In this document: piece after piece, positions 1-64,000 of the stretch
How positions within the stretch are numbered: position 1 is the first letter of the stretch
Layout of the letters: each line of letters opens with the position of its first letter
Virus record (IMG/VR): IMGVR_UViG_3300032007_000084
Location: 1,565 to 65,564 of that record
Reading direction: 5' to 3' (one strand)
DNA: 64,000 bases
Source of the DNA: a virus
Taxonomy: Duplodnaviria; Caudoviricetes
Position numbers and translations under genes: made by a program
The notes under the pieces: generated by a model
What the model was told of the DNA's origin: nothing
The model's database searches: none
What the model saw: the letters and a program-made list of their open reading frames with translations, nothing else

Positions 1-453
1 TTACCAATACCTGGAATTGTAAATCGTATTGAGAGCATGTCTGACAAGACCTTTCATGCTTTCGATACAATATTTGTCGTTTTCTTTTTCGCCGTATGCA
101 TGATTCAACATATCAGCTAACACAAGTAAAGACGATTTTATCGCTTTTATGAATATATCGATACCTTTTGAATTTAGATTTTTCGATATGTATAGCAGAT
201 AGAGAATTGATGATGAAAGCGCTGATATATACCTTAGGTCATATACACTGCAATGGATTTTTATATAGTTACATACATATGTATAATGATTTCATATTGT
301 TTCCTTTTGTAAATTAATCGGTATAATTACATACAGTAAACTAAGATGAATCTCAAAGTTTTTCTGAGAGATTTACTCTTAGGGGGTTGCACGGAGCGAA
401 ATGTCGTAGCTTGTTCTGCAACGCTGCCTCAAGGATAGTGGTTTTAAAAACCC

Positions 454-570
454 CTCATCGCCGGGGCGAGCGCGAACAACACCGCGTCGAACGCGGGCGC
501 GTTCTACCTGAACCTGAACAACGCTCCCTCGAACGCGAACTGGAACATCGGCTGCGGCCTTTCCTATACC
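454..570 (+). ncRNA. DGR template repeat (TR-A)
   Basis: GC-rich island in AT-rich DNA upstream of an RT. One frame reads LIAGASANNTASNAGAFYLNLNNAPSNANWNIGCGLSY with 9 AAC codons. That frame is closed by TAA at 445-447, so it is non-coding. This is the classic TR for an FGE/Mtd-type C-type-lectin VR. Confidence 0.88.
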
Positions 571-650
571 TTCGGCACACTAAAGATTCGTAAAGTATTT
601 ATTATTTTTATAATAAGTATTTTATGAAACCTTTCTAATGCTCTGTGTAA

Positions 651-722
651 TCCTCACCCCTTGGTGAAAATTGCCGGGAACGAGACGGGACTAGTAAGAA
701 TCTTTGATTCTGAACGTCCCGT
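651..722 (+). ncRNA. DGR spacer RNA stem-loops between TR and RT
   Basis: Hairpin tcacc(654-658)/ggtga(663-667). Outer stem acgggac(685-691)/gtcccgt(716-722) encloses agaatc-ttt-gattct. Position matches the structured spacer of DGR RNAs. Confidence 0.6.
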
Positions 723-834
723 ACGGTATGCCTAAAGAACAGAATTTTGCTACTTTCAAAATAATTTTCTAATAGAAATAACAAATGATAGTCGAACAAT
801 ATTTTGTTTAAATAATGTGAGGGAGGAAATGCCC

Positions 835-2202
835 ATGAAAACTTATGATGGGTTATTCAAGTACATGCTAAGTCCAACCGTTGTTTGGAATTGCATGATG
901 GACGCTGCTGAGGGAAAATTAAATCGTCCCGAAGTGCAGAAAGCAATTAAGAATTTTGATCAAACATATGAACTCGTTGTAAAATGTGCAGCGGATCCAA
1001 ATTATCGACCTTGCGAAGATAATGTCCATGAGATTATTGATGGGTCGAATAATAAGCAACGTAAGATTGAGAAACCAAAATTCTGCCCGGAACAAATTCT
1101 TCATCATATGATCGTAGAACCATTTAAACCGATTTTGACACGTATGATTTACAGTGAGGTTTATGGTTGCCTACCCGAGAAGGTTGTCGATCTTTCAGAA
1201 GGTAAAAAATTATTAAGAAAATATGGTCCCCATGCGGCAGTAAAACGAATCGAAAAATGGGTGAGGAAAGATGGCGGAGATAAACTTTACATTTGTGAAG
1301 CAGATATTCATCATGCATATGCATCTGTAAATATTCCGGCATTAATGGCTGCGTTAGATCGAATTATTGACGATCCAGAATGGCTTCGCTTGGTTGGAGA
1401 ATTTTTGCATTATAATCCGGAAACGAAGGAATCGACGGATGAAGGTTTAGTATTAGGCCATTATACTTCTCCATGGTTCTTTAACTTTTATCTTTCGGTA
1501 TTAGATTATCGAATGGTATTACGAGAACCTCGTGAAGAGAAGAAGCGGAAGTCAAAGCGTACCACGTTTCATTATTTGCGTTATGCAGATAACATCTTCA
1601 TGATTTCGAGTAATAAAAAATATCTTCATGCAAAGTTGAAAGATATGAAAGAATATTTGCATGATACGCTCGGGATGGAACTAAACAGTTCCACCCAAAT
1701 TTACCGCTTTGAGCATCCAGATTTAGATGAAAATAAAAATGTGATTCATCTGAAGAATGGAAAACGGAAAATGGTTGGAAGAGCGGTAAATTTGCTTGGG
1801 TTTGTACTTCATTATGACCGTTTAGGTTCTCGTAAGAGTTGTTTGAAACGGATGCGTCGGAAAGCAAATAAGGTAAGACAAAAAGATAATCCAACGTGGC
1901 ATGATGCGTATTCCATGTGTTCTCGTATGGCAATGATTCGTTTTTGTGATGCGAAACAATATGCGAATAAGTATATCAAGCCAGGAATCAATTTTAAACA
2001 TCTAAAATCAAAAATACGGCAACATCAGAAAATGATGGGACCGGCGATGGAAGAAAGAAGGCGTGTTATTCATGACGGATTGGAAAACAGTGAATGGCTC
2101 ACAGATCGACCAACCGGAGGAATTCGATACGAGCAGCAGCAGTGTGGTTGTTTACCAACGGAGAAACATTCATCGTGTGACGGTGAAGAACTCCATGGGT
2201 GA
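835..2202 (+). CDS. DGR-type reverse transcriptase
   Basis: Motifs PEQILHHMI, ICEADIHHAYASV, GLVLGHYTSPWFFNFYL (DGR G-x-x-x-G-x-x-x-S-Q/P type), YLRYADN and LLGFV. GGAGG RBS at 822-826. TR-A lies upstream. Confidence 0.9.
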   Translation: MKTYDGLFKYMLSPTVVWNCMMDAAEGKLNRPEVQKAIKNFDQTYELVVKCAADPNYRPCEDNVHEIIDGSNNKQRKIEKPKFCPEQILHHMIVEPFKPILTRMIYSEVYGCLPEKVVDLSEGKKLLRKYGPHAAVKRIEKWVRKDGGDKLYICEADIHHAYASVNIPALMAALDRIIDDPEWLRLVGEFLHYNPETKESTDEGLVLGHYTSPWFFNFYLSVLDYRMVLREPREEKKRKSKRTTFHYLRYADNIFMISSNKKYLHAKLKDMKEYLHDTLGMELNSSTQIYRFEHPDLDENKNVIHLKNGKRKMVGRAVNLLGFVLHYDRLGSRKSCLKRMRRKANKVRQKDNPTWHDAYSMCSRMAMIRFCDAKQYANKYIKPGINFKHLKSKIRQHQKMMGPAMEERRRVIHDGLENSEWLTDRPTGGIRYEQQQCGCLPTEKHSSCDGEELHG

Positions 2203-2341
2203 TAGTGATGAGAATACCACGGAGCAGTGGGAGTACGAGGAACGTACGATGACTCCGTCGGAATATCTCAACTACATCGCAGAGAAGAATCGTTCCGATA
2301 TTGAATACCTGATGGTCATGGTAGAGTCGACTGCGGAGTAA
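2072..2341 (+). CDS. small phage tail-fibre-associated protein (overlaps RT 3' end in another frame)
   Basis: 89-aa ORF MTDWKTVNGSQ..QPEEFDTSSSSVVVYQRRNI...QWEYEER directly upstream of an XkdX-like gene, a common arrangement after Firmicutes phage fibre genes. Confidence 0.65.
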   Translation: MTDWKTVNGSQIDQPEEFDTSSSSVVVYQRRNIHRVTVKNSMGDSDENTTEQWEYEERTMTPSEYLNYIAEKNRSDIEYLMVMVESTAE

Positions 2342-2375
2342 TAGATTGACATTCCAAAAGGGGTGAAATTTTACC

Positions 2376-2525
2376 ATGGAGAATCATAGCACGAACTATT
2401 GGAAAGTAAAACGGTATTATGAGCGTGGTTTTTGGTCAAAGAAACGCGTTTATAATGTCGTTGGTCGTTGGATTACCAAAGAGGAATACAAAGAAATTAC
2501 GGGTGAAGAGTATACCAAGAACTAA
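2376..2525 (+). CDS. XkdX-family small protein (missed by ORF track)
   Basis: MENHSTNYWKVKRYYERGFWSKKRVYNVVGRWITKEEYKEITGEEYTKN matches the XkdX pattern (K.YY..G.W....V...V..WIT.EEY.EITGE.Y). GGGGTG RBS. Confidence 0.85.
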   Translation: MENHSTNYWKVKRYYERGFWSKKRVYNVVGRWITKEEYKEITGEEYTKN

Positions 2526-2540
2526 TTTACATCGAATCAG

Positions 2541-2584
2541 AAGATCTTATTGAGAATATGATATTTATTTCTCAATAAGATCTT
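2541..2584 (+). terminator. intrinsic terminator-like hairpin
   Basis: aagatcttattgagaa / ttctcaataagatctt inverted repeat followed by a pyrimidine run. Confidence 0.7.
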
Positions 2585-2693
2585 CTTCTCTTTCTCCATT
2601 CTATTATTCTCCCAATAAAGATAAACGTACGAAACAATTTTATAATGCATAGACCTTTATTAAAAATTTTTGATAGAAAGGAATGAAACATCA

Positions 2694-4013
2694 ATGAGTG
2701 ATCTGAAAGGTAAACTCAAAGTTAAATACAATGGCGGATATATTGTCATTCATCCGGAAACTACTGCGGATAAGGTCTTGAATCTTGATACTACGATTCT
2801 CGATACGATTCCCCAGAAGGTTCATGCTCTTTCTACGGAGTATTCCGTTGGTGACATTGTGTATTCGAAGGATCTTCCTTCCTGGGCATATTTGGAGTGC
2901 ACCACGGCTGGTACATCGTCTGATACGACTGTTGCAGAGATTAGTTCCTCTGCAACGGAGGGGCAATCCATTACGGATGGTACGGTTACATGGCTTGTGC
3001 ATAAGATTGGCAATGCGGATTCTGAACTGCTGAAGTCCATTTCTTCTACGGGGATTGCTGCAAATCAGATTCAGTATGGTACGGCAGAGAATAAAGTTGC
3101 AACGACGGCAATTAGCTCCGTTGGTCGAGATATTCTTGCAAAGACGTCTGCATCGGATGTTCTTACGTATCTCGGAGGTGCAACTGCTGCTTCTGTTTCG
3201 GCTATAAAACAGTTTGATCTGTCGTCCATTAGCCATACAGATCTCAACCATAATAGTTTCTATCGTGGAAAAGATCTGACGACGTATTTCACGTCTGGTG
3301 AGATGTCAAAGGCAATCGCTGCTGGTACGTTCATGGATATTTTCCCTGGGGATTATATTACAATGACCGTTACGGTGGATGACACGACGTATTCCAATGT
3401 GAAATGGATTGTTGGTGATATTGATTACCACTATAAGCGTGGTTGGCGTGATAATTCTTCGACCTATGGCGATTCTTCTGGTCAAACAACAGAGCATCAT
3501 GTGTTGATGTTCCCAGAAGGCGTACTTGGTTCGCACTATATGAATAGTTCGAATGTTACCACAGGTGCATATATTGGATCCGCTATGTGGAAGACATATA
3601 TTCCGAAGTACGCAACGGGTATCCAGAATGCATTTGGTACTTCGCATGTACTTGGGCATAATGAGATTCTTGCTAATTCGATGGGAGATAACCTTACATC
3701 GTCCGCTGGTGCTGGACAGGTTGGTAGCTCTAATGATTGGGCATGGTATCCAGTGCTTGCAAACCTCTTTAACGAGCCTATGGTATACGGTACCACTTCC
3801 TTCAGTTCGTCAGCATGTGATGTTGGTGATTGCAATACCCAGATCGCAGTGTTCCGCTTGAACAAGGCCATGAGTTTTGTTCGCGATAGTTGGTATTGGT
3901 TGCGCGCCGTGGCTTCCGCGTCGGATTTCTGCGGTGCCGACATCGACGGCTGTGCCGGCTCGAGCATCGCGTCGTTCGTCGGCGGTGTTCGCCCTTATTT
4001 CCTCCTCCGGTAA
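2694..4013 (+). CDS. tail fibre / receptor-binding protein with C-terminal DUF6273-like C-type-lectin domain (DGR target type)
   Basis: N-terminal HPETTAD motif, an EYSVGDIVY...TDGTVTW module and fibre repeats. C-terminus has HNSFYRGKDL, DIFPGDY, WIVGDIDY and YWLRAVAS..F..A...G.A....AS..GGVRPYFLLR. Confidence 0.8.
   Translation: MSDLKGKLKVKYNGGYIVIHPETTADKVLNLDTTILDTIPQKVHALSTEYSVGDIVYSKDLPSWAYLECTTAGTSSDTTVAEISSSATEGQSITDGTVTWLVHKIGNADSELLKSISSTGIAANQIQYGTAENKVATTAISSVGRDILAKTSASDVLTYLGGATAASVSAIKQFDLSSISHTDLNHNSFYRGKDLTTYFTSGEMSKAIAAGTFMDIFPGDYITMTVTVDDTTYSNVKWIVGDIDYHYKRGWRDNSSTYGDSSGQTTEHHVLMFPEGVLGSHYMNSSNVTTGAYIGSAMWKTYIPKYATGIQNAFGTSHVLGHNEILANSMGDNLTSSAGAGQVGSSNDWAWYPVLANLFNEPMVYGTTSFSSSACDVGDCNTQIAVFRLNKAMSFVRDSWYWLRAVASASDFCGADIDGCAGSSIASFVGGVRPYFLLR
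3885..4013 (+). other. DGR variable repeat (VR-B), orphan
   Basis: Abrupt GC-rich codon shift at the 3' end of the gene. NNC codons (tcc, gac, atc, gac, ggc, agc, atc, ttc, ggc) fall where a DUF6273-type TR carries AAC. A GC hairpin follows. Confidence 0.8.
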
Positions 4014-4023
4014 CACGATTCAC

Positions 4024-4042
4024 CCGCCGGCTTGTCCGGCGG
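4024..4042 (+). promoter_or_regulatory. DGR target-recognition hairpin
   Basis: ccgccgg-cttgt-ccggcgg: 7-bp all-GC stem 10 nt after the VR gene stop, as found downstream of DGR IMH sites. Confidence 0.75.
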
Positions 4043-4499
4043 CCATTGGCCATTGCTGAGCGGTCATATAACTTAGGAAATAAGAAAAATAAAATAAATT
4101 AAAATAAGATATTAAGTAGTTTGTCGTATTATTATACGGGTAATGAAGTATTTATAGTTGTATACAGCTAATTCCGGCGAAAGCGTTCACACGCTTTCGC
4201 CGGAAAAATATTATATATAGGGAAATTGATGAAAACAACTCGGAATAATGTTAAAGGCGCCGCGATTTATCGCGGCGCCTTTAACCGCAAAATCAAAATT
4301 GTGTAATTAATTATAAACCATATAACACATTAATAGATCTAAACTAAAAATCGTAAAAGGAATAGTTTTGCAGGAATGCCAGTTTTTAACATTTTTTTGA
4401 TAGTTTTTCCTGTATAAGACATAAATAATACTTCATCCTTACGAAAATTCAGTTCTTGGATCAAATAACGAATCAACTAAATTTAAAAAGTCTAAAATA

Positions 4500-5051
4500 T
4501 TTCGGTTTTCCAGTCTGATTTATTTGAAAATTTTTTGAATTTAGAACTTCCTAGGATGTATGATAGATCGAAGAATGGTTTAGAATTATCTTAGGTAGAA
4601 AAGTCTTATGATTGTATTTGAAGATGCTGAGAATTACTGACCATCTTCGCAGTATTTTTAGATATGATTTTAAGACTTTGCTGAGATTCATACATTCAAA
4701 GCTCACATGTCGATGAACGATGAGTGTATGAATCTTAGTTTCCCAAAAAATGAATTTAAAATTCATTATATCATATACAAACAATTGGATGAAAAATCTT
4801 GGATTATATTTTTATGATCCAATTTATATATACTTAGGTTGAGAAAGATTTTTCCAACCGATAAGAGTTTTTTATTAGCGTATTTAAAATGAAAGGATGT
4901 TGTTCTTCGAGAACGAAAGAAACTGAAGAAATTAGCATTTAAGGTGATTAGTAAAGAAATGACCTTTGATGCTTATGTGGAGCAGTACGGTTATCATAAC
5001 ACATTTAAATATAACCGTTATGTACAAAATAGTAACGAAATCCAAAATTAA
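4500..5051 (+). pseudogene. decayed second DGR reverse transcriptase (RT-B remnant)
   Basis: 4893-5051 reads KDVVLRERKKLKKLAFKVISKEMTFDAYVEQYGYHNTF, resembling the RERRKLKK...GEMT...Y C-terminus of DGR RTs. Upstream fragments in shifting frames (SVFQSDLFENFL..MYD; RITDHLRSIFR-YDFK; KNLGL) follow RT motif order, with stops and deletions. Confidence 0.5.
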
Positions 5052-5083
5052 TAACGTTTTGAAAATAAGGAAGATCAACTCTT

Positions 5084-5326
5084 ATGGATGATGAGAAACA
5101 AAAGAAAATCGATGATCTGAATCGTCAGATCATCGAACTTCGTTCGAATCTTGCGGCTGATACATCGAACATTGGTGACTATAAGATCGTGAAGACGTAT
5201 GAGGCTCGCCTTCTTGGAAAAGATGATCCGTATGATACGAATCAGCTCATTGAGGAGCGGAATGCTACGCGCTCGAAGATCAATGAACTTCAGGAAGAGC
5301 TTGCTGCACTGGAAGCCGCAAACTGA
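5084..5326 (+). CDS. small coiled-coil tail-fibre chaperone-like protein
   Basis: IGDYKIVKTYEARLLGKDDPYD...R..TRSKINELQ pattern, recalled from genes that follow phage fibre/DGR RT genes. AAGGAAG RBS. Confidence 0.65.
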   Translation: MDDEKQKKIDDLNRQIIELRSNLAADTSNIGDYKIVKTYEARLLGKDDPYDTNQLIEERNATRSKINELQEELAALEAAN

Positions 5327-5331
5327 TAGGT

Positions 5332-5376
5332 ATGCATCAATTCTTTGATACAAAAGATATCAAAGAATTGATGCAT
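5332..5376. terminator. bidirectional terminator between convergent genes
   Basis: 19-bp inverted repeat atgcatcaattctttgata / tatcaaagaattgatgcat. Confidence 0.8.
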
Positions 5377-5380
5377 ATTT

Positions 5381-6064
5381 TTAATTCTTTTCGAAAACGG
5401 AGACGTTTTCAGGTGTTCCTGATTCTCCATTATTAACCACAGAGGTTGTTTGAAGATCCAGCTCTATAGTCCCATCCAAGGATTCAAATTTTACATTGTT
5501 CGATTCTAGAGCAGCATTGATTTTTCCATCATCAATGCTTGGTGTGGAAGAACCATCTAGGATAAAGAGTGCATCTGGAGCATCATCACCAGACGGAGTA
5601 TCATCCGTTGCTTTCAAAACGCTCGGTTCTCCAAGTGCATATTCCGTTGATGATGCATCATCTACAAACTGCCCATTATCCTCTTCCAAGACAATATCGA
5701 CGGATACATCTTCGGTAGGATTAAATGGAATATATCCAGGAAGATCTCCAAACTTATGTTTACCATCTGACATATACATTTCACCAGTATCCATGACAGA
5801 GATAATGGTACCCTTCGGATATACAATGTTTGGATTCTTTGTGTAGTTATAGATTAATTCAGGCTTCGGTGCAGTATTTGCCAATCGTTTGGCAACGAGT
5901 GATAAAATATCTTTCAGGCTAGAAGCATCTTCATAACCTGCAAGTTTATCATTTTTTAGCACCTTAACATCTGAAATGCTGTTTTCCGGATAGATGATCG
6001 TATAATTCTCAGAATTATCTGGTTTATACCGATATCTTACATGCAGCGTAATATCCATGTCCAT
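5381..6064 (-). CDS. virion fibre/adaptor protein with Mtd-N-like motif
   Basis: YPENS N-terminal motif. YPKGTIISVMDTGEMYMSDGKHKFGDLP resembles the Mtd N-terminal trimerisation domain. Acidic tail. Confidence 0.55.
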   Translation of the reverse strand: MDMDITLHVRYRYKPDNSENYTIIYPENSISDVKVLKNDKLAGYEDASSLKDILSLVAKRLANTAPKPELIYNYTKNPNIVYPKGTIISVMDTGEMYMSDGKHKFGDLPGYIPFNPTEDVSVDIVLEEDNGQFVDDASSTEYALGEPSVLKATDDTPSGDDAPDALFILDGSSTPSIDDGKINAALESNNVKFESLDGTIELDLQTTSVVNNGESGTPENVSVFEKN

Positions 6065-6087
6065 TATAGAAGTTCACCTCCGTTTCT

Positions 6088-6561
6088 TTATTCGTTCGCT
6101 TCAAAGAGAATAAATGGAGGAGCGGTAATCGCAGGAATATCTCCATAGATCGTCGTTCCATCGTCAAAAACGATATTCGGCGGAGCGCATACATAGGGCA
6201 GATTGTCATACGTATTCTTTCCGTCTCCTAGTTTCATATAATTCGTATCAGTTTCATAAAGCATCTGTCCATTACGATAGATCGTAGTTTTATCAGCAGA
6301 AAACTGTGTAGAAGATTTTCGAACGGCTGCAAATACTTCACCATTTGTATCCGCGAAATGCTCTACCTGCTCTGTGATCATCTTATCCAACCCAGAAACA
6401 TTTTCCGATGGAATCGTCAGACCTGATACCACCGAGGTGACTTTTTCATCGAAGTCTGTGATTTGATCGGAAATGGTTTGAGGATAAACTACAACAGATC
6501 CACCATCGTCTTGAATCGTAGTAATTTGAGCTTTGATTTTTGTTGGCGACGAAGTTGCCAT
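6088..6561 (-). CDS. virion fibre/adaptor protein with Mtd-N domain
   Basis: YPQTISDQI motif. GQMLYETDTNYMKLGDGKNTYDNLPY is a strong match to the GExxYETDTxxxKxGDGxxxxxxLPY Mtd-N signature. Confidence 0.7.
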   Translation of the reverse strand: MATSSPTKIKAQITTIQDDGGSVVVYPQTISDQITDFDEKVTSVVSGLTIPSENVSGLDKMITEQVEHFADTNGEVFAAVRKSSTQFSADKTTIYRNGQMLYETDTNYMKLGDGKNTYDNLPYVCAPPNIVFDDGTTIYGDIPAITAPPFILFEANE

Positions 6562-6773
6562 ATTTTATTCACCTCAACTTTAGTTAAAGTACACAGTGTT
6601 TATAAAAAAGAAAACAAGGTTACTTTTAGTAGCTTGTCTTCCGGTAAAAGGAATCACGTAAGAAAAAAAATAGCATGATGGAATACTTACCATCATGCTA
6701 CTTACCATGTAAGAAAGGTAAAGAATAAATTTAGAGTAAGGAGTGGTACAAACGAGGAGCAAACCAACCAGTT

Positions 6774-7028
6774 TTAATCCTCATTATCATGTAGTTTCTT
6801 CCATTGTTTCTTAAATTTCTTAATCATCTTCATCTCCTTTTCAAACATCGTTTCCTTCCGAGAAGATTTCTTCTTTTCGAGCTTCTTGATTTTCTTGAGC
6901 TGTTTCTTTTCGATCCTTTCCATTTCACTTACATAAGAAGCATTTGCTTCCCCCATCATTTTAGATAATGCATCCACTGCATTGGTAAGAAGCAGACCAT
7001 CTTTCTGTGCACGCTTAAACAAACTCAT
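6774..7028 (-). CDS. hypothetical lysine-rich protein
   Basis: GGAGG RBS before ATG 7028. Early-promoter motif at 7072-7083. Confidence 0.7.
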   Translation of the reverse strand: MSLFKRAQKDGLLLTNAVDALSKMMGEANASYVSEMERIEKKQLKKIKKLEKKKSSRKETMFEKEMKMIKKFKKQWKKLHDNED

Positions 7029-7136
7029 TTTAATTACCTCCTGAATATATTGAAACTGATTATTCAAGAAGATAATATATATTCTAAACGAGTTTTGAAA
7101 TCACGGAAGAAAAAAAGGAGCCGAAGCTCCCAAAGA

Positions 7137-7475
7137 TCAATTTGCGATGCGACGATAGATCACTATCGTCTCACCGACCTGAAGATTATTCAGATCAGTT
7201 CCCGCTTTCAGGTTCTCATCACGGCTAACGGCCATGGTGTTACGAACCTCATCATCGTTTCCATATTCTTTGCAGAGATTCCAGTACGTATCGCCTGCCT
7301 TCACGGTCACCCAGGTCCGCTCATACTCAATCGTCGGAAATACAGCCGATTCGATTTCATGATGAAACGGAATTCCAACGAAAAGAATTGCAAGCACCAA
7401 GATCTTTCCGGCAACGCTTGCTTGCTTCCACTGGTATTCAAAACGATCGAAAATATACTGCATCATTTTACTCAT
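7137..7475 (-). CDS. membrane-anchored LysM protein (YneA-like architecture)
   Basis: Hydrophobic segment ILVLAILFVGIPF followed by a single LysM (VTVKAGDTYWNLCKEY...NNLQVGETIVI). Confidence 0.75.
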   Translation of the reverse strand: MSKMMQYIFDRFEYQWKQASVAGKILVLAILFVGIPFHHEIESAVFPTIEYERTWVTVKAGDTYWNLCKEYGNDDEVRNTMAVSRDENLKAGTDLNNLQVGETIVIYRRIAN

Positions 7476-7571
7476 CCTTTCTAGATGCTTTGATTTTCTC
7501 TATAACTATGATATATAAAAGAATTCTCGTAATTATGAATTTTTACGATAACTAGCTTGTAACGGAAATCA

Positions 7572-8393
7572 ATGAGAAAGGACGATTTTTCTATGGTTGA
7601 TTATAGTTTATCCATTGATGTATCCGATCAATCAGCTTTCAAAGTAATCAATGGGAAATATATCGCATGTGGAGATGCACTTCAAGTATATTACCTGGAT
7701 GATACATTGATCCCATACTTAAAAGGAGATGGAAATGGAAAGTACAATTCCATTACCATCTATCATATTCCCATTGAAACCGGAGCAGAAGAGTATTACA
7801 AGAATCTCTGTGAGTTGATCAAGTACATCATCTATTATCAGCAGAATGATATTGTAAATGATGGATTATTCATCTTGAATCGAAATGATCAATTTGACAC
7901 ATTAGCTAGGAAAGCTGTTAATGTATGCCAAAAGAAGATTACCAAACGGGATTATGAACTATTCCCGATTGAATCAAAGGCATGCTTTAAGAAAGACTTT
8001 TCAGAGTTATGCTTTACGGTATCGGATCCGAATGATACGAATCAATCCTATTTTGCAAATGAAATCACAAAAGAAGTTGTAAAAGTAAATGATGATCCAG
8101 AACCAGAAGGCGTCGATTGTATCAATGAAGAGCCATATAAGTCGGATGACTTCTATTATGAACCGGTTCCAGGGCATGAGAATGGTGTCCCAAAAGATAA
8201 GTTAGATCCATTGGATCCAACTTCCGTATTGATACAATATCAACGTACTTGGATGAAAGAAACATATACCGTTCCCATACGTGGAATGTATTCTACGATG
8301 ATGGGTAGTATAACGAACTGTGTGTATCAAGGATCTCTTACCATTACGATTACACGAAAAGTACCGTATGATAAATATCTCGTCGTAAAGTAA
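7572..8393 (+). CDS. hypothetical protein
   Basis: 273-aa ORF with genome-typical codon use. True start may be ATG 7593. Confidence 0.7.
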   Translation: MRKDDFSMVDYSLSIDVSDQSAFKVINGKYIACGDALQVYYLDDTLIPYLKGDGNGKYNSITIYHIPIETGAEEYYKNLCELIKYIIYYQQNDIVNDGLFILNRNDQFDTLARKAVNVCQKKITKRDYELFPIESKACFKKDFSELCFTVSDPNDTNQSYFANEITKEVVKVNDDPEPEGVDCINEEPYKSDDFYYEPVPGHENGVPKDKLDPLDPTSVLIQYQRTWMKETYTVPIRGMYSTMMGSITNCVYQGSLTITITRKVPYDKYLVVK

Positions 8394-8405
8394 AGGTGAT
8401 ATAAA

Positions 8406-9149
8406 TTGTGTAAAGAAGATGAAAAAGTTTTGTATAATAATCTCATATGGAAATTCAATCGAGACTATAAATACCCGATTTCCATTTATCGAGATGAATA
8501 CTCTGTTTTAATTCGAGATCAGGATTATGGATATTACTTCGAAGATTATGAGCATCCCATGGATCCGATTCGATTGAATAATGCATCTCAGTTTTTTGTG
8601 GGTGATCCATGGAGAGAAAATAACCCAGGGAATATGCATCAGCCATATATCAACTTTAAGCTTCGTATGCGTAGTAATCCAGATGAAGTATCGGATTTGT
8701 ATCTCTATGTATTGAGTGAAAAGGATGGCCATTTATCCTTCGATACACGAGTAACAGATCAACGTACCATGGCAGAAACATTTGCATTGATATCCGAACG
8801 ACTTTGCTTGGATATTGAGAAACGTGCTATGGAACTTCGTGATGAACTTAAACGAAAAGATGAAACTAAAGAAGAAGTTCCTACGATCCGAGAAAGAATC
8901 CATAATTTATTCCATATAAAGGAACCAAAGGAAGATATTCTCCATCGTACGAAAGAGAATCTTTTTGAGAAAGAATTCAATCTCTACACATATATTCCTC
9001 CACTGATTAAGAAGTATATGTATGAGTCAAAGAATGAAAATCTCTATAAGATGATTTCTCCTCGTACATTAATCTTCCATTTTGTATATCATCCACCGGT
9101 TGTTGAGGAACTTGATGATAACCAAGAGATTTTGATGTATGGAAGATGA
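8406..9149 (+). CDS. hypothetical protein
   Basis: 247-aa ORF directly downstream of the previous gene, with AAGGTG RBS. Confidence 0.7.
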   Translation: MCKEDEKVLYNNLIWKFNRDYKYPISIYRDEYSVLIRDQDYGYYFEDYEHPMDPIRLNNASQFFVGDPWRENNPGNMHQPYINFKLRMRSNPDEVSDLYLYVLSEKDGHLSFDTRVTDQRTMAETFALISERLCLDIEKRAMELRDELKRKDETKEEVPTIRERIHNLFHIKEPKEDILHRTKENLFEKEFNLYTYIPPLIKKYMYESKNENLYKMISPRTLIFHFVYHPPVVEELDDNQEILMYGR

Positions 9150-9301
9150 ATGGTTCTAACGGGACCTTCAAAGTTTCGTTTGACTCCATCGAATCGTAAA
9201 CATCCGAAACCAGAACCATCTGTGCTAAAAACCAATGACTCAAAACCTCTTTAAAATATATATTATCATTCTAGAAAGAAGAAAGGAGGATCCGGAGACC
9301 T

Positions 9302-9508
9302 ATGTTTGATGTTCAGCATTGGTTAGACCGTGTAGAAAAAGAGGGTCAAGTAGATTTCAAGGAAGAAGATTTCGACCATGGAGAAGATGAACTGATTGAA
9401 GAAGTCAACCATAATGGTATTCTAAACAACGTGCATTATGAAGTATCGACTGGTTTTGTACAACGGCTCGATGAAGATTCTGGTTCAATACGTATCAAAA
9501 TCGTATGA
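9302..9508 (+). CDS. hypothetical acidic early protein
   Basis: AAAGGAGG RBS. Early-promoter motif at 9255-9266. Confidence 0.7.
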   Translation: MFDVQHWLDRVEKEGQVDFKEEDFDHGEDELIEEVNHNGILNNVHYEVSTGFVQRLDEDSGSIRIKIV

Positions 9509-9574
9509 TAATTTATAATGCAGCAAACTTGTTAGTATACCAAATCCATTCATTTATTAGGAGGAAGATATATC

Positions 9575-10123
9575 ATGTCGAAATTCAATGAAGTATGGAG
9601 CGCGCTCAAGAGTGAGAACAAAGAGGCTGTCAAGGATAAGAAGTCGAAGAATGTTCCGTATTCGAAACATAAAGAGGCAATGCTCACGCAGGCTCTGCTG
9701 AACACGCCGGATTATGAGATGAATACGCTAAAGACGAAGAAAGGCGAATTCGTCAACGTTACTTCGAACCCAGTCGAAGAGTTCCGTCAGCTTATGGTTG
9801 GCAAGGTTCTTCGTGACAATGGCATTGACAAGCAGCAGGCAGAATCCGCTGCTCGTAACTATGAGTTCTCGATGCAGCAGGCACAGGCGTTCAACACGCT
9901 TTCCCGTGAGAACACGGAGCAGTTCCTGCGTGCAGGCTTTACGTATGACTTTGGTCATAAGAATGATTTCAATGGCCAGATTCGTATGCAGCATGTCCCG
10001 GCACGCGATGTTACTGCAAAGGTTCCTGGCACGGGTGAGATTACCAAGACACATGAAGATGAACATTACGTCATCGTGAAGAAGTCTGGCACGCCTCGTT
10101 GCTGCAAGACGAAACTTCAGTAA
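9575..10123 (+). CDS. hypothetical protein, likely highly expressed
   Basis: AGGAGG RBS and strongly biased codons (cgt, aag, acg, ttc). Confidence 0.8.
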   Translation: MSKFNEVWSALKSENKEAVKDKKSKNVPYSKHKEAMLTQALLNTPDYEMNTLKTKKGEFVNVTSNPVEEFRQLMVGKVLRDNGIDKQQAESAARNYEFSMQQAQAFNTLSRENTEQFLRAGFTYDFGHKNDFNGQIRMQHVPARDVTAKVPGTGEITKTHEDEHYVIVKKSGTPRCCKTKLQ

Positions 10124-10233
10124 TTCCTAACATGGCATATGGAAATCCATACCCGTTCAAGATATGAATGGGTATGGATTTTTTTTTGATTTTAATTGAT
10201 AAAAACTTACTTATAAAAAGGAGTTTTATATAT

Positions 10234-10671
10234 ATGCAAGCTTATACAAGACCTGATTGGGAGCATTACTATCTTGGAGTTGCACAGGCAGTTTCTAGAC
10301 GGTCTTCATGCTTACGCCGTAAGTATGGAGTTGTAATCGTTAAGGATAATCATATCGTATCAACCGGATATAATGGTTCTCCGAAAGGAGTTGCGAATTG
10401 TTGTGATACTGGAATTTGTGTCAGAAAGGAAAATAAAATTCCTCATGGAGAGAGATATGAGCTTTGTGACGGAGTTCACGGAGAAACTAACGCAATGATT
10501 AAAGCTTCTCCTGAAGAATTACAAGGTGCAACTTTATACCTTTATGGTTATGACATTGAGTTGGGTAAGACCATTGATGCTGTTCCGTGTATTATGTGTG
10601 AGAGAAATCTTAAAAACTCTGGGATTGAAAAAATCATCGGATCAAAATTCGATGAAAATTATCTTTCATAA
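10234..10671 (+). CDS. dCMP deaminase (cytidine/deoxycytidylate deaminase family)
   Basis: RPDWEHYYL..A..VS.RSSC.RR..G.VIVKD..IVSTGYNGSP, with Zn motifs HGE and PCIMC. Confidence 0.92.
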   Translation: MQAYTRPDWEHYYLGVAQAVSRRSSCLRRKYGVVIVKDNHIVSTGYNGSPKGVANCCDTGICVRKENKIPHGERYELCDGVHGETNAMIKASPEELQGATLYLYGYDIELGKTIDAVPCIMCERNLKNSGIEKIIGSKFDENYLS

Positions 10672-10782
10672 AAAATTATAAAGTATAGCATTTATTTGCT
10701 ATACTTTATTTTTTATTTTTATTCACAGCTTTGTAAGATTATACTATACTAAATTTTTTTATTAAAGGTAGGTGAAATTTCA

Positions 10783-11253
10783 ATGAGTGCGAGGTTAATC
10801 CCTGATACATCAGAAGAACTTGGTGAACTGGATTTTGGAATGGATGGTTTTCGGAAACAGAAAGTATTACGAGGCGTCAATGCGTATGCAAGACTCGTTG
10901 ATCGTTTACTTCGGAAACGGAAAGGAACGACTCCTTCTGAACCAGATATGGGAATTGATTTAGAGTCGTATCGTTTTGCAGATATTGATTCGCTTGTTGC
11001 TGGAAGCCTACAGAATGTCATACAGAATCAAATCTCGAAGTATATTCCTGGGATTCCCTTGAATACGATTAATATTAGTACAATGAAAGTAAGAAATTCA
11101 ACGGTACTCTATATTACCATTGAACTTCTTCAGGATAAAACGAAACTTACCCTTTCCTACTTACAGAAGAAACGTTCGATTGTAAGTATGCAGGTGAATG
11201 TAGAAAAGCAATCTTATATCAATGCGCAGAAGAAAACTTCTGATGATGCATAA
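10783..11253 (+). CDS. baseplate wedge protein, T4 gp25-like
   Basis: LLRKRKGTTPSEPDMGIDLESYRF pattern, typical size, and late-promoter motif at 10724-10735. Confidence 0.6.
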   Translation: MSARLIPDTSEELGELDFGMDGFRKQKVLRGVNAYARLVDRLLRKRKGTTPSEPDMGIDLESYRFADIDSLVAGSLQNVIQNQISKYIPGIPLNTINISTMKVRNSTVLYITIELLQDKTKLTLSYLQKKRSIVSMQVNVEKQSYINAQKKTSDDA

Positions 11254-11302
11254 AAAGTTTCATGAAAATAAAATCGTTTAAAAGAAAGGATTACGGTAAA
11301 TT

Positions 11303-12934
11303 ATGGCTGAGAATTTGAAAGATCTGAAAGACCTTACAACGCAGGATGAGGATGAAAAGATTCTGGAGCGTGCTCGTATGAAAGAAGACGAGAAGGATGA
11401 AAAGAACGACGATAAAGTCGAAACGATCCAGAATGATAATGATTCCGTTGGTCTGATCATTGATGACGATGATGAAGATGAAGCTCCTGCAAAAGAGGAC
11501 GAAGACGAAAAGAAGTATGATGGAAAAGGTGTTGTCATTGAGAAGACAACGGAAGAGAAAGATCCAAAAGGTGTCGTGGTTGGTCCCATGGCATCGGAAG
11601 ATCGTCGTGGTGAAGTAGAAGCTCGTTTGAGCGAAATGGATCAGCAGATTGCGGAACAGCGTGAAATTGCTGAGAAGCGTGTGAAAGATGGTTCTGCTCC
11701 GAAGATGGAAGTGAACGATCCGAATGCTTCGGAAGATATTAAGAAGCATAATCGTTCTGTTCGTGATGAAGAGAAGAAAGAAGCGGAAGAGAAGAAGGAT
11801 GCATCGAATAAGATTGATCCTTCGGATTCCATTCAGGTGATCATTGATAAGTCTGGTATGGGTTCTTATGAATTCACCCCGGAGGAGAAGAAACGTATTT
11901 CTCTTTCGAAACGTATCCATGTAGTGGAAGTTGAAGATCGTTCTCTGAAGACTCTGAATGTCAAGAAGAATCTCTCGAAGAAGACGGATTTCAAGATTCT
12001 GAAACGGAATTTTGATAAATCCTATTCGGCAGTGGTTGCTCTTGCATCGGGTTATACGTGCAAGATGAAGAATCTCTCTGCTCAGGAGAGTATCCGTATG
12101 TATCAGAGCCCTGGCGATGATACGGCAAATTCGATCTTGGATAAGTGGTCCGTTATCTATGATAAAATGACGGATGTTTCTACAGGGGATTTCAAAGACT
12201 TTGAAGACTTCTGCAAGAATACGGCATTCATGGATTATGATTCCTTCCTCTATGCTCTGATTTGCTCCTCGTATCCAGAGGATGATAGCATCACCTTTAC
12301 CTGCAATAAGGATAATGGTGGATGTGGAAAAGAGTTTACGTTCAAGTATCAGAATAAGCAGATGATTCGTACAGATCTCATTTCGGATGATACGAAGGCA
12401 GTTGTTTCGAAGATTGTCAATGCATCTGCTTTCCAGGATAAAGCGAAAGAGGTTGCTGAGGAATCTCCGGTTCATTGCACGAAACGTTTCTTACTGGATG
12501 AGAACTCCAATATCATTGTGGAAATCTATGTTCCGAGCGTATATGAGACGGTGGAAAATGTCTTCCGCAAGATGCAAGACAATCGTGATCTTGTGAAGGA
12601 AGATAATCGTACTTCCGTTGTCATTGCGCAGTCGATCAAAGCAATGTATATCCCTGATTATGAAGCACTGGAAGAGAATCCGGATGCAGAGATCAGCTAT
12701 TACAAAGTGACAGATCTGGAAACGCTTGTGGATATTATCAATCAGATGGATGAGATCCAGGTTCAGATTGTTTGGAAGCAGATTGATAAGTTCACTCGTC
12801 CGTATATGCTGAAGTTTGGCTTCAAGGATATTGAATGCCCGAATTGCCATAAGTCTTGGGGCGAGTATGATATGCAATTGGATAGTGCAATTTTTCGACG
12901 TGTTCAGGCGAGAATCAACACCGAGATCGAGTAA
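11303..12934 (+). CDS. baseplate hub / tail assembly chaperone-like protein (T4 gp26/gp51-like)
   Basis: Acidic disordered N-terminus, CNKDNGGC and C-terminal ECPNC metal-binding motifs, located in the baseplate block. Confidence 0.5.
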   Translation: MAENLKDLKDLTTQDEDEKILERARMKEDEKDEKNDDKVETIQNDNDSVGLIIDDDDEDEAPAKEDEDEKKYDGKGVVIEKTTEEKDPKGVVVGPMASEDRRGEVEARLSEMDQQIAEQREIAEKRVKDGSAPKMEVNDPNASEDIKKHNRSVRDEEKKEAEEKKDASNKIDPSDSIQVIIDKSGMGSYEFTPEEKKRISLSKRIHVVEVEDRSLKTLNVKKNLSKKTDFKILKRNFDKSYSAVVALASGYTCKMKNLSAQESIRMYQSPGDDTANSILDKWSVIYDKMTDVSTGDFKDFEDFCKNTAFMDYDSFLYALICSSYPEDDSITFTCNKDNGGCGKEFTFKYQNKQMIRTDLISDDTKAVVSKIVNASAFQDKAKEVAEESPVHCTKRFLLDENSNIIVEIYVPSVYETVENVFRKMQDNRDLVKEDNRTSVVIAQSIKAMYIPDYEALEENPDAEISYYKVTDLETLVDIINQMDEIQVQIVWKQIDKFTRPYMLKFGFKDIECPNCHKSWGEYDMQLDSAIFRRVQARINTEIE

Positions 12935-12948
12935 AAAGTTGGCATTTC

Positions 12949-13149
12949 TTGATCGACCACACGGCGGAACTCTTCAAGGGAGAACTCGGATCGATTCACG
13001 AGATCGAATCCGAGTATTCTCTCAAGGAGATTACCGAGTATCGAGACGTTCGAACGAAACGCAAAGCAGAAGAAGCAGAGCGTCAGAAAGAAGAAGAACG
13101 AAAGATGCAGCGTGAACAGAAACGTCAGCAGGCACAAATGCGCCGTTAA
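12949..13149 (+). CDS. small tail-assembly-associated protein
   Basis: TTG-start 66-aa ORF directly after the previous gene, with charged C-terminal helix. Confidence 0.55.
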   Translation: MIDHTAELFKGELGSIHEIESEYSLKEITEYRDVRTKRKAEEAERQKEEERKMQREQKRQQAQMRR

Positions 13150-13192
13150 ATATTACTTATCTTGCGTCTGAACTACGGGTGGTGAAAAGTAG

Positions 13193-13552
13193 GTGAAAAA
13201 GAATCGAATCGTTGTTTTTAATCGAGTAACATCCGGTGGAGAACTAGATGATGCTAGTGTCTTTGAATCACTCGTTGGAGATCATTATGAACACTTTTGC
13301 TATCTATATAACATCATAGCAGAAAATGGATTCATTGATTTCATTGACGATATTAAGTGTAAGATTCAAAAAGATCGTATTCAGTTCAAAATTCGACTGA
13401 ATATATCTTTCGATGATACGTTAGAAAAACAACTCAATCAAAATGTAATGGATGCATCCTTGGGTGGATTGGAAACTCTTTGTGAGAATCACGGAGATAA
13501 AGAGTTGGTTATTTCTGTCTCAGGAGATGAAATTCCATTCTTTGAACCATAA
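13193..13552 (+). CDS. hypothetical protein
   Basis: 119-aa GTG-start ORF ending at a convergent terminator. Confidence 0.6.
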   Translation: MKKNRIVVFNRVTSGGELDDASVFESLVGDHYEHFCYLYNIIAENGFIDFIDDIKCKIQKDRIQFKIRLNISFDDTLEKQLNQNVMDASLGGLETLCENHGDKELVISVSGDEIPFFEP

Positions 13553-13555
13553 AGG

Positions 13556-13600
13556 AAAGATAGAAAGAAGAAGTTATGAAACTCTTCTTTCTATCTTTCT
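13556..13600. terminator. bidirectional terminator
   Basis: gaaagatagaaagaagaa / cttctttctatctttc inverted repeat between convergent genes. Confidence 0.7.
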
Positions 13601-13612
13601 TAACGCTGATGA

Positions 13613-14236
13613 TCAGTACATGATATCTGCATCATATTCGTGACCACCAATATTGTATTTATCCGTCCATTGCCAGATAAAGGCTTTCAAATCATCGTTA
13701 TCTGTATCAGGCGTTTCATTATCATTCTGGAACTCTGCATTCCATACCGGACGATTCAGAGAACGCCAATCAATCTTTCCAGTGCCAGAACGAATTTCTT
13801 GTTCTAACCAACTATAAGAAGCATAAATTCCTCCATGGAGATCTCCAATATGAGAAAGGAATGCCTTACACTGAGCAGTTGCAGTTTCTCCCATGAAGTC
13901 ATATCCATGACGATCTTTCCATCCATCCGCATCTTCCATATCATAGAAGAGAGGAAGTTCCAAAAGAACGCCTGCTTTTTCAATGGCTTCTTTTGCATTC
14001 AAAGCATTTTGAATAGCTCCTTCTACATCTACGCTGTAGTCATAGTGGTATGCACCAACTTTCAACCCAGCATTGTATGCATGGGCTGCATAAATTGGGA
14101 ATGCTTCATCTTTACTCATCTGACCATAGGAACAACGAACGATACAAAAAGAAAAACCAAGTGCTTTTACTTCATCCCAATCAGGCTCTGGATTCAGTTC
14201 AGAAATATCAAATCCATATTTCAGCATATTGAACAT
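13613..14236 (-). CDS. GH25 muramidase (endolysin), catalytic domain only
   Basis: GFDISE, DWDEVK..GFSFCIVRCSYG, GLKVGAYHY, LFYDME (DxE), IWQWT. No cell-wall-binding domain. Confidence 0.9.
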   Translation of the reverse strand: MFNMLKYGFDISELNPEPDWDEVKALGFSFCIVRCSYGQMSKDEAFPIYAAHAYNAGLKVGAYHYDYSVDVEGAIQNALNAKEAIEKAGVLLELPLFYDMEDADGWKDRHGYDFMGETATAQCKAFLSHIGDLHGGIYASYSWLEQEIRSGTGKIDWRSLNRPVWNAEFQNDNETPDTDNDDLKAFIWQWTDKYNIGGHEYDADIMY

Positions 14237-14711
14237 CCTTTCTATATATCATTATAGCGTTGTCAGAGAAAAAAAAAGAAGCGGGAATGGGTTTGAATTT
14301 ATTTTTCATGAATTTTTCGTACCCGCTTCTTTTTTCTTCTAATAAATTTTTTGAATTCTCTCAAGCAGGAAGGTTTTAGTCAGTTACATATGTATCGTTA
14401 TCCCAATCCATTGTAACTCACCTCCTTCCTACTGGAGATGATTGTAATAGCCGCATTGAAAGGTTTTAAATATTCCTTTCGCGGCTTCTTACAAATGTCG
14501 CTAATTCCGTTACAGAATTTCGCGACTGCAATTTTGATTCCTCCTTTCATGATAGTCATAGAACCACCCCTTCCATGGATCAACATAATCACGGGATTGT
14601 AATTATGATATAAGATACCTGCTTCTCTTATACGCATAAATAATATATATTTAGATTCTTTGATAAATGATTTTGTTTCACAAGAGGATAAAAAGGAAGG
14701 TGTTATACTAT

Positions 14712-16113
14712 ATGAAGATTACACTTCTGAATATTGATAAATTCGTAGAAGCAAATCAACTGGAACGAGTAACCAATCCGATCGTTCTTGACCATACATA
14801 TAAACCAACTGTAGATGGAATTCTCTCTACAGAGATTTTTGGGTCAACGATTCATGCTCGTCGGAACACATTTGCTTATATTGATCTGAATTGTCATGTA
14901 TTACAACCTTTGATCTATAAACAGATGAAGCGATTAGATCGTCGTATTGATGATATTCTCTCTGGAGTGAAAATGTATATCATCGATAAAGATGGTCAAC
15001 TCGTAGAAGATGAAAAAGGCCATACGGGTTCTGAGTGGTTATATGCCAATTGGAATAAGATCAAGTATAAGCATAACAATTCTCCCGAGCATAATACGCG
15101 AGTAGATTTGTTAAACTCTTGCTCCAGGGATCAAATCTTTCAATCGAAAGAGATTGTAATTCCAGCATTCTATCGAGACGTGAATATTCACTCCAATACA
15201 TCTTCAAAACCAGCCATTGAGAAGATCAATGCTCCATATAGTAAGTTGATCCGTTTTGCAGAAATGCTTTCTCAGGGTGATTTTACCTTCAATCTGAATT
15301 ATAACCGCTATCAGATTCAAAAGACGGTGGTTGAGATTTATGATGAATTGAAATCTCGCATTGAGAAGAAGCGTGGATTGATTCGTCAATCCCTTATGGG
15401 TAAATCTGTGGATTATGGTACACGAGTTGTTATTTCGTCTCCGAAGTTTACGGCAGAACGTCCTTCGGAAATGATGGTTGATTTCTTCCATGCGGGTGTT
15501 CCACTTTCATATTGTATTTCTTGCTTTACTCCGTTCTTTGTAGGATGGATTCAGAAGTTCTTAAGCAATGAGTTTGAACGTACTGGTATGAAATATCCAT
15601 ATTACAATACAAAGACGAAGCAAGTAGAACGATTGAAAGTAAAGGATCCATTGATTCAGTTCAACCAAGAAAAAGTGGAAGATATGATGCAGTTATTCAT
15701 CAAATCTCCTTCGAATCGCTTTGATCCAATTATGGTTGAAATGGAAGATGGAGATAAGGAAGCATACCCTATGAAGTTTGGTGGTTTCCAAAGTTCATTA
15801 GGTGATGCGCCAGTAGATCCAGAGAAACAGCGTTACTTCACGTACACGGATCTTTTCTATATGGCAGCGATGGATATTACAAAGGATAAGCATATTTACA
15901 TTACGCGATATCCAATTGCTGGTTTTATGTCAATCTTCCCGATTCGTGTATCTGTTCTTACAACGATGGATACCGTTCATATGAAGATTGGCGATCAAGA
16001 ATTCAAAACATATCCAAAGGTAGATCTTTCCATTCCAAAGGAAAATGTTCCGGATCAATTCATTGAAGTTGTAAATATGCAGAATACATACTTGGATGCA
16101 ATTGGCGGTGACT
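14712..16113 (+). CDS. phage multisubunit RNAP beta' subunit (probably virion RNAP), exon 1
   Basis: GILSTEIFG, VIPAFYRD, LMGKSVDYGTRVVISSP, TRYPI. Ends IGGD+t at the intron. Late-promoter motif at 14679-14690. Confidence 0.88.
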
Positions 16114-16377
16114 TAACAAAATAGGTCCATATATCAGTAATGATGTATGCAAAGCTATCTAATTGCTGGAAACTCTCATTAGAGACAATCAGCAGCCAAG
16201 CTCTAGGTAACTAGAGAAGGTTCAACGACTATTCCGAAAGGAAGTACACGCAAGTGGGTGGAAATGGTAGCCATCCTATTTACATATAGGATGAAGATAT
16301 AGTCTGCTCTATATGGTGACATATAGCAGTTCATAAGAGAACGCATATAGATTAACGACCTATATGGAACACAAAGG
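16114..16377 (+). ncRNA. group I intron (IA2-like, ORF-less, 264 nt)
   Basis: P (aattgctggaaa), Q (aatcagcagc), R (gttcaacgacta), S (aagatatagtct), P7.1/P7.2 hairpins, U.G at the 5' splice site (gact/ggtc) and terminal G. Removal restores GGD-Y-DGDQ. Confidence 0.92.
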
Positions 16378-16568
16378 ATGACGGTGATCAGATTACGGTG
16401 AAGGGTGTCTTTTCACAAGAAGCCAATGCTGAGGCTGAACGTATTATGCATAGTATGGTCAATATCGCAAGTCCAAATTCAACAGCGACACGAACGACAA
16501 CAATTGAAGCAATCCAAACGTGCTATTCAGTGACCCGTTGGGGAGATCCGAAAGAAGTGAAATTTTGA
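16378..16568 (+). CDS. RNAP beta' (virion type), exon 2
   Basis: After splicing reads YDGDQITVKGVFSQEANAEAERIMHSMVNI...EAIQTCYSVTRWGDPKEVKF*. Confidence 0.88.
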
Positions 16569-17077
16569 TGAAGAAATGGAAACGTATAAAAATAAATGAT
16601 TATAAAACTAACTATGAGGTTAGCGTATCAGGAGAAGTACGAAATATTTTTAATAAAGATTCTAATTTGGTTCAATATACAAATAAAGGATACAAGTTTG
16701 TATATTTGTATGGTATAAAAAATGCTACAAATAAACGTCATCGAAAGAAAATGTATGTTCATCGTTTGGTTGCAATTGCATTTTTAAAGAATCCTTTGAA
16801 TTTACCATGCGTAAACCATATTGATCATAACCGTTCAAATAATGATTTATCGAATCTTGAATGGGTTACTGATAGCGATAATATGTATGATATTTATGAT
16901 GGAGGATATAATTCAATTGCACTTTCAACGAAACAGGTAAAGAAAATTTGTATCATGCTTTCATTTCAAATTCCAATGAATTTGATCTCGCTATATCTAA
17001 ATATTCCATATTCAAGAATAAAAGATATTAAACAAAGGAGAGCATGGAAACGAATTTCTAAAGATTATGAGTTCTAA
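16568..17077 (+). CDS. free-standing NUMOD4-HNH homing endonuclease
   Basis: MKKWKRI...YEVSVSGEVRN (NUMOD4) and HRLVAIAFL.NP.NLPCVNHIDHNRSNNDLSNLEWVT (HNH). Start overlaps the RNAP stop (TGATG). Confidence 0.9.
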   Translation: MKKWKRIKINDYKTNYEVSVSGEVRNIFNKDSNLVQYTNKGYKFVYLYGIKNATNKRHRKKMYVHRLVAIAFLKNPLNLPCVNHIDHNRSNNDLSNLEWVTDSDNMYDIYDGGYNSIALSTKQVKKICIMLSFQIPMNLISLYLNIPYSRIKDIKQRRAWKRISKDYEF

Positions 17078-17082
17078 TATCA

Positions 17083-17120
17083 ATCCTAGATCGTATATTC
17101 GTACGATCTAGGATTTTATT
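17083..17120 (+). terminator. intrinsic terminator-like hairpin
   Basis: aatcctagatcgta / tacgatctaggatt followed by a T-rich run. Confidence 0.7.
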
Positions 17121-17143
17121 TTCTATGCAGCATTATGGATCCT

Positions 17144-17155
17144 GACATTTTGGTA
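17144..17155 (+). promoter_or_regulatory. putative late (non-virion-RNAP) promoter NACA-N6-TA (representative copy)
   Basis: Copies upstream of genes at 332, 2633, 10724, 14679, 17144 and 32877 (+), and at 14253, 38057, 43600, 45410, 47526, 52869 and 55086 (-). Resembles the AR9 late consensus AACA-N6-TA. Confidence 0.65.
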
Positions 17156-17198
17156 ACTGGTAAAAGGTTTGCCAAATCCTGTAGAAAGGAGAACGACT

Positions 17199-20100
17199 AT
17201 GGCAAGAAAACGTGGTGGAAGTTGGGTTGCTAATTTTGGTCGATCGGTTGCATTCGGACTTGGAAATGCAGCGATGGATAATATGACAACCGTTAGATCA
17301 CTGAAAGATGATAATGAAGAATTCATGAAAAACGTCTATGAGACGATGAAGGATATTAAGAATCTTCAGTCAACCATCATTGATAAATACTACGATAGTT
17401 CAGAAGATGCAAAAGAAGTCAAAGATGCTCTGAAAGATCTGAAAGAGAATGGATCGAAGGGCTTTAAGAACTTTTTGAAGAACGGTACCATCGGTCTTTC
17501 CGATGAGGAACGTGAAAAGAATGAAATGAAAGCCTTCGGCATGGAAGACATGGACTTCGATCTCGGAGACTTAGACTCTGGTGAAGATGATCTTGAAAAA
17601 GCGCTTGCTGGGGTAGATGAAGACGAAGATCTTATGACTCCTATGGAGAAAAAGACTTCGGATATTGGAAATGCTCAATTAAAAGCAGTTAATGATAATA
17701 CGCGTGCAGAAGTTGCCATTGGGCAACGGACAGCAAATGCGATTGAAAATGTTGCGAAGGTTACCACGAATCAAACAGAGATTTTGGCTGGTGGTATTGC
17801 CGCAGGAAATAAACTCCAGGCAAACATTGCTGAGTCGAATGCAGCATTGCAAACGGCACTAAGCAATCGTGTGGTTACTGGACTTGGAACGTTGAATGAA
17901 ACCGCGAATAAATTGGTTGCATTCAATACGGATATCATGGGGCGTCAGATTGATGCTTCTATGAAGTTCTATACGGATTCCTTAACGGAATTACAGAAGA
18001 TTAGTTCGATCTTGGAGCGTGCCTTCCCAGAGGATAAGGGTAGAGAACAGAGAGAATCTGCATACTCTGAATCTGGGTTGGATATGGGACGTCTGAATAT
18101 CAATGGGTATTTGAAACAAGTTCGTCGGAACTTTGATGATACCACGGCTGGTATGATGATCAGTCAGTTTGCTGATCCGCAAACGATTAAGATGTTTGCG
18201 GCTGATCCTCTTGGGGTCGGTGCAGAAATGGCATTTAGCTTTATGATGCCAGCCGTCTTAGAGAAATCCATGAAAAAGTTTGATGAATCCATTTCGGAAT
18301 TCATTCCTGCTTTGATTGGTAAGATTACAGATTATGGAGAGAATGGAGAAGGACCATTAACATGGCTGGCGAAACTCTTTGGAGTTCCACTTCCTTCTTC
18401 AAAGATTAACGTTAGAAACTATGAAAAAGGGCCTGTACCGTTCGATGGTATTACACATCGTACGATTAATCAGGTCATTCCAAGATACTTAAGCGAGATC
18501 GTCGGACTTCTTGGCGGAGAACGCATGATGTACGACTACAACGAAGCTCGCTTTAAGACGAATGAAGAAATTAAGAAAGATGTAGATCGTGAAAAAGAAT
18601 CTGATGTGCATATGGCCATGGATTTCGATACCATGGAAAAATATCGCTCAGAATTCAAGAAACTCCGTCATTATGGTGAGGGAGAAAAAGGAAGAAAACA
18701 AGACGAGCAGAATGATAAGGACTTAGAGCGTATTTTCAAAGCCATTGCGATGAGTGGAGAAAATACGATTGATGTAAAGAATATTGGTAAATACTTGGAA
18801 GGAAAGGATATTGGTGCAGAAGCCAAAGCTATCTTCCAAGCGATTACGAATCGAATGGATTATATGGATAAATATCATTTGATGAATGCTCCAAAGAAAT
18901 TTGCTCAGTATCAGTATGATCGTTATGGTCGTCGTGGAAAAACGGACTATAAGTACGATTATATGGCAGATAACTTTGATCGTCGTCGTTCGGAAGATTC
19001 CTTCCATATGAGTGACGAGGAAAGTTATGAACTCCAGAAGCTGATAAAAGAAGAGCAGCGCTCCAAGCAGTATAAAACGGAGATGACAACGCAACAGAAA
19101 AAGCGTTTGAAAGAACTCCGTAAGAAAGAAGAAGAAATTGAAAACGGAACGTATCGTATTGATGAGAAACCGCAAGAAGTGCAGAAGCAAGTTTCCACGA
19201 TTGATAAGATCTTGGAAACGAATAATCAATCCTTAAATGAAATCAAGAGTATCCATGAGCTCTTGTCAAATATGGTAACAAGCGGTTTAAAAGTTATTCC
19301 AATGGGATCGATTCCAGGATACGGTAGCGGAAGACGCCAACGTAGAAGAAGAAATCGAGGAAATGCAAATGTTCCTCCAATTCCTCCTGCACCAGAACAA
19401 AATCCATCTACAAATGAAGCAAATAATTCAGAAGTCTTAACTACAGAAGAAAATCCATATAATGCACCGAAAGGTTTCGATAGTGAAGGTCGTATTACAA
19501 TCAAACAGGATGATTCTAACGATATTGAAGAACTTTTGGAAAATGCATTGGAAGAAGGACTTAATAAATCTGGTGTAAATCAAGACTGGGTTTCTGATTT
19601 CCAAGATAAACTAGATGAAATTGCAAGTAATGAAAAAGATAAAGAAGAAGAAAAGAAAGAAGCAGAGCAAGAAAAGAAAGAGGAAGAAGGACGAGAGGAA
19701 AACTTCTTGGATCGATTCATGCAAATGCTTCATTCTCCAATTCAAACGGTTGCTGTATTCATGGATAAAGTGAGTGCTGGGCTGTACAATCTTTTCTTTG
19801 ATACAGAGGGAAATAAAGATTCCATTGTAAAAACGTTAAAATCTTCATTTGATGATCTTGTAAAAGGAATAAAAGATACGTTACATGAAGAATTTTTCAA
19901 TCCATTGAAGAATTTTGTATATAAAGATATTATGGAAGGTGGTCTTCGTAATAGTGTTAATAATACAATTACGAAGGTTCGTAATTTCTTTACAGATGCA
20001 TTTGAAGAAGACTATGAAGAAGAAAAACCAACCGTTAGAAATGTAAAAGGAGAAAATGCGGAAAATGCTCCAACCGCAGCATTTGGTAGAATTCTTTCTT

Positions 20101-23100
20101 TTGCATTTGGTGGTAAGATTACAGATGCTGAATTAACAGAAAAACGTAAAATGGCAGCAAAGTCTGCTAAAAATGGTGGACCATGGGTTCGTATTAATCA
20201 AACAAAGAAAGTTAAGATTAATGGGAGAGATGTTATCCTTCATAAAGGAGAGTATTATAATCCGAAAACGTCGGAAGTAATTCCAACGTCAAATGATGAA
20301 GGAAATCTTAGATCCGATCAAAAAGAAGAATATCGTTATGCAGATGGCGATGGGTTGAATGAATATATTAAGAAATATATGAAAGAAAATGGTTTTGATA
20401 AGAATGATGGATTCAATCCAAATAATCAAAACCAAAAAGTTGCGAATAATATTGAAAAGATTGCTGAAAATACGAAACAAACAACAGAAGCCGTTGATAA
20501 GCAAACGAATAAGATAGATCAGCAGAAAAAAGAAGAAAAGAAAGAAGCGCAAGAAAAGAAAACTCCAAATAGTATCAAAGAGAATGTAAAATCCCTCTTT
20601 GGAGAAATTAAAGATGACCTTTCCATGTATATCTTCGGTAAGAATACCGATAAATACGGAAAGCAAAAACCACTTGTAAATCAAATCCAAGATATGTTTG
20701 CTGTTGGTACGAAGAAGTTTAACAATTTCTTCTTTGGCCAAACGGAATACGATTCGAAAGAATCTATGGATCAGTATAAAGAATCCTTTAAGAAGTCGCT
20801 TCCGAAAGGAATTGCAAGAGGACTGGTATTTGGTGGTGGATTGACTGCAATCTCTGCTGCTGGAGGATTTGGTCTTCTTGGTTCTCTCTTCCTTCCAGGT
20901 GGTCCGATTGGTTCTGTTATTCTTGGTATGGGCATCGGATTGTTGAGTGAAAATCGGAAGCTGAAAGATTGGCTTTTTGGACCTGCTGATGAAAACGGTA
21001 ATCGCAAGCAAGGTGGCGTTGTACCGAAATCTTTCATCAACTTCTTCCAGAGAAATAAGAAAACGATTATTGGTGCAGGTGCTTTTGGTACCTTGCAAGG
21101 AATTACTGGTATTAGTGTCATTGGTTCTCTTCTTAGCTTACTTCCTGGTGGCATGGGCGGAGCAATTGGGTTCCTTCCTGGACTGGGTGTAAGCATCATT
21201 GGACCGACGGTATTTAGTATCGCTGCGGCTATGGCATTTAAGAGTAACCGTGTACAGAATATTCTCTTTGGTAAGCCAGACGAAAAGACTGGTAAACGTA
21301 TTGGCGGAGTATTGCAGAGTGAGAGTGCAAAAACTCTTAGAAAGCAATTACCTTCTATCGTTACAGGAGCCGCTATTGGCGCAGGTTCCTCCCTCGTTCT
21401 TGGAAACATGGGTATTCTTGGAAGTTTGGCTCTTGGTCCATGGACCTCTGCTATTATTGGTGGAGCAATTGGCTTTGGATTGACTTCTAAGAAGTTCAAA
21501 GAAGCACTATTCGGTAAGCAAGATAAAAATGGTAATTTTATTAGTGGCGGTATTGTAGACCGTATGAAGAAATTCTTCAAGGTTGAATTCTATAATAAAT
21601 TTGCAAATTTCCTTGCAAAACAACGTGTAGAGTTTAAGAAATTCTTCCAACTTCGTTTATTGGATCTGAAGAAAATCTTTACTCCTGCAAAATTGCTTGG
21701 AAAGCAAATTCTTGAAGGTGCAAAGAAATCCATTAAAAATGTTTTTGATATGATTACGGGTCAGGTAAAGAGTATCTTTAGCCCGATCTTGAAACCATTC
21801 CAGAAAGCATTTAGTTGGTTATTCCATACGGTAATGGATGCAGGTAGTTCCATTGCAAATGCTAGTATGAGTGTTGCAAGAGGATTGATTACTGCTCCAT
21901 TGAAACTTGTTACCGCGCCATTCAATTTGCTTGGTCGTCATTATCGTAAGAACGGTACAGATGAACAGAAAGCTGCAATGGCTGAAGCGGATAAGAAAGA
22001 TGCAGAAGCGAGAGAACGCATTCAAAAGCAATACGAGTCTGAAAAACGTATTATGGAGAATGCAAATCGAGCTCGTGATATTGAAACGGATAATGCTAGA
22101 AAGCATGGATATAAGTTAAGCCCTGAAGAACTTGAAGAAAAAACTAGAAAATGGCAAGCTGAGCAAGAAGCACTTGCGAATTCCAAAAAGCAAGTGGAAA
22201 TGCATGAGCAAAGTAATGAAATCTTAGATGCAATTCTTCATAGAGCTGAATCTATTGAGGAAGAATTAAAACGGAATGCATCGATTGATCGCCAAGTTTC
22301 TCGTCAAGGGAAAGTAAGATCTACTATTAAGACTAATAAACGTCGTCGTAATTTGATTCAAGCGGTTCAAAATAATAAAACGTTTAATGCACAAACTGCA
22401 AATGCAGGGATGGAATTTGCTGGAAAAGCTTTGTCTGGAGAAGATCGTGATGAAGCATCTTATAATGCAATTAGTAAAATGCTTCTTCGCCTTGGAAGAA
22501 GTAAGAAAGGTAAAAAGCGGGATAAGTTAATTTCTCGTATCAGTGGTTTAAGTAAAAAATCTGTTTATAATGTTTTGAATAAAATGCAAGCGAAAGGAAC
22601 GGATGTTAGTTCCATTTCGAAAATCTTTGGTCATGTAACTTCTGAAGGAAAACCAACCTCAGAAGATGAACCGCATGCATTTGGTTTCCTTTCAGATATT
22701 GCTGGAGCTGCAAAGAGTCTTTTTGGAGCAAAAGATGCAGTCTCGTCTGCTCTTCAATCTGCTCATACAAAAGATGCAATTGGCCAAGGTATTATTGAAG
22801 GAAATAAAACGAATAATAAGATGAAAGATACGGCAACTTCAAATCGTAGAGAGCGTAGACTTTCTACAGGTGAAATTGCACCAGCTTCATCAGATCAGGG
22901 TAACAATAAAAATGCACAAAAGAGAGAAATGCGGAATGGATTCGCTGATTTTGTAGAAAAAGCATTTGGTGTTACAAAAGGAGTTGCTCAATCTATTGGT
23001 ACTGCACTTGGTGCTGCTGGTGGAAAAGCAAAATCTTGGGTAAAAGAACGTAAAATTGATAAGGGCTTAACTGCTCAAGGAATTAAAGAAGCTAGAAAAG

Positions 23101-26100
23101 AAGAAAGTTTCCGTCAGCAACTTCTTGCGGCTCTTCGTGAAGGTCGTCAGATTATGCTTGGTGGAGATAAAAAGAAAGAAAGCTTGCTTTCTGATATCTT
23201 GGATATGCTGAAAGGTGCTGGTGTACTTGGAGCAATTCTTGCTGCATTGAATGCACTTTCTCGCATCTTAAGTGGTAAATTTGGTGGTAATTATCATGAT
23301 ACACGAGTTGTTCGTGATCTTGCTCAAGGAGCTCTTCAAACAGAGCTTGGTCAAAAAGCGAAGAAAACAGCTCGTGAAAAACTTGATAAGGCAGCCAAAG
23401 TAATGAAAGAAAAAATGAAAGCTGCAAGAGACCTGATTAATGAAAAAGGAATTGGAAAGACTTTCATGGAAAACACGATGATTGGTCGTGGACTTAATCG
23501 TTTTGTAGTCCAACCTGTAAAGAAAGTGAAGAACGGTGTACAGGAAGGCTATCGTGCAGTTAAAAAAGGCGTAACAAATAAGATTGATGAAATTGCATTG
23601 CAAATGAAGTATGGACCAAGAGATCTTCTCTATGATAATGATAAAGGAGAAATGGTCCATAAACGTTGGAATAAAAATTATGTTGATCCTGAAACTGGGA
23701 AGAAATTTGGTAAATATATTGAATCAACGGATGGAAGTTTACATGATATTCAATGGATGCGTGAGCAGGAAAAAGCCGCTGGAAGAGCACCTGATCAAGC
23801 AAGGAAAGATATGTATAAGAATATTCGGGCGAAAGCCGCAAAGCTTACAAACCCGTTTGGAATTCGTACGAAACTTTCTGAGTTCGGAGGAAGAATGTAT
23901 AAAGCTGGATCCGAACCGTTTAAGAAAGCATGGAATGGATATACTACGAAATCAGGAAAACAAGTTGCAGGTGTAAAGAAAATTGGTAGATTTGCTCGCG
24001 ATGCTGCAAAGAAAGGTGCTAAAAAAGCAGCTAATTTTTCATTAGAAGCAACGAAAATTGCTGGAAAATTAGCACTTGCTGGTGCATTTTCTCCTATTAC
24101 AGCAGGATACTTTGCCGCAAAAGGAGGAAAGAAACTTATAAATCTTGCAGAAAATAAACTTCCTGCGATGATTGAAAAAGGAAAAAATGAAATTGGAAAG
24201 TTTGCATCATGGGTGGCTAGTTCTGATACTGTAAAAAATGCTAAGAAAGGAATTCGTAGTGTAAAGAAAGGTATTGGAACTGCAAAGAAAGCAATTAGTG
24301 ATGAAGTAGGTTTGATTTATAAAGAAGGAAAAGAAAATGTTGCTAGAAGATATGGAGCTGCAAAGAAAGCAGTTGGAAACCAGATTGAAAAAGTAAAAAA
24401 TCTTCCAAAGAAAGCTTGGAACAGTAAAGTTGTTAAGAAAGCAAGATTTAATGTTGAAACGACAAAAGAAATCCTGCAAAAGCGGGCATCTGATAAAATT
24501 TCTGATATCAGCAAAGCTGTTGGAGGATACGCAGATTCTGTTGTAGGATGGTTTAGTCGTAAGAAGAAAGATATTGTTAAAGAATTAGATAAGGTTACCA
24601 TTCATGGTACCGAATTGACAAAGATTCCAGGAGCTCTTGCGAAGCAAGCGGAAACAGAAGCCGCTACTATCTTTGGCATGGTTCGTTCAGGAGGAGCACA
24701 ACTTGCTCAATCTGGACCAATTCAAGCAATGATGAGCGGTGTTCGTACAGCAGCTAGTGTTGCTGTTGCTCCGTTTAAAGCTGTTGGCGGAATGGGAATG
24801 GAGTTGTATCGTTCTGGTGCCCATGCACTGGAATCGATTGGTAAAGCAGGAGCTGAAGCTGCTGAAGAAGTTGGAGAAAAAGCTGCGGAAGCAAAGGCAA
24901 CTTTCACTTCGTTTAAAGATATGCGCTCAAAAATCGTAAAAGAAGCGAAAGGTGGATTGCAGAAATTCAAATCTTTGGCTACAAAAGCAATTTCGTTTAT
25001 TACGAGTAATGAAACAGTTCAGAAGTTCCTTGGAGGAGACGGTGGAGGAAAACTCGCTGAGAAATTCAAGGGAGTTCTTGAAAAAGTTGGACCAAAAGAA
25101 TTCGCAAGTATTGCAAAGAAAGCTGCAACGGCAGCTGCAAAAGTAGCTGGAACTGCTGTAACTCTTGGTTTGTCACAATTAGCATTTTCTGCTTATGATG
25201 CGTATTCTGGTGTAACAGATGCCGCAGAAATGTGGGGAGTTCTTCCAGAAGACTGCACAGCAGGAATGAAAACGGCTGCTGCAATTTTGAATGTTATCAT
25301 GGGTCTTGGACCGATGGTTTATGTTGATCTTGCATTTGAGGCTGTTTATCTTGGAACGTCTATGTTGGGTCAAAGTGACCCGATCAATATTAAACGTGAA
25401 ATTTTGCTGATGATTTATGAATGCTTGCCTGATTCTTATGATGAAGAAGAAGTCAAAGGATTGCAGGATAAAGCAAACTCTGATTATGAAAATTATTTGA
25501 TGGAGCAATATAAGCAAATGACTGGTGCCACGGATGAGCAAATTGCTGGAATGTCTGCGGAACAAAAGAAGCAGGCAATGGAGCAAGCTCAGCAGAATGG
25601 TGCAAAATCAAAAGACGATTATTTGGCTGAAAAGAATGATGCTCATACTCCAGTAATGGATGAAATTCGTGGAACTACACTTGGTTCCTGGTTGTTTGGT
25701 TCAAATGATGAAAATGGTAATTACCAACCTGGATTCTTCTCGAATGCGAAAGACTTCTTGCTTGGTAATCGTAAGAAAGGTCAAAAGAGTGTATTTGGAC
25801 GTGTTTCGGATGCTCTCTTTGGTACGGGTGAAGAAGATGAAAATGGTGATGTCGATAAAGGAATCATTGGAACTGCAAAAGATAAGATAACTGGTTTTGT
25901 TACTGGTATTGGCAATTTCTTTGGTGACATTGGAGACTTTTTGTTCAAAAAATCGATGGATGAAAAGCTTACAATGATTTGGAAATATTTTATTGGTGGT
26001 AATGATGAAAATGGTGAATATCAAATTGGTGTTTTTCCGAAGATTTGGGGAAAGATTAAGGATTTTGGTAATTCTGTATTTAAATTCTTTGATGATATTG

Positions 26101-29100
26101 GAAAGAATTTTGATCAAGCATTGAATACGGATACCGTTGGTAATTCTATCAATCCGATTGGTAGAGCCTTCAGTATCGTAGCAAATGTTGTTCGCGGAAT
26201 GCTTGGATTGGATATGACACAGTCTCCGATTAAAGATAGCATTTCACAGTTCTTGCACATGGATTCGTTTGGTCCATTTACAACTTTCTTTAATTGGATG
26301 GGCGATACGTTTGATAATACCATTGGTTACATGGTAAATGAGATTACTGATAAAGGTGCGATTGCGGGTACCTGGTCAATCATTAAATCCATAGGTCAAG
26401 GTATTTGGAATTGGATTGATAGTGGAACTACTGGAGGTGCAATTGATACTGTTTCGGATGCAGTTAGTGATTGGGCTTCTGGTATTTCAGATACCTTCCA
26501 TAATATTATGGGATGGTTTACAGAACTTTATGATGGAGTATCCAAGGCAGATACTCTTGGAGCAAAATTTGATGTCGTAAAGAATATGTTAAAGGGTCTC
26601 TTTGGTGTTAAGCCAGATGAAGATTTTCTTTCAACAGCATTCGGTAAAATGCAAAAAGCGATTGGTGATGCTTTTGATACAATAAAGCAAAAATGGAATG
26701 ATATTAAAGATTGGTGGGATAAGTTCGATCCTAAGCAGATTTTCTGGGATGCCATGAAGAAAGCTTTCCCGAAATTCACGGAAGCACTGGATGATACGAA
26801 AGCCCGTTGGGAACGAGAACATTCCGAAGATAAAGGAACTGGAATTTATTCTGGCTCTGGTTATAGTAGAACTGCAACCATTCGTGGTGCAGCGAATATT
26901 ATGAAGAGTTATGGATTTAATCCGAATGCTTCTGGATCTGGAAATAGTGAATATGGTACATATACACAGAATGATAGTGCATGGGGTTCAAAACGTACCA
27001 TTGCAAATGGTTCGATGTCACAAGTTGGTTGTGGTCCGACTACGCTTGCAAATGGTATGAATTCAGCATTTGGTTTGAATATGACTCCTATGCAAGCTGC
27101 TAGTCTGATTCAACCAGGTGATCTTCCTGTGGATGGATCTCCTGGAGTAACTGCAAATTACTTCCCCGAGGCAGTGAATGCTCTTGGTGGAGAATATATT
27201 GGTTTGGATCCGAATAATCCTCGTAGTGTAGAAGCTGCTTTGCAATCTGGCTTTACCATGGTTGCTGGTGGCAAATCCATGGATAATGGAACGTCCCAGG
27301 CCTTTACGGCTGGTGGGCACTATACGATGCTCAAAGGTGGATATACGAAGGGTGGTATTCCTTATACGTACTCTTATGATCCACTGGGCGGGAATCGTGA
27401 AAAACCGATTGCTTTGGATCGGGTACTTCGTGATGTCAATCGCGAAGGTGGGCCGAATATGATTGGTATGATTGCACCAAAGGGTACAGATGCATCTGCA
27501 TTTGATGGAGTCAGTTTCAATAACCCGATGTATCAGTATAATGGATTTGGTAGTGGTACGGGTGATTCCGTTGATAAGATCGGTCTGTTTACACAAAACT
27601 TTGCTACGATTATGAAAGATTATGCGATGGCTGGTTTACTTGGGAAACCATACACAGGATCTGTGTTGAATGATGGTAGTAACCACAGTGGTTCAAATTC
27701 ATCTTCTTCTACAATAAATCCTGGAAATGTATCGGGTGACTATAGAAGTATTGTAAATGGTTTGATGCAGCTTGGATTTACGAAGGTTGCTGCTGCTGGT
27801 ATTGCTGGCAATATCATGCAGGAATCGAGTATGGATCCAAATGCAGATAATGGATCGCATCATGGTCTCGTTCAATGGGATCATGCAAATCGTTGGGCAA
27901 GTGCTGTTGCTTGGTGTCAATCTCATGGATTGGATCCGAATAGCATTGGTGGCCAATTAGCATACGTTGCTGAGGAATGCAAACAAAGTGGTTTGTTCAA
28001 TCAAATGAATGCTTGCTCTTCTCCGGAAGAAGCAGCTCGTCTGTTTGAAGCAGAGTTTGAACGCTCTGGAGGTTCTGAAGTTGGTAAACGTATTAAGTAT
28101 GCGAATGAAGCATTTGCACAAGCTGCTGGTTCTGGACTTCATGGAGGATCAGGACTTTCTCGCGTAAAGAATATTGTTAGTAGGTATATTGGAAGAAGAT
28201 CTTCTGGTACTGGTACAGATAACTGGGCAGAGCAAACCGGAGGAGTTAGTTCCGATGGTGCTCAACCTCAGACGATGGCTATGCTGGATGATCTTGGTGC
28301 TTGGTTTAAGGGTAAAACAGGTCATAAACTGGTTGTTACTGCAATTACGAATGGTAGTCATGCAAGTGGTGAATTCAGCCATGCAAATGGTTGGAAAGCT
28401 GATGTCAATGACTGGTCTGGTCCTGAAGGATTGACTGGTGGTTGGATTCTCGGTGATGGCGGAGCGGAAGTTCCAGGTTCACTTGCTGCTCAATTTGAAG
28501 AATATGGTAACTCCAAGGGTGTTGGAGTTAACTGGGAAAATGATCACTTTGATCTTTCTGCTGCTGGTGATCAATGGGCTGATCCATTACACAGCGGCGG
28601 TAAGACAGGAAATCTTGGTGGATATAACGGTGACGGAAAAGCAACTCCGACATCGGGGAAATCAAGTAGTGGTTCTACAGGTGGAGCAGATCCATGGTCT
28701 ACCTTTATTGCAAATATTGGTACGATTGGTAAAGATTACGCAATGGCTATGCTTGGTGGAAAAGTATATCAGGGCTCGCAATTGCAAACACCTGGATCCA
28801 ATTCTGGACCAAGTGGAAGCAGTGGAAATTATGGCTCTGGTACAGCAGATCCTGATGTGGCAAAAATGCCATATGGTGAAGCTGCGAATAAAGTAGCTGT
28901 GAAATTTAATATGCCTGCAAAACTTGTGTATGCACAAATGCAGCATGAGACAGGTGACTTTGCAAATCCTGGAACGAGTTTCCATAATTACTCTGGCATG
29001 AAATTTGATTGTAACAATGGTCTTGGAACAACTGATGACGGATATACAATCTTTAACAATGATGATGAATGGGTTGATTACTACGGTAAAACACTCGCGA

Positions 29101-32100
29101 ATGAACCAGGTATTCATGAAGCGCATGATGTAGCTTCTTGGGCTCATGCTCTTAAAGAGGGTGGGTATTACGAAGCTACTGAATCCGAATATGCAAATGG
29201 AATGAATAGTTGGATGAAGCAAAATGGTTGGGCTGGTGGTTCTGGTATGGGACTCTCAGCAACTCCATATGGACCATTAACGGCTTCACAAGCAATGATT
29301 AAGAAGTTTGATGATAACGAACAGAAACGTTATGAAGAACTTCGTAAGAAGTATCCGAATATGGATTTCAACCTTCGTGGTTGGAGAGATCGTGATCATC
29401 TTGGTGATAAAGGTAATGCGATTTATCAATCTCCATGGCAAGGAGGGATCGATCAGATTCGTCATGCACAATGGAGCAATGATGGACCAATTACCATGGC
29501 AAAGACTTCTCGGATTGAAGAATTGACGAACCGTTATGGTTTGAAATACGATGACTATGGTAACCTCATTGGTTATGACGGTCCGGATTATAATAAGATT
29601 GATGGTACAGAAGATCAAAATGTGAAGTATAGTAAGCAGGCACAACAGATTGCATTGTATTTGGAGAAGCATCCAGAAGTTGCGAATCAGCCGTCTGCAA
29701 ATGCGATTGAAGCTCCGAAATCTACGGAGGTTCCAAATAATGTAGCGAATGCATCCGTGCAGAAGAATATCCAAAAGGCGAATAATCTCATTGATGAGAG
29801 TACAACCTTCGGAGATTGGACAGCCCGGATGGTAAAGAAATATGGATTAACGTTTGATGAAAATAATAACTTGAAAGAATTAGAAGGTAATATTCCAGAT
29901 GAAATCAATAATACTGGTGTTACGGATTTGGCTACTGTTTATGAAAATGAACGGAAGCAAATGATACTTTGGATTCAAAAGAATCCGAATGGGAAACCAA
30001 GAACCGTAAAAGATATTGAACTCGCAATTAGTCGTGGAATCATCAAATCAGATGACATTAAACGTTATATTTCTCAGTATGGAATTAAGTTTGATCAGCG
30101 TTTGAATGTTCAGATGCCAGATTATACAATTCCGGAAGAAATTAAGATTACAGGTAGTGAAAAGACAGAAGAAGAGATTTACCATAAACAAGGTCTTCAG
30201 ATTCTTGACTATGCACAGAAGCATGGAACGAAGTTGAAGATGCGTCGTTATGGAATTGAAGATTCTGTCTGGGCAAAGCAGCATGGCTATTTTGACGCCA
30301 ATGGGAAACCAACACAACAGTTGTATGGGAAGACAGCCGGTGTCGATGAGGAAGGTTACCTCGTTGATCAGAACGGAATTCGTACACATGCATACAGCCA
30401 GAGAAATGGTGGTCATTACAGCATTGATTCTCGTGGTAGAGTGCATCGTCGTGGATTCTGGTCGAAGCTGTTCCCGAATCTTTCCGATGCTTGGTATCGC
30501 ATGAAGGATAATCAGGCGTATAATAAAGAATGGAATCGTCGCAGGAGTGCTGGAGAAATTCCAGGTGCTGTTCTCAGCTATTCTGGATCTGGTCTTGCTA
30601 ATCAGCAATATTATCGTGATTCTGCTGCGCAATATGGGATTCCTAATGATGTGGTTGAGAATTGGGTCAAGATGGACCAAGGAATCAGCGCAAAATGGGA
30701 TGACTTTAAAGCAAGAGTTAAAGCAAATGGTGGAGTTCTCACTCCAGAATTATTGCAAGAGCAGAAAGCTCTTCGTCATGAGAATGGTTTAATTGCTAAT
30801 CAGATTGGTAAAGAACGTCGTAAGTATACGGATGGTAAACCAAGTATTCCTTCTTATGATACACAAGTTCAAAATACAGTTGATAAAATGAACAAAGCGC
30901 CTGCATATTCAAATATGCCAGATGCTCAAAAGAAAGCAATGGCTGGCAGAACAGCTCAGGTGAATGCTAGAATTGCTGAAGCGAAAGCTAAGCAAGCAAC
31001 ACCTCCAGTAGTTGCTCAAAAACCAGTTGCAAAACCGGTAGAAGTTGCAAAGAATGATTTACCAACACCGAAAACAGTGCAAGAAATTAAAGCTCAGCAT
31101 AATGCAAAACTTGTTGAAATGGCTCAAAAAGCTAAGATTACAGAATCTGCGAATACTGTAAAGAAAAATGATATTACAACTCCAATGCAAGAAGCAGTTA
31201 ACACGGCAACGTCGTCTAATAAAAAAGATGCGCTTTCTGGTGTAGATACTTCTGGCGATTGGACTGCCCGTATGGTTAAGAAATATGGATTAAACTTTGA
31301 TGAAAATAATAATTTGAAAGAACTTGGAAAGAATATACCAGATGAAATTAATAATACAGGTGTTAATGATTTAAATACCATTTATGAAAATGAACGGAAG
31401 CAGGTTATGGAATGGATTCGTAAGAATCCAAACGGAAAACCAAAGTCTGCGAATGAAATTGAAACAGCTTTTAAGCGTGGTTTGATTAATCAGGATACAA
31501 TTAAGAAATATACGGAAAAGTTTGGACTTAAATTTGATGAAGCATTGAATGTATCAATGCCAGATTATGAAGTCCCAGAAGAAATGAAGATTACTGGAAA
31601 CGAGAAAGATGAAAATGAAATTTACCATAAACAAGCGCTTCAAATTGCTGACTATGCGCAAAAGCATGGTGAAAAATTGAAGATGCGGAAATATGGTATT
31701 GAAGATTCTGTGTGGTATAAGAGGACACATGGAGATGTGTCAGATTATGGAAAGACAGCTCGTGTCGATGAAAACGGTAACTTGGTTGACGCTGCTGGAT
31801 TGCAAACACATGCGTACACGCAACGCCATAAAGGACATTACACGGCTGACTCTCGTGGTAGAGTTCATCGTCGTGGTTTACTGTCGAAACTGTTCCCGAA
31901 CCTCTCTGATAAATGGTATCGGATGAAGGATAATCAGGAATACAATAAGCAGTATAATGCGAAGATGAAAGAAATCAAGCAGAATGGTATTGAAGCAACT
32001 GTTGAGAAAGATAAAGCGAATAAGATTGAAAGTGATACGAATACGATCAAATCGATTGTAAGTCGTTATAAACTGACTCCCGATGATTTCGATAGTTATG

Positions 32101-32807
32101 GAAATTTGACAAAGATGGAAATTCCACCGGAGTTGAAGATTGATGGAACGGAAACCTCTGATGAGATTAAGTATCATAAGCAAGGGGAACAGATTCGTCT
32201 CTATGCGAAGATGCATGATGTGGAGCAAAAGACGAATGAATCTGTTACCAAAGCGGCAGATGCAAAGATCGAAGAAGTTTCTCAGAATATGGAGAAAGCA
32301 GTTTCTCAGGAAACAGCAGCAAAAACTTCTCCTGAGGTGAAGAATGCTCCATTGTCTCCTGAGACGATGAATGGAAATAACACTGTAACTGCTACCGGTA
32401 CAACTGCTGCGAGCAATGTACTTGGCAATGCATCAAGGGTCGATCGTTATATTGCAGAGAATAGTGCTGCAACCATGGATGCTCTGATTAATGAAGTTCA
32501 GAAATTGGATATCCATAGTGAAATGAATACGTTGATTGGATGCATGAATACCTTGATCAAAAATCAGGTAGAAGGTGCAAAGATCATTAGTAAAGCTTCC
32601 TCATCCAACGGAAACGCTGGTTCTGGGATGGCAGATGAAGCCTTAAGGGCGATGAGTAAGAATGTTCAGAATAACCGTTCGATTGCTCCTCCTCCGGCAC
32701 AAGGCCATGGAGGAAATAAGACGAATATTAGTAAAGGAAATGATCCATCGGCAACTCATCAGAAAGCCATGCAAATGGCAATGGGTGGTCAGATGGCAGC
32801 AGGCTGA
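17199..32807 (+). CDS. giant tape-measure / virion-associated multi-enzyme lysin (~5,200 aa)
   Basis: AAGGAG RBS before ATG 17199. Long helical and Gly-rich hydrophobic regions. C39-like peptidase (YTQND..GCGPT, ~26961-27478), phage tail lysozyme (GIAGNIMQES..GLVQW, ~27759-28125), M15-like peptidase (SHANGWKAD..DHFD, ~28280-28565) and GH73-like glucosaminidase (AQMQHETG..NYSGMK..GGYY, ~28881-29228). Confidence 0.85.
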   Translation: MARKRGGSWVANFGRSVAFGLGNAAMDNMTTVRSLKDDNEEFMKNVYETMKDIKNLQSTIIDKYYDSSEDAKEVKDALKDLKENGSKGFKNFLKNGTIGLSDEEREKNEMKAFGMEDMDFDLGDLDSGEDDLEKALAGVDEDEDLMTPMEKKTSDIGNAQLKAVNDNTRAEVAIGQRTANAIENVAKVTTNQTEILAGGIAAGNKLQANIAESNAALQTALSNRVVTGLGTLNETANKLVAFNTDIMGRQIDASMKFYTDSLTELQKISSILERAFPEDKGREQRESAYSESGLDMGRLNINGYLKQVRRNFDDTTAGMMISQFADPQTIKMFAADPLGVGAEMAFSFMMPAVLEKSMKKFDESISEFIPALIGKITDYGENGEGPLTWLAKLFGVPLPSSKINVRNYEKGPVPFDGITHRTINQVIPRYLSEIVGLLGGERMMYDYNEARFKTNEEIKKDVDREKESDVHMAMDFDTMEKYRSEFKKLRHYGEGEKGRKQDEQNDKDLERIFKAIAMSGENTIDVKNIGKYLEGKDIGAEAKAIFQAITNRMDYMDKYHLMNAPKKFAQYQYDRYGRRGKTDYKYDYMADNFDRRRSEDSFHMSDEESYELQKLIKEEQRSKQYKTEMTTQQKKRLKELRKKEEEIENGTYRIDEKPQEVQKQVSTIDKILETNNQSLNEIKSIHELLSNMVTSGLKVIPMGSIPGYGSGRRQRRRRNRGNANVPPIPPAPEQNPSTNEANNSEVLTTEENPYNAPKGFDSEGRITIKQDDSNDIEELLENALEEGLNKSGVNQDWVSDFQDKLDEIASNEKDKEEEKKEAEQEKKEEEGREENFLDRFMQMLHSPIQTVAVFMDKVSAGLYNLFFDTEGNKDSIVKTLKSSFDDLVKGIKDTLHEEFFNPLKNFVYKDIMEGGLRNSVNNTITKVRNFFTDAFEEDYEEEKPTVRNVKGENAENAPTAAFGRILSFAFGGKITDAELTEKRKMAAKSAKNGGPWVRINQTKKVKINGRDVILHKGEYYNPKTSEVIPTSNDEGNLRSDQKEEYRYADGDGLNEYIKKYMKENGFDKNDGFNPNNQNQKVANNIEKIAENTKQTTEAVDKQTNKIDQQKKEEKKEAQEKKTPNSIKENVKSLFGEIKDDLSMYIFGKNTDKYGKQKPLVNQIQDMFAVGTKKFNNFFFGQTEYDSKESMDQYKESFKKSLPKGIARGLVFGGGLTAISAAGGFGLLGSLFLPGGPIGSVILGMGIGLLSENRKLKDWLFGPADENGNRKQGGVVPKSFINFFQRNKKTIIGAGAFGTLQGITGISVIGSLLSLLPGGMGGAIGFLPGLGVSIIGPTVFSIAAAMAFKSNRVQNILFGKPDEKTGKRIGGVLQSESAKTLRKQLPSIVTGAAIGAGSSLVLGNMGILGSLALGPWTSAIIGGAIGFGLTSKKFKEALFGKQDKNGNFISGGIVDRMKKFFKVEFYNKFANFLAKQRVEFKKFFQLRLLDLKKIFTPAKLLGKQILEGAKKSIKNVFDMITGQVKSIFSPILKPFQKAFSWLFHTVMDAGSSIANASMSVARGLITAPLKLVTAPFNLLGRHYRKNGTDEQKAAMAEADKKDAEARERIQKQYESEKRIMENANRARDIETDNARKHGYKLSPEELEEKTRKWQAEQEALANSKKQVEMHEQSNEILDAILHRAESIEEELKRNASIDRQVSRQGKVRSTIKTNKRRRNLIQAVQNNKTFNAQTANAGMEFAGKALSGEDRDEASYNAISKMLLRLGRSKKGKKRDKLISRISGLSKKSVYNVLNKMQAKGTDVSSISKIFGHVTSEGKPTSEDEPHAFGFLSDIAGAAKSLFGAKDAVSSALQSAHTKDAIGQGIIEGNKTNNKMKDTATSNRRERRLSTGEIAPASSDQGNNKNAQKREMRNGFADFVEKAFGVTKGVAQSIGTALGAAGGKAKSWVKERKIDKGLTAQGIKEARKEESFRQQLLAALREGRQIMLGGDKKKESLLSDILDMLKGAGVLGAILAALNALSRILSGKFGGNYHDTRVVRDLAQGALQTELGQKAKKTAREKLDKAAKVMKEKMKAARDLINEKGIGKTFMENTMIGRGLNRFVVQPVKKVKNGVQEGYRAVKKGVTNKIDEIALQMKYGPRDLLYDNDKGEMVHKRWNKNYVDPETGKKFGKYIESTDGSLHDIQWMREQEKAAGRAPDQARKDMYKNIRAKAAKLTNPFGIRTKLSEFGGRMYKAGSEPFKKAWNGYTTKSGKQVAGVKKIGRFARDAAKKGAKKAANFSLEATKIAGKLALAGAFSPITAGYFAAKGGKKLINLAENKLPAMIEKGKNEIGKFASWVASSDTVKNAKKGIRSVKKGIGTAKKAISDEVGLIYKEGKENVARRYGAAKKAVGNQIEKVKNLPKKAWNSKVVKKARFNVETTKEILQKRASDKISDISKAVGGYADSVVGWFSRKKKDIVKELDKVTIHGTELTKIPGALAKQAETEAATIFGMVRSGGAQLAQSGPIQAMMSGVRTAASVAVAPFKAVGGMGMELYRSGAHALESIGKAGAEAAEEVGEKAAEAKATFTSFKDMRSKIVKEAKGGLQKFKSLATKAISFITSNETVQKFLGGDGGGKLAEKFKGVLEKVGPKEFASIAKKAATAAAKVAGTAVTLGLSQLAFSAYDAYSGVTDAAEMWGVLPEDCTAGMKTAAAILNVIMGLGPMVYVDLAFEAVYLGTSMLGQSDPINIKREILLMIYECLPDSYDEEEVKGLQDKANSDYENYLMEQYKQMTGATDEQIAGMSAEQKKQAMEQAQQNGAKSKDDYLAEKNDAHTPVMDEIRGTTLGSWLFGSNDENGNYQPGFFSNAKDFLLGNRKKGQKSVFGRVSDALFGTGEEDENGDVDKGIIGTAKDKITGFVTGIGNFFGDIGDFLFKKSMDEKLTMIWKYFIGGNDENGEYQIGVFPKIWGKIKDFGNSVFKFFDDIGKNFDQALNTDTVGNSINPIGRAFSIVANVVRGMLGLDMTQSPIKDSISQFLHMDSFGPFTTFFNWMGDTFDNTIGYMVNEITDKGAIAGTWSIIKSIGQGIWNWIDSGTTGGAIDTVSDAVSDWASGISDTFHNIMGWFTELYDGVSKADTLGAKFDVVKNMLKGLFGVKPDEDFLSTAFGKMQKAIGDAFDTIKQKWNDIKDWWDKFDPKQIFWDAMKKAFPKFTEALDDTKARWEREHSEDKGTGIYSGSGYSRTATIRGAANIMKSYGFNPNASGSGNSEYGTYTQNDSAWGSKRTIANGSMSQVGCGPTTLANGMNSAFGLNMTPMQAASLIQPGDLPVDGSPGVTANYFPEAVNALGGEYIGLDPNNPRSVEAALQSGFTMVAGGKSMDNGTSQAFTAGGHYTMLKGGYTKGGIPYTYSYDPLGGNREKPIALDRVLRDVNREGGPNMIGMIAPKGTDASAFDGVSFNNPMYQYNGFGSGTGDSVDKIGLFTQNFATIMKDYAMAGLLGKPYTGSVLNDGSNHSGSNSSSSTINPGNVSGDYRSIVNGLMQLGFTKVAAAGIAGNIMQESSMDPNADNGSHHGLVQWDHANRWASAVAWCQSHGLDPNSIGGQLAYVAEECKQSGLFNQMNACSSPEEAARLFEAEFERSGGSEVGKRIKYANEAFAQAAGSGLHGGSGLSRVKNIVSRYIGRRSSGTGTDNWAEQTGGVSSDGAQPQTMAMLDDLGAWFKGKTGHKLVVTAITNGSHASGEFSHANGWKADVNDWSGPEGLTGGWILGDGGAEVPGSLAAQFEEYGNSKGVGVNWENDHFDLSAAGDQWADPLHSGGKTGNLGGYNGDGKATPTSGKSSSGSTGGADPWSTFIANIGTIGKDYAMAMLGGKVYQGSQLQTPGSNSGPSGSSGNYGSGTADPDVAKMPYGEAANKVAVKFNMPAKLVYAQMQHETGDFANPGTSFHNYSGMKFDCNNGLGTTDDGYTIFNNDDEWVDYYGKTLANEPGIHEAHDVASWAHALKEGGYYEATESEYANGMNSWMKQNGWAGGSGMGLSATPYGPLTASQAMIKKFDDNEQKRYEELRKKYPNMDFNLRGWRDRDHLGDKGNAIYQSPWQGGIDQIRHAQWSNDGPITMAKTSRIEELTNRYGLKYDDYGNLIGYDGPDYNKIDGTEDQNVKYSKQAQQIALYLEKHPEVANQPSANAIEAPKSTEVPNNVANASVQKNIQKANNLIDESTTFGDWTARMVKKYGLTFDENNNLKELEGNIPDEINNTGVTDLATVYENERKQMILWIQKNPNGKPRTVKDIELAISRGIIKSDDIKRYISQYGIKFDQRLNVQMPDYTIPEEIKITGSEKTEEEIYHKQGLQILDYAQKHGTKLKMRRYGIEDSVWAKQHGYFDANGKPTQQLYGKTAGVDEEGYLVDQNGIRTHAYSQRNGGHYSIDSRGRVHRRGFWSKLFPNLSDAWYRMKDNQAYNKEWNRRRSAGEIPGAVLSYSGSGLANQQYYRDSAAQYGIPNDVVENWVKMDQGISAKWDDFKARVKANGGVLTPELLQEQKALRHENGLIANQIGKERRKYTDGKPSIPSYDTQVQNTVDKMNKAPAYSNMPDAQKKAMAGRTAQVNARIAEAKAKQATPPVVAQKPVAKPVEVAKNDLPTPKTVQEIKAQHNAKLVEMAQKAKITESANTVKKNDITTPMQEAVNTATSSNKKDALSGVDTSGDWTARMVKKYGLNFDENNNLKELGKNIPDEINNTGVNDLNTIYENERKQVMEWIRKNPNGKPKSANEIETAFKRGLINQDTIKKYTEKFGLKFDEALNVSMPDYEVPEEMKITGNEKDENEIYHKQALQIADYAQKHGEKLKMRKYGIEDSVWYKRTHGDVSDYGKTARVDENGNLVDAAGLQTHAYTQRHKGHYTADSRGRVHRRGLLSKLFPNLSDKWYRMKDNQEYNKQYNAKMKEIKQNGIEATVEKDKANKIESDTNTIKSIVSRYKLTPDDFDSYGNLTKMEIPPELKIDGTETSDEIKYHKQGEQIRLYAKMHDVEQKTNESVTKAADAKIEEVSQNMEKAVSQETAAKTSPEVKNAPLSPETMNGNNTVTATGTTAASNVLGNASRVDRYIAENSAATMDALINEVQKLDIHSEMNTLIGCMNTLIKNQVEGAKIISKASSSNGNAGSGMADEALRAMSKNVQNNRSIAPPPAQGHGGNKTNISKGNDPSATHQKAMQMAMGGQMAAG
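29811..31949 (+). repeat. internal ~235-aa duplication (29811-30527 and 31254-31949)
   Basis: Both copies begin GDWTARMVKKYGL and end RVHRRG..SKLFPNLSD.WYRMKDNQ.YNK, with many synonymous differences. Confidence 0.92.
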
Positions 32808-32825
32808 TAGTATAGAAGAAATAAA

Positions 32826-32866
32826 TGAAATGTATACGAAGCACAAGGAGTGCTTCGTATACATTT
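32826..32866 (+). terminator. intrinsic terminator-like hairpin
   Basis: gaaatgtatacgaagcac / gtgcttcgtatacatttc inverted repeat. Confidence 0.75.
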
Positions 32867-32920
32867 CTTCCCTTTTGACATGCATTTAATGTAGAATGAT
32901 AAAGGAGGGTTCAAAAAAAA

Positions 32921-34831
32921 ATGCGTATTGTTACAAAGACCCCAGTAAATGTACGTAAGGGTCCTGGTATGGCATTTGAAGCCGTAAAACAAATCAATGC
33001 AAGAACAGAATTAGACGCATCCGAATTCAAAAAAGATGAAGGAAAAATCGGATGGTATAAAGTTTCTGGATTAGGATGGATTTGCGGTGAATATGTAACA
33101 CTTGCCAAAGATGCAGTAGCAAATGAAAACCATCCAAAAGATATGAATAGTAAACTAAACTTACAGCAATTTGCTAGTGTGGGCCTCGGTGGAAAAACTG
33201 TTGATGTAAGTGGAATTGCAGGAGGAATAGGTTCATCAACACAATCAACGGATCCCTCAAGTGTGCTAACAAGTATTTTTGGAAGTGCTGGAGAAGGTCA
33301 AGGACCTGATATTTTTCTAAGAAAACGTATCTTTGGTGCTCCATATCAATTACGTAATTCAGAAGATATACGTGATTATTCCGCAGGTGATGGAGATCTA
33401 GGTTTAAACTATAAGGAAGCAGTTGGAGAATCTGCTTTTGTAAGTATTCTTCCAGGGCAACCATTATTTCTTCCTGATCTGGATGATGATTCAAGAAAAT
33501 CATATTTCCAAGCGTTTGATAAAATACTCGATCCATTGAAAAGTGATCAAGGAAATATTCTGAATAAAATTACGCAAAATACAGGTCAATCATTACTTGG
33601 ATCAAATGTTGATATGCGATATTTTACATTTCAGCAACGTTATACAAGATTCATGCAATATATGAATACTCTCTGTTGGATGTTTGCAAATTTCCTTGGA
33701 GTTGGAGATTATCCGGTACCAGGAGATGGAACTCCATTTGGGGAATACAACTGGGCAAATTGGCATCTTTCAAATGCATTTGGAAGAACTGCGAATAATG
33801 TTTCAGAATTTTCTGCAACTGGAGGAAATAGTTTAAAGGCCGGTGCTGATGAACTCATGAATGGTACTGCTGATGTATTTAGCAAGATCGGTGCTGTTCT
33901 TCCTTCACTTGGTGAAGGTGAAGATCTTCCAGATCCATCGGCAACTATTTTAGAAAAATTTGATATGACAGATTACTGGACAGATTTCTTCATTAGTCCA
34001 AATATTTCATACAATGAAAGTTTTACGAACCAAACGAAAGAATCCATGCTTGCAAACTTGATGGCTGGTGCATCCGATATGAGTAAGGAAATTTCATTCT
34101 TACTTGCATCAGGTATTCCTGAGGCTGATCGTACAGCAAGCCAGCAAAATGTGCAAAAAATGCTTGACAAAGCAGGAAGCATGCTTGCTGCAAATAGTAA
34201 CGGTGTCCTTGGTCGTATTCTTCATGGAGCATCTACGATTATCAATGGAGCAAATATGGTATTTCCAGAGATTTGGGGATCTTCCAGTTATTCAAGAAGT
34301 TTCAATATTGAAATTTCTTTGAAAACTCCATATGGATGCAGAGATTCTATCTATAAAGATATTATCGTCCCCATGTGTTTCTGGATAGCTCTTACAGCTC
34401 CTCGTCAAAATACGATTAATAGCTATAGCGCACCATTCTTGTGTCAATTCTTTATTCCAGGATTTTGTGCATCTGAAATGGCAATCGTAGAATCACTCAC
34501 AATTACAAAAGGCGGAGATGGGTCAGCTTGGTCTATTGATGGTCTTCCACTAGAAGTAAATCTTTCAATTAGCTTGAAAGATCTCTATAGTAATTTGATG
34601 ATTTCGATTATTAACGATTGCTCTCCTGTGGATGCATATAACTTGCTCTGGAATAATTCTCTCATTGATTATATTGCAGTTGGCTCTGGTATGGATATTC
34701 ATTACTCCGAGTGGCTAACAAAACTTAAAATTGCAGCCATGCTGGAGAAGAATTCTATTACTGGTATTTTCCAGCATGCGAAAGACGAGTTCAACGAAGC
34801 AATTGCTACTACGATTGCATCTGGTCGTTAA
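32921..34831 (+). CDS. tail/baseplate structural protein with N-terminal SH3b domain
   Basis: N-terminus VNVRKGPG...GWYKV...GWICGEYV (SH3b). C-terminus PEIWGSSSYSRSFNIEISL, FCQFFIPG and ITKGGDG.WS.DGLP.EV.LSISLKDLY resemble tube/hub-type folds. Confidence 0.7.
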   Translation: MRIVTKTPVNVRKGPGMAFEAVKQINARTELDASEFKKDEGKIGWYKVSGLGWICGEYVTLAKDAVANENHPKDMNSKLNLQQFASVGLGGKTVDVSGIAGGIGSSTQSTDPSSVLTSIFGSAGEGQGPDIFLRKRIFGAPYQLRNSEDIRDYSAGDGDLGLNYKEAVGESAFVSILPGQPLFLPDLDDDSRKSYFQAFDKILDPLKSDQGNILNKITQNTGQSLLGSNVDMRYFTFQQRYTRFMQYMNTLCWMFANFLGVGDYPVPGDGTPFGEYNWANWHLSNAFGRTANNVSEFSATGGNSLKAGADELMNGTADVFSKIGAVLPSLGEGEDLPDPSATILEKFDMTDYWTDFFISPNISYNESFTNQTKESMLANLMAGASDMSKEISFLLASGIPEADRTASQQNVQKMLDKAGSMLAANSNGVLGRILHGASTIINGANMVFPEIWGSSSYSRSFNIEISLKTPYGCRDSIYKDIIVPMCFWIALTAPRQNTINSYSAPFLCQFFIPGFCASEMAIVESLTITKGGDGSAWSIDGLPLEVNLSISLKDLYSNLMISIINDCSPVDAYNLLWNNSLIDYIAVGSGMDIHYSEWLTKLKIAAMLEKNSITGIFQHAKDEFNEAIATTIASGR

Positions 34832-34927
34832 TATTAAATTCTATATACGAATGGAAAGATTCGTATATAGAATTTAAATTCTTTTTATACTTTATTATAA
34901 TTGAATATTAGCATCATATGAGAGAAG

Positions 34928-35596
34928 GTGAAATTTATTAAGAAGAAGAATTTACGAAGGTATGAAGAATCGTATCAATGGATCTCTCATGATTCTTTTG
35001 AACGAATACAAAATTACTTACATCTTCATCCTTTAAAGACTTCTCAGTTAGAAAAATTGCGCACCGCAATTCAGAAGAATCAAAAGATACGATATAAATA
35101 TCTAAAGATTGTTTTAGATATTATACCAGAATCGACTCCTCGACCTCGTTTAGGTCAGTTTCGATTCTACGTATCGAATAGCCATGATAATAATGCATTT
35201 ACAGAGTTAATGGTAAAATCCAAGAAAGATTTGTATCATTATATTACCACGCCCTGTAAATTCATTGTACATAATTATTTTCCAATTCCCAAGTCCTTTG
35301 GTCGATTAGAAACCATTCTTGCTGAGCTCAACCAAATTGAAATGATTTCTCGACCGGATTGGGATAACCTTGGAAAGACCTATAGTGATATGATCCAGAA
35401 ATGGATCTTAATGGATGATGCTTTGATTATAGATGGAGAATCTCATAAACATTACTCACTTAAGCCACGAGTAGAGATTACCATACAATACCAAGAAACA
35501 TTTAAAAGTAAACGTATGAAACATCAGGTCGAACAATCTACATCCTACTTGAAAGGTGTAGAGTTCTATGAAAATCAAACATCCAAAAAAGAATAA
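34928..35596 (+). CDS. RusA-like Holliday junction resolvase
   Basis: PESTPRPR, RPDWDNLGK and DDALI...K.YS.KPRVEI carry the RusA catalytic aspartates. Confidence 0.8.
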   Translation: MKFIKKKNLRRYEESYQWISHDSFERIQNYLHLHPLKTSQLEKLRTAIQKNQKIRYKYLKIVLDIIPESTPRPRLGQFRFYVSNSHDNNAFTELMVKSKKDLYHYITTPCKFIVHNYFPIPKSFGRLETILAELNQIEMISRPDWDNLGKTYSDMIQKWILMDDALIIDGESHKHYSLKPRVEITIQYQETFKSKRMKHQVEQSTSYLKGVEFYENQTSKKE

Positions 35597-35834
35597 TTTT
35601 AATACCAATGTATCCGTTACCATGGAACGTATTCGTTCACGGATTGGGGATCAATGTAGATGTTCCATGTTTCCAACTTCCATGTCTTTATTTGACATTC
35701 AAGATTGGAAAGCCGTAAAAGAAATTATTAAGGATACGGTGAAAGAAGTATTTGGATGCAAACGAGCATGCAAATATTGTAAGGTGAATCGACTGGAAGG
35801 AAATGCATATATTCGATTCAAACAAGTCATGTGA
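35568..35834 (+). CDS. hypothetical protein
   Basis: 88-aa ORF overlapping the resolvase end, Cys-rich, followed by a terminator. Confidence 0.5.
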   Translation: MKIKHPKKNNFNTNVSVTMERIRSRIGDQCRCSMFPTSMSLFDIQDWKAVKEIIKDTVKEVFGCKRACKYCKVNRLEGNAYIRFKQVM

Positions 35835-35894
35835 TATGATAAAAAAAAGAAGGTATGGAAATTGCTATTTCCATACCTTCTTTTTTTTATAATT

Positions 35895-36410
35895 TTAATA
35901 CATCTCAAATGGAAGGGTTACCAATCCACTCTCCTTACGTTTTTTGTTCACCTCCTCCCACATTTCATGGAATCTTGCAACTCTACGTTGCCTGAAATCC
36001 TTACTGCTTTCACCTGCAATAACTGACAAGCATGTTGTTGCACCCTTAGATGAGATTTTTTCAACTGGTGGGGTTGTTGCCTTATCAAGGAGGAACCAGT
36101 CAAAATTGATATTATGGTGATTTGGGTCGGCCTTTTCTTCTTTCATATCAGTCATTGAACCAATATACATGTACTGAAGCTTCAGTACAACTAAACCTTC
36201 TTTTGGAATGTCAACATCCGCATTGACTTGATTCAAGTGTTTTTCTCGAACATAAAATTTTTTAAAAGAGTATGAATCATACATGATGGAACGTTCCATC
36301 TTTTCGCAGGCTTCATCTGCTTGTTTTTTACTATCAAAAATTCCGATGGTCCTGGAATCTTCTGACCCATCTTGATAGATGTTAGATTCGATGAGAACAT
36401 AAACTTGCAT
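35895..36410 (-). CDS. hypothetical early protein
   Basis: AGGAGG RBS. Early-promoter motif at 36456-36467. Confidence 0.75.
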   Translation of the reverse strand: MQVYVLIESNIYQDGSEDSRTIGIFDSKKQADEACEKMERSIMYDSYSFKKFYVREKHLNQVNADVDIPKEGLVVLKLQYMYIGSMTDMKEEKADPNHHNINFDWFLLDKATTPPVEKISSKGATTCLSVIAGESSKDFRQRRVARFHEMWEEVNKKRKESGLVTLPFEMY

Positions 36411-36534
36411 ATAAAATCCCTCCTAAACTAGTTGAAAACTTCTGTAACTAGAGTAATAATATATATTTTAAAATGAATTATAATGTTTAAGATGGAAGTA
36501 TGGAATAATTGTATTCCATACTTCCACCAATTTT

Positions 36535-38040
36535 TTAAGCAATCCCAAGAAGATAATTCGTTTGCTCACGAAGTTCTTTTGCGGATGGATCAATCAGTTT
36601 CATCGTATAAGCAGCTTCCAGTAACGTATACTGAATGAGTGCTTCCGTCATGATCTGATCTGGATCAATGGGTTTCTCATTCGACGATCCAAGAACCTTC
36701 GGTTCATGAATATGAGAAAGTTCCATATCCGTGATACCATCGCTATTATCCTTCATATATGCATTGAAAACATCCATATTCAACGGATTCTCAATGACAT
36801 ACGAATTATGCTTCGTCATATCCTTCGTAACGCTCGCACCTTCGGTTGCTACTGCGGATTTCATCATATCACGAGCAACAGAGGTAGCAATTGCATACAG
36901 AAGAGATTTCGGTTGCATATTCTTATCATACGTAAAGTCTTCATGAACCGGATCCCAATGATCCATAAGCTCACGAACACTATATCCTTCCAAACCCGTT
37001 TTCGGAAGTTTATCTTTCTTATCTTTCTTTTCATCTTTTTCTTTCTTATCGGATTTCATCTTATCCGAACCATCGGTAAGATCTTTATCCAACTTCTTTT
37101 CTTCCTCTTTCTTAGGTTCTTTCTTTTCTGGTTTCTTCGGTTCAAATTTATGACCTTTGGTTTCTTTATCCGGTTTTCCAGCGTCATCCGGAGCAGATGT
37201 ATCGTCGATGGTATCCAGATCATCTGGCTGGTCACCCGTATCAATTCGGCCGTCATCATCCGTAAGGTCTTCCCCATTGGCATCTTTTCCATCGACCAAT
37301 GTCTTACCAGTGATATCAATCGAATCATCCATATCATTCTTAAGAGCCGTACGGAATTCACGATCTTCTTTTTCTCGTTGATGCTCATCCTTCACAACGT
37401 CAACGACTTTATTCTTGATCAGTTCCGTAAGTTCATCCGATCCAAGCTCATTAATCTTACGCAAAAGATCCTGACGATCTTCATCCGAGATTCCTCCCTT
37501 GACAAGATCCATCGCTTCTTTATCCGTAAGCGTATTAATTACTTTCTTTGCCGTTTTCTTAGAGATATTCTTCTTGACAGCTTCAATGACTTCATAAAGC
37601 TTCTTCAGATACGGACTACCAGTAGCTTCACAACGAGCTTTCAGATAGTTCAATCCACCAAGCTTCCTGCAATACATCTGTGCCATCTTTTCCAAAGCCA
37701 GATAATGTTCTGCAATAAAGTCTTGGTCATGTGGGAGACTACGAATGTAGATGCTTGTAAAAGCCTCTGCAAACAATTGATCTCCAAGATGCTGATCAAG
37801 ATAATTAAGCGCATTCAGCTTCACATCTTCCGATGCAACCTGTGCAAAAGTATTCTCCTGCACCTGCTGACGCTTCTGTTTCTCGATAAACTCTTTTTCC
37901 ACGGCTTTATTGTGAATCCGAGCAGATTCCATTTGAACCTGCTTTTGATCTTGCTCCTGTAACGCAGCAAAATCAATCGGGGAATCCCCAGTTGCATGAA
38001 CCGTTGGATGAACGGTTTTATATGCGTTAAATTTAAACAT
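36535..38040 (-). CDS. probable inner-head/virion protein
   Basis: AGGAGG RBS, late motif at 38057-38068, acidic/lysine-rich low-complexity insert, and GLE-G / ATE-G motifs like jumbo-phage head-protease sites. Confidence 0.6.
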   Translation of the reverse strand: MFKFNAYKTVHPTVHATGDSPIDFAALQEQDQKQVQMESARIHNKAVEKEFIEKQKRQQVQENTFAQVASEDVKLNALNYLDQHLGDQLFAEAFTSIYIRSLPHDQDFIAEHYLALEKMAQMYCRKLGGLNYLKARCEATGSPYLKKLYEVIEAVKKNISKKTAKKVINTLTDKEAMDLVKGGISDEDRQDLLRKINELGSDELTELIKNKVVDVVKDEHQREKEDREFRTALKNDMDDSIDITGKTLVDGKDANGEDLTDDDGRIDTGDQPDDLDTIDDTSAPDDAGKPDKETKGHKFEPKKPEKKEPKKEEEKKLDKDLTDGSDKMKSDKKEKDEKKDKKDKLPKTGLEGYSVRELMDHWDPVHEDFTYDKNMQPKSLLYAIATSVARDMMKSAVATEGASVTKDMTKHNSYVIENPLNMDVFNAYMKDNSDGITDMELSHIHEPKVLGSSNEKPIDPDQIMTEALIQYTLLEAAYTMKLIDPSAKELREQTNYLLGIA

Positions 38041-38072
38041 TAATAATCCTCCTTTTTATCAGGTTGTCAAAA

Positions 38073-40847
38073 TCATACAATATCAATGGTAATTTGAGGC
38101 GTTCTCTCGCCATCTTTAATCAGCATGTCAATATTCAAGTATTCTGGTACAATGGTAGACGTCTCAACGATTCCATTGATGATATTATACTCATTGACAT
38201 CAGATTCCAATGCTTGTACCGTTGCATCATAGTTATTCATTCCAATGAACGTAATATACGTCAACGTGCTGAAATGGTTCATGCACTTATTCACAATCGT
38301 AGAGAGATAGAAACTTGGACTGGATACCAGTGAAAGGTCAGTGGTTTCTACCATCTCTTTGATGTATGCTTTAACGTTCTCAACTTCTGCTTCCACATTG
38401 GAAGTGATATTAAACTTCGCACGGAAGTGCAGTTTAATATTGACACGATCAATGTGTTCCGGATCTTCCGATTTTGTATCAGCCAAGAAGTAATGCTGAC
38501 TGTAACCATACGTATTAAAGAACTTGATATCTACGTTATAGTTATTCGTCAGATGATCAACTGCATCTGCAATATACTCATAGATATTCGTAAAGCTTTG
38601 GATAAACGTTTCTCTTGTACCAGAAATCGTAAGATAGTTTGCTTTTACCAGAGGAATTGCTTCCAAACGGAAACCATATGATCCGGTTTGTTCCCTAACG
38701 GAATATTGTACAAACGAACGAATCTGTTCCACTGGAATAGCAAAGTTCGCTAATTGATCTTTCAAAACGTATTCATTCGTAAGACTAAATTCTTTCAGCT
38801 CATCAAAACGATTCCAAGTCGTCGTTTTCGTAATCGTTCCATCCGGATACTTGTAAAGCACATAGCATCCAAGCGTACATTTTGTACCAGGAATCAATAC
38901 TGGATCTTTAATCGTTGCAGAATATTTATCTACCGTTCTGAATCCAGATACAATTTGAATTTCTCCATTGGAAGAAATGTAATCATTCGTCTGAATCGAT
39001 CCTTCAAAGTAGTAATACTCGGAATCAAACTTCGTCAGTTGTAATGGAATCAGCATAAGCTTACTTCCATTATCACTCTTTACATCAATGATAACTTTCA
39101 GGTTATCATTATCAATGTAGGTATGACCATCTGTTTCATTAAAGAAGGTACGTTGACCTTCTTCCACAGGCGTATCATCTTCTACCAAGCTCATTGCTTC
39201 CTCTGGAAGAATTGCTGTAGGAGATAATTGCACTGAGATTTTGTAACTATCTTCACCAATCAATGCATTCCGTTCAATACTCAAACTATCAATGATAAAC
39301 TGATAGAAAGAGTTTGTATTCGTATTTACACTGTTAATTGGAAGAGTTTCGGAGATACTATTCATATAGAATCCAACTCCCAACGGACTTGTACTGATGA
39401 CCGTAAGGAAAGGATTAATATAAATGAAATCGGTAGAATCTTCAAACTCATCAAAGTTTGTATTATAGTTCAAATCTTGACGAATGGCTGCATAAGGATT
39501 CGTATTATCACCGATATACTGGAAGACTTTTCCTGCCTTTACAATGTTTCGTCCCGTTTGTTTCATGGAGTAATCAATATCCGTAGAACGGATACGAATA
39601 TCCAACGTATTCGTAGGAACTACATTATTATCCTTATCGCGGAAGAGAATAAATGCACTATACAGACGTTCAAATACATCGTCCCGTTTCCGCATAAAGA
39701 TAATTTGAGAATTCTGTGTAATATGCTCACGAATATCGTTAAAGTACAGATTCAAGTCATTTGTGGTACTGAAGGATTTCATAGTGGAATATGCCTTGAC
39801 TGTTTCATTCTTCAGTTGATCAATCGTCTTTCGATCCGATCCACCGGTAGAAGAACCTACGACATTTCCCATGAATACAATACCACGGTTGCTTGCATAC
39901 TTATCATACTTTGCAGCAATCGAAACTTGATCCCCTGTATATTCTTCAAAGTTACCTGTAGATCCTTGTGTCGTATAAATTTCCATAACGATATCAGAAT
40001 TGTATTCTGGTTGGAAATAGTTATCATCGACACTAAAGCTAATTTGCAAGGTATTTTCATCCGTTAATTTATAGAAGCAGAAAGGCACATCTAACGCTGC
40101 ACTATTATACAACTGCTTCTTTAACTGCGTATATGTACTAGCCCCAGGGGGTTTATAATACATCTCAAAGTTTGCCAATTGATCTGAGAATGTATAATCC
40201 ATTTCTACGGCATTGATAATATCGTTATTCACAATGGTATCAGAAATACTCTTCTTCGCTACTTGATGAATTCCAACCTGCAATGCGATATAACGATTTC
40301 CATTATCCGAAACATAAATGCTGCTACGGATATATGGATTCTTAATTGTACTAAGAGAGTTATTCTTATCCAGAATATACTGAGCAGAATGAACCCAACC
40401 TGCTGTCGTATTCTTACTAATAATTTGAAGGTCATAATCCATCATGAATGGTAATCCACCAATGGAAATGACCATTCCAGAGTCAATGTTGAAATAACTA
40501 TAGTCGCCACTAGACGATCCCGCATCAAGTACAGATTCTTCGGATACCAACAGAGTAAACTGGCAACTCGCAGGAGTTGCAAAGATATTACTCAACTGAT
40601 AGATCAAAGCATGGTTATAAATCGATTCTGGCAATTCTGCTAACTGAGGAAAAGATTCTTTATACATAGATGCAATCGTAAAGAGTGCATCATTTGTAAT
40701 ATCACTCATCGTTTCTGTAATATATCCAAACAAACCAACATGCAAATCATTAATGTTATCAATGTCAGTAAAGTATTTTGGAGCGATGGTATTCACCATA
40801 TAATCCTTGATGTTATACCGACTCGTTCCATTCTTCAATGTAGGCAT
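38073..40847 (-). CDS. baseplate wedge protein (T4 gp6 / baseplate J-like)
   Basis: 924 aa with GGSDRKTIDQLK...STTNDL..YF pattern, in the structural block. Confidence 0.65.
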   Translation of the reverse strand: MPTLKNGTSRYNIKDYMVNTIAPKYFTDIDNINDLHVGLFGYITETMSDITNDALFTIASMYKESFPQLAELPESIYNHALIYQLSNIFATPASCQFTLLVSEESVLDAGSSSGDYSYFNIDSGMVISIGGLPFMMDYDLQIISKNTTAGWVHSAQYILDKNNSLSTIKNPYIRSSIYVSDNGNRYIALQVGIHQVAKKSISDTIVNNDIINAVEMDYTFSDQLANFEMYYKPPGASTYTQLKKQLYNSAALDVPFCFYKLTDENTLQISFSVDDNYFQPEYNSDIVMEIYTTQGSTGNFEEYTGDQVSIAAKYDKYASNRGIVFMGNVVGSSTGGSDRKTIDQLKNETVKAYSTMKSFSTTNDLNLYFNDIREHITQNSQIIFMRKRDDVFERLYSAFILFRDKDNNVVPTNTLDIRIRSTDIDYSMKQTGRNIVKAGKVFQYIGDNTNPYAAIRQDLNYNTNFDEFEDSTDFIYINPFLTVISTSPLGVGFYMNSISETLPINSVNTNTNSFYQFIIDSLSIERNALIGEDSYKISVQLSPTAILPEEAMSLVEDDTPVEEGQRTFFNETDGHTYIDNDNLKVIIDVKSDNGSKLMLIPLQLTKFDSEYYYFEGSIQTNDYISSNGEIQIVSGFRTVDKYSATIKDPVLIPGTKCTLGCYVLYKYPDGTITKTTTWNRFDELKEFSLTNEYVLKDQLANFAIPVEQIRSFVQYSVREQTGSYGFRLEAIPLVKANYLTISGTRETFIQSFTNIYEYIADAVDHLTNNYNVDIKFFNTYGYSQHYFLADTKSEDPEHIDRVNIKLHFRAKFNITSNVEAEVENVKAYIKEMVETTDLSLVSSPSFYLSTIVNKCMNHFSTLTYITFIGMNNYDATVQALESDVNEYNIINGIVETSTIVPEYLNIDMLIKDGERTPQITIDIV

Positions 40848-40874
40848 TCTATATCACTCCTTTATAGAAAGGAT

Positions 40875-41111
40875 TTATTTACCATTGGATACTCTATGGA
40901 TTGCATCTACAATATCTGCCAAACGCTTATTCGAATCATATTCTTCCGTCCATGGAAGAAGTTCCAAAACCTTTTTCCTTTGATCTTTGGTAAATGACTC
41001 ATACACCACAATCAGACCATGCTCCTGAGCTGAGCGATCATTATCATCCATAAAAGCCATCAAGTTTTCTTCTCTACGGCAATAATCAATCGTATCGTTC
41101 TGTTTCAGCAT
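40875..41111 (-). CDS. hypothetical protein
   Basis: AAGGAAG RBS before ATG 41111. Confidence 0.6.
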   Translation of the reverse strand: MLKQNDTIDYCRREENLMAFMDDNDRSAQEHGLIVVYESFTKDQRKKVLELLPWTEEYDSNKRLADIVDAIHRVSNGK

Positions 41112-41198
41112 ATCTGACACTTCCTTTTCCTTAAAAGATAAAGTATTGACGATGAACGCCAATACTTTATCTTAGGTTTTGTTTTCGCGTCAGCTTTA

Positions 41199-41486
41199 TT
41201 ATCTATATATACTCCGATAATTTTGTCTGATTAAATTCTGTGTCTTGGGTTCTAATTGATCCAATACAGAATCTAGTGGCGTATACTTATTTGTCACCGT
41301 GCCATCGTTTAACTTTACTTTTGTACAGTAAAACACTGATTGACCATTACTACTGATGATCATCCAATCTTGCTTCATAAGACAAACGATGTCACCTTCT
41401 TGAATGGCTTCTTCGTTGTCTAGTTGCTTCCAAGATTTCTCGATGAGATCAAAAACGGAATAACGTTTTGCTTCTGATAGTAGCAT
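41199..41486 (-). CDS. hypothetical protein
   Basis: 95-aa ORF with GTAGGTG RBS. Confidence 0.6.
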   Translation of the reverse strand: MLLSEAKRYSVFDLIEKSWKQLDNEEAIQEGDIVCLMKQDWMIISSNGQSVFYCTKVKLNDGTVTNKYTPLDSVLDQLEPKTQNLIRQNYRSIYR

Positions 41487-41524
41487 ATAACATACACCTA
41501 CCTAGTTTTGTAATAGAAAAAAAA

Positions 41525-43570
41525 TTAGTTCCCAGGAGCACGGAATTTTAACTTAAAGAGACGAGATCCATCATTCGTATCTACGAATGGTGCACCCACA
41601 AACGATTTATTGACCATATGCGTATCAGGGTTATAGACTGGCATATACTCAAAATCTCCGTCACTTAAATTATTAAATTCCACAATGTTCAATGGGCTAT
41701 AGTCATCTTTCCGAGAGAATGCGAAAGGAACACTGTATGATGGATGCTTAATCGTAGTCCCCAACTGATCCGAAAATCCACTGGAAGGAATCGACGTTGG
41801 GAAACATCCTGTATACTTCGTCCAAAAGATAATTTCATTCTCTGATGTTGCTTTACACAGGAAGTAATAGATGGAAGTAGCATAATCCAATTCATGATTA
41901 TCAATGTATTGCTGCTTTGGCATACACTCTCCACGGTAAACTGCATTGATGTATTCACACCAAAGTTTAATCAATTTATACACAGAGAGCATATCATCAT
42001 CTGTAAATCCAACATTCACAGTGCCTGCTGTTTTGGATTTAATCAGTGATGTACCGTAACTATACTTCCATCCAGTAAATGTATCACCAGATTCTGTTGT
42101 TTCCAGAACTTCATCCGATACATCTAGCTGTGTGACTGCATGGGTAAAGATTGGAATGAACTTGTGGGGAACTTCTGCATCATCACCCATGAGATATTTC
42201 GTAAGGATTGCATGAGATTTCTTCAAATTCTCAACCAATGGACTAAATCTTGCAACACCTTGAATATTTCCTTGCGTTGCCGTACGAAGTTGCAAGTTTA
42301 GATTCAAATCTGGTCTTGTGAAGAATACATATCCTCTTGTGCCAGCCAATTCATTATCCGGTGTAGGAACACGGAAACGATTGAACTGTTCTACAATCGT
42401 CTTACGGTCAATATCAATATTCAACTCTTCACGAATTGCATGCATACTATCGGAGAATTCATTCAAATCACGATCATAAAGTGTTTTCCAAACTTTAATC
42501 TCTTCTTCATCCCGATGTGGTTCCAAAATCTCTGTGGAATAATTGTAATCTTCCCATACAAGATCTCCAAATCGTCTGGTAATGCTATGACCAGTGATAC
42601 CTTTGTATTTGAAGTAGTCTTTCATACGCTGGGTAACCGGTGCATAGTTGAATGCCCAAAGATCACCCTGACCCGCATAAACCTGATACCAGTGAATACC
42701 GTAACCAGAGGTAACACTTTTTCCTCCGCCATTCCAGTAATCGTACTTTCCAGGTCCATACACTTCATGCCAGAAATCTGGAATATTACCACTATTGATG
42801 AAAGCAGAATATTCTCCATTGAAGATGGCTTGCCAATTCATACCAAAGAGATCAAAGAGTGCACTCAAAACTGCTTCAATGTCAAATCCGACAACGAAGC
42901 TTAGTTTATCCATGATCCATCCACCGAGTAAACCAAGAGCATTCTCTAGCATGAGGTCAAATAGATTTCCTTCTCCAACATCTCCTACTGTAATGCCATT
43001 CAACAGTTTACCTACGGTACTATCACTCTTTGTAGCAAAGATAGACGTCAGTTTATTATTCTGCATGGCTTGGTATTCTCTTCCACCTTGGGACATACCA
43101 CCTGCAAATCCACCACCAACGCCACTATAAATTCCACCAGTTGCAGCAGCTCCAATTCCTGCTGCAACCTTTGCTGTACTTTTTATCGTAGAGATTCCCT
43201 TTAAAATACTTGCAGTCGAGAATCTCTGTAAATCAAATTCAAATTCTTTCGTGAAACCATCTTTTCCATAGTCTCCTAAAATCGTACTTAATCCGAGTTT
43301 TTCTTTTTCATTCAACTTTCGTTTTACGAGAACTTTGGATTTATGGTTTCCTTGATAGTAGTCAATATCTTGAAGGACCTGTACATCTTCCATATGTACC
43401 GTAGATCCATCCGATAATTGGTAATAAGCATCTAATCCAATACGTTTAATTCCTTGGATTCGAAAGGTTTGATCCTTCGGAATAACCCCAGAGATATAAC
43501 TAGAATCACCAGGAACTCCGGAGTATGCATACGTATCTTTCTTCGCTTTACCGATTACATTCATATGCAT
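41525..43570 (-). CDS. tail-tube-fold baseplate/tube-initiator protein with N-terminal SH3-like domain
   Basis: C-terminal GYVFFTRPDLN..., FTDDDMLSVYKLIKLWCEYI, LDYATSIYYF and FWTKYTGCFPTSIP (gp19/gp48/gp54-like). N-terminus YAYSGVP...YYQLSDG is SH3-like. Late motif at 43600-43611. Confidence 0.65.
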   Translation of the reverse strand: MHMNVIGKAKKDTYAYSGVPGDSSYISGVIPKDQTFRIQGIKRIGLDAYYQLSDGSTVHMEDVQVLQDIDYYQGNHKSKVLVKRKLNEKEKLGLSTILGDYGKDGFTKEFEFDLQRFSTASILKGISTIKSTAKVAAGIGAAATGGIYSGVGGGFAGGMSQGGREYQAMQNNKLTSIFATKSDSTVGKLLNGITVGDVGEGNLFDLMLENALGLLGGWIMDKLSFVVGFDIEAVLSALFDLFGMNWQAIFNGEYSAFINSGNIPDFWHEVYGPGKYDYWNGGGKSVTSGYGIHWYQVYAGQGDLWAFNYAPVTQRMKDYFKYKGITGHSITRRFGDLVWEDYNYSTEILEPHRDEEEIKVWKTLYDRDLNEFSDSMHAIREELNIDIDRKTIVEQFNRFRVPTPDNELAGTRGYVFFTRPDLNLNLQLRTATQGNIQGVARFSPLVENLKKSHAILTKYLMGDDAEVPHKFIPIFTHAVTQLDVSDEVLETTESGDTFTGWKYSYGTSLIKSKTAGTVNVGFTDDDMLSVYKLIKLWCEYINAVYRGECMPKQQYIDNHELDYATSIYYFLCKATSENEIIFWTKYTGCFPTSIPSSGFSDQLGTTIKHPSYSVPFAFSRKDDYSPLNIVEFNNLSDGDFEYMPVYNPDTHMVNKSFVGAPFVDTNDGSRLFKLKFRAPGN

Positions 43571-43648
43571 TTCACCTCAATTTTGTAACCTAGTCTACTT
43601 AGGAAGTTGTCAAGATGAGAAATCTTTGTGCAGAAAAGTTTCAACAAA

Positions 43649-43891
43649 TTAGTATTGGGAATCTATTTTTTTTTCACGATTTCTCCTTTTGAAACGATCC
43701 AAGTATCCAATACTTTCGATACATACACGCATTAAAAATAGATTCCCGTTTTTCATATAGAGAACTTCTACATGATCCTCCTCAAGATGGTTTAGCGACT
43801 GCCTGAGACATGATGAACATAGATCCATCCCTTCGATTGTTGATCTCCTATAAGCAATCGAAAATACATCCTCGTCTGAAACACACCACAT
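43649..43891 (-). CDS. possible small hypothetical protein
   Basis: 80-aa ORF with CxxC and a weak RBS. Confidence 0.35.
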   Translation of the reverse strand: MWCVSDEDVFSIAYRRSTIEGMDLCSSCLRQSLNHLEEDHVEVLYMKNGNLFLMRVCIESIGYLDRFKRRNREKKIDSQY

Positions 43892-44013
43892 GTCATAAAT
43901 ATAAACGCTAAAACAAACTGGTTGTACCTCACTAAAGATGAACTTTCAAAATGTAGAAGTTTGATAAAAGAGTAACGTAGATATGGAAGTCTACGTTACT
44001 CTTTGTTTCGTTC

Positions 44014-44706
44014 TTAAGAAATTTTTGTATCTGTTGCAGAAGCAGAAGAACTCGGATAAGTAACTTCTTCTGCACCCGTAATCTTACCCCAGACGGTTTC
44101 AGCATCCATCATTGGCATACGTTCACTAATGATCAAATTCTTATAGATGAGAACCGTACTCGTATTACCAAGACTATGTGCAGTTGCAAGATCAATGGAC
44201 TCTTCTTTGATCTCCAACCAAACTTTATTCAGTCGAAGTTTCGGTTCATTATAGGAAAGGACTGCATAGTCATCATGGAGACGCTTGAGTTCATCAATCA
44301 CGTTCCACTCTTCCCAGACCCTAGGATCAAATGTTCCCGTTGTTTCTTTCGTAGCAACGATGACTATGAATTCACCATCATCTGCAAGATACGCTACTTT
44401 ATCACCTTTCTCATAGGTTTTCTTTTCATCATAGAAATTCAGAATTCCTTTGGAAGAACCAATGAGAGCAGGTGCAATCATCTGATCAACCGTAACGGTT
44501 GTAGCTTTATTGACTTCATCAAAGAGATCAATCAAAAGTGTTGATGTACTTTTTACAACGTCACTATCATCTGATGGAGTTGTTGGTGTCATATTCGGAT
44601 TGCTGGGATCATTCGGATCATTGTTGTACTCATCATAACCAATGCTTCCTTGTGAACCTTTATTATCCGTGATTTCTTCCACTGGAGTCGTAATTTCATC
44701 TGCCAT
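44014..44706 (-). CDS. virion structural protein with carbohydrate-binding-like module
   Basis: GGAGG RBS. YDEKKTYEKGDKVAY...TTGTFDPRVW resembles CBM5/12-like modules. Confidence 0.6.
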   Translation of the reverse strand: MADEITTPVEEITDNKGSQGSIGYDEYNNDPNDPSNPNMTPTTPSDDSDVVKSTSTLLIDLFDEVNKATTVTVDQMIAPALIGSSKGILNFYDEKKTYEKGDKVAYLADDGEFIVIVATKETTGTFDPRVWEEWNVIDELKRLHDDYAVLSYNEPKLRLNKVWLEIKEESIDLATAHSLGNTSTVLIYKNLIISERMPMMDAETVWGKITGAEEVTYPSSSASATDTKIS

Positions 44707-44727
44707 GGGTATAAACCTCCTTTCCTA

Positions 44728-45390
44728 TTAGTGCAGCACAAACAGGATATCCTGCACAATGAATGCACTGTTTGAATCCAGAACGTTTGGCATATTGACG
44801 TTAATGGAATTCATACGGAATCCATAGACGTTCCAGTTTGATGGATCATACTCTCCGTCAAAGTCATCATATGAAATCAAGTAAGCCATCTGATTTAGTT
44901 TCAGCAGCTTTTCCGTAATTTCATACGAGTGTTCAACATCATTTACCTTGAGAGTAAAATTCATCGTAATGGTAACGTTCTCAGGATCGAAAAATCCAAG
45001 ATCGTTCTTATGGAAGCAATCCACGTCCATATCCAAACGCATGAAAGTGAAAGGATCATAACCCGTGTAGATATCAATCTGATTATTGAAAAGATTCGTG
45101 GTAGATTTTACACTCTGCACCAGTTTATCATCTGGACGAATCTTAAAAATCTTTCCAACAGTACCATCTTTTTGACATTTTGCAATCACATCTTTGAGAT
45201 GCTCTTTGCAACGAGTCAGATATTCTGCTGAAACAACAGAACCATCTTCTTGATAAATCGCAAAAAGACCATTTTCTTTATTGGCAAGCATTTCCTGTGC
45301 TTCGGCATATTTCTTATTAGAAATGGAAAGCGGAGAAAATCCCGTACCATAGAGATTACGTTCTATTGCATTTGCCATATTGTATCTCAT
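44728..45390 (-). CDS. probable virion structural protein
   Basis: AAAGGA RBS and late motif at 45410-45421. Confidence 0.6.
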   Translation of the reverse strand: MRYNMANAIERNLYGTGFSPLSISNKKYAEAQEMLANKENGLFAIYQEDGSVVSAEYLTRCKEHLKDVIAKCQKDGTVGKIFKIRPDDKLVQSVKSTTNLFNNQIDIYTGYDPFTFMRLDMDVDCFHKNDLGFFDPENVTITMNFTLKVNDVEHSYEITEKLLKLNQMAYLISYDDFDGEYDPSNWNVYGFRMNSINVNMPNVLDSNSAFIVQDILFVLH

Positions 45391-45566
45391 TCCTTTCGTG
45401 ATGATATTTTATAGGGATGTCCCTGATTCATAAATTATTTTTACAAACAATATCTTAACCAACTATAAGTTTTCATGTGTGGTCCTGTCTCTTTGCATGC
45501 TGTATGGGAAAGGTAAAAAGAATAAGGTTTTATCATATACACCTTATTCTTTTTACCGTCATATCG

Positions 45567-47513
45567 TCAGAACGATATGATATTTGTCATGTGGTTACTA
45601 GTAGAACGAGTTTTCAAGGTTAAACTGCCAAGAGATTTCAGAATAGCATTGAACTTGGATACGTTATCTTCAATCATCTTATCATAGTCAATCAATGGAA
45701 TCAACCAATCTGGAATTGCATCCAAATTCTGTGGAATCGCGATGATATTGAATCCTGCTGTACGTAAGGATTTCTCATCCGAATTGAAGATTTTATCCTC
45801 AATAATTCTACGATAATTCTCAGGGATCCCTCTGATTTCATCAAAGACTTTTTTCTTTCCACAAGCTATGGAAAGTGCTAAGAATTTATCCGGAAGATTA
45901 ATCTGCATATCTGGATATAACCAGTTCCATGTACAAGCAGCACGAATACCTTGCTCACTGAATGGCATATCATATGCTGCCATTTCCTTAACAGACTTCA
46001 ATGGTAAGAACTCCAATTTTCCACTTGCCAAAGAATCATGAATCGTATGTTCAAACCCTTTCACCTTCCGGATGATCTTTGCAACGTCAATTTTATCCGT
46101 GTACATAATATCATCCTGAATGATATTAAAGAAGAAATCCTTTGTGACTTTTGAGGTTTCTGCTTTTGCCATTTCCAAACCATGGATTTCAATCTTTGGG
46201 GGTTTGATTTCCACACCTTCCTGAAGCTTTGTAAGTGTGATGTAATGTTTCTTGGAATCCGTATCCAGAAGAATGGGATAGTAGAACTCATTCTTCATGT
46301 TAATCATCCAATGATACTCTTCTGGAATATGTACGTCTGTGCAATATCGCTCAAAGAATACATGGGAATAGTTCGTTAACAGGTAACAGATGATATTGAT
46401 CATAATGAAGTCAAAGTCATCCTGCGTTTCTGCTGCAACTTCGTCATCTGCGAACTCATCCACCATGAAATTCTTGATATTGAGTAACGTAAGCATTGTA
46501 CTATCGGTATCTTGTGTCACACAAGTTAACCGAGGATGATACTTATCCCGTTCAATACGATTCCGTACCGTATAATTATATACCACAAAGCAATTGATAA
46601 AGTTCCACAGCTCTTCCAACTTTGGAAGAATATCCTCTGGTACTTCATTTGGATTACGGAATTCCTTCGTATTGTTAATGACATCTTTCAGGATCTTTCG
46701 AGCAGGTTTATAATCACGTAAGAATTCGATGATATTATTCTTATAATAAATCTTCACACAATCTTCTTCCGAAAGATGATCAAAGATTTTCATCATAAGT
46801 TCTTCATTGAACTTATTTTGATACATCATCGTCTTTCTTACTTTTTCAAAAGCTTTCTCTTTTGCATCCTTTAACTTCGGAATCTCATACTCATATTCTT
46901 CTTTGATGATTCGATCAATATATAAGATCGCTTCATCCATATCGAAAAACTTCGTATTATTACTCATTAACGATTCAAAGGATGTTTCTGCTGTTGAAAT
47001 CTCTGCCTGACCCGTTGCCGTAATACTACTTGCAAGATCTCGATTATAAAAGGTGCTGGTTTTTGTACCATTTGCGCCATAAAAAGAGTTCGCAATAACC
47101 TTCTCATTACCTTGCGCAATGTCTAACACAAGAAACTGATACGAACGTTTATCATACTTCTTACGTTCTTTCTTCAGTTTCTTGCGTTTGTTAATACTAT
47201 CCAACAACATGTGAGCCGCTGGATTATACACTTGATTCTGATTCTGGAACATCACTCCGTATCCACCGAGAATCGGTTGATTCCGATGAATGAATTCAAT
47301 CGTATTGAGAAGTGATGTATTCGCTGTTTTATCCTTATAACTGTTATGGATCACACATCGTGGATCTTTTAAATTCTTTTCAATGACCTTATCCAGATAT
47401 TCATCCAGTTTCTTCTTTTTCCATTCTGGATGAGCTAATTGGATCTTAGAGATCATTTCTTTCTTCCATTGCTCAATGAAATAGTAATCTTCCTGTTTCA
47501 TTTCGCAATTCAC
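45567..47513 (-). CDS. B-family DNA polymerase subunit (split, phiKZ/AR9-type)
   Basis: Motif B KVIANSFYG, ITATGQ, motif C QDTDS, KKHY. No exonuclease or DxxSLYP motif A in this ORF. Confidence 0.85.
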   Translation of the reverse strand: MNCEMKQEDYYFIEQWKKEMISKIQLAHPEWKKKKLDEYLDKVIEKNLKDPRCVIHNSYKDKTANTSLLNTIEFIHRNQPILGGYGVMFQNQNQVYNPAAHMLLDSINKRKKLKKERKKYDKRSYQFLVLDIAQGNEKVIANSFYGANGTKTSTFYNRDLASSITATGQAEISTAETSFESLMSNNTKFFDMDEAILYIDRIIKEEYEYEIPKLKDAKEKAFEKVRKTMMYQNKFNEELMMKIFDHLSEEDCVKIYYKNNIIEFLRDYKPARKILKDVINNTKEFRNPNEVPEDILPKLEELWNFINCFVVYNYTVRNRIERDKYHPRLTCVTQDTDSTMLTLLNIKNFMVDEFADDEVAAETQDDFDFIMINIICYLLTNYSHVFFERYCTDVHIPEEYHWMINMKNEFYYPILLDTDSKKHYITLTKLQEGVEIKPPKIEIHGLEMAKAETSKVTKDFFFNIIQDDIMYTDKIDVAKIIRKVKGFEHTIHDSLASGKLEFLPLKSVKEMAAYDMPFSEQGIRAACTWNWLYPDMQINLPDKFLALSIACGKKKVFDEIRGIPENYRRIIEDKIFNSDEKSLRTAGFNIIAIPQNLDAIPDWLIPLIDYDKMIEDNVSKFNAILKSLGSLTLKTRSTSNHMTNIISF

Positions 47514-47602
47514 CTCCTTATCTTCTATTACGTTGTGATCTCAGAAATCAAAAAAGAAGTCAGCTTGAATTCATATCATAGCTGACTTCTTTTGTTTCTC
47601 TT

Positions 47603-47974
47603 TCAATAAAGAAGTTTCATGGAAACTTTTCCCATATTCATTGCATTGTAATTTGCTACGGCATCAAAGATCGTCCAATCTTCGTTGTAGTAGATTACAT
47701 CACCAACGGATTGACGACTCCAGTGAAGTAACCCATCTTCATGATCATATTGAAGTGGATTAATAGGATCGTAATCCTTATGGATACCAAGTGGTACAAT
47801 ATAGCACCATCCATTCTCTTTCGTGATCATTGCAGCATGTTTAATCCACTGCATTTCTCCAGAGAACTCATTATACATCCGAGGAAATTCTCGAAGTTTC
47901 TTGAATACCTCTTTGAAATATACCCATGCAATTGCAAGGATATCATCATTCGTGAACGTTTCTTTGGTTACCAT
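47603..47974 (-). CDS. hypothetical early protein
   Basis: AGGAGG RBS. Early motif at 48038-48049. Confidence 0.7.
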   Translation of the reverse strand: MVTKETFTNDDILAIAWVYFKEVFKKLREFPRMYNEFSGEMQWIKHAAMITKENGWCYIVPLGIHKDYDPINPLQYDHEDGLLHWSRQSVGDVIYYNEDWTIFDAVANYNAMNMGKVSMKLLY

Positions 47975-48122
47975 AACAAATTCCTCCTAAACAAATAAAT
48001 TTTTCTTATAATACTGAAAACTTCTTTATCTACAGCAATAATATATATTTTAAATCGAAGTTGAGATCTTGGTAAAATAAGTGTATATGGAGATTTTCTC
48101 CATATACACTTATTCTTAGTTC

Positions 48123-51100
48123 TTAAGCATATTCTGCTGGCATTTGATAACGTTTCAAATCTTCATCTTCTGGATCTTTCATACCATACGTCGTATTACG
48201 GTCAATAGTAGTCTTAGGATCTCTCAGAGCAACCGTATTCTTCGGATTCTCAGAAGTCGTTTTTACGTCTTCCTTGAATTCCATACCAGTATCGTACACA
48301 TGCGTGTAGGTATAAGTACGTGTGTCGTAAATACCCTTCGTAACAGTAGCTTTCATCATCGCATCATAGGTATTCTGCGTAGGATCACTGGAATCATACG
48401 TATACTTATAACCATGCTGACGATAGTCTGCTTCATCCATCGTAATCCTCGGATCATAGTTAATGACTGTTTCATCAAAGCGTTCTTGCTCTGGTGCTTG
48501 AGGATATTTCGATGGATCTGTACCATATTCAGCAAGCGTCTTATCATGATCAAACCAGTAGTGTTTCTTCACGGATTCTTTGTACTTCACACGATCATCT
48601 GCATTCAAGAGCAAACGTCCGTTCTCATTGAACACATGATGATACGGTTCCAAATCTACACGAGTATCACCATTGAGATAATGATACATCACATAATCAC
48701 GGAAGAAGTTATAGTACCAATCACAGATATCATCAACATCTTCAATCGTAGGATCAATCGAAACTGTACGAAGTTCACGAAGAAGTGCTTCATAGAAATC
48801 TGCTTCAGGAGATACTTTATCTTCCTCGAAGAGTTTATCCATGATGAAATCGCTCTTATCTGCCCAATCATACTTTTCGTAATAATCAGGAATCGAGCAT
48901 TTCTCATAGATCTCCAAGGTCGATACCGTACCAAATTTTCCAAGTGTCGTCAGAACGAAACAGAACGGAGCGATCATGTCGATATCATACTTCGTCAGAC
49001 GGAAACCATTCAGGTAGATATCATGGTATGCAAGATTTACTGGACGGGAAAGTTTTCCATCCAATTCTACTAAACCATTCGTTGGAATCTTATCTGTATG
49101 ATAAACTAAACGCTCGTCATATCCAATATACGAAACCATGAACGTACGTTCCGTTCCCGGCTGAATCGGAATATTGAACTTCGGAGGTTTGAAGTAGTTA
49201 TCATACTTATAGATCTGATATGAACGTTTCGTAATCAGACGACCATCTTCCGTATAAATACGAAGACGATGACCAAAGTCTTGCTCTGCTTTGCAGATAG
49301 CATCTTTTGGATTCAGTGTAACTTCTGAAGGATCTTTCGTGATGAAATCATCACCGATTTCTTTCGCCTTGTATTGGAACGTGATATCATTCGAGCAGAA
49401 GAGAACTTCATCTCCCTCAAATTTATCCGTAGGAACGAAACGAATCTTCGATTTCGTTGAAACGATAAAGAGAGACGTATTCAAATCCACTTGGATTTCT
49501 CCGAGTTCTGGATCAATGATATACGTTTCCACTTCTCCATTCTTCAGGAATTCACCCGTAGAAGAAACAAGGAAGAAGTTATTCGCAACGGTATCATAGT
49601 GCATGATACGCTTCAGTTCCAGTGTGGTACCTTCCTTCGGAAGTTTTACACGATAGGAGAAGTAGTTCGAATCAAAACGCTCCACTTCAATCACACTATC
49701 GAGTGTAATCTTCGATGCAGGGAAATACACATGCTGGTATCCGCGATAGATGATAATACGAGTTGGAATCGTATACTTACCATCAATAAAGAAACAGAAG
49801 CTATTTGCATCACCAAGCATCGCATTATGTACATAACTGAATACATACTGCGGCTCTTTGAAGTGATAGATAAAGTCTTCGTTTCCATCCACATCAATCG
49901 AACTATCCATACGAAGTTTCTCATTCATATTCTTATAGTTCGAAATCTTATGATACCAACCAGAGAGAAATCCATACGTGCGACGTTGATATTCATCGTA
50001 AAACTTATACCATTTCTTCATCATATGAGAAATCGTATAAACCTTATAGAGTAACGGCGTCCAACGATTCTTCAAATCGAGTTCATTGTATGGATTATCT
50101 TTCAGATATTGCTCTTCGTTATACGTCCATTTAACTGGTTTATATTCCATTAACGTCTTCGGAAGATATGCAGGTGTATAAGTCTCATACGTTTCCATAC
50201 CTTCCAAATAACGACGAACTTCATTATCATACACGATGTGTTCGTTTTCACTGTTCTCTTCATAGAGCTCAATGATACGAAGATTGTATTTATTCGGGTT
50301 ATCAATACTATAGATATTTGGATAGTATTCCGTAATACTAACGGAACCATCATTCATCTGATATACATGATCCTTACAGATCATAATAATCATATTATCC
50401 TTTGGAAGAGGCATCTTATGCTCATGAAACTGGAGCCATTTCGTTGTGAAATTGTAATCTCCAATCTCATGCATATTACGGATACCAACGACCATCAGAT
50501 GGAATTTCGTTACATCGGTAGGAAGCATGGTTCCAACGGTAAACTTCTTGGTATCATCGTCATACGAGACACCAGGAACCATATAGCCAATATTCGTTTC
50601 CTTATTGATCCAGAAAGCAATATAGTTTTTGATCTTATAGAAATACGGAGCTGCTTGGAAATGAGAAGCATCCGTCGTCGTAGCAGAGAAATCATCTGCG
50701 GTAGGATCAAAGAAGATACTATTAATGGATTCTGGAAGGAAATAGACTGTGATTTCCTTAATCGTAGGATCAAAATCTTTCTTCAAGAAGCAAAGGTTAA
50801 TGGAACTATTCACTGCTTTCACACGATAGTTCGTAATAATCTTCGGACCTGAAGTTACCAAGAGGGTGTACGTATAGAATTTACCATTGGCATTGATGGT
50901 TTCATAATCCACGTATTTATTGAAGAATTCCGAACGTTTGAAACGTTCACGATCTTTCGGATTAATAATCCGATGACGAATGGTGAACTCATAGACACGA
51001 TCATATGTTTTACTATACGCTCCTTTGAGCATATAGTTTCTTGCTTTATCCATGGAAAGTGTTACATGGTACAATCCAACGAGTTCCAACTGCATTCGAT

Positions 51101-51311
51101 AGTCATAATCATAGGACTTCAATTTCATATCCTTGAAGAATTCCGTTAAAATCCTAGGATTGATACTACCATTGGAAATGGATTGCATCACATAATTCTT
51201 CTGCTTATGGAAGATTTCAGGGTCATTTGGATTCCATACGTCAAAAGGACGTTCTGGATTAAACTTCACTTCCTCTTCCACTTCAGAAGTTGCATTCGGA
51301 GTATCAGACAT
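48123..51311 (-). CDS. large virion structural protein (1062 aa)
   Basis: AAAGGAG RBS, beta-rich aromatic composition, and position in the late block. Confidence 0.7.
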   Translation of the reverse strand: MSDTPNATSEVEEEVKFNPERPFDVWNPNDPEIFHKQKNYVMQSISNGSINPRILTEFFKDMKLKSYDYDYRMQLELVGLYHVTLSMDKARNYMLKGAYSKTYDRVYEFTIRHRIINPKDRERFKRSEFFNKYVDYETINANGKFYTYTLLVTSGPKIITNYRVKAVNSSINLCFLKKDFDPTIKEITVYFLPESINSIFFDPTADDFSATTTDASHFQAAPYFYKIKNYIAFWINKETNIGYMVPGVSYDDDTKKFTVGTMLPTDVTKFHLMVVGIRNMHEIGDYNFTTKWLQFHEHKMPLPKDNMIIMICKDHVYQMNDGSVSITEYYPNIYSIDNPNKYNLRIIELYEENSENEHIVYDNEVRRYLEGMETYETYTPAYLPKTLMEYKPVKWTYNEEQYLKDNPYNELDLKNRWTPLLYKVYTISHMMKKWYKFYDEYQRRTYGFLSGWYHKISNYKNMNEKLRMDSSIDVDGNEDFIYHFKEPQYVFSYVHNAMLGDANSFCFFIDGKYTIPTRIIIYRGYQHVYFPASKITLDSVIEVERFDSNYFSYRVKLPKEGTTLELKRIMHYDTVANNFFLVSSTGEFLKNGEVETYIIDPELGEIQVDLNTSLFIVSTKSKIRFVPTDKFEGDEVLFCSNDITFQYKAKEIGDDFITKDPSEVTLNPKDAICKAEQDFGHRLRIYTEDGRLITKRSYQIYKYDNYFKPPKFNIPIQPGTERTFMVSYIGYDERLVYHTDKIPTNGLVELDGKLSRPVNLAYHDIYLNGFRLTKYDIDMIAPFCFVLTTLGKFGTVSTLEIYEKCSIPDYYEKYDWADKSDFIMDKLFEEDKVSPEADFYEALLRELRTVSIDPTIEDVDDICDWYYNFFRDYVMYHYLNGDTRVDLEPYHHVFNENGRLLLNADDRVKYKESVKKHYWFDHDKTLAEYGTDPSKYPQAPEQERFDETVINYDPRITMDEADYRQHGYKYTYDSSDPTQNTYDAMMKATVTKGIYDTRTYTYTHVYDTGMEFKEDVKTTSENPKNTVALRDPKTTIDRNTTYGMKDPEDEDLKRYQMPAEYA

Positions 51312-51343
51312 TCGTATTCACTCCTTTCGTTAAAATTGTGATG

Positions 51344-52333
51344 TTAGTAACCTTTTACCGCATTTGCAATATATGCGTAGAATTTATCACCATTTTTCGT
51401 GCCAATCGCAGCATCCCATGCATAGATATCATTGATATGCACACGATTGATTGCTGCAATGACTGCGAAAATGAAGTAAGCAAGATGTTCCAACCCAAAG
51501 AGGGAAGAATTGTGATACGTACGAATGAAACTCTGTACGTAGCTACGAACAGTCAGTTTCTCCAAACCAGAGATAATCATATATCCAGCATGAGAAAGAG
51601 CTGTGATAAACGTAGAGATATCTTTGTAATCCTCTGGTTTTACAGAATCATTCAGGCGTTTAATCGTAATCGGAGAGATATTACCAGCAACTTTCATTGC
51701 ATAGTTAAATACCAGATCCGTATCTTTCATCTGAAGCAAATTGATAAAGTAGAACTTCGCTGCAAGGAAGAGTACCTTACTATATGCTTCTTTATTGACA
51801 TTTAGAGCATAATCACGATTCAAAACGCGCGTAAACATCTGTGCCCAAATGGAAGCACCTTCGCTATAAATCGTGGTATTATGACGAATGGAATTGAATC
51901 CAAGATACAATCCACGGCCAATGAAAGCTCCTTCTAAGAAGCAATAGAGTTTATTCGGATCAATCGTAACATGCTTCGTATCTTTATCAATCGTTGCCCA
52001 GTTATCAATGAAGGCAACGGAGTTAACTTCTCCTGTACGAGAACCCGTTAAGATAAACGGAAGACTCGTAGGAATCTTATGGTTTGCAGTGATACCTTTC
52101 GGATACATCATCGGTTTGATGGAACCATTCTTCACAGCATCCATAACCGCAGTTTTCAAAGGATATTTGAAGTAACTTTCAATTGTAGAATACTGTGTCG
52201 AAAGCATTTCAGGAGTACATACAATACCCTTATGCATCATGGTATCAATGCAAGAATCAAAGGCTTTATTTTCTTTATTCAAAATTTCATACAGATACGT
52301 TTGTCGAATGGACTTCATTTTCTCTAAAGCCAT
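51344..52333 (-). CDS. probable virion protein
   Basis: 329-aa ORF with AAGGAAGG RBS in the same operon. Confidence 0.7.
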   Translation of the reverse strand: MALEKMKSIRQTYLYEILNKENKAFDSCIDTMMHKGIVCTPEMLSTQYSTIESYFKYPLKTAVMDAVKNGSIKPMMYPKGITANHKIPTSLPFILTGSRTGEVNSVAFIDNWATIDKDTKHVTIDPNKLYCFLEGAFIGRGLYLGFNSIRHNTTIYSEGASIWAQMFTRVLNRDYALNVNKEAYSKVLFLAAKFYFINLLQMKDTDLVFNYAMKVAGNISPITIKRLNDSVKPEDYKDISTFITALSHAGYMIISGLEKLTVRSYVQSFIRTYHNSSLFGLEHLAYFIFAVIAAINRVHINDIYAWDAAIGTKNGDKFYAYIANAVKGY

Positions 52334-52357
52334 AATTCGAAATCCTTCCTTTCTATA

Positions 52358-52828
52358 TTAGATATCTTCAAACCGAATTCCCGCACGAACATCCAATTTC
52401 TTATTATAGATCATAAGAGTATATGATTCTATATAAGGAAGTGGTGCGCGGGAATCATAGTTTTGGGTACGAATCACAACCATATTCTCATCCATATCTT
52501 GATATTCACTAGGAACATCATGATTAATCGTATGAGTAAAATGGTTTGGATAAGCGGTTTCGAACTTTTCATAACATCCAAAGTTCAATGGATGCAACTG
52601 ATAGATGACATCTTCGATCTCAAACAAACTATGCATACGAGTGAACTTAATATTCTTCATGAGATGAATATTATTCACAAAATTTTCGAAGCTAGATTGA
52701 AGATCAATCTTGCAAGATACTGGATTCACATTGTACATCGTTAGCACCTCTGCAAGACGCTTACAATCATCATCACTCATAGTTAGCTGATAATCATCTT
52801 TTAAAGTTTCGAATAAGGACTTATTCAT
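52358..52828 (-). CDS. hypothetical protein
   Basis: 156-aa ORF with GGGGT RBS and late motif at 52869-52880. Confidence 0.65.
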   Translation of the reverse strand: MNKSLFETLKDDYQLTMSDDDCKRLAEVLTMYNVNPVSCKIDLQSSFENFVNNIHLMKNIKFTRMHSLFEIEDVIYQLHPLNFGCYEKFETAYPNHFTHTINHDVPSEYQDMDENMVVIRTQNYDSRAPLPYIESYTLMIYNKKLDVRAGIRFEDI

Positions 52829-52991
52829 AATAGAAATTACCCCCTATAAAACCTTTAACTATATACGTTAAGAAAATGTCGCATACATGAAGGAATACAG
52901 TTTATACTTGTATTCCTTCATAATTTATTCGGATAAGAACAAAAAAGAAAGAAGCTGTAACTAGAATGACTTCTTTCTTTTCAGGAATTAG

Positions 52992-53147
52992 TTAAGATGC
53001 TCTCTCAACTGTTTCCCTATTGAGGTTTTCGATACGCCGGAGTTCAGCGTTTACTTTATCGATCTCCTCTTTGATTTGGGCGGTTCTGTCAAACCGACCC
53101 TCGATGGCATTTGGTTTGTGCCACCAATAAAGAAGGGACTTATCCAT
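52992..53147 (-). CDS. small hypothetical protein, 51 aa (missed by ORF track)
   Basis: MDKSLLYWWHKPNAIEGRFDRTAQIKEEIDKVNAELRRIENLNRETVERAS. AAAGGAG RBS, with a terminator downstream. Confidence 0.65.
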   Translation of the reverse strand: MDKSLLYWWHKPNAIEGRFDRTAQIKEEIDKVNAELRRIENLNRETVERAS

Positions 53148-53293
53148 TGTGATATTCTCCTTTCTGCTCCTAGTTCGGGAGCTATGGATGAAGCATTTCT
53201 AATATGCTTCATCCATTATCTTATGAATATAATATAGACGAAATAAGGGTTAATTGAGACTATGATAGAATAACTATCATAGTCTCAATTTCA

Positions 53294-53731
53294 TCACATA
53301 ATCTCAAACTTATCTTTCATATCGTCTGCTAAAGAAACTTTAATCTCTTTATCTTTGATTTCTTTCATGAGTTTATTATCCACCGTATCAATGGTTGCTG
53401 CATATGCGCAGCATCCATGTGGCGTATGAACCAATACTTCCATGTAATTTGGATTCTGTGGGTGTTTAAATACAGAAAGCAATTGGAGTTTCGTTTGGAA
53501 GTTCACTTTACGAGCAACGTCAACCAATTCATCCGGTTCAATCGACTTGATGATATGGTTAATCTCTCTTACCTCTGGTAAGCAATATTTTCCTTTCGTT
53601 GGAATCAGTACCAAAGGATGATTTGCATCTAGCATCTGACCTGTCTTATACCGACCTTTAATCTCTTCACTCTTTCGTCCAGAAAGACGATTGACACAAC
53701 GAAGAAGATGCTTTAACTTTTTCAGTTTCAT
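53294..53731 (-). CDS. hypothetical protein
   Basis: 145-aa ORF abutting the upstream gene, followed by a hairpin at ~53255-53289. Confidence 0.65.
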   Translation of the reverse strand: MKLKKLKHLLRCVNRLSGRKSEEIKGRYKTGQMLDANHPLVLIPTKGKYCLPEVREINHIIKSIEPDELVDVARKVNFQTKLQLLSVFKHPQNPNYMEVLVHTPHGCCAYAATIDTVDNKLMKEIKDKEIKVSLADDMKDKFEIM

Positions 53732-53732
53732 T

Positions 53733-55073
53733 TTATTTCTTCTCTCCCTTAACTTTCACAGAAGATGTTTGGTCTTCTGATTCATATCTATTCTTCAGAT
53801 CACTGATGATATTTGCCAACTCCATGATCTTCAAGTTATTCACATAGATCAAAAGACGATAGGTTGCTGTTTTGGATTTATTCCAAATCAGGATTCGTTG
53901 ATGATCTAAATCTAACTCATAATCAATGGGAGGTTTTGCCTTATCATGATTGAGCATTTTATTATTCTTCATCATGACGAAATCAAAGAGTGTTTCATAT
54001 GCCATGCCATTCTTATTGTAATACTCTATAATTTCATCCAATGCGCTATCTTTAAATATGTTGGAAAGATCCAGGATATCTGGTTCCTCTCTAGGAATCT
54101 CTGGATCCGTATTAAAGATATTGGTGAAGAATAACTTGAAGCCATCCTTATTCTCTGTACGGAATACATTATTCATAGTATACATCGGAATGTATGAAAT
54201 ACCAGAAGAAGTATCCATATGAACCACTTCATTCGCTTTCAGCATTTCATTATCCGTTTCCGTAGAAAGTTGATACATTGCAATTGTATTGAATTCCGTC
54301 GTAAAGGTAAAGGTAATATTCGAGTTTTCATTCGTTTGGCCCTTACGATTTGCATCCTCTAGGTTGAAATCCGTAAAGACGCATTCAATCGTCTCTGGAT
54401 AATAGAGGAAGAAATCATCCTGTTGCGTTCCAGAATTCTTCTTATATGTGAAATACTTATTTGCATGCGCCATTAAGTAATTCAAAAAAATTCTTGGAGT
54501 TCCACTTTCCGGATGATAAATAGGAATATCCGCTAACTTACTGATTGTTTCCATAATACCAAAGGGAATTAGAATCTCTGTGGCTGTTTTCATCCAGTAA
54601 GGACGATCAGAATCAAACCGATTTCGAAGTTGGAGATAAATATTCTGTTGCTGGATATCGGTATCAAACATCAATGTCACAAGACACTGAACTCTCATAC
54701 GATTGAGTTTATAAGAAAGCGTAATATCTTTCTCATTATCACGGAAGCATCGAATATACTCACTACGATCAGGATTATTTGCAGTTCCAATGATCGGATA
54801 CATCCAAGGAGAACGGGCAAGAAAAATATCATCATCAAAGAGAATCGGTCTTGGACGAACTACGAGAATTGGTCGAGATTTCTTAATGAATCCTCCACGA
54901 ATTTGAGCCTCTTCTTGCATGAACTCCTTATATGCAATGCGCGTTCCTAAATGAACGTAATTAAAAAAATTCTCTGGGAAAAGAGAACGAAGATACTCTA
55001 CCATAATGAAAGTTACATTTCCTATGGTATGAGCAATATTTGTATTTGCCAACGCAGCATACATGATACACAT
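53733..55073 (-). CDS. probable virion structural protein
   Basis: 446-aa ORF with late motif at 55086-55097. Confidence 0.65.
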   Translation of the reverse strand: MCIMYAALANTNIAHTIGNVTFIMVEYLRSLFPENFFNYVHLGTRIAYKEFMQEEAQIRGGFIKKSRPILVVRPRPILFDDDIFLARSPWMYPIIGTANNPDRSEYIRCFRDNEKDITLSYKLNRMRVQCLVTLMFDTDIQQQNIYLQLRNRFDSDRPYWMKTATEILIPFGIMETISKLADIPIYHPESGTPRIFLNYLMAHANKYFTYKKNSGTQQDDFFLYYPETIECVFTDFNLEDANRKGQTNENSNITFTFTTEFNTIAMYQLSTETDNEMLKANEVVHMDTSSGISYIPMYTMNNVFRTENKDGFKLFFTNIFNTDPEIPREEPDILDLSNIFKDSALDEIIEYYNKNGMAYETLFDFVMMKNNKMLNHDKAKPPIDYELDLDHQRILIWNKSKTATYRLLIYVNNLKIMELANIISDLKNRYESEDQTSSVKVKGEKK

Positions 55074-55178
55074 TCACCTGCCTTTTAGATGCTTGTCAAG
55101 TGGAGTATGATTTGAAGAAAAAAAGAATGCCAGTGGCATTTCTCCTTTCCTTCGTTCGCAACGCTGCCGCGCTGCTTC

Positions 55179-55379
55179 TCAGTTACCCTTGATAAAATCA
55201 TCCTTCAAGCGTTTTTGTTCCATCAGAAAATCGTAGAGAGCGTCAGCAACGTCCTCCAGATCCTTATAGGAATCATAGCTCCATGCGATATTTATCAACA
55301 GTCTCCTGAGATCATAGTAAACATTTTCTTCATTTTTCTCGTTGATACTATCTCTGAGATCTTTAACTTCATTCATCAT
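55179..55379 (-). CDS. hypothetical protein
   Basis: GGGGTG RBS, overlapping the upstream gene. Confidence 0.6.
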   Translation of the reverse strand: MMNEVKDLRDSINEKNEENVYYDLRRLLINIAWSYDSYKDLEDVADALYDFLMEQKRLKDDFIKGN

Positions 55380-55692
55380 TATCACCCCAATAGTCATTTT
55401 TGTTCTCCCACTCGTCCACGGCATTTGCTACCGTGACCCAGGAGTCGCTACACTTAAATGCGTGATCGTAGAACGCAAGCTGAATTGCCTGCATCTTGTT
55501 CTTCGACTCATACTCATAATCGCGGTGCACGAGATCCGGATGATGATTAAATAAGTGAAGAAGCCTCATACGGTTGCTAGCCGTATTTTCGAAAGCGTAA
55601 TTGATAAGCTCATACTCATATCCCGGATTTTCAACCGGAATAACCACAATTGTATCGGGATTGATTTTTACTGCTTTGAATTCCTTTTTCAT
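55369..55692 (-). CDS. hypothetical early protein
   Basis: AAGGGGG RBS. Early motif at 55739-55750. Confidence 0.65.
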   Translation of the reverse strand: MKKEFKAVKINPDTIVVIPVENPGYEYELINYAFENTASNRMRLLHLFNHHPDLVHRDYEYESKNKMQAIQLAFYDHAFKCSDSWVTVANAVDEWENKNDYWGDNDE

Positions 55693-56355
55693 TTTTATTG
55701 CCCCCTTAAGTATTCGAGCTTTATTCATCTACGCAAATATAATATATATTTGAAATCCTGAGTTTTTGATTTTTCTATGATCCGTCATGTATATAATTAA
55801 AGACAAATATATGCTGTAAAGAAAAAAATAAAGTGGTATGATCATAATCATCCTGATGCACATACCGCTGACTGGAATGATATTGCAGCAGATGCTGTTG
55901 GTGCATTCGGTACCGAAGGTTGTATTTGGTTGATTCATAAGAGATTTTGACAAAAAGTATCCTACTACAAAAGCAGTTATGGCAATGGTTGCTGAATTCA
56001 GGCTGCATCTGTAGTAGGATTTTTGAAAGGATGAATAGAAGAAAAACCCAAGTTTACGTCAATTAAGCTTTTCTTCTAATGAGATGTTAGTAAAATAATT
56101 AAGAATAAATCTATTCCAATTTCGGATCATAGAAAGACATAGTAGTAACTGATTCTTTGCCATGGAATCAGCCAACCTCTTAAAAGCTCTTTACCTCAAG
56201 GATGCTTTTGTCATTCTATATCTTCTTTTCTTGGAATCCAATATACGTTACATTCGAATCAGAGAAATCGTCGAGCCTCTGATTCGAATGTAACCAGTTT
56301 TAGAGAAAAAAAGAAAACTGGATGTAGAGTCCAGCTTCCTTTTTTGCTGCGCTTA

Positions 56356-56682
56356 TTAGTTGCGCCAGCCAAAGACCTTCCGGTAAACAAACGCGGCCGC
56401 CATATCATCGCTGAGATATCGGACTTCATCGAAGATCCAGAAAGCCTCGTCGATGATTGACATCTTCATGTCGACGTTGTCCATCAGGTGTTCGATGATT
56501 TCCTGCTCTTTCTTTCCGAGCGTCTCGAAGCACGCCGTAAGCTCCACATGCGTCTTCTCTTCATCGGTAAGAAACAGAAACGTCATCTGGAGATGATTGC
56601 CATCCCAGGTAATTTTCACCGGATTTTCATCGACGTCGATTGCAGTCGTGTACTTGCCGTTTTCGTTACTAAAGATTCTCAT
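56356..56682 (-). CDS. hypothetical protein
   Basis: AGGAGGAG RBS, with terminator hairpins downstream. Confidence 0.7.
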   Translation of the reverse strand: MRIFSNENGKYTTAIDVDENPVKITWDGNHLQMTFLFLTDEEKTHVELTACFETLGKKEQEIIEHLMDNVDMKMSIIDEAFWIFDEVRYLSDDMAAAFVYRKVFGWRN

Positions 56683-56924
56683 GATAAACTCCTCCTATAG
56701 AGTTATCACACTACTTGCGGAACATAGAAAATGCAAGTAGGTAATATCGCTTTCGGCTTTATTACACGATTATGATATCTATTCAAAGTCAAAAAAAAAT
56801 GATTTTCATTGTATGGGTAAATTATAAAAACCAACCATACAATGAAATATATATTATGATTTTGATGCATTTCATTGTATCAAAATAACCAAAGGTATAT
56901 GAATAGAAAAGGAGAGGTGTATCA

Positions 56925-58278
56925 ATGGCAATTGATATCGAGTACGATCTAGAGCCTAGTGATCTGGATCTGCTAGAACGTCTTCTTCCAGAGTTTTACA
57001 ATGGAAGAACCATCGGTCCAAGATTCCGTGATCTCAACTGGGAAGATGAGTTTGAACGGGATATGACTCTTGGGCATGGGTTTGTCGTAAAGACAAAACC
57101 ATTCAAGAAGAAAATTAAGGATAAGGATGGATCGATTCTCTCTCGCGGTATTAAAGAGATGGATGGTATCCATTCTCCTCGTTTTGGTACGGATTACCAA
57201 GACGACAATGCATTTGCAGAGCGTTATTCTTGTGAATGTGGAAATCTCATTGGTCGTGTTCTTGAGGGTGATACTTGCCCGAAGTGCGGAACAAAGGTGA
57301 AATTCGTCGACGTGGATTTGAAGATGTTTGCATGGTTGAAGATCAATCATCCAGACTTCAAGATTATTCATCCGTTGATGTATCGAAAACTGGTTGTGTA
57401 CTTCGGTAGTAAGAATAAGACTCTCGAGCATATGATCCAATTCAATCGCGATATGGATCTGGATGGTCATTATCGCAGATTGGAAAAAGTTGATTATGAT
57501 AAGTACCCATTTTGGGGAATCGGCTTGTATGGATTCTACAAACGGTTCGATGAGATTATGGCATATTATCATAAGCAACGCAAAGCCAAAGAAGAACTCT
57601 ATAAGCATATTATGCAGAATCGGGATAAGATCTTTACATCTGTCGTTCCGGTCTACAGTGCAGTTCTTCGCCAGGTATTTTTCTCAGATGAGGATTATAA
57701 ATATACCAAACTGGATAAGTTTTACAATTCCATGTTTGGTAACTTTCAGCGCTTGAACGAAGAGCATGAAGTAAATGACCGTAATCTGACAAAGATCAAT
57801 CAGAATCTGATTCGTGCACAGAGAAACATGAATAATGCATTTGATCTGATCTTTACGTCGTTGACGGAAAAAGAAGGTTTGATTCGTCGTAACATTCTTG
57901 GTGGACGTATCAACTTCTCTGCTCGCACGGTTATTACACCGAATGCGCATCTTCGTTCATCTAAAATTGAAATCCCATATGTCATGGCAGTTGAACTCTT
58001 CAAGGAGCAAATCATCAATCTCTTAGTAAAGATGGATGGCGAAACTTACAATGAAGCAGTGACTGCATGGTTTAATGGATACATTGATTTCAGTCCAAAG
58101 ATTTATAAGATCATCAAATACATTTTAAAGCATTCAAAGCCAAAGACACTCTTGAATCGTAATCCCACGATAAATTACGGTAGTTATTTATGCATGGGTG
58201 TTAAGAATGTAAAGAAAGATTATGAAGATCTTGCGGCAGGTTTACCAATTGCATGCTTATCGTCGTTAAATGCTGACT
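56925..58278 (+). CDS. phage multisubunit RNAP beta' subunit (probably non-virion RNAP), exon 1
   Basis: GIHSPRFG, Zn finger CECG..CPKC, ILGGRINFSARTVITP, LLNRNPTI. Ends LNAD+t at the intron. Early motif at 56846-56857. Confidence 0.9.
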
Positions 58279-58532
58279 TAACTTATTAAGGTCCATATAT
58301 CAGTAATGGTATATGAAAAGTTCTTTAATTGCTGGGAACTCTCATTAGAGACAATCAGCAGCCAAGCTCGAAAGAGAAGGTTCAACGACTATCCTTTATA
58401 GGAGTACACTCAAGTGAGTGGAAATGGGAACCATCCTAATCATGGATGAAGATATAGTCTGCTCTATATGGTGACATATAGCAGTTCATAAGAGAACGCA
58501 TTAGAAGTAACGAATCTAATGGAACAGAAAGG
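58279..58532 (+). ncRNA. group I intron (IA2-like, ORF-less, 254 nt)
   Basis: Same P/Q/R/S core as the 16114 intron. P1 gact/ggtc. P10 pairs auuaa with exon uugau. Removal restores NADFDGD. Confidence 0.93.
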
Positions 58533-58711
58533 TTGATGGCGATACTTTGAATCATGTATTACTACTTGGGAAAGAGTTCAAGAAAGAATTCAGCCATTGC
58601 TTATCTCCTCGTACTGGTTTTATGATCAGTAAGAATGATGGTAAGTTGGATAGTAACTTTGCTCTGCTGAAAGATCAAATCATTGCGCTTCATGAATTCT
58701 GTGAAGTGTAA
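58533..58711 (+). CDS. RNAP beta' (non-virion type), exon 2
   Basis: After splicing reads FDGDTLNHVLLLGKEFKKEFSHCLSPRTGFMISKNDGKLDSNFALLKDQIIALHEFCEV*. Confidence 0.9.
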
Positions 58712-58836
58712 GTAGCATAGAATGTAAATCAATTCCAAACATTTCGATAGGAATGCAATTCATACATGGAATTGATTTACATTCTTTTTCGTAGCATGAA
58801 TATCATTATTCGTTGTAAAGAAGGAGAAAATGATTT

Positions 58837-60111
58837 ATGAGTGAAAAACAAACAGTCATTATCGCACATCATGATGATATGGATGGTTATGTCGCTGCTA
58901 AGATCTTAGCAGATGCATTCGATAATGAAGAAAAAGTGGATAAGATTGAGTTCATCGAATGCAGTTATCATAAGGATATGCATTCTGTATATGAACCAAT
59001 CCTTTACAGTGTAAAGAAATATAAAAATCCGATTCTTTGTGTAGTGGATTTCAATATCAGTGAAGAATTACTGGATTTGATTCCTAGTCAAGTTGCTTTC
59101 GATAATTTCATCTGGATTGATCACCATACCAGTAATGTTAGTTACTGGGAATGCCATAGCAATATGGTTCATCAGATGAAAGGCTTACGGGTTAACTATG
59201 GTTTATCTGCAACGGAATTAGCGTACCTTTACGTAGAAGGGGCATTTCGTACTGGTTTTAACCGGATTGCTTATCTGACGAAAGAATATCAGACGGATGT
59301 TCGCCAGGAGTTAGATGCTCTCTTGGAGAAACTTCCTCTCGGCATTCGTACGGTTGGAAGTTATGACGTATGGAGAGAATGGCGGGAAGAGTATAATAAT
59401 GCTCTTTGCCTGAATAAATATTTCTATGCGAATCATCCGAAATTTGGACCGACATATGATGAGCTTTGGGATCCGTTCATTGCGTTTGAGCATGATGCTC
59501 CCTATGAACTTGCTATAGAAGGTGGTAAAGCTATTCTTTCCTATGATAAAGCTCGCTATGCTGACTATGTAACGAAAAGCGCCTTTGAAGCAACCATCTT
59601 GAATTTCACAACGATCAAAACAATCGCTATGAATACTTCAGAGAAAACCTCTCTCGCATTTGATTCTGTGAAAGATCAATATGAAGTTGGTATTACGTTC
59701 AATACAGATGGAAAAGAAACGAGATATTCATTCTATCGTCTTGGATTGAATCCGACGAATAATATTGATTGTGCCCTTATTGCGAGTACGTTTGGCGGTG
59801 GTGGTCATCGCGATGCCGCTGGGTGCACAATCGAAAATGAATATCGTATTATTACGCGGAAACAGGAAGAGAAGAAAACATATTCTCCAATTCATACGGT
59901 AACCCGTACTTTTGATCTTCTTAGGCTGAAAGATATTCAGCCGGGTTCATTCGTTGCAGTTTTGGATGCAACGGTGGATGAACGTGTGCAATCGGAACTT
60001 GGAGTGATTTACGTTCGTACCTCTGGAGATTATTCTAATCTCATGGAAGGTTGGGAACCAATCTATAGTCTGATTGGAGAAGACAGTGTATTTCTCACGG
60101 AAGAGAATTGA
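58837..60111 (+). CDS. DHH-family phosphoesterase/nuclease
   Basis: HHDDMDG, VVDF, WIDHH and GGGHRDAAG (DHHA1). Confidence 0.88.
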   Translation: MSEKQTVIIAHHDDMDGYVAAKILADAFDNEEKVDKIEFIECSYHKDMHSVYEPILYSVKKYKNPILCVVDFNISEELLDLIPSQVAFDNFIWIDHHTSNVSYWECHSNMVHQMKGLRVNYGLSATELAYLYVEGAFRTGFNRIAYLTKEYQTDVRQELDALLEKLPLGIRTVGSYDVWREWREEYNNALCLNKYFYANHPKFGPTYDELWDPFIAFEHDAPYELAIEGGKAILSYDKARYADYVTKSAFEATILNFTTIKTIAMNTSEKTSLAFDSVKDQYEVGITFNTDGKETRYSFYRLGLNPTNNIDCALIASTFGGGGHRDAAGCTIENEYRIITRKQEEKKTYSPIHTVTRTFDLLRLKDIQPGSFVAVLDATVDERVQSELGVIYVRTSGDYSNLMEGWEPIYSLIGEDSVFLTEEN

Positions 60112-60130
60112 AAACCCAAAGAATAAATAA

Positions 60131-60142
60131 AATATATATTAT
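60131..60142 (+). promoter_or_regulatory. putative early (virion-RNAP) promoter AATATATATTAT (representative copy)
   Basis: Exact copies, each pointing into a downstream gene: 7072-7083(-), 9255-9266(+), 14640-14651(-), 36456-36467(-), 48038-48049(-), 55739-55750(-), 56846-56857(+), 60131-60142(+). One variant at 61405-61416(+). Confidence 0.75.
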
Positions 60143-60216
60143 AATAGTGGAAGCAATCATTGGAATTGCTTCCACTATTATATAAACCCTTTTTGTATTT
60201 TAAGGAGGTAGAAGAT

Positions 60217-61350
60217 ATGCTGTTGAAAACAGGTATCATTGGTATTGGTAACGCAGGCAATATGGTTGCGGCTGAAGCCAATAGTTCCAAGGAAATGCCG
60301 GTCATTGGATTGAACACTTCTGAGAGAGATCTCGATGCTGTAAAATCCCGTACGGCAATTCAGACGTACTTCATTGGTAATGGTGACGGTGCAGGTAAAG
60401 ACCGTACCAAATCCAAAGCAGCCATGAAGGATCATTTGAAAGAACTCATTGGAGATGATGAATTCAAGAAGTTCATGGATTCCATTGAGGTCTGCTTCAT
60501 CGTCAGTTCCACTGGTGGTGGTACTGGTTCTGGTACGGCTCCGATGATCTGCGATGTTCTTTCGAGTATCTATCAGAACATCAATTTCATCATGGTTGGT
60601 ATTCTTCCGACCATTGGTGAATCGGTTGGTGCTCAACGTAATACGGTCGAGTATATCGCTGAGGTCAATCGTTTGAATCTTCCATATATGCTTTTCGATA
60701 ACTCGGAAGCTGGAACGGAATCGACGAACGATGTATTCGACCGTATCAATCATGATGTCGTGGAAGCAGTTTCTGTGATCCGTGGAGATTACAATCTTCT
60801 CTCGCGTTACGGTATGATTGATGCTGGCGATATGACGAAACTCATTACGCTCCCTGGTATGATTCATATGAATCTGCTTCAGGGCATCTATCAGGAGAAG
60901 ATTCCGACGGATGGTTCCATTGAAGATCTCATCATTGAGAGCCTGAAGAAGAATACCATGGTACAGCTCGATCGTGATAAGATTGTAAAGCGTCGTGGGT
61001 ATATCGTCAATCTGACGGAAGACCTTCAGCCGTACTTCAATAAGGACTTTCCGAAGATCACAGAGCTCTATGGTGAACCTGTGGAAGTGTTCGACCATTA
61101 TGCAGTGAATCAGGATGATGAAAAAGCAAACTTCGTTATTCTCATTCAGTCTGGTCTGAGTCTTCCGGAAAATCGTCTGAAGAAGATTCAGCATCGTATT
61201 CAGGCCGCCGAGGAAGCACTGAAGAAACAGAAGGAATCCTCGATTCTGGATTCACTCTCAGAGAGCGTTTCGCAGTTCGATGGCACGAAAGATGTCAATC
61301 GTGTAAAGCGGGAATCCGTCAATCTTGATGACATTCTTGGAAAGTATTAA
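60217..61350 (+). CDS. tubulin/FtsZ-family GTPase (PhuZ/TubZ-like)
   Basis: GIIGIGNAGN, GAGKDR, tubulin signature STGGGTGSG, and T7-loop-like IDAGD. AAGGAGGT RBS. Early motif at 60131-60142. Confidence 0.92.
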   Translation: MLLKTGIIGIGNAGNMVAAEANSSKEMPVIGLNTSERDLDAVKSRTAIQTYFIGNGDGAGKDRTKSKAAMKDHLKELIGDDEFKKFMDSIEVCFIVSSTGGGTGSGTAPMICDVLSSIYQNINFIMVGILPTIGESVGAQRNTVEYIAEVNRLNLPYMLFDNSEAGTESTNDVFDRINHDVVEAVSVIRGDYNLLSRYGMIDAGDMTKLITLPGMIHMNLLQGIYQEKIPTDGSIEDLIIESLKKNTMVQLDRDKIVKRRGYIVNLTEDLQPYFNKDFPKITELYGEPVEVFDHYAVNQDDEKANFVILIQSGLSLPENRLKKIQHRIQAAEEALKKQKESSILDSLSESVSQFDGTKDVNRVKRESVNLDDILGKY

Positions 61351-61473
61351 GTAGTTTAACTGAAGAAGATATATACTTGAAACGAAGACTCAATCTTCGT
61401 TTCAAGTATATATTATTATTTTGAAGCATACATGGTAGTATGCGCAAATTTTCTTAACTATAGTTAGGAGGAA

Positions 61474-62733
61474 ATGAATACTATGAGTAGTTATGAAGAA
61501 AGAGCAATTAGAGGTGATGAGCTCTTTGGAAAGGGTTATGAAGGTAACCTCTCAAAGAGATCTCTCCGTAATGCGAGCAAAAAAGATCGGGAAGAGATTG
61601 TAGAATGCAATCTTCCGTTCCTCGCTCAGTTCTATTTCTTCGGGAGTGAAAAAGATCACAACCGTTGGAATGATACGCTTTTTGAGGTACTTGGTAGCGA
61701 GAAGTTCCTGAGTGCTTTCGAGAAGATTCTCAAGAAGAACAAAAAGGCGAAGAAAAAGCGCGATAGCGATGAGATGATTGAGATTCCAAAGGGAATGCAT
61801 GTCATCTTCATGGATTATCTTCGTCGCATTGATCAGTTGTATCGGGAGAAGATCCGTCGTTACCAAGGCTCCAAGAGTGAGTTCGGTCAGGCGTCGATGG
61901 ATGAGCTTCGTTCTCAGATCGATGATCAGAAACGTGAGATCCAGGCGATCATTGAAGAGCTTTGTGGGAAGGAAAAGAAACTTCTCTTGAAGTATGGGAT
62001 CAATGAGCCGTATGCAACAAGGCTTGCTACAACGATGGTACCACATAAGTATTTGAACGAGCATAACGTTCGTCGGTACTTCAATTCGCTGAATCGTGCG
62101 ATCACGGATTGTGTTCGTCACGGCGTGGTGAAATCGGAAGATGATCCTGGTGTATACGATAACAGCATCGGAATCAATCTCGCACTTGATGAAAATATCG
62201 TTGCGCTTTATGAGTTCTTCTTCTTCAAGGTAGATCGTAAGGTCTTCCTTTCGGCTCTCAAGGAGTTCTTGCTGGAACCGAGAACGAAAGCTCTGGATAG
62301 CTTCACGAAGCCTCAACTGGAGGCATACAATTCTCTGAACCGTGTGGTTTGCGATATTCTGGAAGGAAACATCGCGATCAATTACACTGGTGAGAATATG
62401 AAGAAGAAAGAGTTGAAAGAGCTCCGTATCAATAAGAAGGAGCTCAAGAAGATCATGCGTAAGTACGCAGAGAAGCGTATGAAGGATGATCATGATGGGC
62501 GTGATTGCACACGTCGTATTCTGTTCCGTTCTCTGGATGAGGAAACGTATCCGAATCTGACGAAGGCATTTGATACGATGATCAAAGATTCTCTCGTTGA
62601 TGCAGAGGATCAGCGTCAGATTGCCAAAGAAAAGGCAGAGGAACAACGCCAGAGGGAACAGCAAAACAAACAGAATCAGCAGAATAATAACAACGGAAAC
62701 CGGAATAACAATAACTTCCGGAAGAACCGTTAA
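61474..62733 (+). CDS. hypothetical helical protein following tubulin
   Basis: 419 aa, AGGAGG RBS, highly-expressed-type codons, Q/N-rich basic C-terminal tail, and early motif at 61405-61416. Confidence 0.8.
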   Translation: MNTMSSYEERAIRGDELFGKGYEGNLSKRSLRNASKKDREEIVECNLPFLAQFYFFGSEKDHNRWNDTLFEVLGSEKFLSAFEKILKKNKKAKKKRDSDEMIEIPKGMHVIFMDYLRRIDQLYREKIRRYQGSKSEFGQASMDELRSQIDDQKREIQAIIEELCGKEKKLLLKYGINEPYATRLATTMVPHKYLNEHNVRRYFNSLNRAITDCVRHGVVKSEDDPGVYDNSIGINLALDENIVALYEFFFFKVDRKVFLSALKEFLLEPRTKALDSFTKPQLEAYNSLNRVVCDILEGNIAINYTGENMKKKELKELRINKKELKKIMRKYAEKRMKDDHDGRDCTRRILFRSLDEETYPNLTKAFDTMIKDSLVDAEDQRQIAKEKAEEQRQREQQNKQNQQNNNNGNRNNNNFRKNR

Positions 62734-62815
62734 GAAATTTTGAATTGTTGATGAAGAAGGAATGGAAGGAATCTATTCCTTCTTTTTTTTTTCTTATGAA
62801 AGAAGGTTGATTGAA

Positions 62816-63184
62816 ATGACAAACTTTGATCGGTACCATGATTGGTTTTTATATATGGCATCATTAACTCCAGAACAACTTTCGAAAACCTATTTTATGT
62901 GGGTTAAATATTACGGTGATCCGAAAGAGTGTGTTTCATCTACTTATACAGTCAAGGAAATTGAAGAATATTTACTAACAGATGTGCATGAAGATGAGAA
63001 ACGGTTTGAATATGAGTATGGAATGAACTCAGAGGAATTTTGGAAGAAATATAAGAAATCAGAAGCTAATGGGACTTTAAAGGAGTTCTGGAAACCCATT
63101 GATGAACATACGAAAATCCATCCTCCCTATGATAAGGATGGAAATAAACTGTATAAGAAAGCAGAATTTCCTGCGTTCCGTTGA
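62816..63184 (+). CDS. hypothetical protein
   Basis: AGAAGG RBS before ATG 62816. Confidence 0.65.
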   Translation: MTNFDRYHDWFLYMASLTPEQLSKTYFMWVKYYGDPKECVSSTYTVKEIEEYLLTDVHEDEKRFEYEYGMNSEEFWKKYKKSEANGTLKEFWKPIDEHTKIHPPYDKDGNKLYKKAEFPAFR

Positions 63185-63267
63185 GTAAAAATAACTACTT
63201 GCATATACAATCTTTTAAGATGAACTTCTTAGTTTTTAATTCTCTAACAGTGAAGGGAAGGTATCGA

Positions 63268-63465
63268 ATGCTTAAAAATGTAAGTATTTCCAAAGCAAAA
63301 CTTGAAGAATTAGGATTTGCTCAAGAAAATACGGATCGTTACCATACGGTAATGAAAAAGGGAAAATATACCGCGACAGTGAATCCAAATGGTTCTATTA
63401 CCATTAATGGAATTACAACAGACTTCAAATGCGTCAAACGCGGTAAAATAAAAGGACTCGATTAA
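63268..63465 (+). CDS. small hypothetical protein
   Basis: GGGAAGG RBS before ATG 63268. Confidence 0.55.
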   Translation: MLKNVSISKAKLEELGFAQENTDRYHTVMKKGKYTATVNPNGSITINGITTDFKCVKRGKIKGLD

Positions 63466-63529
63466 AAACAATTGCATAAGTTTTTATGAGAAGTTTCAAT
63501 TCTATCTATATTAAAGGTGGTTACTTTTT

Positions 63530-64000
63530 ATGATTTATCTGTACAATGAATACAACACTGCGAAATGGGAAGTTGTAAAGAAGAATGATCATTTCTTCCG
63601 TCTGCAATTGATTGATAGCCCTGTGTTTGGTATCAACATCCGCGCGGACGAAGATATTCAGGAAGATTCCTTCAAACAGAATGCACTCAATGCAACCAAT
63701 GATGTTTACAATGCAAATCTTCTGCTTGCGCTTCCGACGAGTGTTCGCTTCGATAATCGTAGCCTTCGCCCGTCGATTCGTAAAGCAGATGATAAGTACA
63801 ACTCTGACATCTATGTGGTTTCATATGATATAACGTCTGGGGATCGTATCATCAATGCTCTCACAAAGAAAGCATTTGTGTATGATTACCTCTATGACTA
63901 TGATAAAGGGCAGCTTCATGTGATCTTCTCCCTGAACAATCGCCAGGATAATACGTTCATGGAACTGATCTTCATGGATAAGGCTGGCAAGAATGTCATT
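63530..64000 (+). CDS. hypothetical protein, runs off window (missed by ORF track)
   Basis: Open frame MIYLYNEYNTAKWEVVKKNDHFFRL... with no stop before the window end. AAAGGTGG RBS. Confidence 0.75.
   Translation, partial: MIYLYNEYNTAKWEVVKKNDHFFRLQLIDSPVFGINIRADEDIQEDSFKQNALNATNDVYNANLLLALPTSVRFDNRSLRPSIRKADDKYNSDIYVVSYDITSGDRIINALTKKAFVYDYLYDYDKGQLHVIFSLNNRQDNTFMELIFMDKAGKNVI

Follow-up and report, generated by a model that had tools for sequence, protein, structure and literature searches.

The window analysed is a 64,000-nt stretch of a jumbo phage contig (positions 1,565 to 65,564 of IMG/VR record IMGVR_UViG_3300032007_000084). The contig has a GC content of 38% and contains three islands of more than 58% GC, of which two lie in the window, at 401-580 (TR-A) and 3861-4060 (VR-B and its hairpin), and the third just before it. 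A fourth, weak island (window ~9830-9950) proved to be ordinary coding sequence. The features of the region are shown in Table 1.

Table 1 Features of the two DGR cassettes and neighbouring genes (window coordinates unless stated)
Feature	Position	Strand	Description
VR-A	contig 1086-1200 (window -478 to -364)		Same contig, outside the window; cognate of TR-A
TR-A	454..570	+	Template repeat of the active DGR-A; basis, ungapped ~116-nt match to VR-A
RT-A	835..2202	+	Reverse transcriptase of DGR-A; 455 aa from ATG, ORF open from GTG 817
XkdX-like small phage gene	2376..2525	+	Between RT-A and the fibre gene; Pfam Phage_XkdX, E 2e-15
Fibre-B	2694..4013 (ORF 2670/2694-4013)	+	439 aa, tail-fibre-like, identical to P0001
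VR-B	3901..4004	+	Orphaned variable repeat; homologous to TR-B of relatives
GC hairpin 3' of VR-B	4024..4042	+	7-bp stem, 5-nt loop; intact
Deletion junction, ~2.2 kb	4867..4897	+	Avd-B, TR-B and first ~330 RT-B codons missing
RT-B remnant	4893..5051	+	52 C-terminal codons (4893-5048) and stop
Conserved 80-aa gene	5084..5326	+	phrog_17180; follows RT-B in relatives (synteny in L020, L028, L049 and L051)

Cassette A is intact and is arranged in the order target-A (with VR-A), TR-A and RT-A. An Avd was not recognisable, as phrog_3206 gave no match on the contig and none was found among the small neighbouring ORFs. On the whole contig, searched on both strands, the only TR-A-like sites are TR-A itself and contig 1086-1200. 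All 10 mismatches in the ungapped alignment of VR-A with TR-A (G000) fall at TR adenines, and the differences number 19 in the related genome L011 and 15 in L012, with a single non-A exception, in L012. VR-A is carried by a 775-aa Mtd_N-type tail protein and ends 11 nt before its stop, and a GC hairpin with a 10-bp stem follows. The initial annotation had placed the target of TR-A outside the window and had found no TR-A-like VR within it; the target does lie 364-479 nt upstream on the same contig, and the window lacks such a VR only because its boundary cuts VR-A off. RT-A matched the profiles Pfam RVT_1 (E 3.5e-10) and phrog_1423 (E 1.3e-55). Its motif C was aligned as YADN rather than YxDD, and R[YF]ADN stands in place of YxDD across the RT-A clade, where A-biased TR/VR pairs adjoin eight of nine homologues (46-78% identity). 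RT-A had no match to solved structures in a phmmer search of PDB sequences, and nothing relevant on 'YADN' in reverse transcriptases was found in the literature.

As had been claimed at the outset, TR-A and VR-B are not a cognate pair. Their local alignment indicated no relation (best score 24, gapped), and the best adenine-tolerant ungapped register contained 14 matches against 19 non-A mismatches. The fibre ORF ends in the peptide originally read from it, and the intact hairpin that follows (fold -9.8 kcal/mol, z -2.0) has the same sequence as in relatives with an intact DGR-B; it is an element of the DGR target-recognition type. Fibre-B matched tail-fibre families in PHROG, and the C-type-lectin-like, DUF6273-related domain that bears VR-B makes up its C-terminal ~255 aa. 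Pfam DUF6273 (PF19789) did not match Fibre-B at E<=1; Fibre-B is 53% identical across 255 aa to P0020, and the aligned part of the P0020 C-terminus scored 24.7 against DUF6273 (Pfam gathering cut-off 23.5). No GenBank phage was matched by the fibre region in a blastn search. In structural comparisons of the AlphaFold model of Fibre-B (pLDDT 92.1), the 50 listed VIA-align matches were mostly C-type lectin(-like) or FGE-like domains, the best being 9qa6 (Z 13.1). TvpA (2y3c; Z 5.1, 137 aligned, rmsd 4.7) and Mtd (1yu0; Z 4.1, 103 aligned, rmsd 3.5) were also matched, although structural Z values below 8 are weak singly and the CLec case rests on agreement among matches. VR-B is accordingly predicted by the model to be displayed on a CLec-fold C-terminal domain, and the 'different lectin folds' first proposed for the two targets are better described as different subfamilies. 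Fibre-B is presumably still a functional fibre.

The partner of VR-B is found in close relatives. Four of these (L027, L028, L049 and L050), with flanks ~96-98% identical to the window, carry a complete second cassette just downstream of the fibre gene, in the order Fibre-B (with VR-B), Avd-B, TR-B and RT-B. In all four, TR-B is found ~1.8 kb downstream of VR-B and differs from it at 12-19 adenines; Avd-B (phrog_3206, E 1.5e-6) is situated between the two repeats, and TR-B is followed by RT-B of 430 aa (RVT_1 5e-18, phrog_1423 2.5e-57). The window VR-B differs from the TR-B of L027 at 19 TR adenines and at one other site. Among ~25 related fibres VR-B is distinct in each, with variation at the first two codon positions and confined to TR adenine codons, and on the evidence of these substitutions VR-B is a real DGR variable repeat. 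The adenine-tolerant search that had been proposed for both repeats thus gave VR-A on the contig as the partner of TR-A, and TR-B, in relatives only, as the partner of VR-B. The TR-B peptide predicted by back-mutation of VR-B differs from the real TR-B of L050 at ~3 of 31 residues and is otherwise right. The two reverse transcriptases showed no significant similarity by BLASTP, and the relatives of each carry their own VR type, that of RT-A relatives differing from that of RT-B relatives. In 18 of 19 IMG/VR relatives of RT-B the order is VR (...VRPxF...*), ~0.7 kb, TR and RT.

The corresponding segment has been lost from this genome. By blastn, window 2600-4866 corresponds to 86-2345 of L028 and window 4892-4987 to 4541-4636; the alignment with L049 breaks at the same place, between 10172 and 12395, so that L049 10173-12394 is absent. 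A microhomology of 6 nt (AAAGGA) is located at 4892-4897, within the junction. Both G000 and the ENA contig from which L011 derives show the junction, but these two assemblies are not necessarily from independent samples. The RT-B remnant has a nucleotide identity to the RT-B 3' end of 100% (L028) and 97.9% (L049), contains an in-frame internal deletion of 138 nt at ~4983-4987, and translates to RT-B residues ~333-364 and 411-430, without the catalytic motifs. The 80-aa gene that follows delimits the former DGR-B cassette on its downstream side. Searches for a TR-B, a second RT or an Avd found none, either on the 65.5-kb contig or in 15 kb upstream, and when the whole contig was scanned with adenine tolerance for a TR of VR-B, the only return was VR-B itself.

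The two variable repeats differ in their present behaviour. G000, L011 and L012 have one SNP outside the VRs over 6-15 kb, yet 15-19 VR-A positions differ between them, against no VR-B positions. As no two of these near-identical genomes share a VR-A sequence, DGR-A is active. Fibre-B in its exact form (P0001) was found on 10 contigs, which come from at least 8 samples, and all genomes with the deletion have the same VR-B. Samples with this genotype include ERZ27252073, ERZ27252065, JGI 3300026539, 3300026526 and 3300039431, SRR11060117, SRR11059937 and SRR7971121. VR-B is therefore most likely frozen in this phage, as judged from three near-identical genomes and identical proteins in several samples rather than from read-level population data, and would no longer be mutable in vivo.

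Very probably, two unrelated DGR cassettes stood in tandem ancestrally, of which A is intact and B has lost its TR, Avd and RT, leaving VR-B frozen. The jumbo phage lineage would have used these tandem DGRs to diversify a separate tail protein each. In cassette A, TR-A RNA would undergo error-prone reverse transcription at adenines, and the resulting cDNA would overwrite VR-A. In cassette B, Avd-B, TR-B and the catalytic portion of RT-B were lost with the ~2.2-kb deletion at the 6-nt microhomology, and the further 138 nt went missing from the RT-B tail. VR-B would keep its last-written sequence because the template and enzyme of cassette B have been deleted; with its 3' boundary sequence and hairpin also retained, it may represent a frozen receptor-binding specificity. 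The nucleotide comparisons show directly that TR-A pairs with VR-A, that the deletion has occurred, that VR-B is related to the TR-B of relatives through A-site changes, and that among near-identical genomes VR-A is variable and VR-B invariant. The whole is a case of ordinary gene decay, with one working DGR and the leftover target of a second, unrelated DGR. The initial annotation held that the phage 'has or had two DGRs', which is right in the sense of had and now frozen, given the complete cassette B in four relatives and the deletion here; of the fates it offered for VR-B, frozen is favoured, VR-B being unchanged while VR-A varies, and a remote TR and RT-A acting in trans are unsupported.

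It is improbable that VR-B is renewed occasionally from outside, either by trans supply of Avd-B, TR-B RNA and RT-B from a co-infecting relative or by a swap of the Fibre-B cassette through homologous recombination. Flanks ~96-98% identical to those of DGR-B-intact relatives make recombination or trans action physically plausible, the hairpin is intact, and six contigs of ~1.5 kb hold the Fibre-B gene alone, which implies that assemblies break on both sides of it. However, the two genotypes do not co-occur in the samples covered, one and the same VR-B is found in all deletion-bearing genomes, and trans action between co-infecting phages is not known for this family. There is likewise little likelihood that the orphan VR-B, with its 3' boundary and hairpin intact, can still accept new sequence, being rewritten in trans when a DGR-B-positive relative co-infects or by way of a TR-B that escaped detection elsewhere in the genome; if it can, loss of the cassette would 'park' one tail-fibre specificity reversibly and be no dead end.

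It is very improbable that a remote TR-B, copied by RT-A or another RT, still diversifies VR-B from the unsampled ~74% of the genome. A TR-B elsewhere in the genome is unlikely but possible because the contig represents only ~26% of a jumbo phage genome (CheckV), the 3' boundary sequence and hairpin of VR-B are retained, and remote VRs are known in other DGRs, such as the second target of the Quimbyvirus DGR (PMC8008677). Against this, the deleted segment is the exact syntenic position of TR-B in four relatives, and VR-B has no changes where VR-A has 15-19. Copying by RT-A is further opposed by the lack of significant pairwise similarity between RT-A and RT-B and by the RT-A clade always occurring with a different VR type. 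No such TR emerged when IMG/VR and JGI metagenome contigs were scanned for exact TR-B 23-mers and 28-mers, although these scans possibly left out the records nearest this genome. They did yield two further copies of VR-B (L002 and L023) and one chance match, in L022, a contig with a GC content of 66%. The contig could not be closed into a circle, as a terminal overlap was absent and the next 10 kb upstream (L024) did not overlap the contig end, and no records were found for two genes at the contig 3' end that were looked up to extend it. The suggestion that the GC-rich fibre end is a segment acquired by recombination and holds no DGR repeat, making the mismatch with TR-A meaningless, agrees with the lack of a TR for VR-B on the contig and of a Pfam DUF6273 call on the window protein itself, but has next to no probability and is counted as refuted by the cognate TR-B of relatives, with its adenine-only mismatches, and by the restriction of variation in ~25 relatives to TR adenine codons.

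The preferred explanation, loss of cassette B from a tandem pair, can be compared with known systems. Ancestral cassette B matches the DGR of Bordetella phage BPP-1 (mtd-avd-TR-brt) in its components and their order, namely a target whose C-type-lectin-like domain bears a C-terminal VR, a GC hairpin after the VR, an Avd-like gene, a TR and an RT, and it shares the adenine-specific substitutions. Unlike BPP-1, this genome has lost Avd-B, TR-B and the greater part of RT-B, its target is a fibre related to DUF6273 rather than Mtd, and the phage is a low-GC jumbo phage. In the survey of Wu et al. 2018 (PMC5758913), avd was present in 74% of DGRs and absent in 26%, and several DGRs occurred in ~10% of DGR-bearing complete genomes. 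Cassette A resembles the Avd-less DGRs of that survey in being active with no recognisable Avd nearby, the absence of which is not strictly disqualifying because 26% of catalogued DGRs have no avd, and the two-DGR lineage falls within the ~10% multi-DGR class. It departs from the Avd-less set in its adjacent cassettes, RTs without significant similarity, two separate tail proteins, and R[YF]ADN in the RT-A clade. The Quimbyvirus DGR has two targets and a single TR and RT for both VRs (Benler et al. 2021, PMC8008677). The present phage is likewise of the gut type with two hypervariable, presumably C-type-lectin targets, and activity was in both cases inferred from comparison of near-identical genomes; unlike in Quimbyvirus, a separate TR and RT serve, or formerly served, each VR here, and the TRs are not related to each other.

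Nothing new is revealed about the DGR mechanism. The lineage does offer a clean natural comparison of DGRs that lie side by side, with RTs of no significant similarity and two tail proteins, and it suggests that one DGR cannot serve the target of another. Such cross-service, and the pace of VR drift after loss of the template, can be measured in metagenomes. For annotation, the locus is a warning that the VR closest to a TR may not be its partner, and that there are orphan VRs whose hairpin is intact. Among sister genomes the second cassette is either kept or has been lost by different routes.

The contig (38 % GC), of which the window occupies positions 1565-65564, has only three sharp GC-rich islands, listed in the table. 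TR-A, the template repeat of the first DGR (cassette A), and the end of the neighbouring fibre gene, which carries the variable repeat VR-B, could be aligned neither by ordinary local alignment nor by an ungapped scan tolerating mismatches at TR adenines, and the observation in the initial annotation that the two are not cognate is therefore correct. The target of TR-A lies outside the window, as had been proposed: TR-A (window 454-570) matches contig 1086-1200 (VR-A) without gaps, with 10 of 10 differences at TR adenines, and no further match was found on either strand of the contig. A 10-bp GC hairpin follows VR-A, which forms the 3' terminus of a tail-protein gene (target-A); this gene is 5'-truncated on the present contig, and on longer contigs its product has 775 aa and an Mtd_N domain. 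No Avd (DGR accessory) gene was detectable around cassette A or elsewhere on the contig, and the cassette falls in the Avd-less minority of DGRs. The ENA contig L011/L024 and a second contig, L012, equal the present contig except for 1 SNP in 6-15 kb outside VR-A, and their VR-A has 19 and 15 differences, respectively, nearly all at TR-A adenines; on this comparison cassette A is active. Several contigs terminate (L025) or begin (L002, L007, L009) inside or at VR-A, a typical assembly break at hypervariable repeats.

Reverse transcriptases usually have a YxDD motif, and those of DGRs usually LGxxxSQ. All ten RT-A-clade sequences (RT-A, with motif C at window 1579-1590, and L002-L010) have R[YF]ADN in place of YxDD and LGHYTSPWFF at the site of LGxxxSQ, and the literature on reverse transcriptases, searched for YADN, gave no relevant result. 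Despite these atypical motifs, eight of nine IMG/VR homologues of RT-A (46-78 % identity) adjoin an A-biased TR/VR pair, arranged as VR-TR-RT, and VR-A is visibly changing.

Six close homologues of the window fibre (85-95 % identical) match it nearly throughout except for a block of codons at the C-terminus; in the DNA of this block, first and second codon positions change, and the flanks on either side are invariant. VR-B is different in every sequence across ~25 members of five 90 % clusters and, by this pattern, is a genuine variable repeat. Each of four relatives has two complete TR/VR pairs, TR-A/VR-A and TR-B/VR-B. In these, ~1.8 kb separates VR-B from the downstream TR-B, the two repeats having 12-19 mismatches at adenines, a 226/243-aa gene between them matches the PHROG "Avd protein of DGR" (E 1.5e-6), and a 430-aa RT-B with YMDD and an LGxxxSQ motif follows TR-B (RVT_1, 5e-18; phrog_1423, 2.5e-57), a canonical BPP-1-type arrangement. 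The VR-B of the window differs from TR-B of L027 at 19 adenine sites and one other site, which is an adenine in TR-B of L028 and L050.

Features of the two DGR cassettes in the window, its contig and related contigs
Feature	Location or source	Description
GC island 1	window 401-580	contains TR-A
GC island 2	window 3861-4060	3' end of tail-fibre-like ORF (439/447 aa) and hairpin
GC island 3	contig 1051-1290	immediately upstream of window
RT-A	window 835-2202	downstream of TR-A; matches RVT_1 and phrog_1423
RT-B remnant	window 4893-5048	52-codon C-terminus without catalytic motifs
Shared 5' region	window 2632-3020; L019:4239-4630 and L049:2254-2645	nucleotide comparison
L027	Logan SRR32996012	both TR/VR pairs
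L028	Logan SRR33322331	both TR/VR pairs
L049	186-kb ENA scaffold	both TR/VR pairs
L050	Logan, 49.9 kb	both TR/VR pairs
L020	L020:5403-7054	unrelated ~0.9-kb spacer, then 245-aa RT-B lacking its N-terminal part, YMDD kept
L051	L051:643-3518	fibre-B copy P0137, C-terminus the exact unmutated TR-B peptide (…NFCNANNNGNANTNIASNVNGVRPYFL*)

In blastn comparisons L028 and L049 align collinearly with the window (~96-98 % identity) to 4866 and again from 4892, and the sequence equivalent to L049 10173-12394 is absent; this segment contains Avd-B and TR-B together with the first ~330 codons of RT-B. The deletion junction falls at a 6-nt AAAGGA microhomology immediately upstream of the Avd-B start, and the RT-B tail has a further in-frame loss of 138 nt. 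VR-B is unchanged among the three near-identical genomes, which differ at 15-19 positions of VR-A, and the exact fibre-B protein occurs on 10 contigs from at least eight samples. The suggestion that the phage has or had two DGRs thus stands in its past tense: the comparison supports a lineage that had two, with cassette B, complete in the four relatives, largely deleted from the window genome and VR-B most likely frozen there. A TR-B elsewhere in the phage genome is unlikely but conceivable, the record being only 26 % complete (CheckV); no TR-B was found in the 15 kb further upstream in L011 and L024, and scans for exact patterns in IMG/VR and JGI metagenomes returned only VR-B copies. There is no sign that VR-B is served by RT-A in trans, as had also been suggested, since BLASTP gives no significant similarity between RT-A and RT-B, and each clade has its own VR type: 18 of 19 IMG/VR relatives of RT-B go with a VR of the "...VRPxF...*" type and an Avd-sized gap of ~0.7 kb, and those of RT-A with a different type and no such gap.

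Cassette B has other states in the lineage. The more distant relative L020 (fibre 85 % identical) lacks Avd-B and TR-B through a loss event different from that of the window, and in L051 RT-B directly follows P0137, without Avd-B or a VR hairpin, an arrangement attributable to either VR/TR homologous recombination or short-read assembly collapse. From these differing states, cassette B therefore seems to have been lost repeatedly. Multi-DGR genomes make up ~10 % of DGR-bearing complete genomes (PMC5758913), and one TR serving two targets has already been described for a phage (PMC8008677). The two-cassette arrangement with one lost is not a new kind of system; two adjacent cassettes with dissimilar RTs and two tail proteins of one jumbo phage, one cassette being lost in a sister genotype, make a tidy example.

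The C-terminal 255 aa of fibre-B are 53 % identical to a protein passing Pfam DUF6273, the window protein itself being below that threshold. Structural matches to an AlphaFold model of the C-terminal domain (pLDDT 92) are mostly C-type lectin(-like) domains; the DGR targets TvpA and Mtd are among them, with modest Z. The top structural match of this domain (window 3237-4010, model m6ccb188563c5) is to residues 32-283, in the N-terminal region of the IgA peptidase of Thomasclavelia ramosa (9qa6; Z 13.1, 174 aligned, rmsd 2.9), and the generic C-type lectin matches score well below it. Hypervariability among relatives extends to the two codons (D-S) at window 3885-3890, ~10 nt upstream of the start of TR-B homology and outside TR-B of L027, L028, L049 and L050; the first reads D/N/T/S and the second S/G/A/I/R/M/N/T, in NNT-like codons, and either selection or a longer TR in the ancestor may explain this. 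The tyrosine of WYW is a cysteine (TGC/TGT) in L020 and L023. Over ~390 nt at its 5' end, the fibre-B gene has 74-75 % nucleotide identity to the 5' part of the gene for target-A, and an N-terminal module is therefore common to both DGR targets; it probably serves attachment. Six contigs of 1.46-1.59 kb (L013-L018) contain the fibre-B gene alone, and assemblies therefore break on both its sides.

Follow-up and report, generated by a model that had tools for sequence, protein, structure and literature searches.

The window analysed here, a stretch of 64,000 nucleotides from an IMG/VR virus record, harbours two ORF-less sister group I introns that interrupt both of its RNA polymerase (RNAP) beta' paralogs at the same nucleotide of the catalytic DxDGD motif. 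These introns are probably selfish mobile elements that made a jump between the paralogs at some earlier time and have since undergone allelic homing. The source of the window is an uncultured AR9/PBS1-like jumbo phage, and the 65.5 kb record is estimated to represent about 26% of its genome. The life cycle of a mobile intron, with the site empty, occupied by an HNH-encoding intron or occupied by an ORF-less intron, can be observed in this one phage population, together with a sister intron in a paralogous polymerase gene coupled to a free-standing endonuclease. The case is a clear illustration from nature of mobile group I introns, and reveals no new mechanism.

Two split RNAP beta' genes

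Gene 1, on the plus strand, encodes the N-terminal half of the virion-RNAP (vRNAP) beta' subunit and is a homologue of AR9 g145. Its first exon spans positions 14667 to 16113 and presents 36-38% identity in tblastn searches to the vRNAP beta' of AR9, BpSp and Staphylococcus jumbo phages; homologues begin with MKITLL, and the ATG at 14712 is the likely start codon. The second exon (16378 to 16568, plus strand; AT GAC GGT GAT ... TGA) completes the DYDGD motif in frame. Gene 2, also on the plus strand, encodes the equivalent half of the non-virion-RNAP (nvRNAP) beta' subunit and is a homologue of AR9 g270. Its first exon (56925 to 58278) was identified through the Pfam domain RNA_pol_Rpb1_2 (32.8 bits) and through tblastn matches to AR9 g270 and phiR1-37 g274 at 31-33% identity, and its second exon (58533 to 58711, plus strand; TT GAT GGC GAT ... 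TAA) completes the DFDGD motif in frame. The homology to AR9 g145 and g270, and the DYDGD and DFDGD motifs regained after intron removal, identify both as split genes for beta' N-terminal halves. The host proteins had been described as only remotely related, and the exon-1 proteins indeed share 25% identity over 107 amino acids (E = 4e-7), with no relatedness between the two second exons outside the DxDGD motif. Scans of IMG/VR with a single exon-1 protein of either gene returned no relatives.

A 12-mer, AATATATATTAT, present in eight copies in the window against an expectation of 0.03, constitutes a candidate early promoter element. One instance lies upstream of gene 2 (56846 to 56857, plus strand), and no plus-strand copy was detected upstream of gene 1. 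The location of this candidate element before gene 2 only suggests that the two genes differ in their time of expression.

Two group I introns at the same nucleotide

The presence of a group I intron in each beta' paralog, at an identical nucleotide, had been put forward in a preliminary description of this DNA and is confirmed by both Rfam and the splice junctions. Intron 1 (16114 to 16377, plus strand) is a 264-nt, IA2-like intron without an ORF, with a canonical fold and with P7.1/P7.2 and P9.x extensions; its sister, intron 2 (58279 to 58532, plus strand), measures 254 nt and is likewise ORF-less. Both are complete matches to the group I covariance model RF00028, for which the gathering score is 50: the match at 16104-16326 reaches 107.4 bits and that at 58269-58481 reaches 93.0 bits, and the two span model positions 1-253 without truncation. 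In gene 1 the last base of exon 1 is T16113 (GGT GAC T|) and exon 2 resumes at A16378 (|AT GAC GGT GAT), and in gene 2 the corresponding bases are T58278 (GCT GAC T|) and T58533 (|TT GAT GGC GAT). The insertion is hence in phase 1 in both genes, after the first base of the Tyr or Phe codon (GGD^YDGD and NAD^FDGD). In the predicted P1 of both introns, exon GACU pairs with AGGUC, with a U.G wobble at the 5' splice site (U16113.G16124 and U58278.G58290), and the 3' splice sites present a terminal G (G16377 and G58532). Read-through of the unspliced mRNAs yields GGD-LTK-stop and NAD-LTY-stop, in agreement with the earlier observations that translation would stop three codons in and that both products would lack two of the three aspartates.

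All 73 predicted pairs (73/73) form in both introns, encompassing a conserved P3-P9 core and the extra P7.1/P7.2 helices. Eight double-sided changes were counted in the actual pairing against none with the partners slid, which is a weak control, as the structure was derived from the only two sequences compared. Compensatory changes had been claimed for P3, P6a, P7.1, P7.2, P8 and P9.2; they were recovered in P3 (two pairs), P7.1 (two) and P9.2 (four), whereas the differences in P6a and P8 are ones of length, and no double-sided change was seen in P7.2. One-sided changes between the introns also occur in P2 and P3. On the strength of the modelled structure and of the intronless alleles described below, we infer that both introns self-splice.

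Relationship between the two introns

Introns 1 and 2 are 84.8% identical over 257 nt. The full-length identity of the pair is 83%, and no other sampled intron exceeds 75%. As previously reported, they share an exact and maximal 58-nt tract (16289-16346 and 58444-58501) and an exact and maximal 33-nt tract (16171-16203 and 58337-58369). The 58-nt tract lies within the best-conserved stretch of a very large family of introns: a 21-mer taken from it is present in 98 IMG/VR loci, and one member of the family (L075) differs from it at 3 of 54 positions. A tree of 36 sampled family members places introns 1 and 2 as mutual closest relatives, with an ultrafast bootstrap value of 94 for the split and a maximum-likelihood distance of 0.20 between them, against at least 0.51 to any other of the 36 members. 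A jump between the paralogs at some time is consequently the best reading of their relationship.

The closest candidates outside the window are introns at the same site in gene 2 of locus L105 and gene 1 of locus L107, for which the 5' 85-90 nt alone are available, so that the sister relation is drawn from an incomplete sampling. Over the first 92 nt, the introns of the window are 88% identical, and each is only 65-71% identical to those of L105 and L107. The notion that these two represent a second intron type inhabiting both paralogs was dropped, because their 5' 90 nt share 71% identity, which brings them no nearer to one another than to the introns of the window. A 20-mer common to the P1-P2 region of introns 1 and 2 had no matches in IMG/VR and one chance match in the JGI metagenomes; the latter locus (L114) was rejected as a relative, being no intron and showing no similarity to the window.

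Alleles with, without and with other introns

Alleles of both genes that lack the intron are found in nature. A 95.5%-identical allele of gene 1 (L006) has no intron 1: its alignment to the window stops at 16113, and the allele reads GGTGACT|ACGATGGTGAT. Intron 2 is absent from the gene 2 allele of L115, which reads GCTGACT|TTGACGGCGAT, and from that of L116. The ligated exons as predicted, with the conserved frame restored by intron removal, agree with the natural proteins P0001, P0241 and P0258, and the tails of P0258, P0264 and P0265 are exactly those of the predicted spliced gene 2 product. In addition, locus L105 carries at the intron 2 site an HNH-containing intron different from intron 2. 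Occupancy therefore differs, through absence or replacement of the intron, between alleles at 95-97% nucleotide identity. The 90%-identity protein clusters outline the same pattern, with intact 530- and 534-aa forms and a form ending in GGDLTK-stop for gene 1, and with an intact 510-aa form, a 454-aa form (ORF-less intron) and a 459-aa form (HNH intron) for gene 2.

The similarity between alleles changes sharply at each intron. Exon 2 of gene 1 matches that of L006 at 162 of 188 positions (86%), against approximately 95% in the flanks (90-99% per 200-nt interval), and the protein differs by one residue; this exon is a probable co-conversion tract. In gene 2, identity to the intronless allele is 97.1% left of the site and drops to 86-88% over more than 2 kb on its right, and 9 of the 18 bases immediately 5' of the site differ, all of them synonymously. 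A step of this kind at each intron suggests import from an allelic donor and not from the paralog, although phage mosaicism alone could place similarity breakpoints near both sites. Each presence/absence difference fits either a gain here or a loss in the relative.

A free-standing HNH endonuclease gene beside intron 1

A gene encoding a 169-aa free-standing HNH endonuclease (16568 to 17077, plus strand) lies directly downstream of gene 1; its ATG overlaps the beta' stop codon (TGATG) and its start is 190 nt from intron 1. The protein scores 31.2 bits against Pfam HNH_3 (cut-off 24.8) and 16.7 bits against NUMOD4, under the cut-off of 23.4. It presents full-length homology at 33% identity (E = 6e-26) to the HNH protein encoded in the intron of L105, and 43% identity over 105 aa to AR9 g271. 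A search for homologues returned one 90%-identical protein and others that are all at most 51% identical, and therefore taught nothing about target specificity. The HNH gene and intron 1 are both missing in L006 and both present in L119; since L119 is 100% identical to the window, this amounts to effectively one informative presence/absence contrast.

The arrangement is that of collaborative homing, with an intron devoid of any plausible ORF and a nuclease gene outside it, next to the target gene. No nuclease gene was found beside intron 2. It is possible, if doubtful, that this single HNH protein serves both sister introns by cutting the shared site in intronless alleles of both paralogs, and that relaxed specificity permitted the jump between them. 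If this were true, one nuclease would drive homing at two paralogous essential genes located 42 kb apart.

The DxDGD motif as an intron hotspot

Of 120 homologues of gene 1, about 40 are interrupted in the motif, as are about 22 of 120 homologues of gene 2; the interruptions fall before D, after D, after Dx, after DxD and after DxDG. For annotation purposes, this means that about one third of the sampled gene-1 homologues and one fifth of those of gene 2 look truncated at DxDGD. Other intron types were identified at D^F in L112 and L113, one of them with a GIY-YIG gene, and a further intron (L106) lies near the same site, with no in-frame 3' junction bearing a terminal G. In AR9, with junctions taken from GenBank KU878088, g145 is split as GGDYD^GD and g270 as SGDYDG^D. 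RF00028 matches the 3' end of the intervening sequence of g145; that of g270 is not called by Rfam and has a readable group I core. Each of the two contains an endonuclease gene (Hef-like in g145, HNH in g270). Among the five related isolates compared, PBS1 and Internexus present the same tblastn profiles as AR9, and both genes are uninterrupted in Goe21 and BpSp.

Common double occupancy in this phage group had been regarded as evidence that would speak against a transfer between paralogs. This is borne out in part: both paralogs are hit in AR9, with like profiles in PBS1 and Internexus, and in metagenomic relatives single occupancy of the motif is common. As judged from these sequences, DxDGD is a general hotspot in the two paralogs alike, visited by several intron and endonuclease lineages at several nucleotide positions.

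Origin of the paired introns

The preliminary description attributed the pair to a recent ectopic transfer, within this genome, from one paralog to the other. Each intron has the other as its nearest relative, they have the same guide, the same exon GACT and long identical tracts, and clusters formed by introns of a single genome are also seen in AR9 (support 91) and L100 (support 98), so that within-genome spread seems to be recurrent in this family. We nonetheless consider a recent event unlikely. The introns are about 17% diverged and differ by eight compensatory pair changes, while alleles that are 3-5% diverged already vary in occupancy; the identical tracts coincide with the core conserved across the family (3 of 54 differences in L075); and the block flanking each intron is 13-14% diverged from the intronless allele, a step in similarity that fits an allelic donor. 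It is also rather improbable that two family members were acquired separately and then partly homogenised by gene conversion between the loci, in a form of concerted evolution. Such a process would account for the mosaic distribution of identity, with identical P4-P6 and P7-P9 segments and strongly different P9.2, P7.1 and P3. Intron 1 shares its P9.2 hairpin, without any difference, with L008, L021 and L052, and the hairpin of intron 2 is 2 nt from that of the AR9 g145 intron; given these matches to different relatives, module exchange among family members does seem to occur. Yet the identical tracts are the most conserved of the whole family, and the P1-P2 region, although it varies among family members, is 88% common to the pair and found nowhere else, which is better explained by common descent.

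A role for the paired introns as a selected regulatory device, either as a splicing checkpoint responsive to GTP and Mg or as a source of chimeric beta' through trans-splicing, had also been proposed. In both genes, the unspliced reading frame closes three codons into the intron, short of two of the three aspartates, and trans reactions are chemically conceivable because the two introns have the same guide sequence. Against this, both genes also occur as intronless alleles within the same phage population, the introns are dispensable given that Goe21 and BpSp carry neither, the candidate early promoter 12-mer is located at gene 2 only, and exon 2 of one gene is unrelated to that of the other except in the motif. 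The proposal found no support, and we deem it very improbable. Vertical inheritance of one intron predating the vRNAP/nvRNAP duplication would explain the shared position and phase, but the paralogs are 25% identical (107 aa) and the introns 83-85%, and most homologues of both genes are uninterrupted. With occupancy varying among alleles that are more than 95% identical, vertical descent was rejected, and hardly any probability attaches to it.

An earlier jump between paralogs followed by allelic homing would proceed as follows. Splicing, guided by the shared AGGUC internal guide on exon GACU, would restore the three-aspartate motif; in the population, the same site is found empty, with an ORF-less intron or with an HNH intron. 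In a collaborative homing scheme, the HNH nuclease would cut the conserved site of intronless gene 1 alleles, and intron 1, exon 2 and the nuclease gene would be copied in during repair. One intron sub-lineage probably jumped between the paralogs at some earlier time, its likely route being the near-identical target TGACT|(A/T)(T/C)GA(C/T)GG(T/C)GAT, by means of either relaxed nuclease specificity or reverse splicing with the same 4-5 nt guide, after which each intron would have been kept or re-acquired through ordinary allelic homing. Because the motif is a common landing site, in AR9 as well, we regard the pair as a tidy example of intron homing, and not as a new regulatory device.

Comparison with known systems

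The closest parallel is provided by AR9 g145 and g270, where both beta' N-half paralogs of one jumbo phage are also intron-split within the DxDGD codons. The g145 intron belongs to the same family as the window introns, with the 21-mer in common and a near-identical P9.2. Relative to the window site, however, the AR9 introns are shifted downstream, by 5 nt (D^G) and by 8 nt (G^D), and thus sit at mutually different positions; they also carry endonuclease ORFs, whereas the window introns are ORF-less sisters at one identical position. The DNA polymerase introns of the Bacillus phages SPO1, SP82 and Bastille, which are related IA2 introns with the HNH nicking enzymes I-HmuI and I-BasI, occupy neighbouring but different positions of one motif, and related IA2 introns are present in several genes of the T4 genome (td, nrdB and nrdD). 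Unlike the window introns, neither set is known to target two paralogs at a homologous nucleotide.

Collaborative homing was reportedly described by Zeng, Bonocora and Shub in 2009 for the psbA intron of cyanophage S-PM2 and the adjacent free-standing F-CphI, and Bonocora and Shub are said to have described a related case in a T7-like DNA polymerase in the same year. Intron 1 resembles the S-PM2 system in that an ORF-less intron occupies a conserved position in an essential gene, a free-standing endonuclease gene follows immediately downstream, and natural alleles have or lack intron and nuclease gene jointly. It differs in that the nuclease is of a predicted HNH/NUMOD4 type and in the existence of a second sister intron, 42 kb away, in a paralog. 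Birkholz et al. 2024 (PMC11620839) described gp210 of phage PhiPA3, an intron-encoded HNH endonuclease that nicks the homologous intronless gene when another phage co-infects. There too, a group I intron and an HNH gene are found beside conserved aspartates in a multisubunit RNAP gene of a jumbo phage, but the gene is that of vRNAP beta and not beta', the nuclease is encoded within the intron and a single site is involved. The introns described here are relevant, as in PhiPA3, to competition between phages through intron nucleases.

Two group I introns at the same codon of both beta' genes

The window covers nearly all of a 65.5-kb IMG/VR record, estimated to represent 26% of a genome. It encodes, among others, a tubulin and a 5212-aa protein, and represents part of the genome of an uncultured jumbo phage with a distant relationship to AR9 and PBS1. 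An RT-18 RNA (RF03021) match was also detected by Rfam at 655-739 on the plus strand (49.7 bits; gathering score 41.3).

Sequence reading with the ORF map delineated, on the plus strand, exon 1 of gene 1 (from 14667, or more likely 14712, to 16113), intron 1 (16114-16377) and gene 1 exon 2 (16378-16568), as well as exon 1 of gene 2 (56925-58278), intron 2 (58279-58532) and gene 2 exon 2 (58533-58711). Gene 1 exon 1 shows 36-38% identity to the virion RNA polymerase (vRNAP) beta' N-terminal subunit of AR9 (g145), BpSp and Staphylococcus jumbo phages. Gene 2 exon 1, in which the Pfam domain RNA_pol_Rpb1_2 is present, shows 31-33% identity to the non-virion (nvRNAP) counterpart (AR9 g270, phiR1-37 g274).

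Both introns are recognised as complete group I elements by Rfam covariance models, with plus-strand hits at 16104-16326 scoring 107.4 bits and at 58269-58481 scoring 93.0 bits (gathering score 50). In both genes exon 1 terminates in ...GAC T and exon 2 opens with the remaining two bases of a Tyr/Phe codon followed by GAY GGY GAT, which places the insertion after the first base of that codon (GGD^YDGD and NAD^FDGD). P1 pairs intron AGGUC with exon GACU and places a U.G wobble at the splice site; the final base of both introns is G. Read-through into the intron meets a stop after three codons (LTK-stop in gene 1, LTY-stop in gene 2).

The introns are 84.8% identical over 257 nt, and RNAalifold yielded a canonical P1-P9.2 architecture in which 73/73 pairs are formed by each sequence. 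The group I identity, shared codon position and early stops proposed in the preliminary description are hence borne out, as is the remote kinship of the host proteins (25% identity between exon 1 products, over 107 residues only), and the identical tracts of 58 and 33 nt that it reported are both exact and maximal. Compensatory changes had been claimed in P3, P6a, P7.1, P7.2, P8 and P9.2; eight genuine double-sided changes were located, in P3, P7.1 and P9.2, but in P6a and P8 the introns differ in length only. The twin-intron observation holds and clearly exceeds what chance would give.

Natural alleles and recombination boundaries

Naturally occurring alleles that lack the introns confirm the junctions predicted for both. 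Protein P0001, 99% identical to gene 1 exon 1, reads uninterrupted across the site (...AIGGDYDGDQITVKG...). The contig encoding it, L006, follows the window at 95.5% identity as far as position 16113 exactly, reads GGTGACT^ACGATGGTGAT at the site, and picks up again at 96% past a downstream HNH gene. In the 90%-identity cluster of gene 2, P0258, P0264 and P0265 read ...SLNADFDGDTLNHVLLLGKEF..., with ends identical to the predicted spliced product, and the intronless contig L115 reads GCTGACT^TTGACGGCGAT.

Within its 90%-identity cluster, gene 1 occurs as intact proteins of 530/534 aa and as a form ending in GGDLTK-stop. Gene 2 occurs as an intact 510-aa form, a 454-aa form with an ORF-less intron, a 459-aa form (L105) bearing a different intron at the same nucleotide, with an HNH gene within P6, and forms of 419 and 431 aa produced by two more interruptions, at an LNRNP motif. 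Other samples yielded contigs with 100% identity to the window (L117-L120). Both introns are mobile, and their presence is polymorphic within the phage population. Since intronless alleles of both genes circulate, the two introns are dispensable, and we read them as selfish elements.

A free-standing HNH endonuclease gene (16568-17077), with its ATG on the beta' stop codon (TGATG), encodes an HNH_3 domain and a weak NUMOD4 match. Its product presents full-length homology to the HNH protein encoded in the L105 intron (33% identity, E = 6e-26) and 43% identity to AR9 g271 over ~105 residues. The 5212-aa ORF (17169-32807, plus strand) starts right after this gene, and in L006 the same giant gene adjoins the uninterrupted beta' gene. 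Intron 1 and the HNH gene are both absent in L006 and both present in L119; as L119 and the window represent the same phage, this amounts in effect to a single informative comparison. Identity to L006 falls to 86% over the 188 nt of exon 2 that separate the intron from the HNH gene, compared with 90-99% in flanking 200-nt windows, and the exon 2 protein differs from L006 in one residue. Together with the joint absence, this divergence is the signature expected of a joint import of intron, exon 2 and nuclease gene from a more diverged allelic donor. The layout matches collaborative homing by a putative nuclease, a reading that the presence/absence contrast supports.

Up to the intron 2 site the window shares 97.1% identity with the intronless contigs L115 and L116, falling to 86-88% over more than 2 kb past it; this step in similarity also sets intron 2 at a recombination boundary. 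Nine of the 18 bases directly 5' of the site differ from L115/L116, all synonymously. Compared with L115 and L105, these nine changes in 58257-58278 include a serine codon family switch, and the intronless (L115) and HNH-intron (L105) alleles both carry the other version of the stretch; the changes could reflect co-conversion or escape from nuclease recognition. Gene 2 has no adjacent endonuclease gene; it is bordered by a 108-aa ORF and a DHH-family gene. The stretch that follows gene 2 (58837-61350, plus strand) encodes a 424-aa DHH/DHHA1-family protein and then a 396-aa tubulin/PhuZ-like protein, an order shared with L115. On a less likely reading, the single HNH nuclease would serve both intron sites.

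Origin of the twin introns

Part of the 58-nt tract, the 21-mer GCAGTTCATAAGAGAACGCAT, is shared by 98 IMG/VR stretches that span many unrelated genes, indicating that the long identical tract is largely a family-wide core; AR9 holds five copies, and a locus in another gene (L075) differs from the 58-nt tract at 3/54 positions. Tree building with 36 full-length members of the family split introns 1 and 2 from the rest (UFBoot 94), with a maximum likelihood distance of 0.20 between them and at least 0.51 to others, and 83% identity compared with at most 75% to any other member. Over the variable 5' 92 nt they are 88% identical, whereas each is 65-71% identical to the same-site introns of L105/L107. 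By split, distances and 5' identity the two are genuine sister introns, whose origin is best explained by a jump from one paralog to the other. The preliminary description had proposed a recent ectopic transfer; against a recent copy inside this genome it counts that the introns are ~17% apart with compensatory changes, that alleles 95-97% identical already differ in occupancy, and that a diverged block lies beside each intron.

Same-genome clusters are likewise present for AR9 (four introns, support 91) and L100 (three introns, 98), and the family in general appears prone to spread or exchange inside a single genome. This very large phage group I intron family (L007-L104), with the 21-mer in common, presents P9 and P9.2 hairpins drawn from a small set of recurring, interchangeable variants: L008, L021 and L052 have exactly the same P9.2 as intron 1, and that of intron 2 is 2 nt apart from the AR9 g145 intron. 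Across the family, the base following GTCT covaries with the base following ATGGAA.

Expression of the two genes

In AR9, nvRNAP genes are described as early and vRNAP genes as late. The exact 12-mer AATATATATTAT, a candidate early promoter element, has eight copies in the window (7072, 9255, 14640, 36456, 48038, 55739, 56846 and 60131) against 0.03 expected, including one located ~70 nt ahead of gene 2 and another before the tubulin gene. Between genes 1 and 2, only gene 2 has it upstream on its own strand, which suggests that the two may be expressed at different times. Different timing would make a shared GTP/Mg checkpoint, as earlier envisaged, or trans-splicing of the two genes less likely. 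The preliminary description was right on the paralog jump and wrong on its recency and significance.

Comparison with known systems

The beta' catalytic motif is an intron hotspot. Among 120 cluster representatives per gene, ~40 homologues of gene 1 and ~22 of gene 2 end within it; cuts fall before D and after D, Dx, DxD and DxDG, and most of these positions are occupied in both paralogs. At D^F, loci L112 and L113 contain another type of intron, which in one of them includes a GIY-YIG gene. A second interruption hotspot of nvRNAP beta' lies at the conserved LNRNP(T) motif (P0124, P0129, P0130, P0136, P0138-P0140, P0260-P0262, P0266-P0268 and others), with at least two different read-through tails within one 90% cluster, and a third, in gene 2 homologues, after an EGL motif.

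As in the window, both beta' paralogs of AR9 are interrupted within the same motif, and double occupancy is therefore already known. The AR9 insertions lie 5 nt (g145, GGDYD^GD) and 8 nt (g270, SGDYDG^D) downstream of the window site and, unlike those of the window, contain nuclease genes: a Hef-like gene in g145, where RF00028 matches the 3' end of the intervening sequence, and an HNH gene in g270, whose intron received no Rfam call but has a readable group I core. The first intervening sequence of AR9 g145 (L005, minus strand, 2748-2832 and 4072-4245) is a group II intron according to Rfam (D1-D4, 80.7 bits; D5/6, 55.2 bits), and its ORF g147 is labelled 'group I intron VSR' in GenBank. PBS1 and Internexus present the same tblastn profiles as AR9 for both genes, and in Goe21 and BpSp both are uninterrupted. 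The studied parallel in PhiPA3 (PMC11620839) resides in the vRNAP beta gene, whereas the window introns are in beta'. The two introns belong to a known class, the mobile group I introns at active-site codons of phage polymerase genes.

Follow-up and report, generated by a model that had tools for sequence, protein, structure and literature searches.

The leader of pre-bL27 in Bacillota, Fusobacteria and their relatives is cut by the cysteine protease Prp (MEROPS C108), an essential enzyme and antibiotic target known for trimming short N-terminal leaders from L27 and from a few staphylococcal phage head proteins. The capsid protein of phage 80alpha carries the leader KLNLQHF-A. According to the available part of the 80alpha study, the leaders of capsid protein gp47 and scaffold gp46 are cut by host Prp, and the major tail protein of phi13 bears this motif too (PMC5744158). 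Natural Prp substrates described so far are all N-terminal (PMC9405229 and the available part of PMC5744158), the published consensus being MLxx(D/N)LQ(F/L)F'A(S/H)KK, and each Prp is reported to be narrowly tuned to its own leader (PMC9405229). Ac-KLNLQFF-CMK is bound to S. aureus Prp along P1 to P7 in a crystal structure, with F1, L4 and L6 of the peptide in hydrophobic environments, Q3 buried and N5 making an intrapeptide bond (PMC9261936). A second set of described systems concerns the jumbo phage baseplate. In the available part of the phiKZ atlas, gp182 is a hexamer, the "spacer" ring, with the tube initiator gp88 on one side and the hub on the other (PMC13250141), and the available part of the Goslar preprint describes gp203 and gp62 as a two-layer initiator complex likened to T4 gp48 and gp54. 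As far as their available text goes, the papers on these proteins of Gram-negative phages (phiKZ gp182 and gp88, Goslar gp203 and gp62) mention neither an SH3b domain nor processing.

Here we describe a spacer protein in which a Prp-type site lies behind a folded SH3b domain. The window, the whole stretch of 64,000 nucleotides that was analyzed, is a 65.5-kb IMG/VR viral contig minus its first 1.5 kb; CheckV completeness of the contig is 26%, and a phage genome of roughly 250 kb is therefore implied. The features that bear on the argument are as follows, in window coordinates.

17169 to 32807, plus strand: giant virion protein of 5212 aa, directly upstream of the spacer gene in a phiKZ gp181-like position (domain matches)
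32921 to 34831, plus strand: baseplate "spacer" ring protein of 636 aa, SH3b plus linker plus core (PDB profile matches; phrog_20401, virion structural protein)
32945 to 33097, plus strand: SH3b domain, residues 9-59 (SH3_3 E 1.1e-5; solved SH3b chains E 2.8e-8; pLDDT about 77, all-beta)
33125 to 33433, plus strand: linker with the motif, residues 69-171, of low model confidence and probably flexible (AF2 pLDDT 23-33 over residues 70-170)
33152 to 33178, plus strand: L27-leader-type motif K78-L-N-L-Q-Q-F-A-S86, proposed scissile bond F84-A85 (pattern match; identity to natural L27 leaders)
41525 to 43570, minus strand: tail tube initiator of 681 aa, small N-terminal beta domain plus linker plus tube-fold C-terminus (PF23971; Foldseek 9xqs_I E 5e-9)
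43217 to 43237, minus strand: second L27-type motif F112-D-L-Q-R-F-S118, at the N-domain/linker junction of the tube initiator (pattern match; junctions of relatives)

The 636-aa reading frame is preceded by a strong Shine-Dalgarno sequence (AAAGGAGGG, 32901-32909) and falls into an N-terminal SH3b domain, a linker and a core. The SH3_3 match (PF08239) on residues 9-59 scores 25.9 bits, slightly below the Pfam cut-off of 27 bits; a profile of 12 homologues matches the solved SH3b domains 8b2h_A (E 2.8e-8) and 8b2g_A (E 5.1e-7), homologues carry a precomputed PF08239 assignment, and ten SH3b residues are invariant in 12 of 12 homologues, with the motif as without it. Against the PDB, the core of the same profile (positions 226-586) matches Goslar gp203 (11lx_H, E 4e-25) and phiKZ gp182 (9xqs_K, PHIKZ182, E 1.4e-24), along with a chain of entry 36za titled "capsid decorator gp77" (E 8e-25). 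Profile comparison thus identifies the protein, which had been called simply a tail protein, more precisely as a baseplate hub ring protein, the homologue of phiKZ gp182 and Goslar gp203 in the position of T4 gp48; its role as a hexameric beta-barrel ring would carry over from the phiKZ and Goslar papers. As in those phages, whose spacers share the homologous core (E about 1e-24), the gene follows that of a giant lysin. Around residues 3265-4000 the 5212-aa protein encodes Peptidase_C39_2-like, Phage_lysozyme2 and glucosaminidase domains, and it probably combines tape-measure and tail-lysin roles. The neighboring 924-aa and 501-aa reading frames gave no sequence relatives in the PDB. The AF2 monomer of the spacer protein is poor overall (mean pLDDT 44.5; 44-48 for the models of both ring proteins), which makes it soft evidence for disorder, and the placement of the N-terminus in the ring by fold is limited by the poor quality of both models outside the N-terminal domains.

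The motif itself reads as first described: KLNLQQFA occupies residues 78-85 (nt 33152-33175), behind the SH3b domain and ahead of a Gly/Ser-rich stretch, with S86 next and the proposed scissile bond between nt 33172 and 33173. A strict pattern, [LIMVF][ND]LQxF[AS], matches once in six frames of the window, and a looser pattern finds this site and one other, at the tube-initiator junction, in the whole 65.5-kb contig. No Prp-type site occurs elsewhere in the contig, the 5212-aa protein included. From the composition of ORFs of at least 150 aa, 0.015 strict matches are expected per window and about 4e-5 per 70-aa linker, and a chance origin of the spacer motif therefore appears unlikely. L79-N80-L81-Q82-Q83-F84-A85-S86, together with K78, match the consensus at P7, P6, P5, P4, P3, P1, P1' and P2', so that the site agrees with the Prp-contacted positions except at P2, where Q lies outside the published F/L. 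The earlier note's description of the site as internal also stands: the scissile bonds would lie after residue 84 in the spacer and after residue 117 in its partner, beyond the first ~15 precursor residues typical of Prp substrates.

The P2 residue is accounted for by natural L27 leaders. We scanned one genome per prokaryote species with the pattern [ND]LQ[QRH]FAxKKG, in which P2 is restricted to Q, R or H, and among the matches listed 111 of 120 were real L27 genes. Among these 111 the leader types FDLQRFAH (at least 33), LNLQQFAH (at least 22) and LNLQQFAS (at least 10) recur, FDLQRFA being the commonest in the matches listed (33/111), and P2 is Q in 37 and R in 71. LNLQQFAS thus constitutes the leader and first two mature residues of L27 in at least 10 sampled genomes, and the window shares all nine residues of KLNLQQFAS with at least nine L27 leaders among the matches listed. 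Natural leaders with Q or R at P2 are common, and the published F/L consensus at this position is therefore too narrow; by sequence, leaders with Q or R at P2 form a class found in nature, and the spacer site exactly copies one of its members. The earlier assignment to the L27/Prp type is borne out from P7 to P2' by these identical leaders. We tested five genomes whose leaders are of the KLNLQQFA or ILNLQQFA type, and every one encodes Prp; in one of them its gene lies immediately upstream of that for L27. Among the matches listed, Q/R/H-at-P2 leaders also occur in MAGs titled Eremiobacterota/Vulcanimicrobiota, Limnochordales and Alicyclobacillus. We found no nucleotide identity between the phage motif and L27 genes beyond what codon choice accounts for. 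The peptide DMNSKLNLQQFASVGLGG is a candidate substrate for gauging the tolerance of Prps for Q or R at P2.

We compared the junction in 12 full-length homologues (30 to 57% identity). It is canonical in P0001, the window protein (LNLQQFAS), P0002 (IDLQQFSS) and P0008 and P0009 (both INLQQFAP), decayed in the close relatives P0003 (MDLQKNAS) and P0004 (YDPTRNAS), and absent from P0005 to P0007 and P0010 to P0012. The family was extended to 161 members, namely the 12 homologues and the best 150 representatives, one sequence being shared; a canonical site is present in 4 of the 161, and three further remnants were recognized (WLQRFAE, ILQRFDD and FNIQQFED). All eight canonical or remnant motifs sit at residues 77-83, and a core-domain tree places their eight carriers within one 21-member clade (support 99/98), with the motif in 0 of 10 sequences outside it. 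The canonical state requires at least two changes on this tree, for which one gain followed by repeated decay would be the simplest reading. The earlier note had named lack of the motif in orthologues as a refuting result, and the outcome is divided: some diverged orthologues do keep the site at the junction, but canonical sites are few. Because the motif is absent or decayed in most relatives, an obligatory maturation cut is ruled out. AR9 and Staphylococcus phage Machias were considered and rejected as cultured models, their initiators being short; AR9 g213 and Machias gp183 lack the whole N-terminal extension, unlike the 636-aa protein, and neither phage has an [ND]LQxFA motif anywhere.

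Loss in most relatives also invites the reading that the motif has no present role, the linker resembling an L27 leader as a neutral relic or by coincidence, and across the whole broad family LQxF is indeed not much enriched (0.75 versus 0.43 per 1000 residues). We nevertheless regard this as very unlikely, given the chance expectation per linker, the match to natural leaders at nine of nine residues and the recurrence of the motif, which a homologue of 38% identity carries at the corresponding junction and which also appears in a second protein of the complex, unrelated to the spacer. The homologue is the spacer protein of a complete relative, G001 (256,757 bp), whose genome contains a single strict match, GKINLQQFAP, located at the equivalent junction in the orthologue; the genome also has one loose FDIQNFG match. 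Between the 38%-identical proteins P0001 and P0008, seven of eight motif residues are identical versus 12 of 62 in the remaining linker.

The second protein is the 681-aa product of the minus-strand gene. It carries the Pfam "putative tail tube protein" domain and has weak sequence matches to Goslar gp62, and the top Foldseek match of its model is the phiKZ baseplate chain 9xqs_I (E 5e-9), followed by tail-tube folds. It is a tube-initiator ring protein that docks on the spacer, homologous to Goslar gp62 and phiKZ gp88 and in the position of T4 gp54. AF2 predicts a confident beta domain at residues 4-67 and a low-confidence linker at 68-173 that holds FEFDLQRF-STAS at 110-121; both sites thus lie in low-confidence linkers behind confident beta domains. 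A canonical motif is present in 7 of 31 members of the tube-initiator family, always at the N-domain/linker junction and never elsewhere (FDLQRFA twice, FDLQKFA, IDLQLFAS, MDLQLFAE, TNLQLFS and the window's FDLQRFS), and LQxF occurs at this junction in 16 of 31 relatives, with A, S or G as the next residue in 11. DLQLFA is itself an L27 leader type. In G001 the tube initiator lacks the second site, though the spacer keeps its own. Paralogy of the two ring proteins was considered and rejected: BLASTP found no match, and hhalign aligned the N-terminal domains only (E 0.016, probability 2.9%). Pfam finds no SH3 domain in the tube-initiator N-terminus and Foldseek SH3-like matches are weak, so that an SH3-like nature of this domain in the clade of the window phage is weakly suggested. 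In the distant relatives L006 (10001-11632 and 16780-17736) and L009, spacer and initiator both start with a near-identical SH3b domain and have no Prp-type motif, which suggests domain exchange or homogenization between the two hub ring genes.

These observations bear on what the SH3b domain is for. It had been proposed as a removable pro-domain, and the motif does follow it; its strong conservation with or without the motif, and its presence on the partner protein in distant relatives, argue that it is no mere disposable pro-domain. Position-locked conservation of the motif shows selection and says nothing of cutting, and the motif could accordingly be a selected docking element that stays uncut, whether for host Prp (as decoy or recruiter), a chaperone, a hub protein or the giant lysin, with the SH3b domain remaining covalently attached. 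Some junctions retain variants in which P1' is D, E, N or K (P0049, LQRFDD; P0059, IQQFED; P0039 and P0040, LQKFN and LQRFN), which is odd for a pure Prp site, and according to the available part of the 80alpha study assembly requires the scaffold leader but not its cleavage (PMC5744158). The P1'-altered variants, however, belong to lineages in which the remaining motif is also decaying, and the spacer site agrees residue for residue with genuine L27 leaders over the whole span P7 to P2', down to the small residue at P1', for which cutting is the sole need. We consider an uncut docking element unlikely, and favor cleavage.

If the site is cut, the enzyme would most plausibly come from the host. 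The earlier note had allowed for a phage Prp and for a search for its gene; we found no homologue (PF04327) in the 65.5-kb record or in four relatives that are 94 to 100% complete, the complete 257-kb G001 among them, and a host enzyme would therefore be required. The nearest cultured relatives, judged by neighboring genes, are AR9/PBS1-type Bacillus phages, Staphylococcus jumbo phages and one Listeria jumbo phage. This kinship, with which the SH3b, tail lysozyme (muramidase) and glucosaminidase domains are compatible, fits a host in Bacillota, a group that has Prp, and we infer a host with both Prp and a matching L27 leader. A DNA search for a host link among 201 genomes around one L27-matching MAG returned chance matches only. 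One candidate elsewhere in the window (39442-39474), in which ~31 nt resemble the flank of the 16S rRNA 5' end of many small Bacilli genomes at 94% identity, was set aside as an apparent chance match and no CRISPR spacer.

A different protease could in principle act at the same place: a phage enzyme such as the C39-like domain of the 5212-aa protein, one encoded in the other ~75% of the genome (the contig represents about 26%), or another host enzyme. C39 enzymes cut after Gly-Gly, and the giant protein next to the spacer has a Peptidase_C39_2-like domain; when this fold occurs in tail lysins, however, it usually serves as a wall peptidase. Directly after the proposed cut, a stretch (A/S)S(I/V/L)(S/G)LGG (33173-33196, residues 85-92) is conserved in seven homologues whether LQQF survives or not, and a double-glycine site is one idea for it, the C39-like domain being next door. 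Trimming of L27 by another protease is also on record, in S. pneumoniae lacking prp (PMC12324487). Against this, the P-side match to L27 leaders is explained by no other known protease, and the site in G001, which has no Prp of its own, lacks SLGG. We therefore view cleavage by another enzyme as quite improbable, and return to host Prp.

Whether Prp could act behind a folded domain is addressed by published work. Prp cuts FITC-blocked peptides and binds an acetyl-blocked peptide inhibitor (PMC9261936). A His6-SUMO-L27 fusion is likewise cleaved at its leader by the S. pneumoniae enzyme, whether in vitro, inside E. coli that expresses Prp or in lysates (PMC12324487); Prp thus does not need a free N-terminus. 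We found no description in the literature of a natural internal Prp site, or of any Prp site in a jumbo phage. The two phage sites differ from one another at P6, P5 and P2 (LNLQQF-A versus FDLQRF-S), which counts against cleavage of both in view of the reported specificity of Prps.

On balance we lean, by a little, toward cleavage of F84-A85 by host Prp, and probably of F117-S118 in the partner, as an optional and clade-specific detachment of SH3b-type modules. In this model, K78-LNLQQF-AS-86 would be a selected mimic of the host bL27 leader; Prp would bind P7 to P1 and cut between F84 and A85 in the infected cell, severing the 84-residue SH3b module from a spacer-ring core of roughly 60 kDa, and a parallel cut at F117-S118 would probably free the N-terminal beta domain of the tube initiator. 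Processing would be a lineage-specific, dispensable add-on. Because relatives keep the SH3b domain attached without any site, the cut would change a tether rather than remove an obligatory pro-peptide, turning a tethered wall-binding module into one that is free or held non-covalently. We infer the cleavage, its timing and its effect from the motif and its setting, and a bolder version would place the cut in the next host, as the tube tip reaches the cytoplasm, where it would free a plug. More tentatively, and with less confidence than in the cut itself, both stacked initiator rings in one uncultured jumbo-phage clade, probably on Bacillota, may be precursors fused to SH3b-type modules, with Prp as a morphogenetic protease acting at internal sites and the variants LNLQQF, FDLQRF and IDLQLF tracking the host L27 leader.

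If true, the natural substrates of Prp would for the first time include internally cut proteins, and proteins of a baseplate. A domain-releasing internal site would widen the substrate rules of Prp, host-dependent processing would reach beyond head assembly into tail assembly, and motif variants could mark the host, linking uncultured phages to their hosts through L27 leader type.

The proposal carries a known mechanism into new settings, in that the site is internal, the protein part of a baseplate and the phage a jumbo phage. The spacer site has the same recognition sequence as pre-bL27, in which the leader constitutes the first 8 to 12 residues, whereas 77 residues including a folded SH3b domain precede the spacer site, and P3' and P4' are VG in the spacer protein versus KK in L27. 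The SUMO-L27 fusion has a similar layout, with a folded N-terminal domain, leader and body corresponding to SH3b, motif and core; the fusion is artificial, and the 636-aa protein would be its natural equivalent. The closest phage precedent is 80alpha, where a structural protein likewise copies the host L27 leader and is cut by the host protease, and where cleavage is dispensable, as it would be for the optional cut proposed here; according to the available part of that study, its leaders are 13 to 14 residues long and stand at the extreme N-terminus of head/tube proteins of small siphophages (PMC5744158). The spacer site, by contrast, is internal, lies in the baseplate hub rings of a jumbo myophage of roughly 250 kb, and would release a whole domain.
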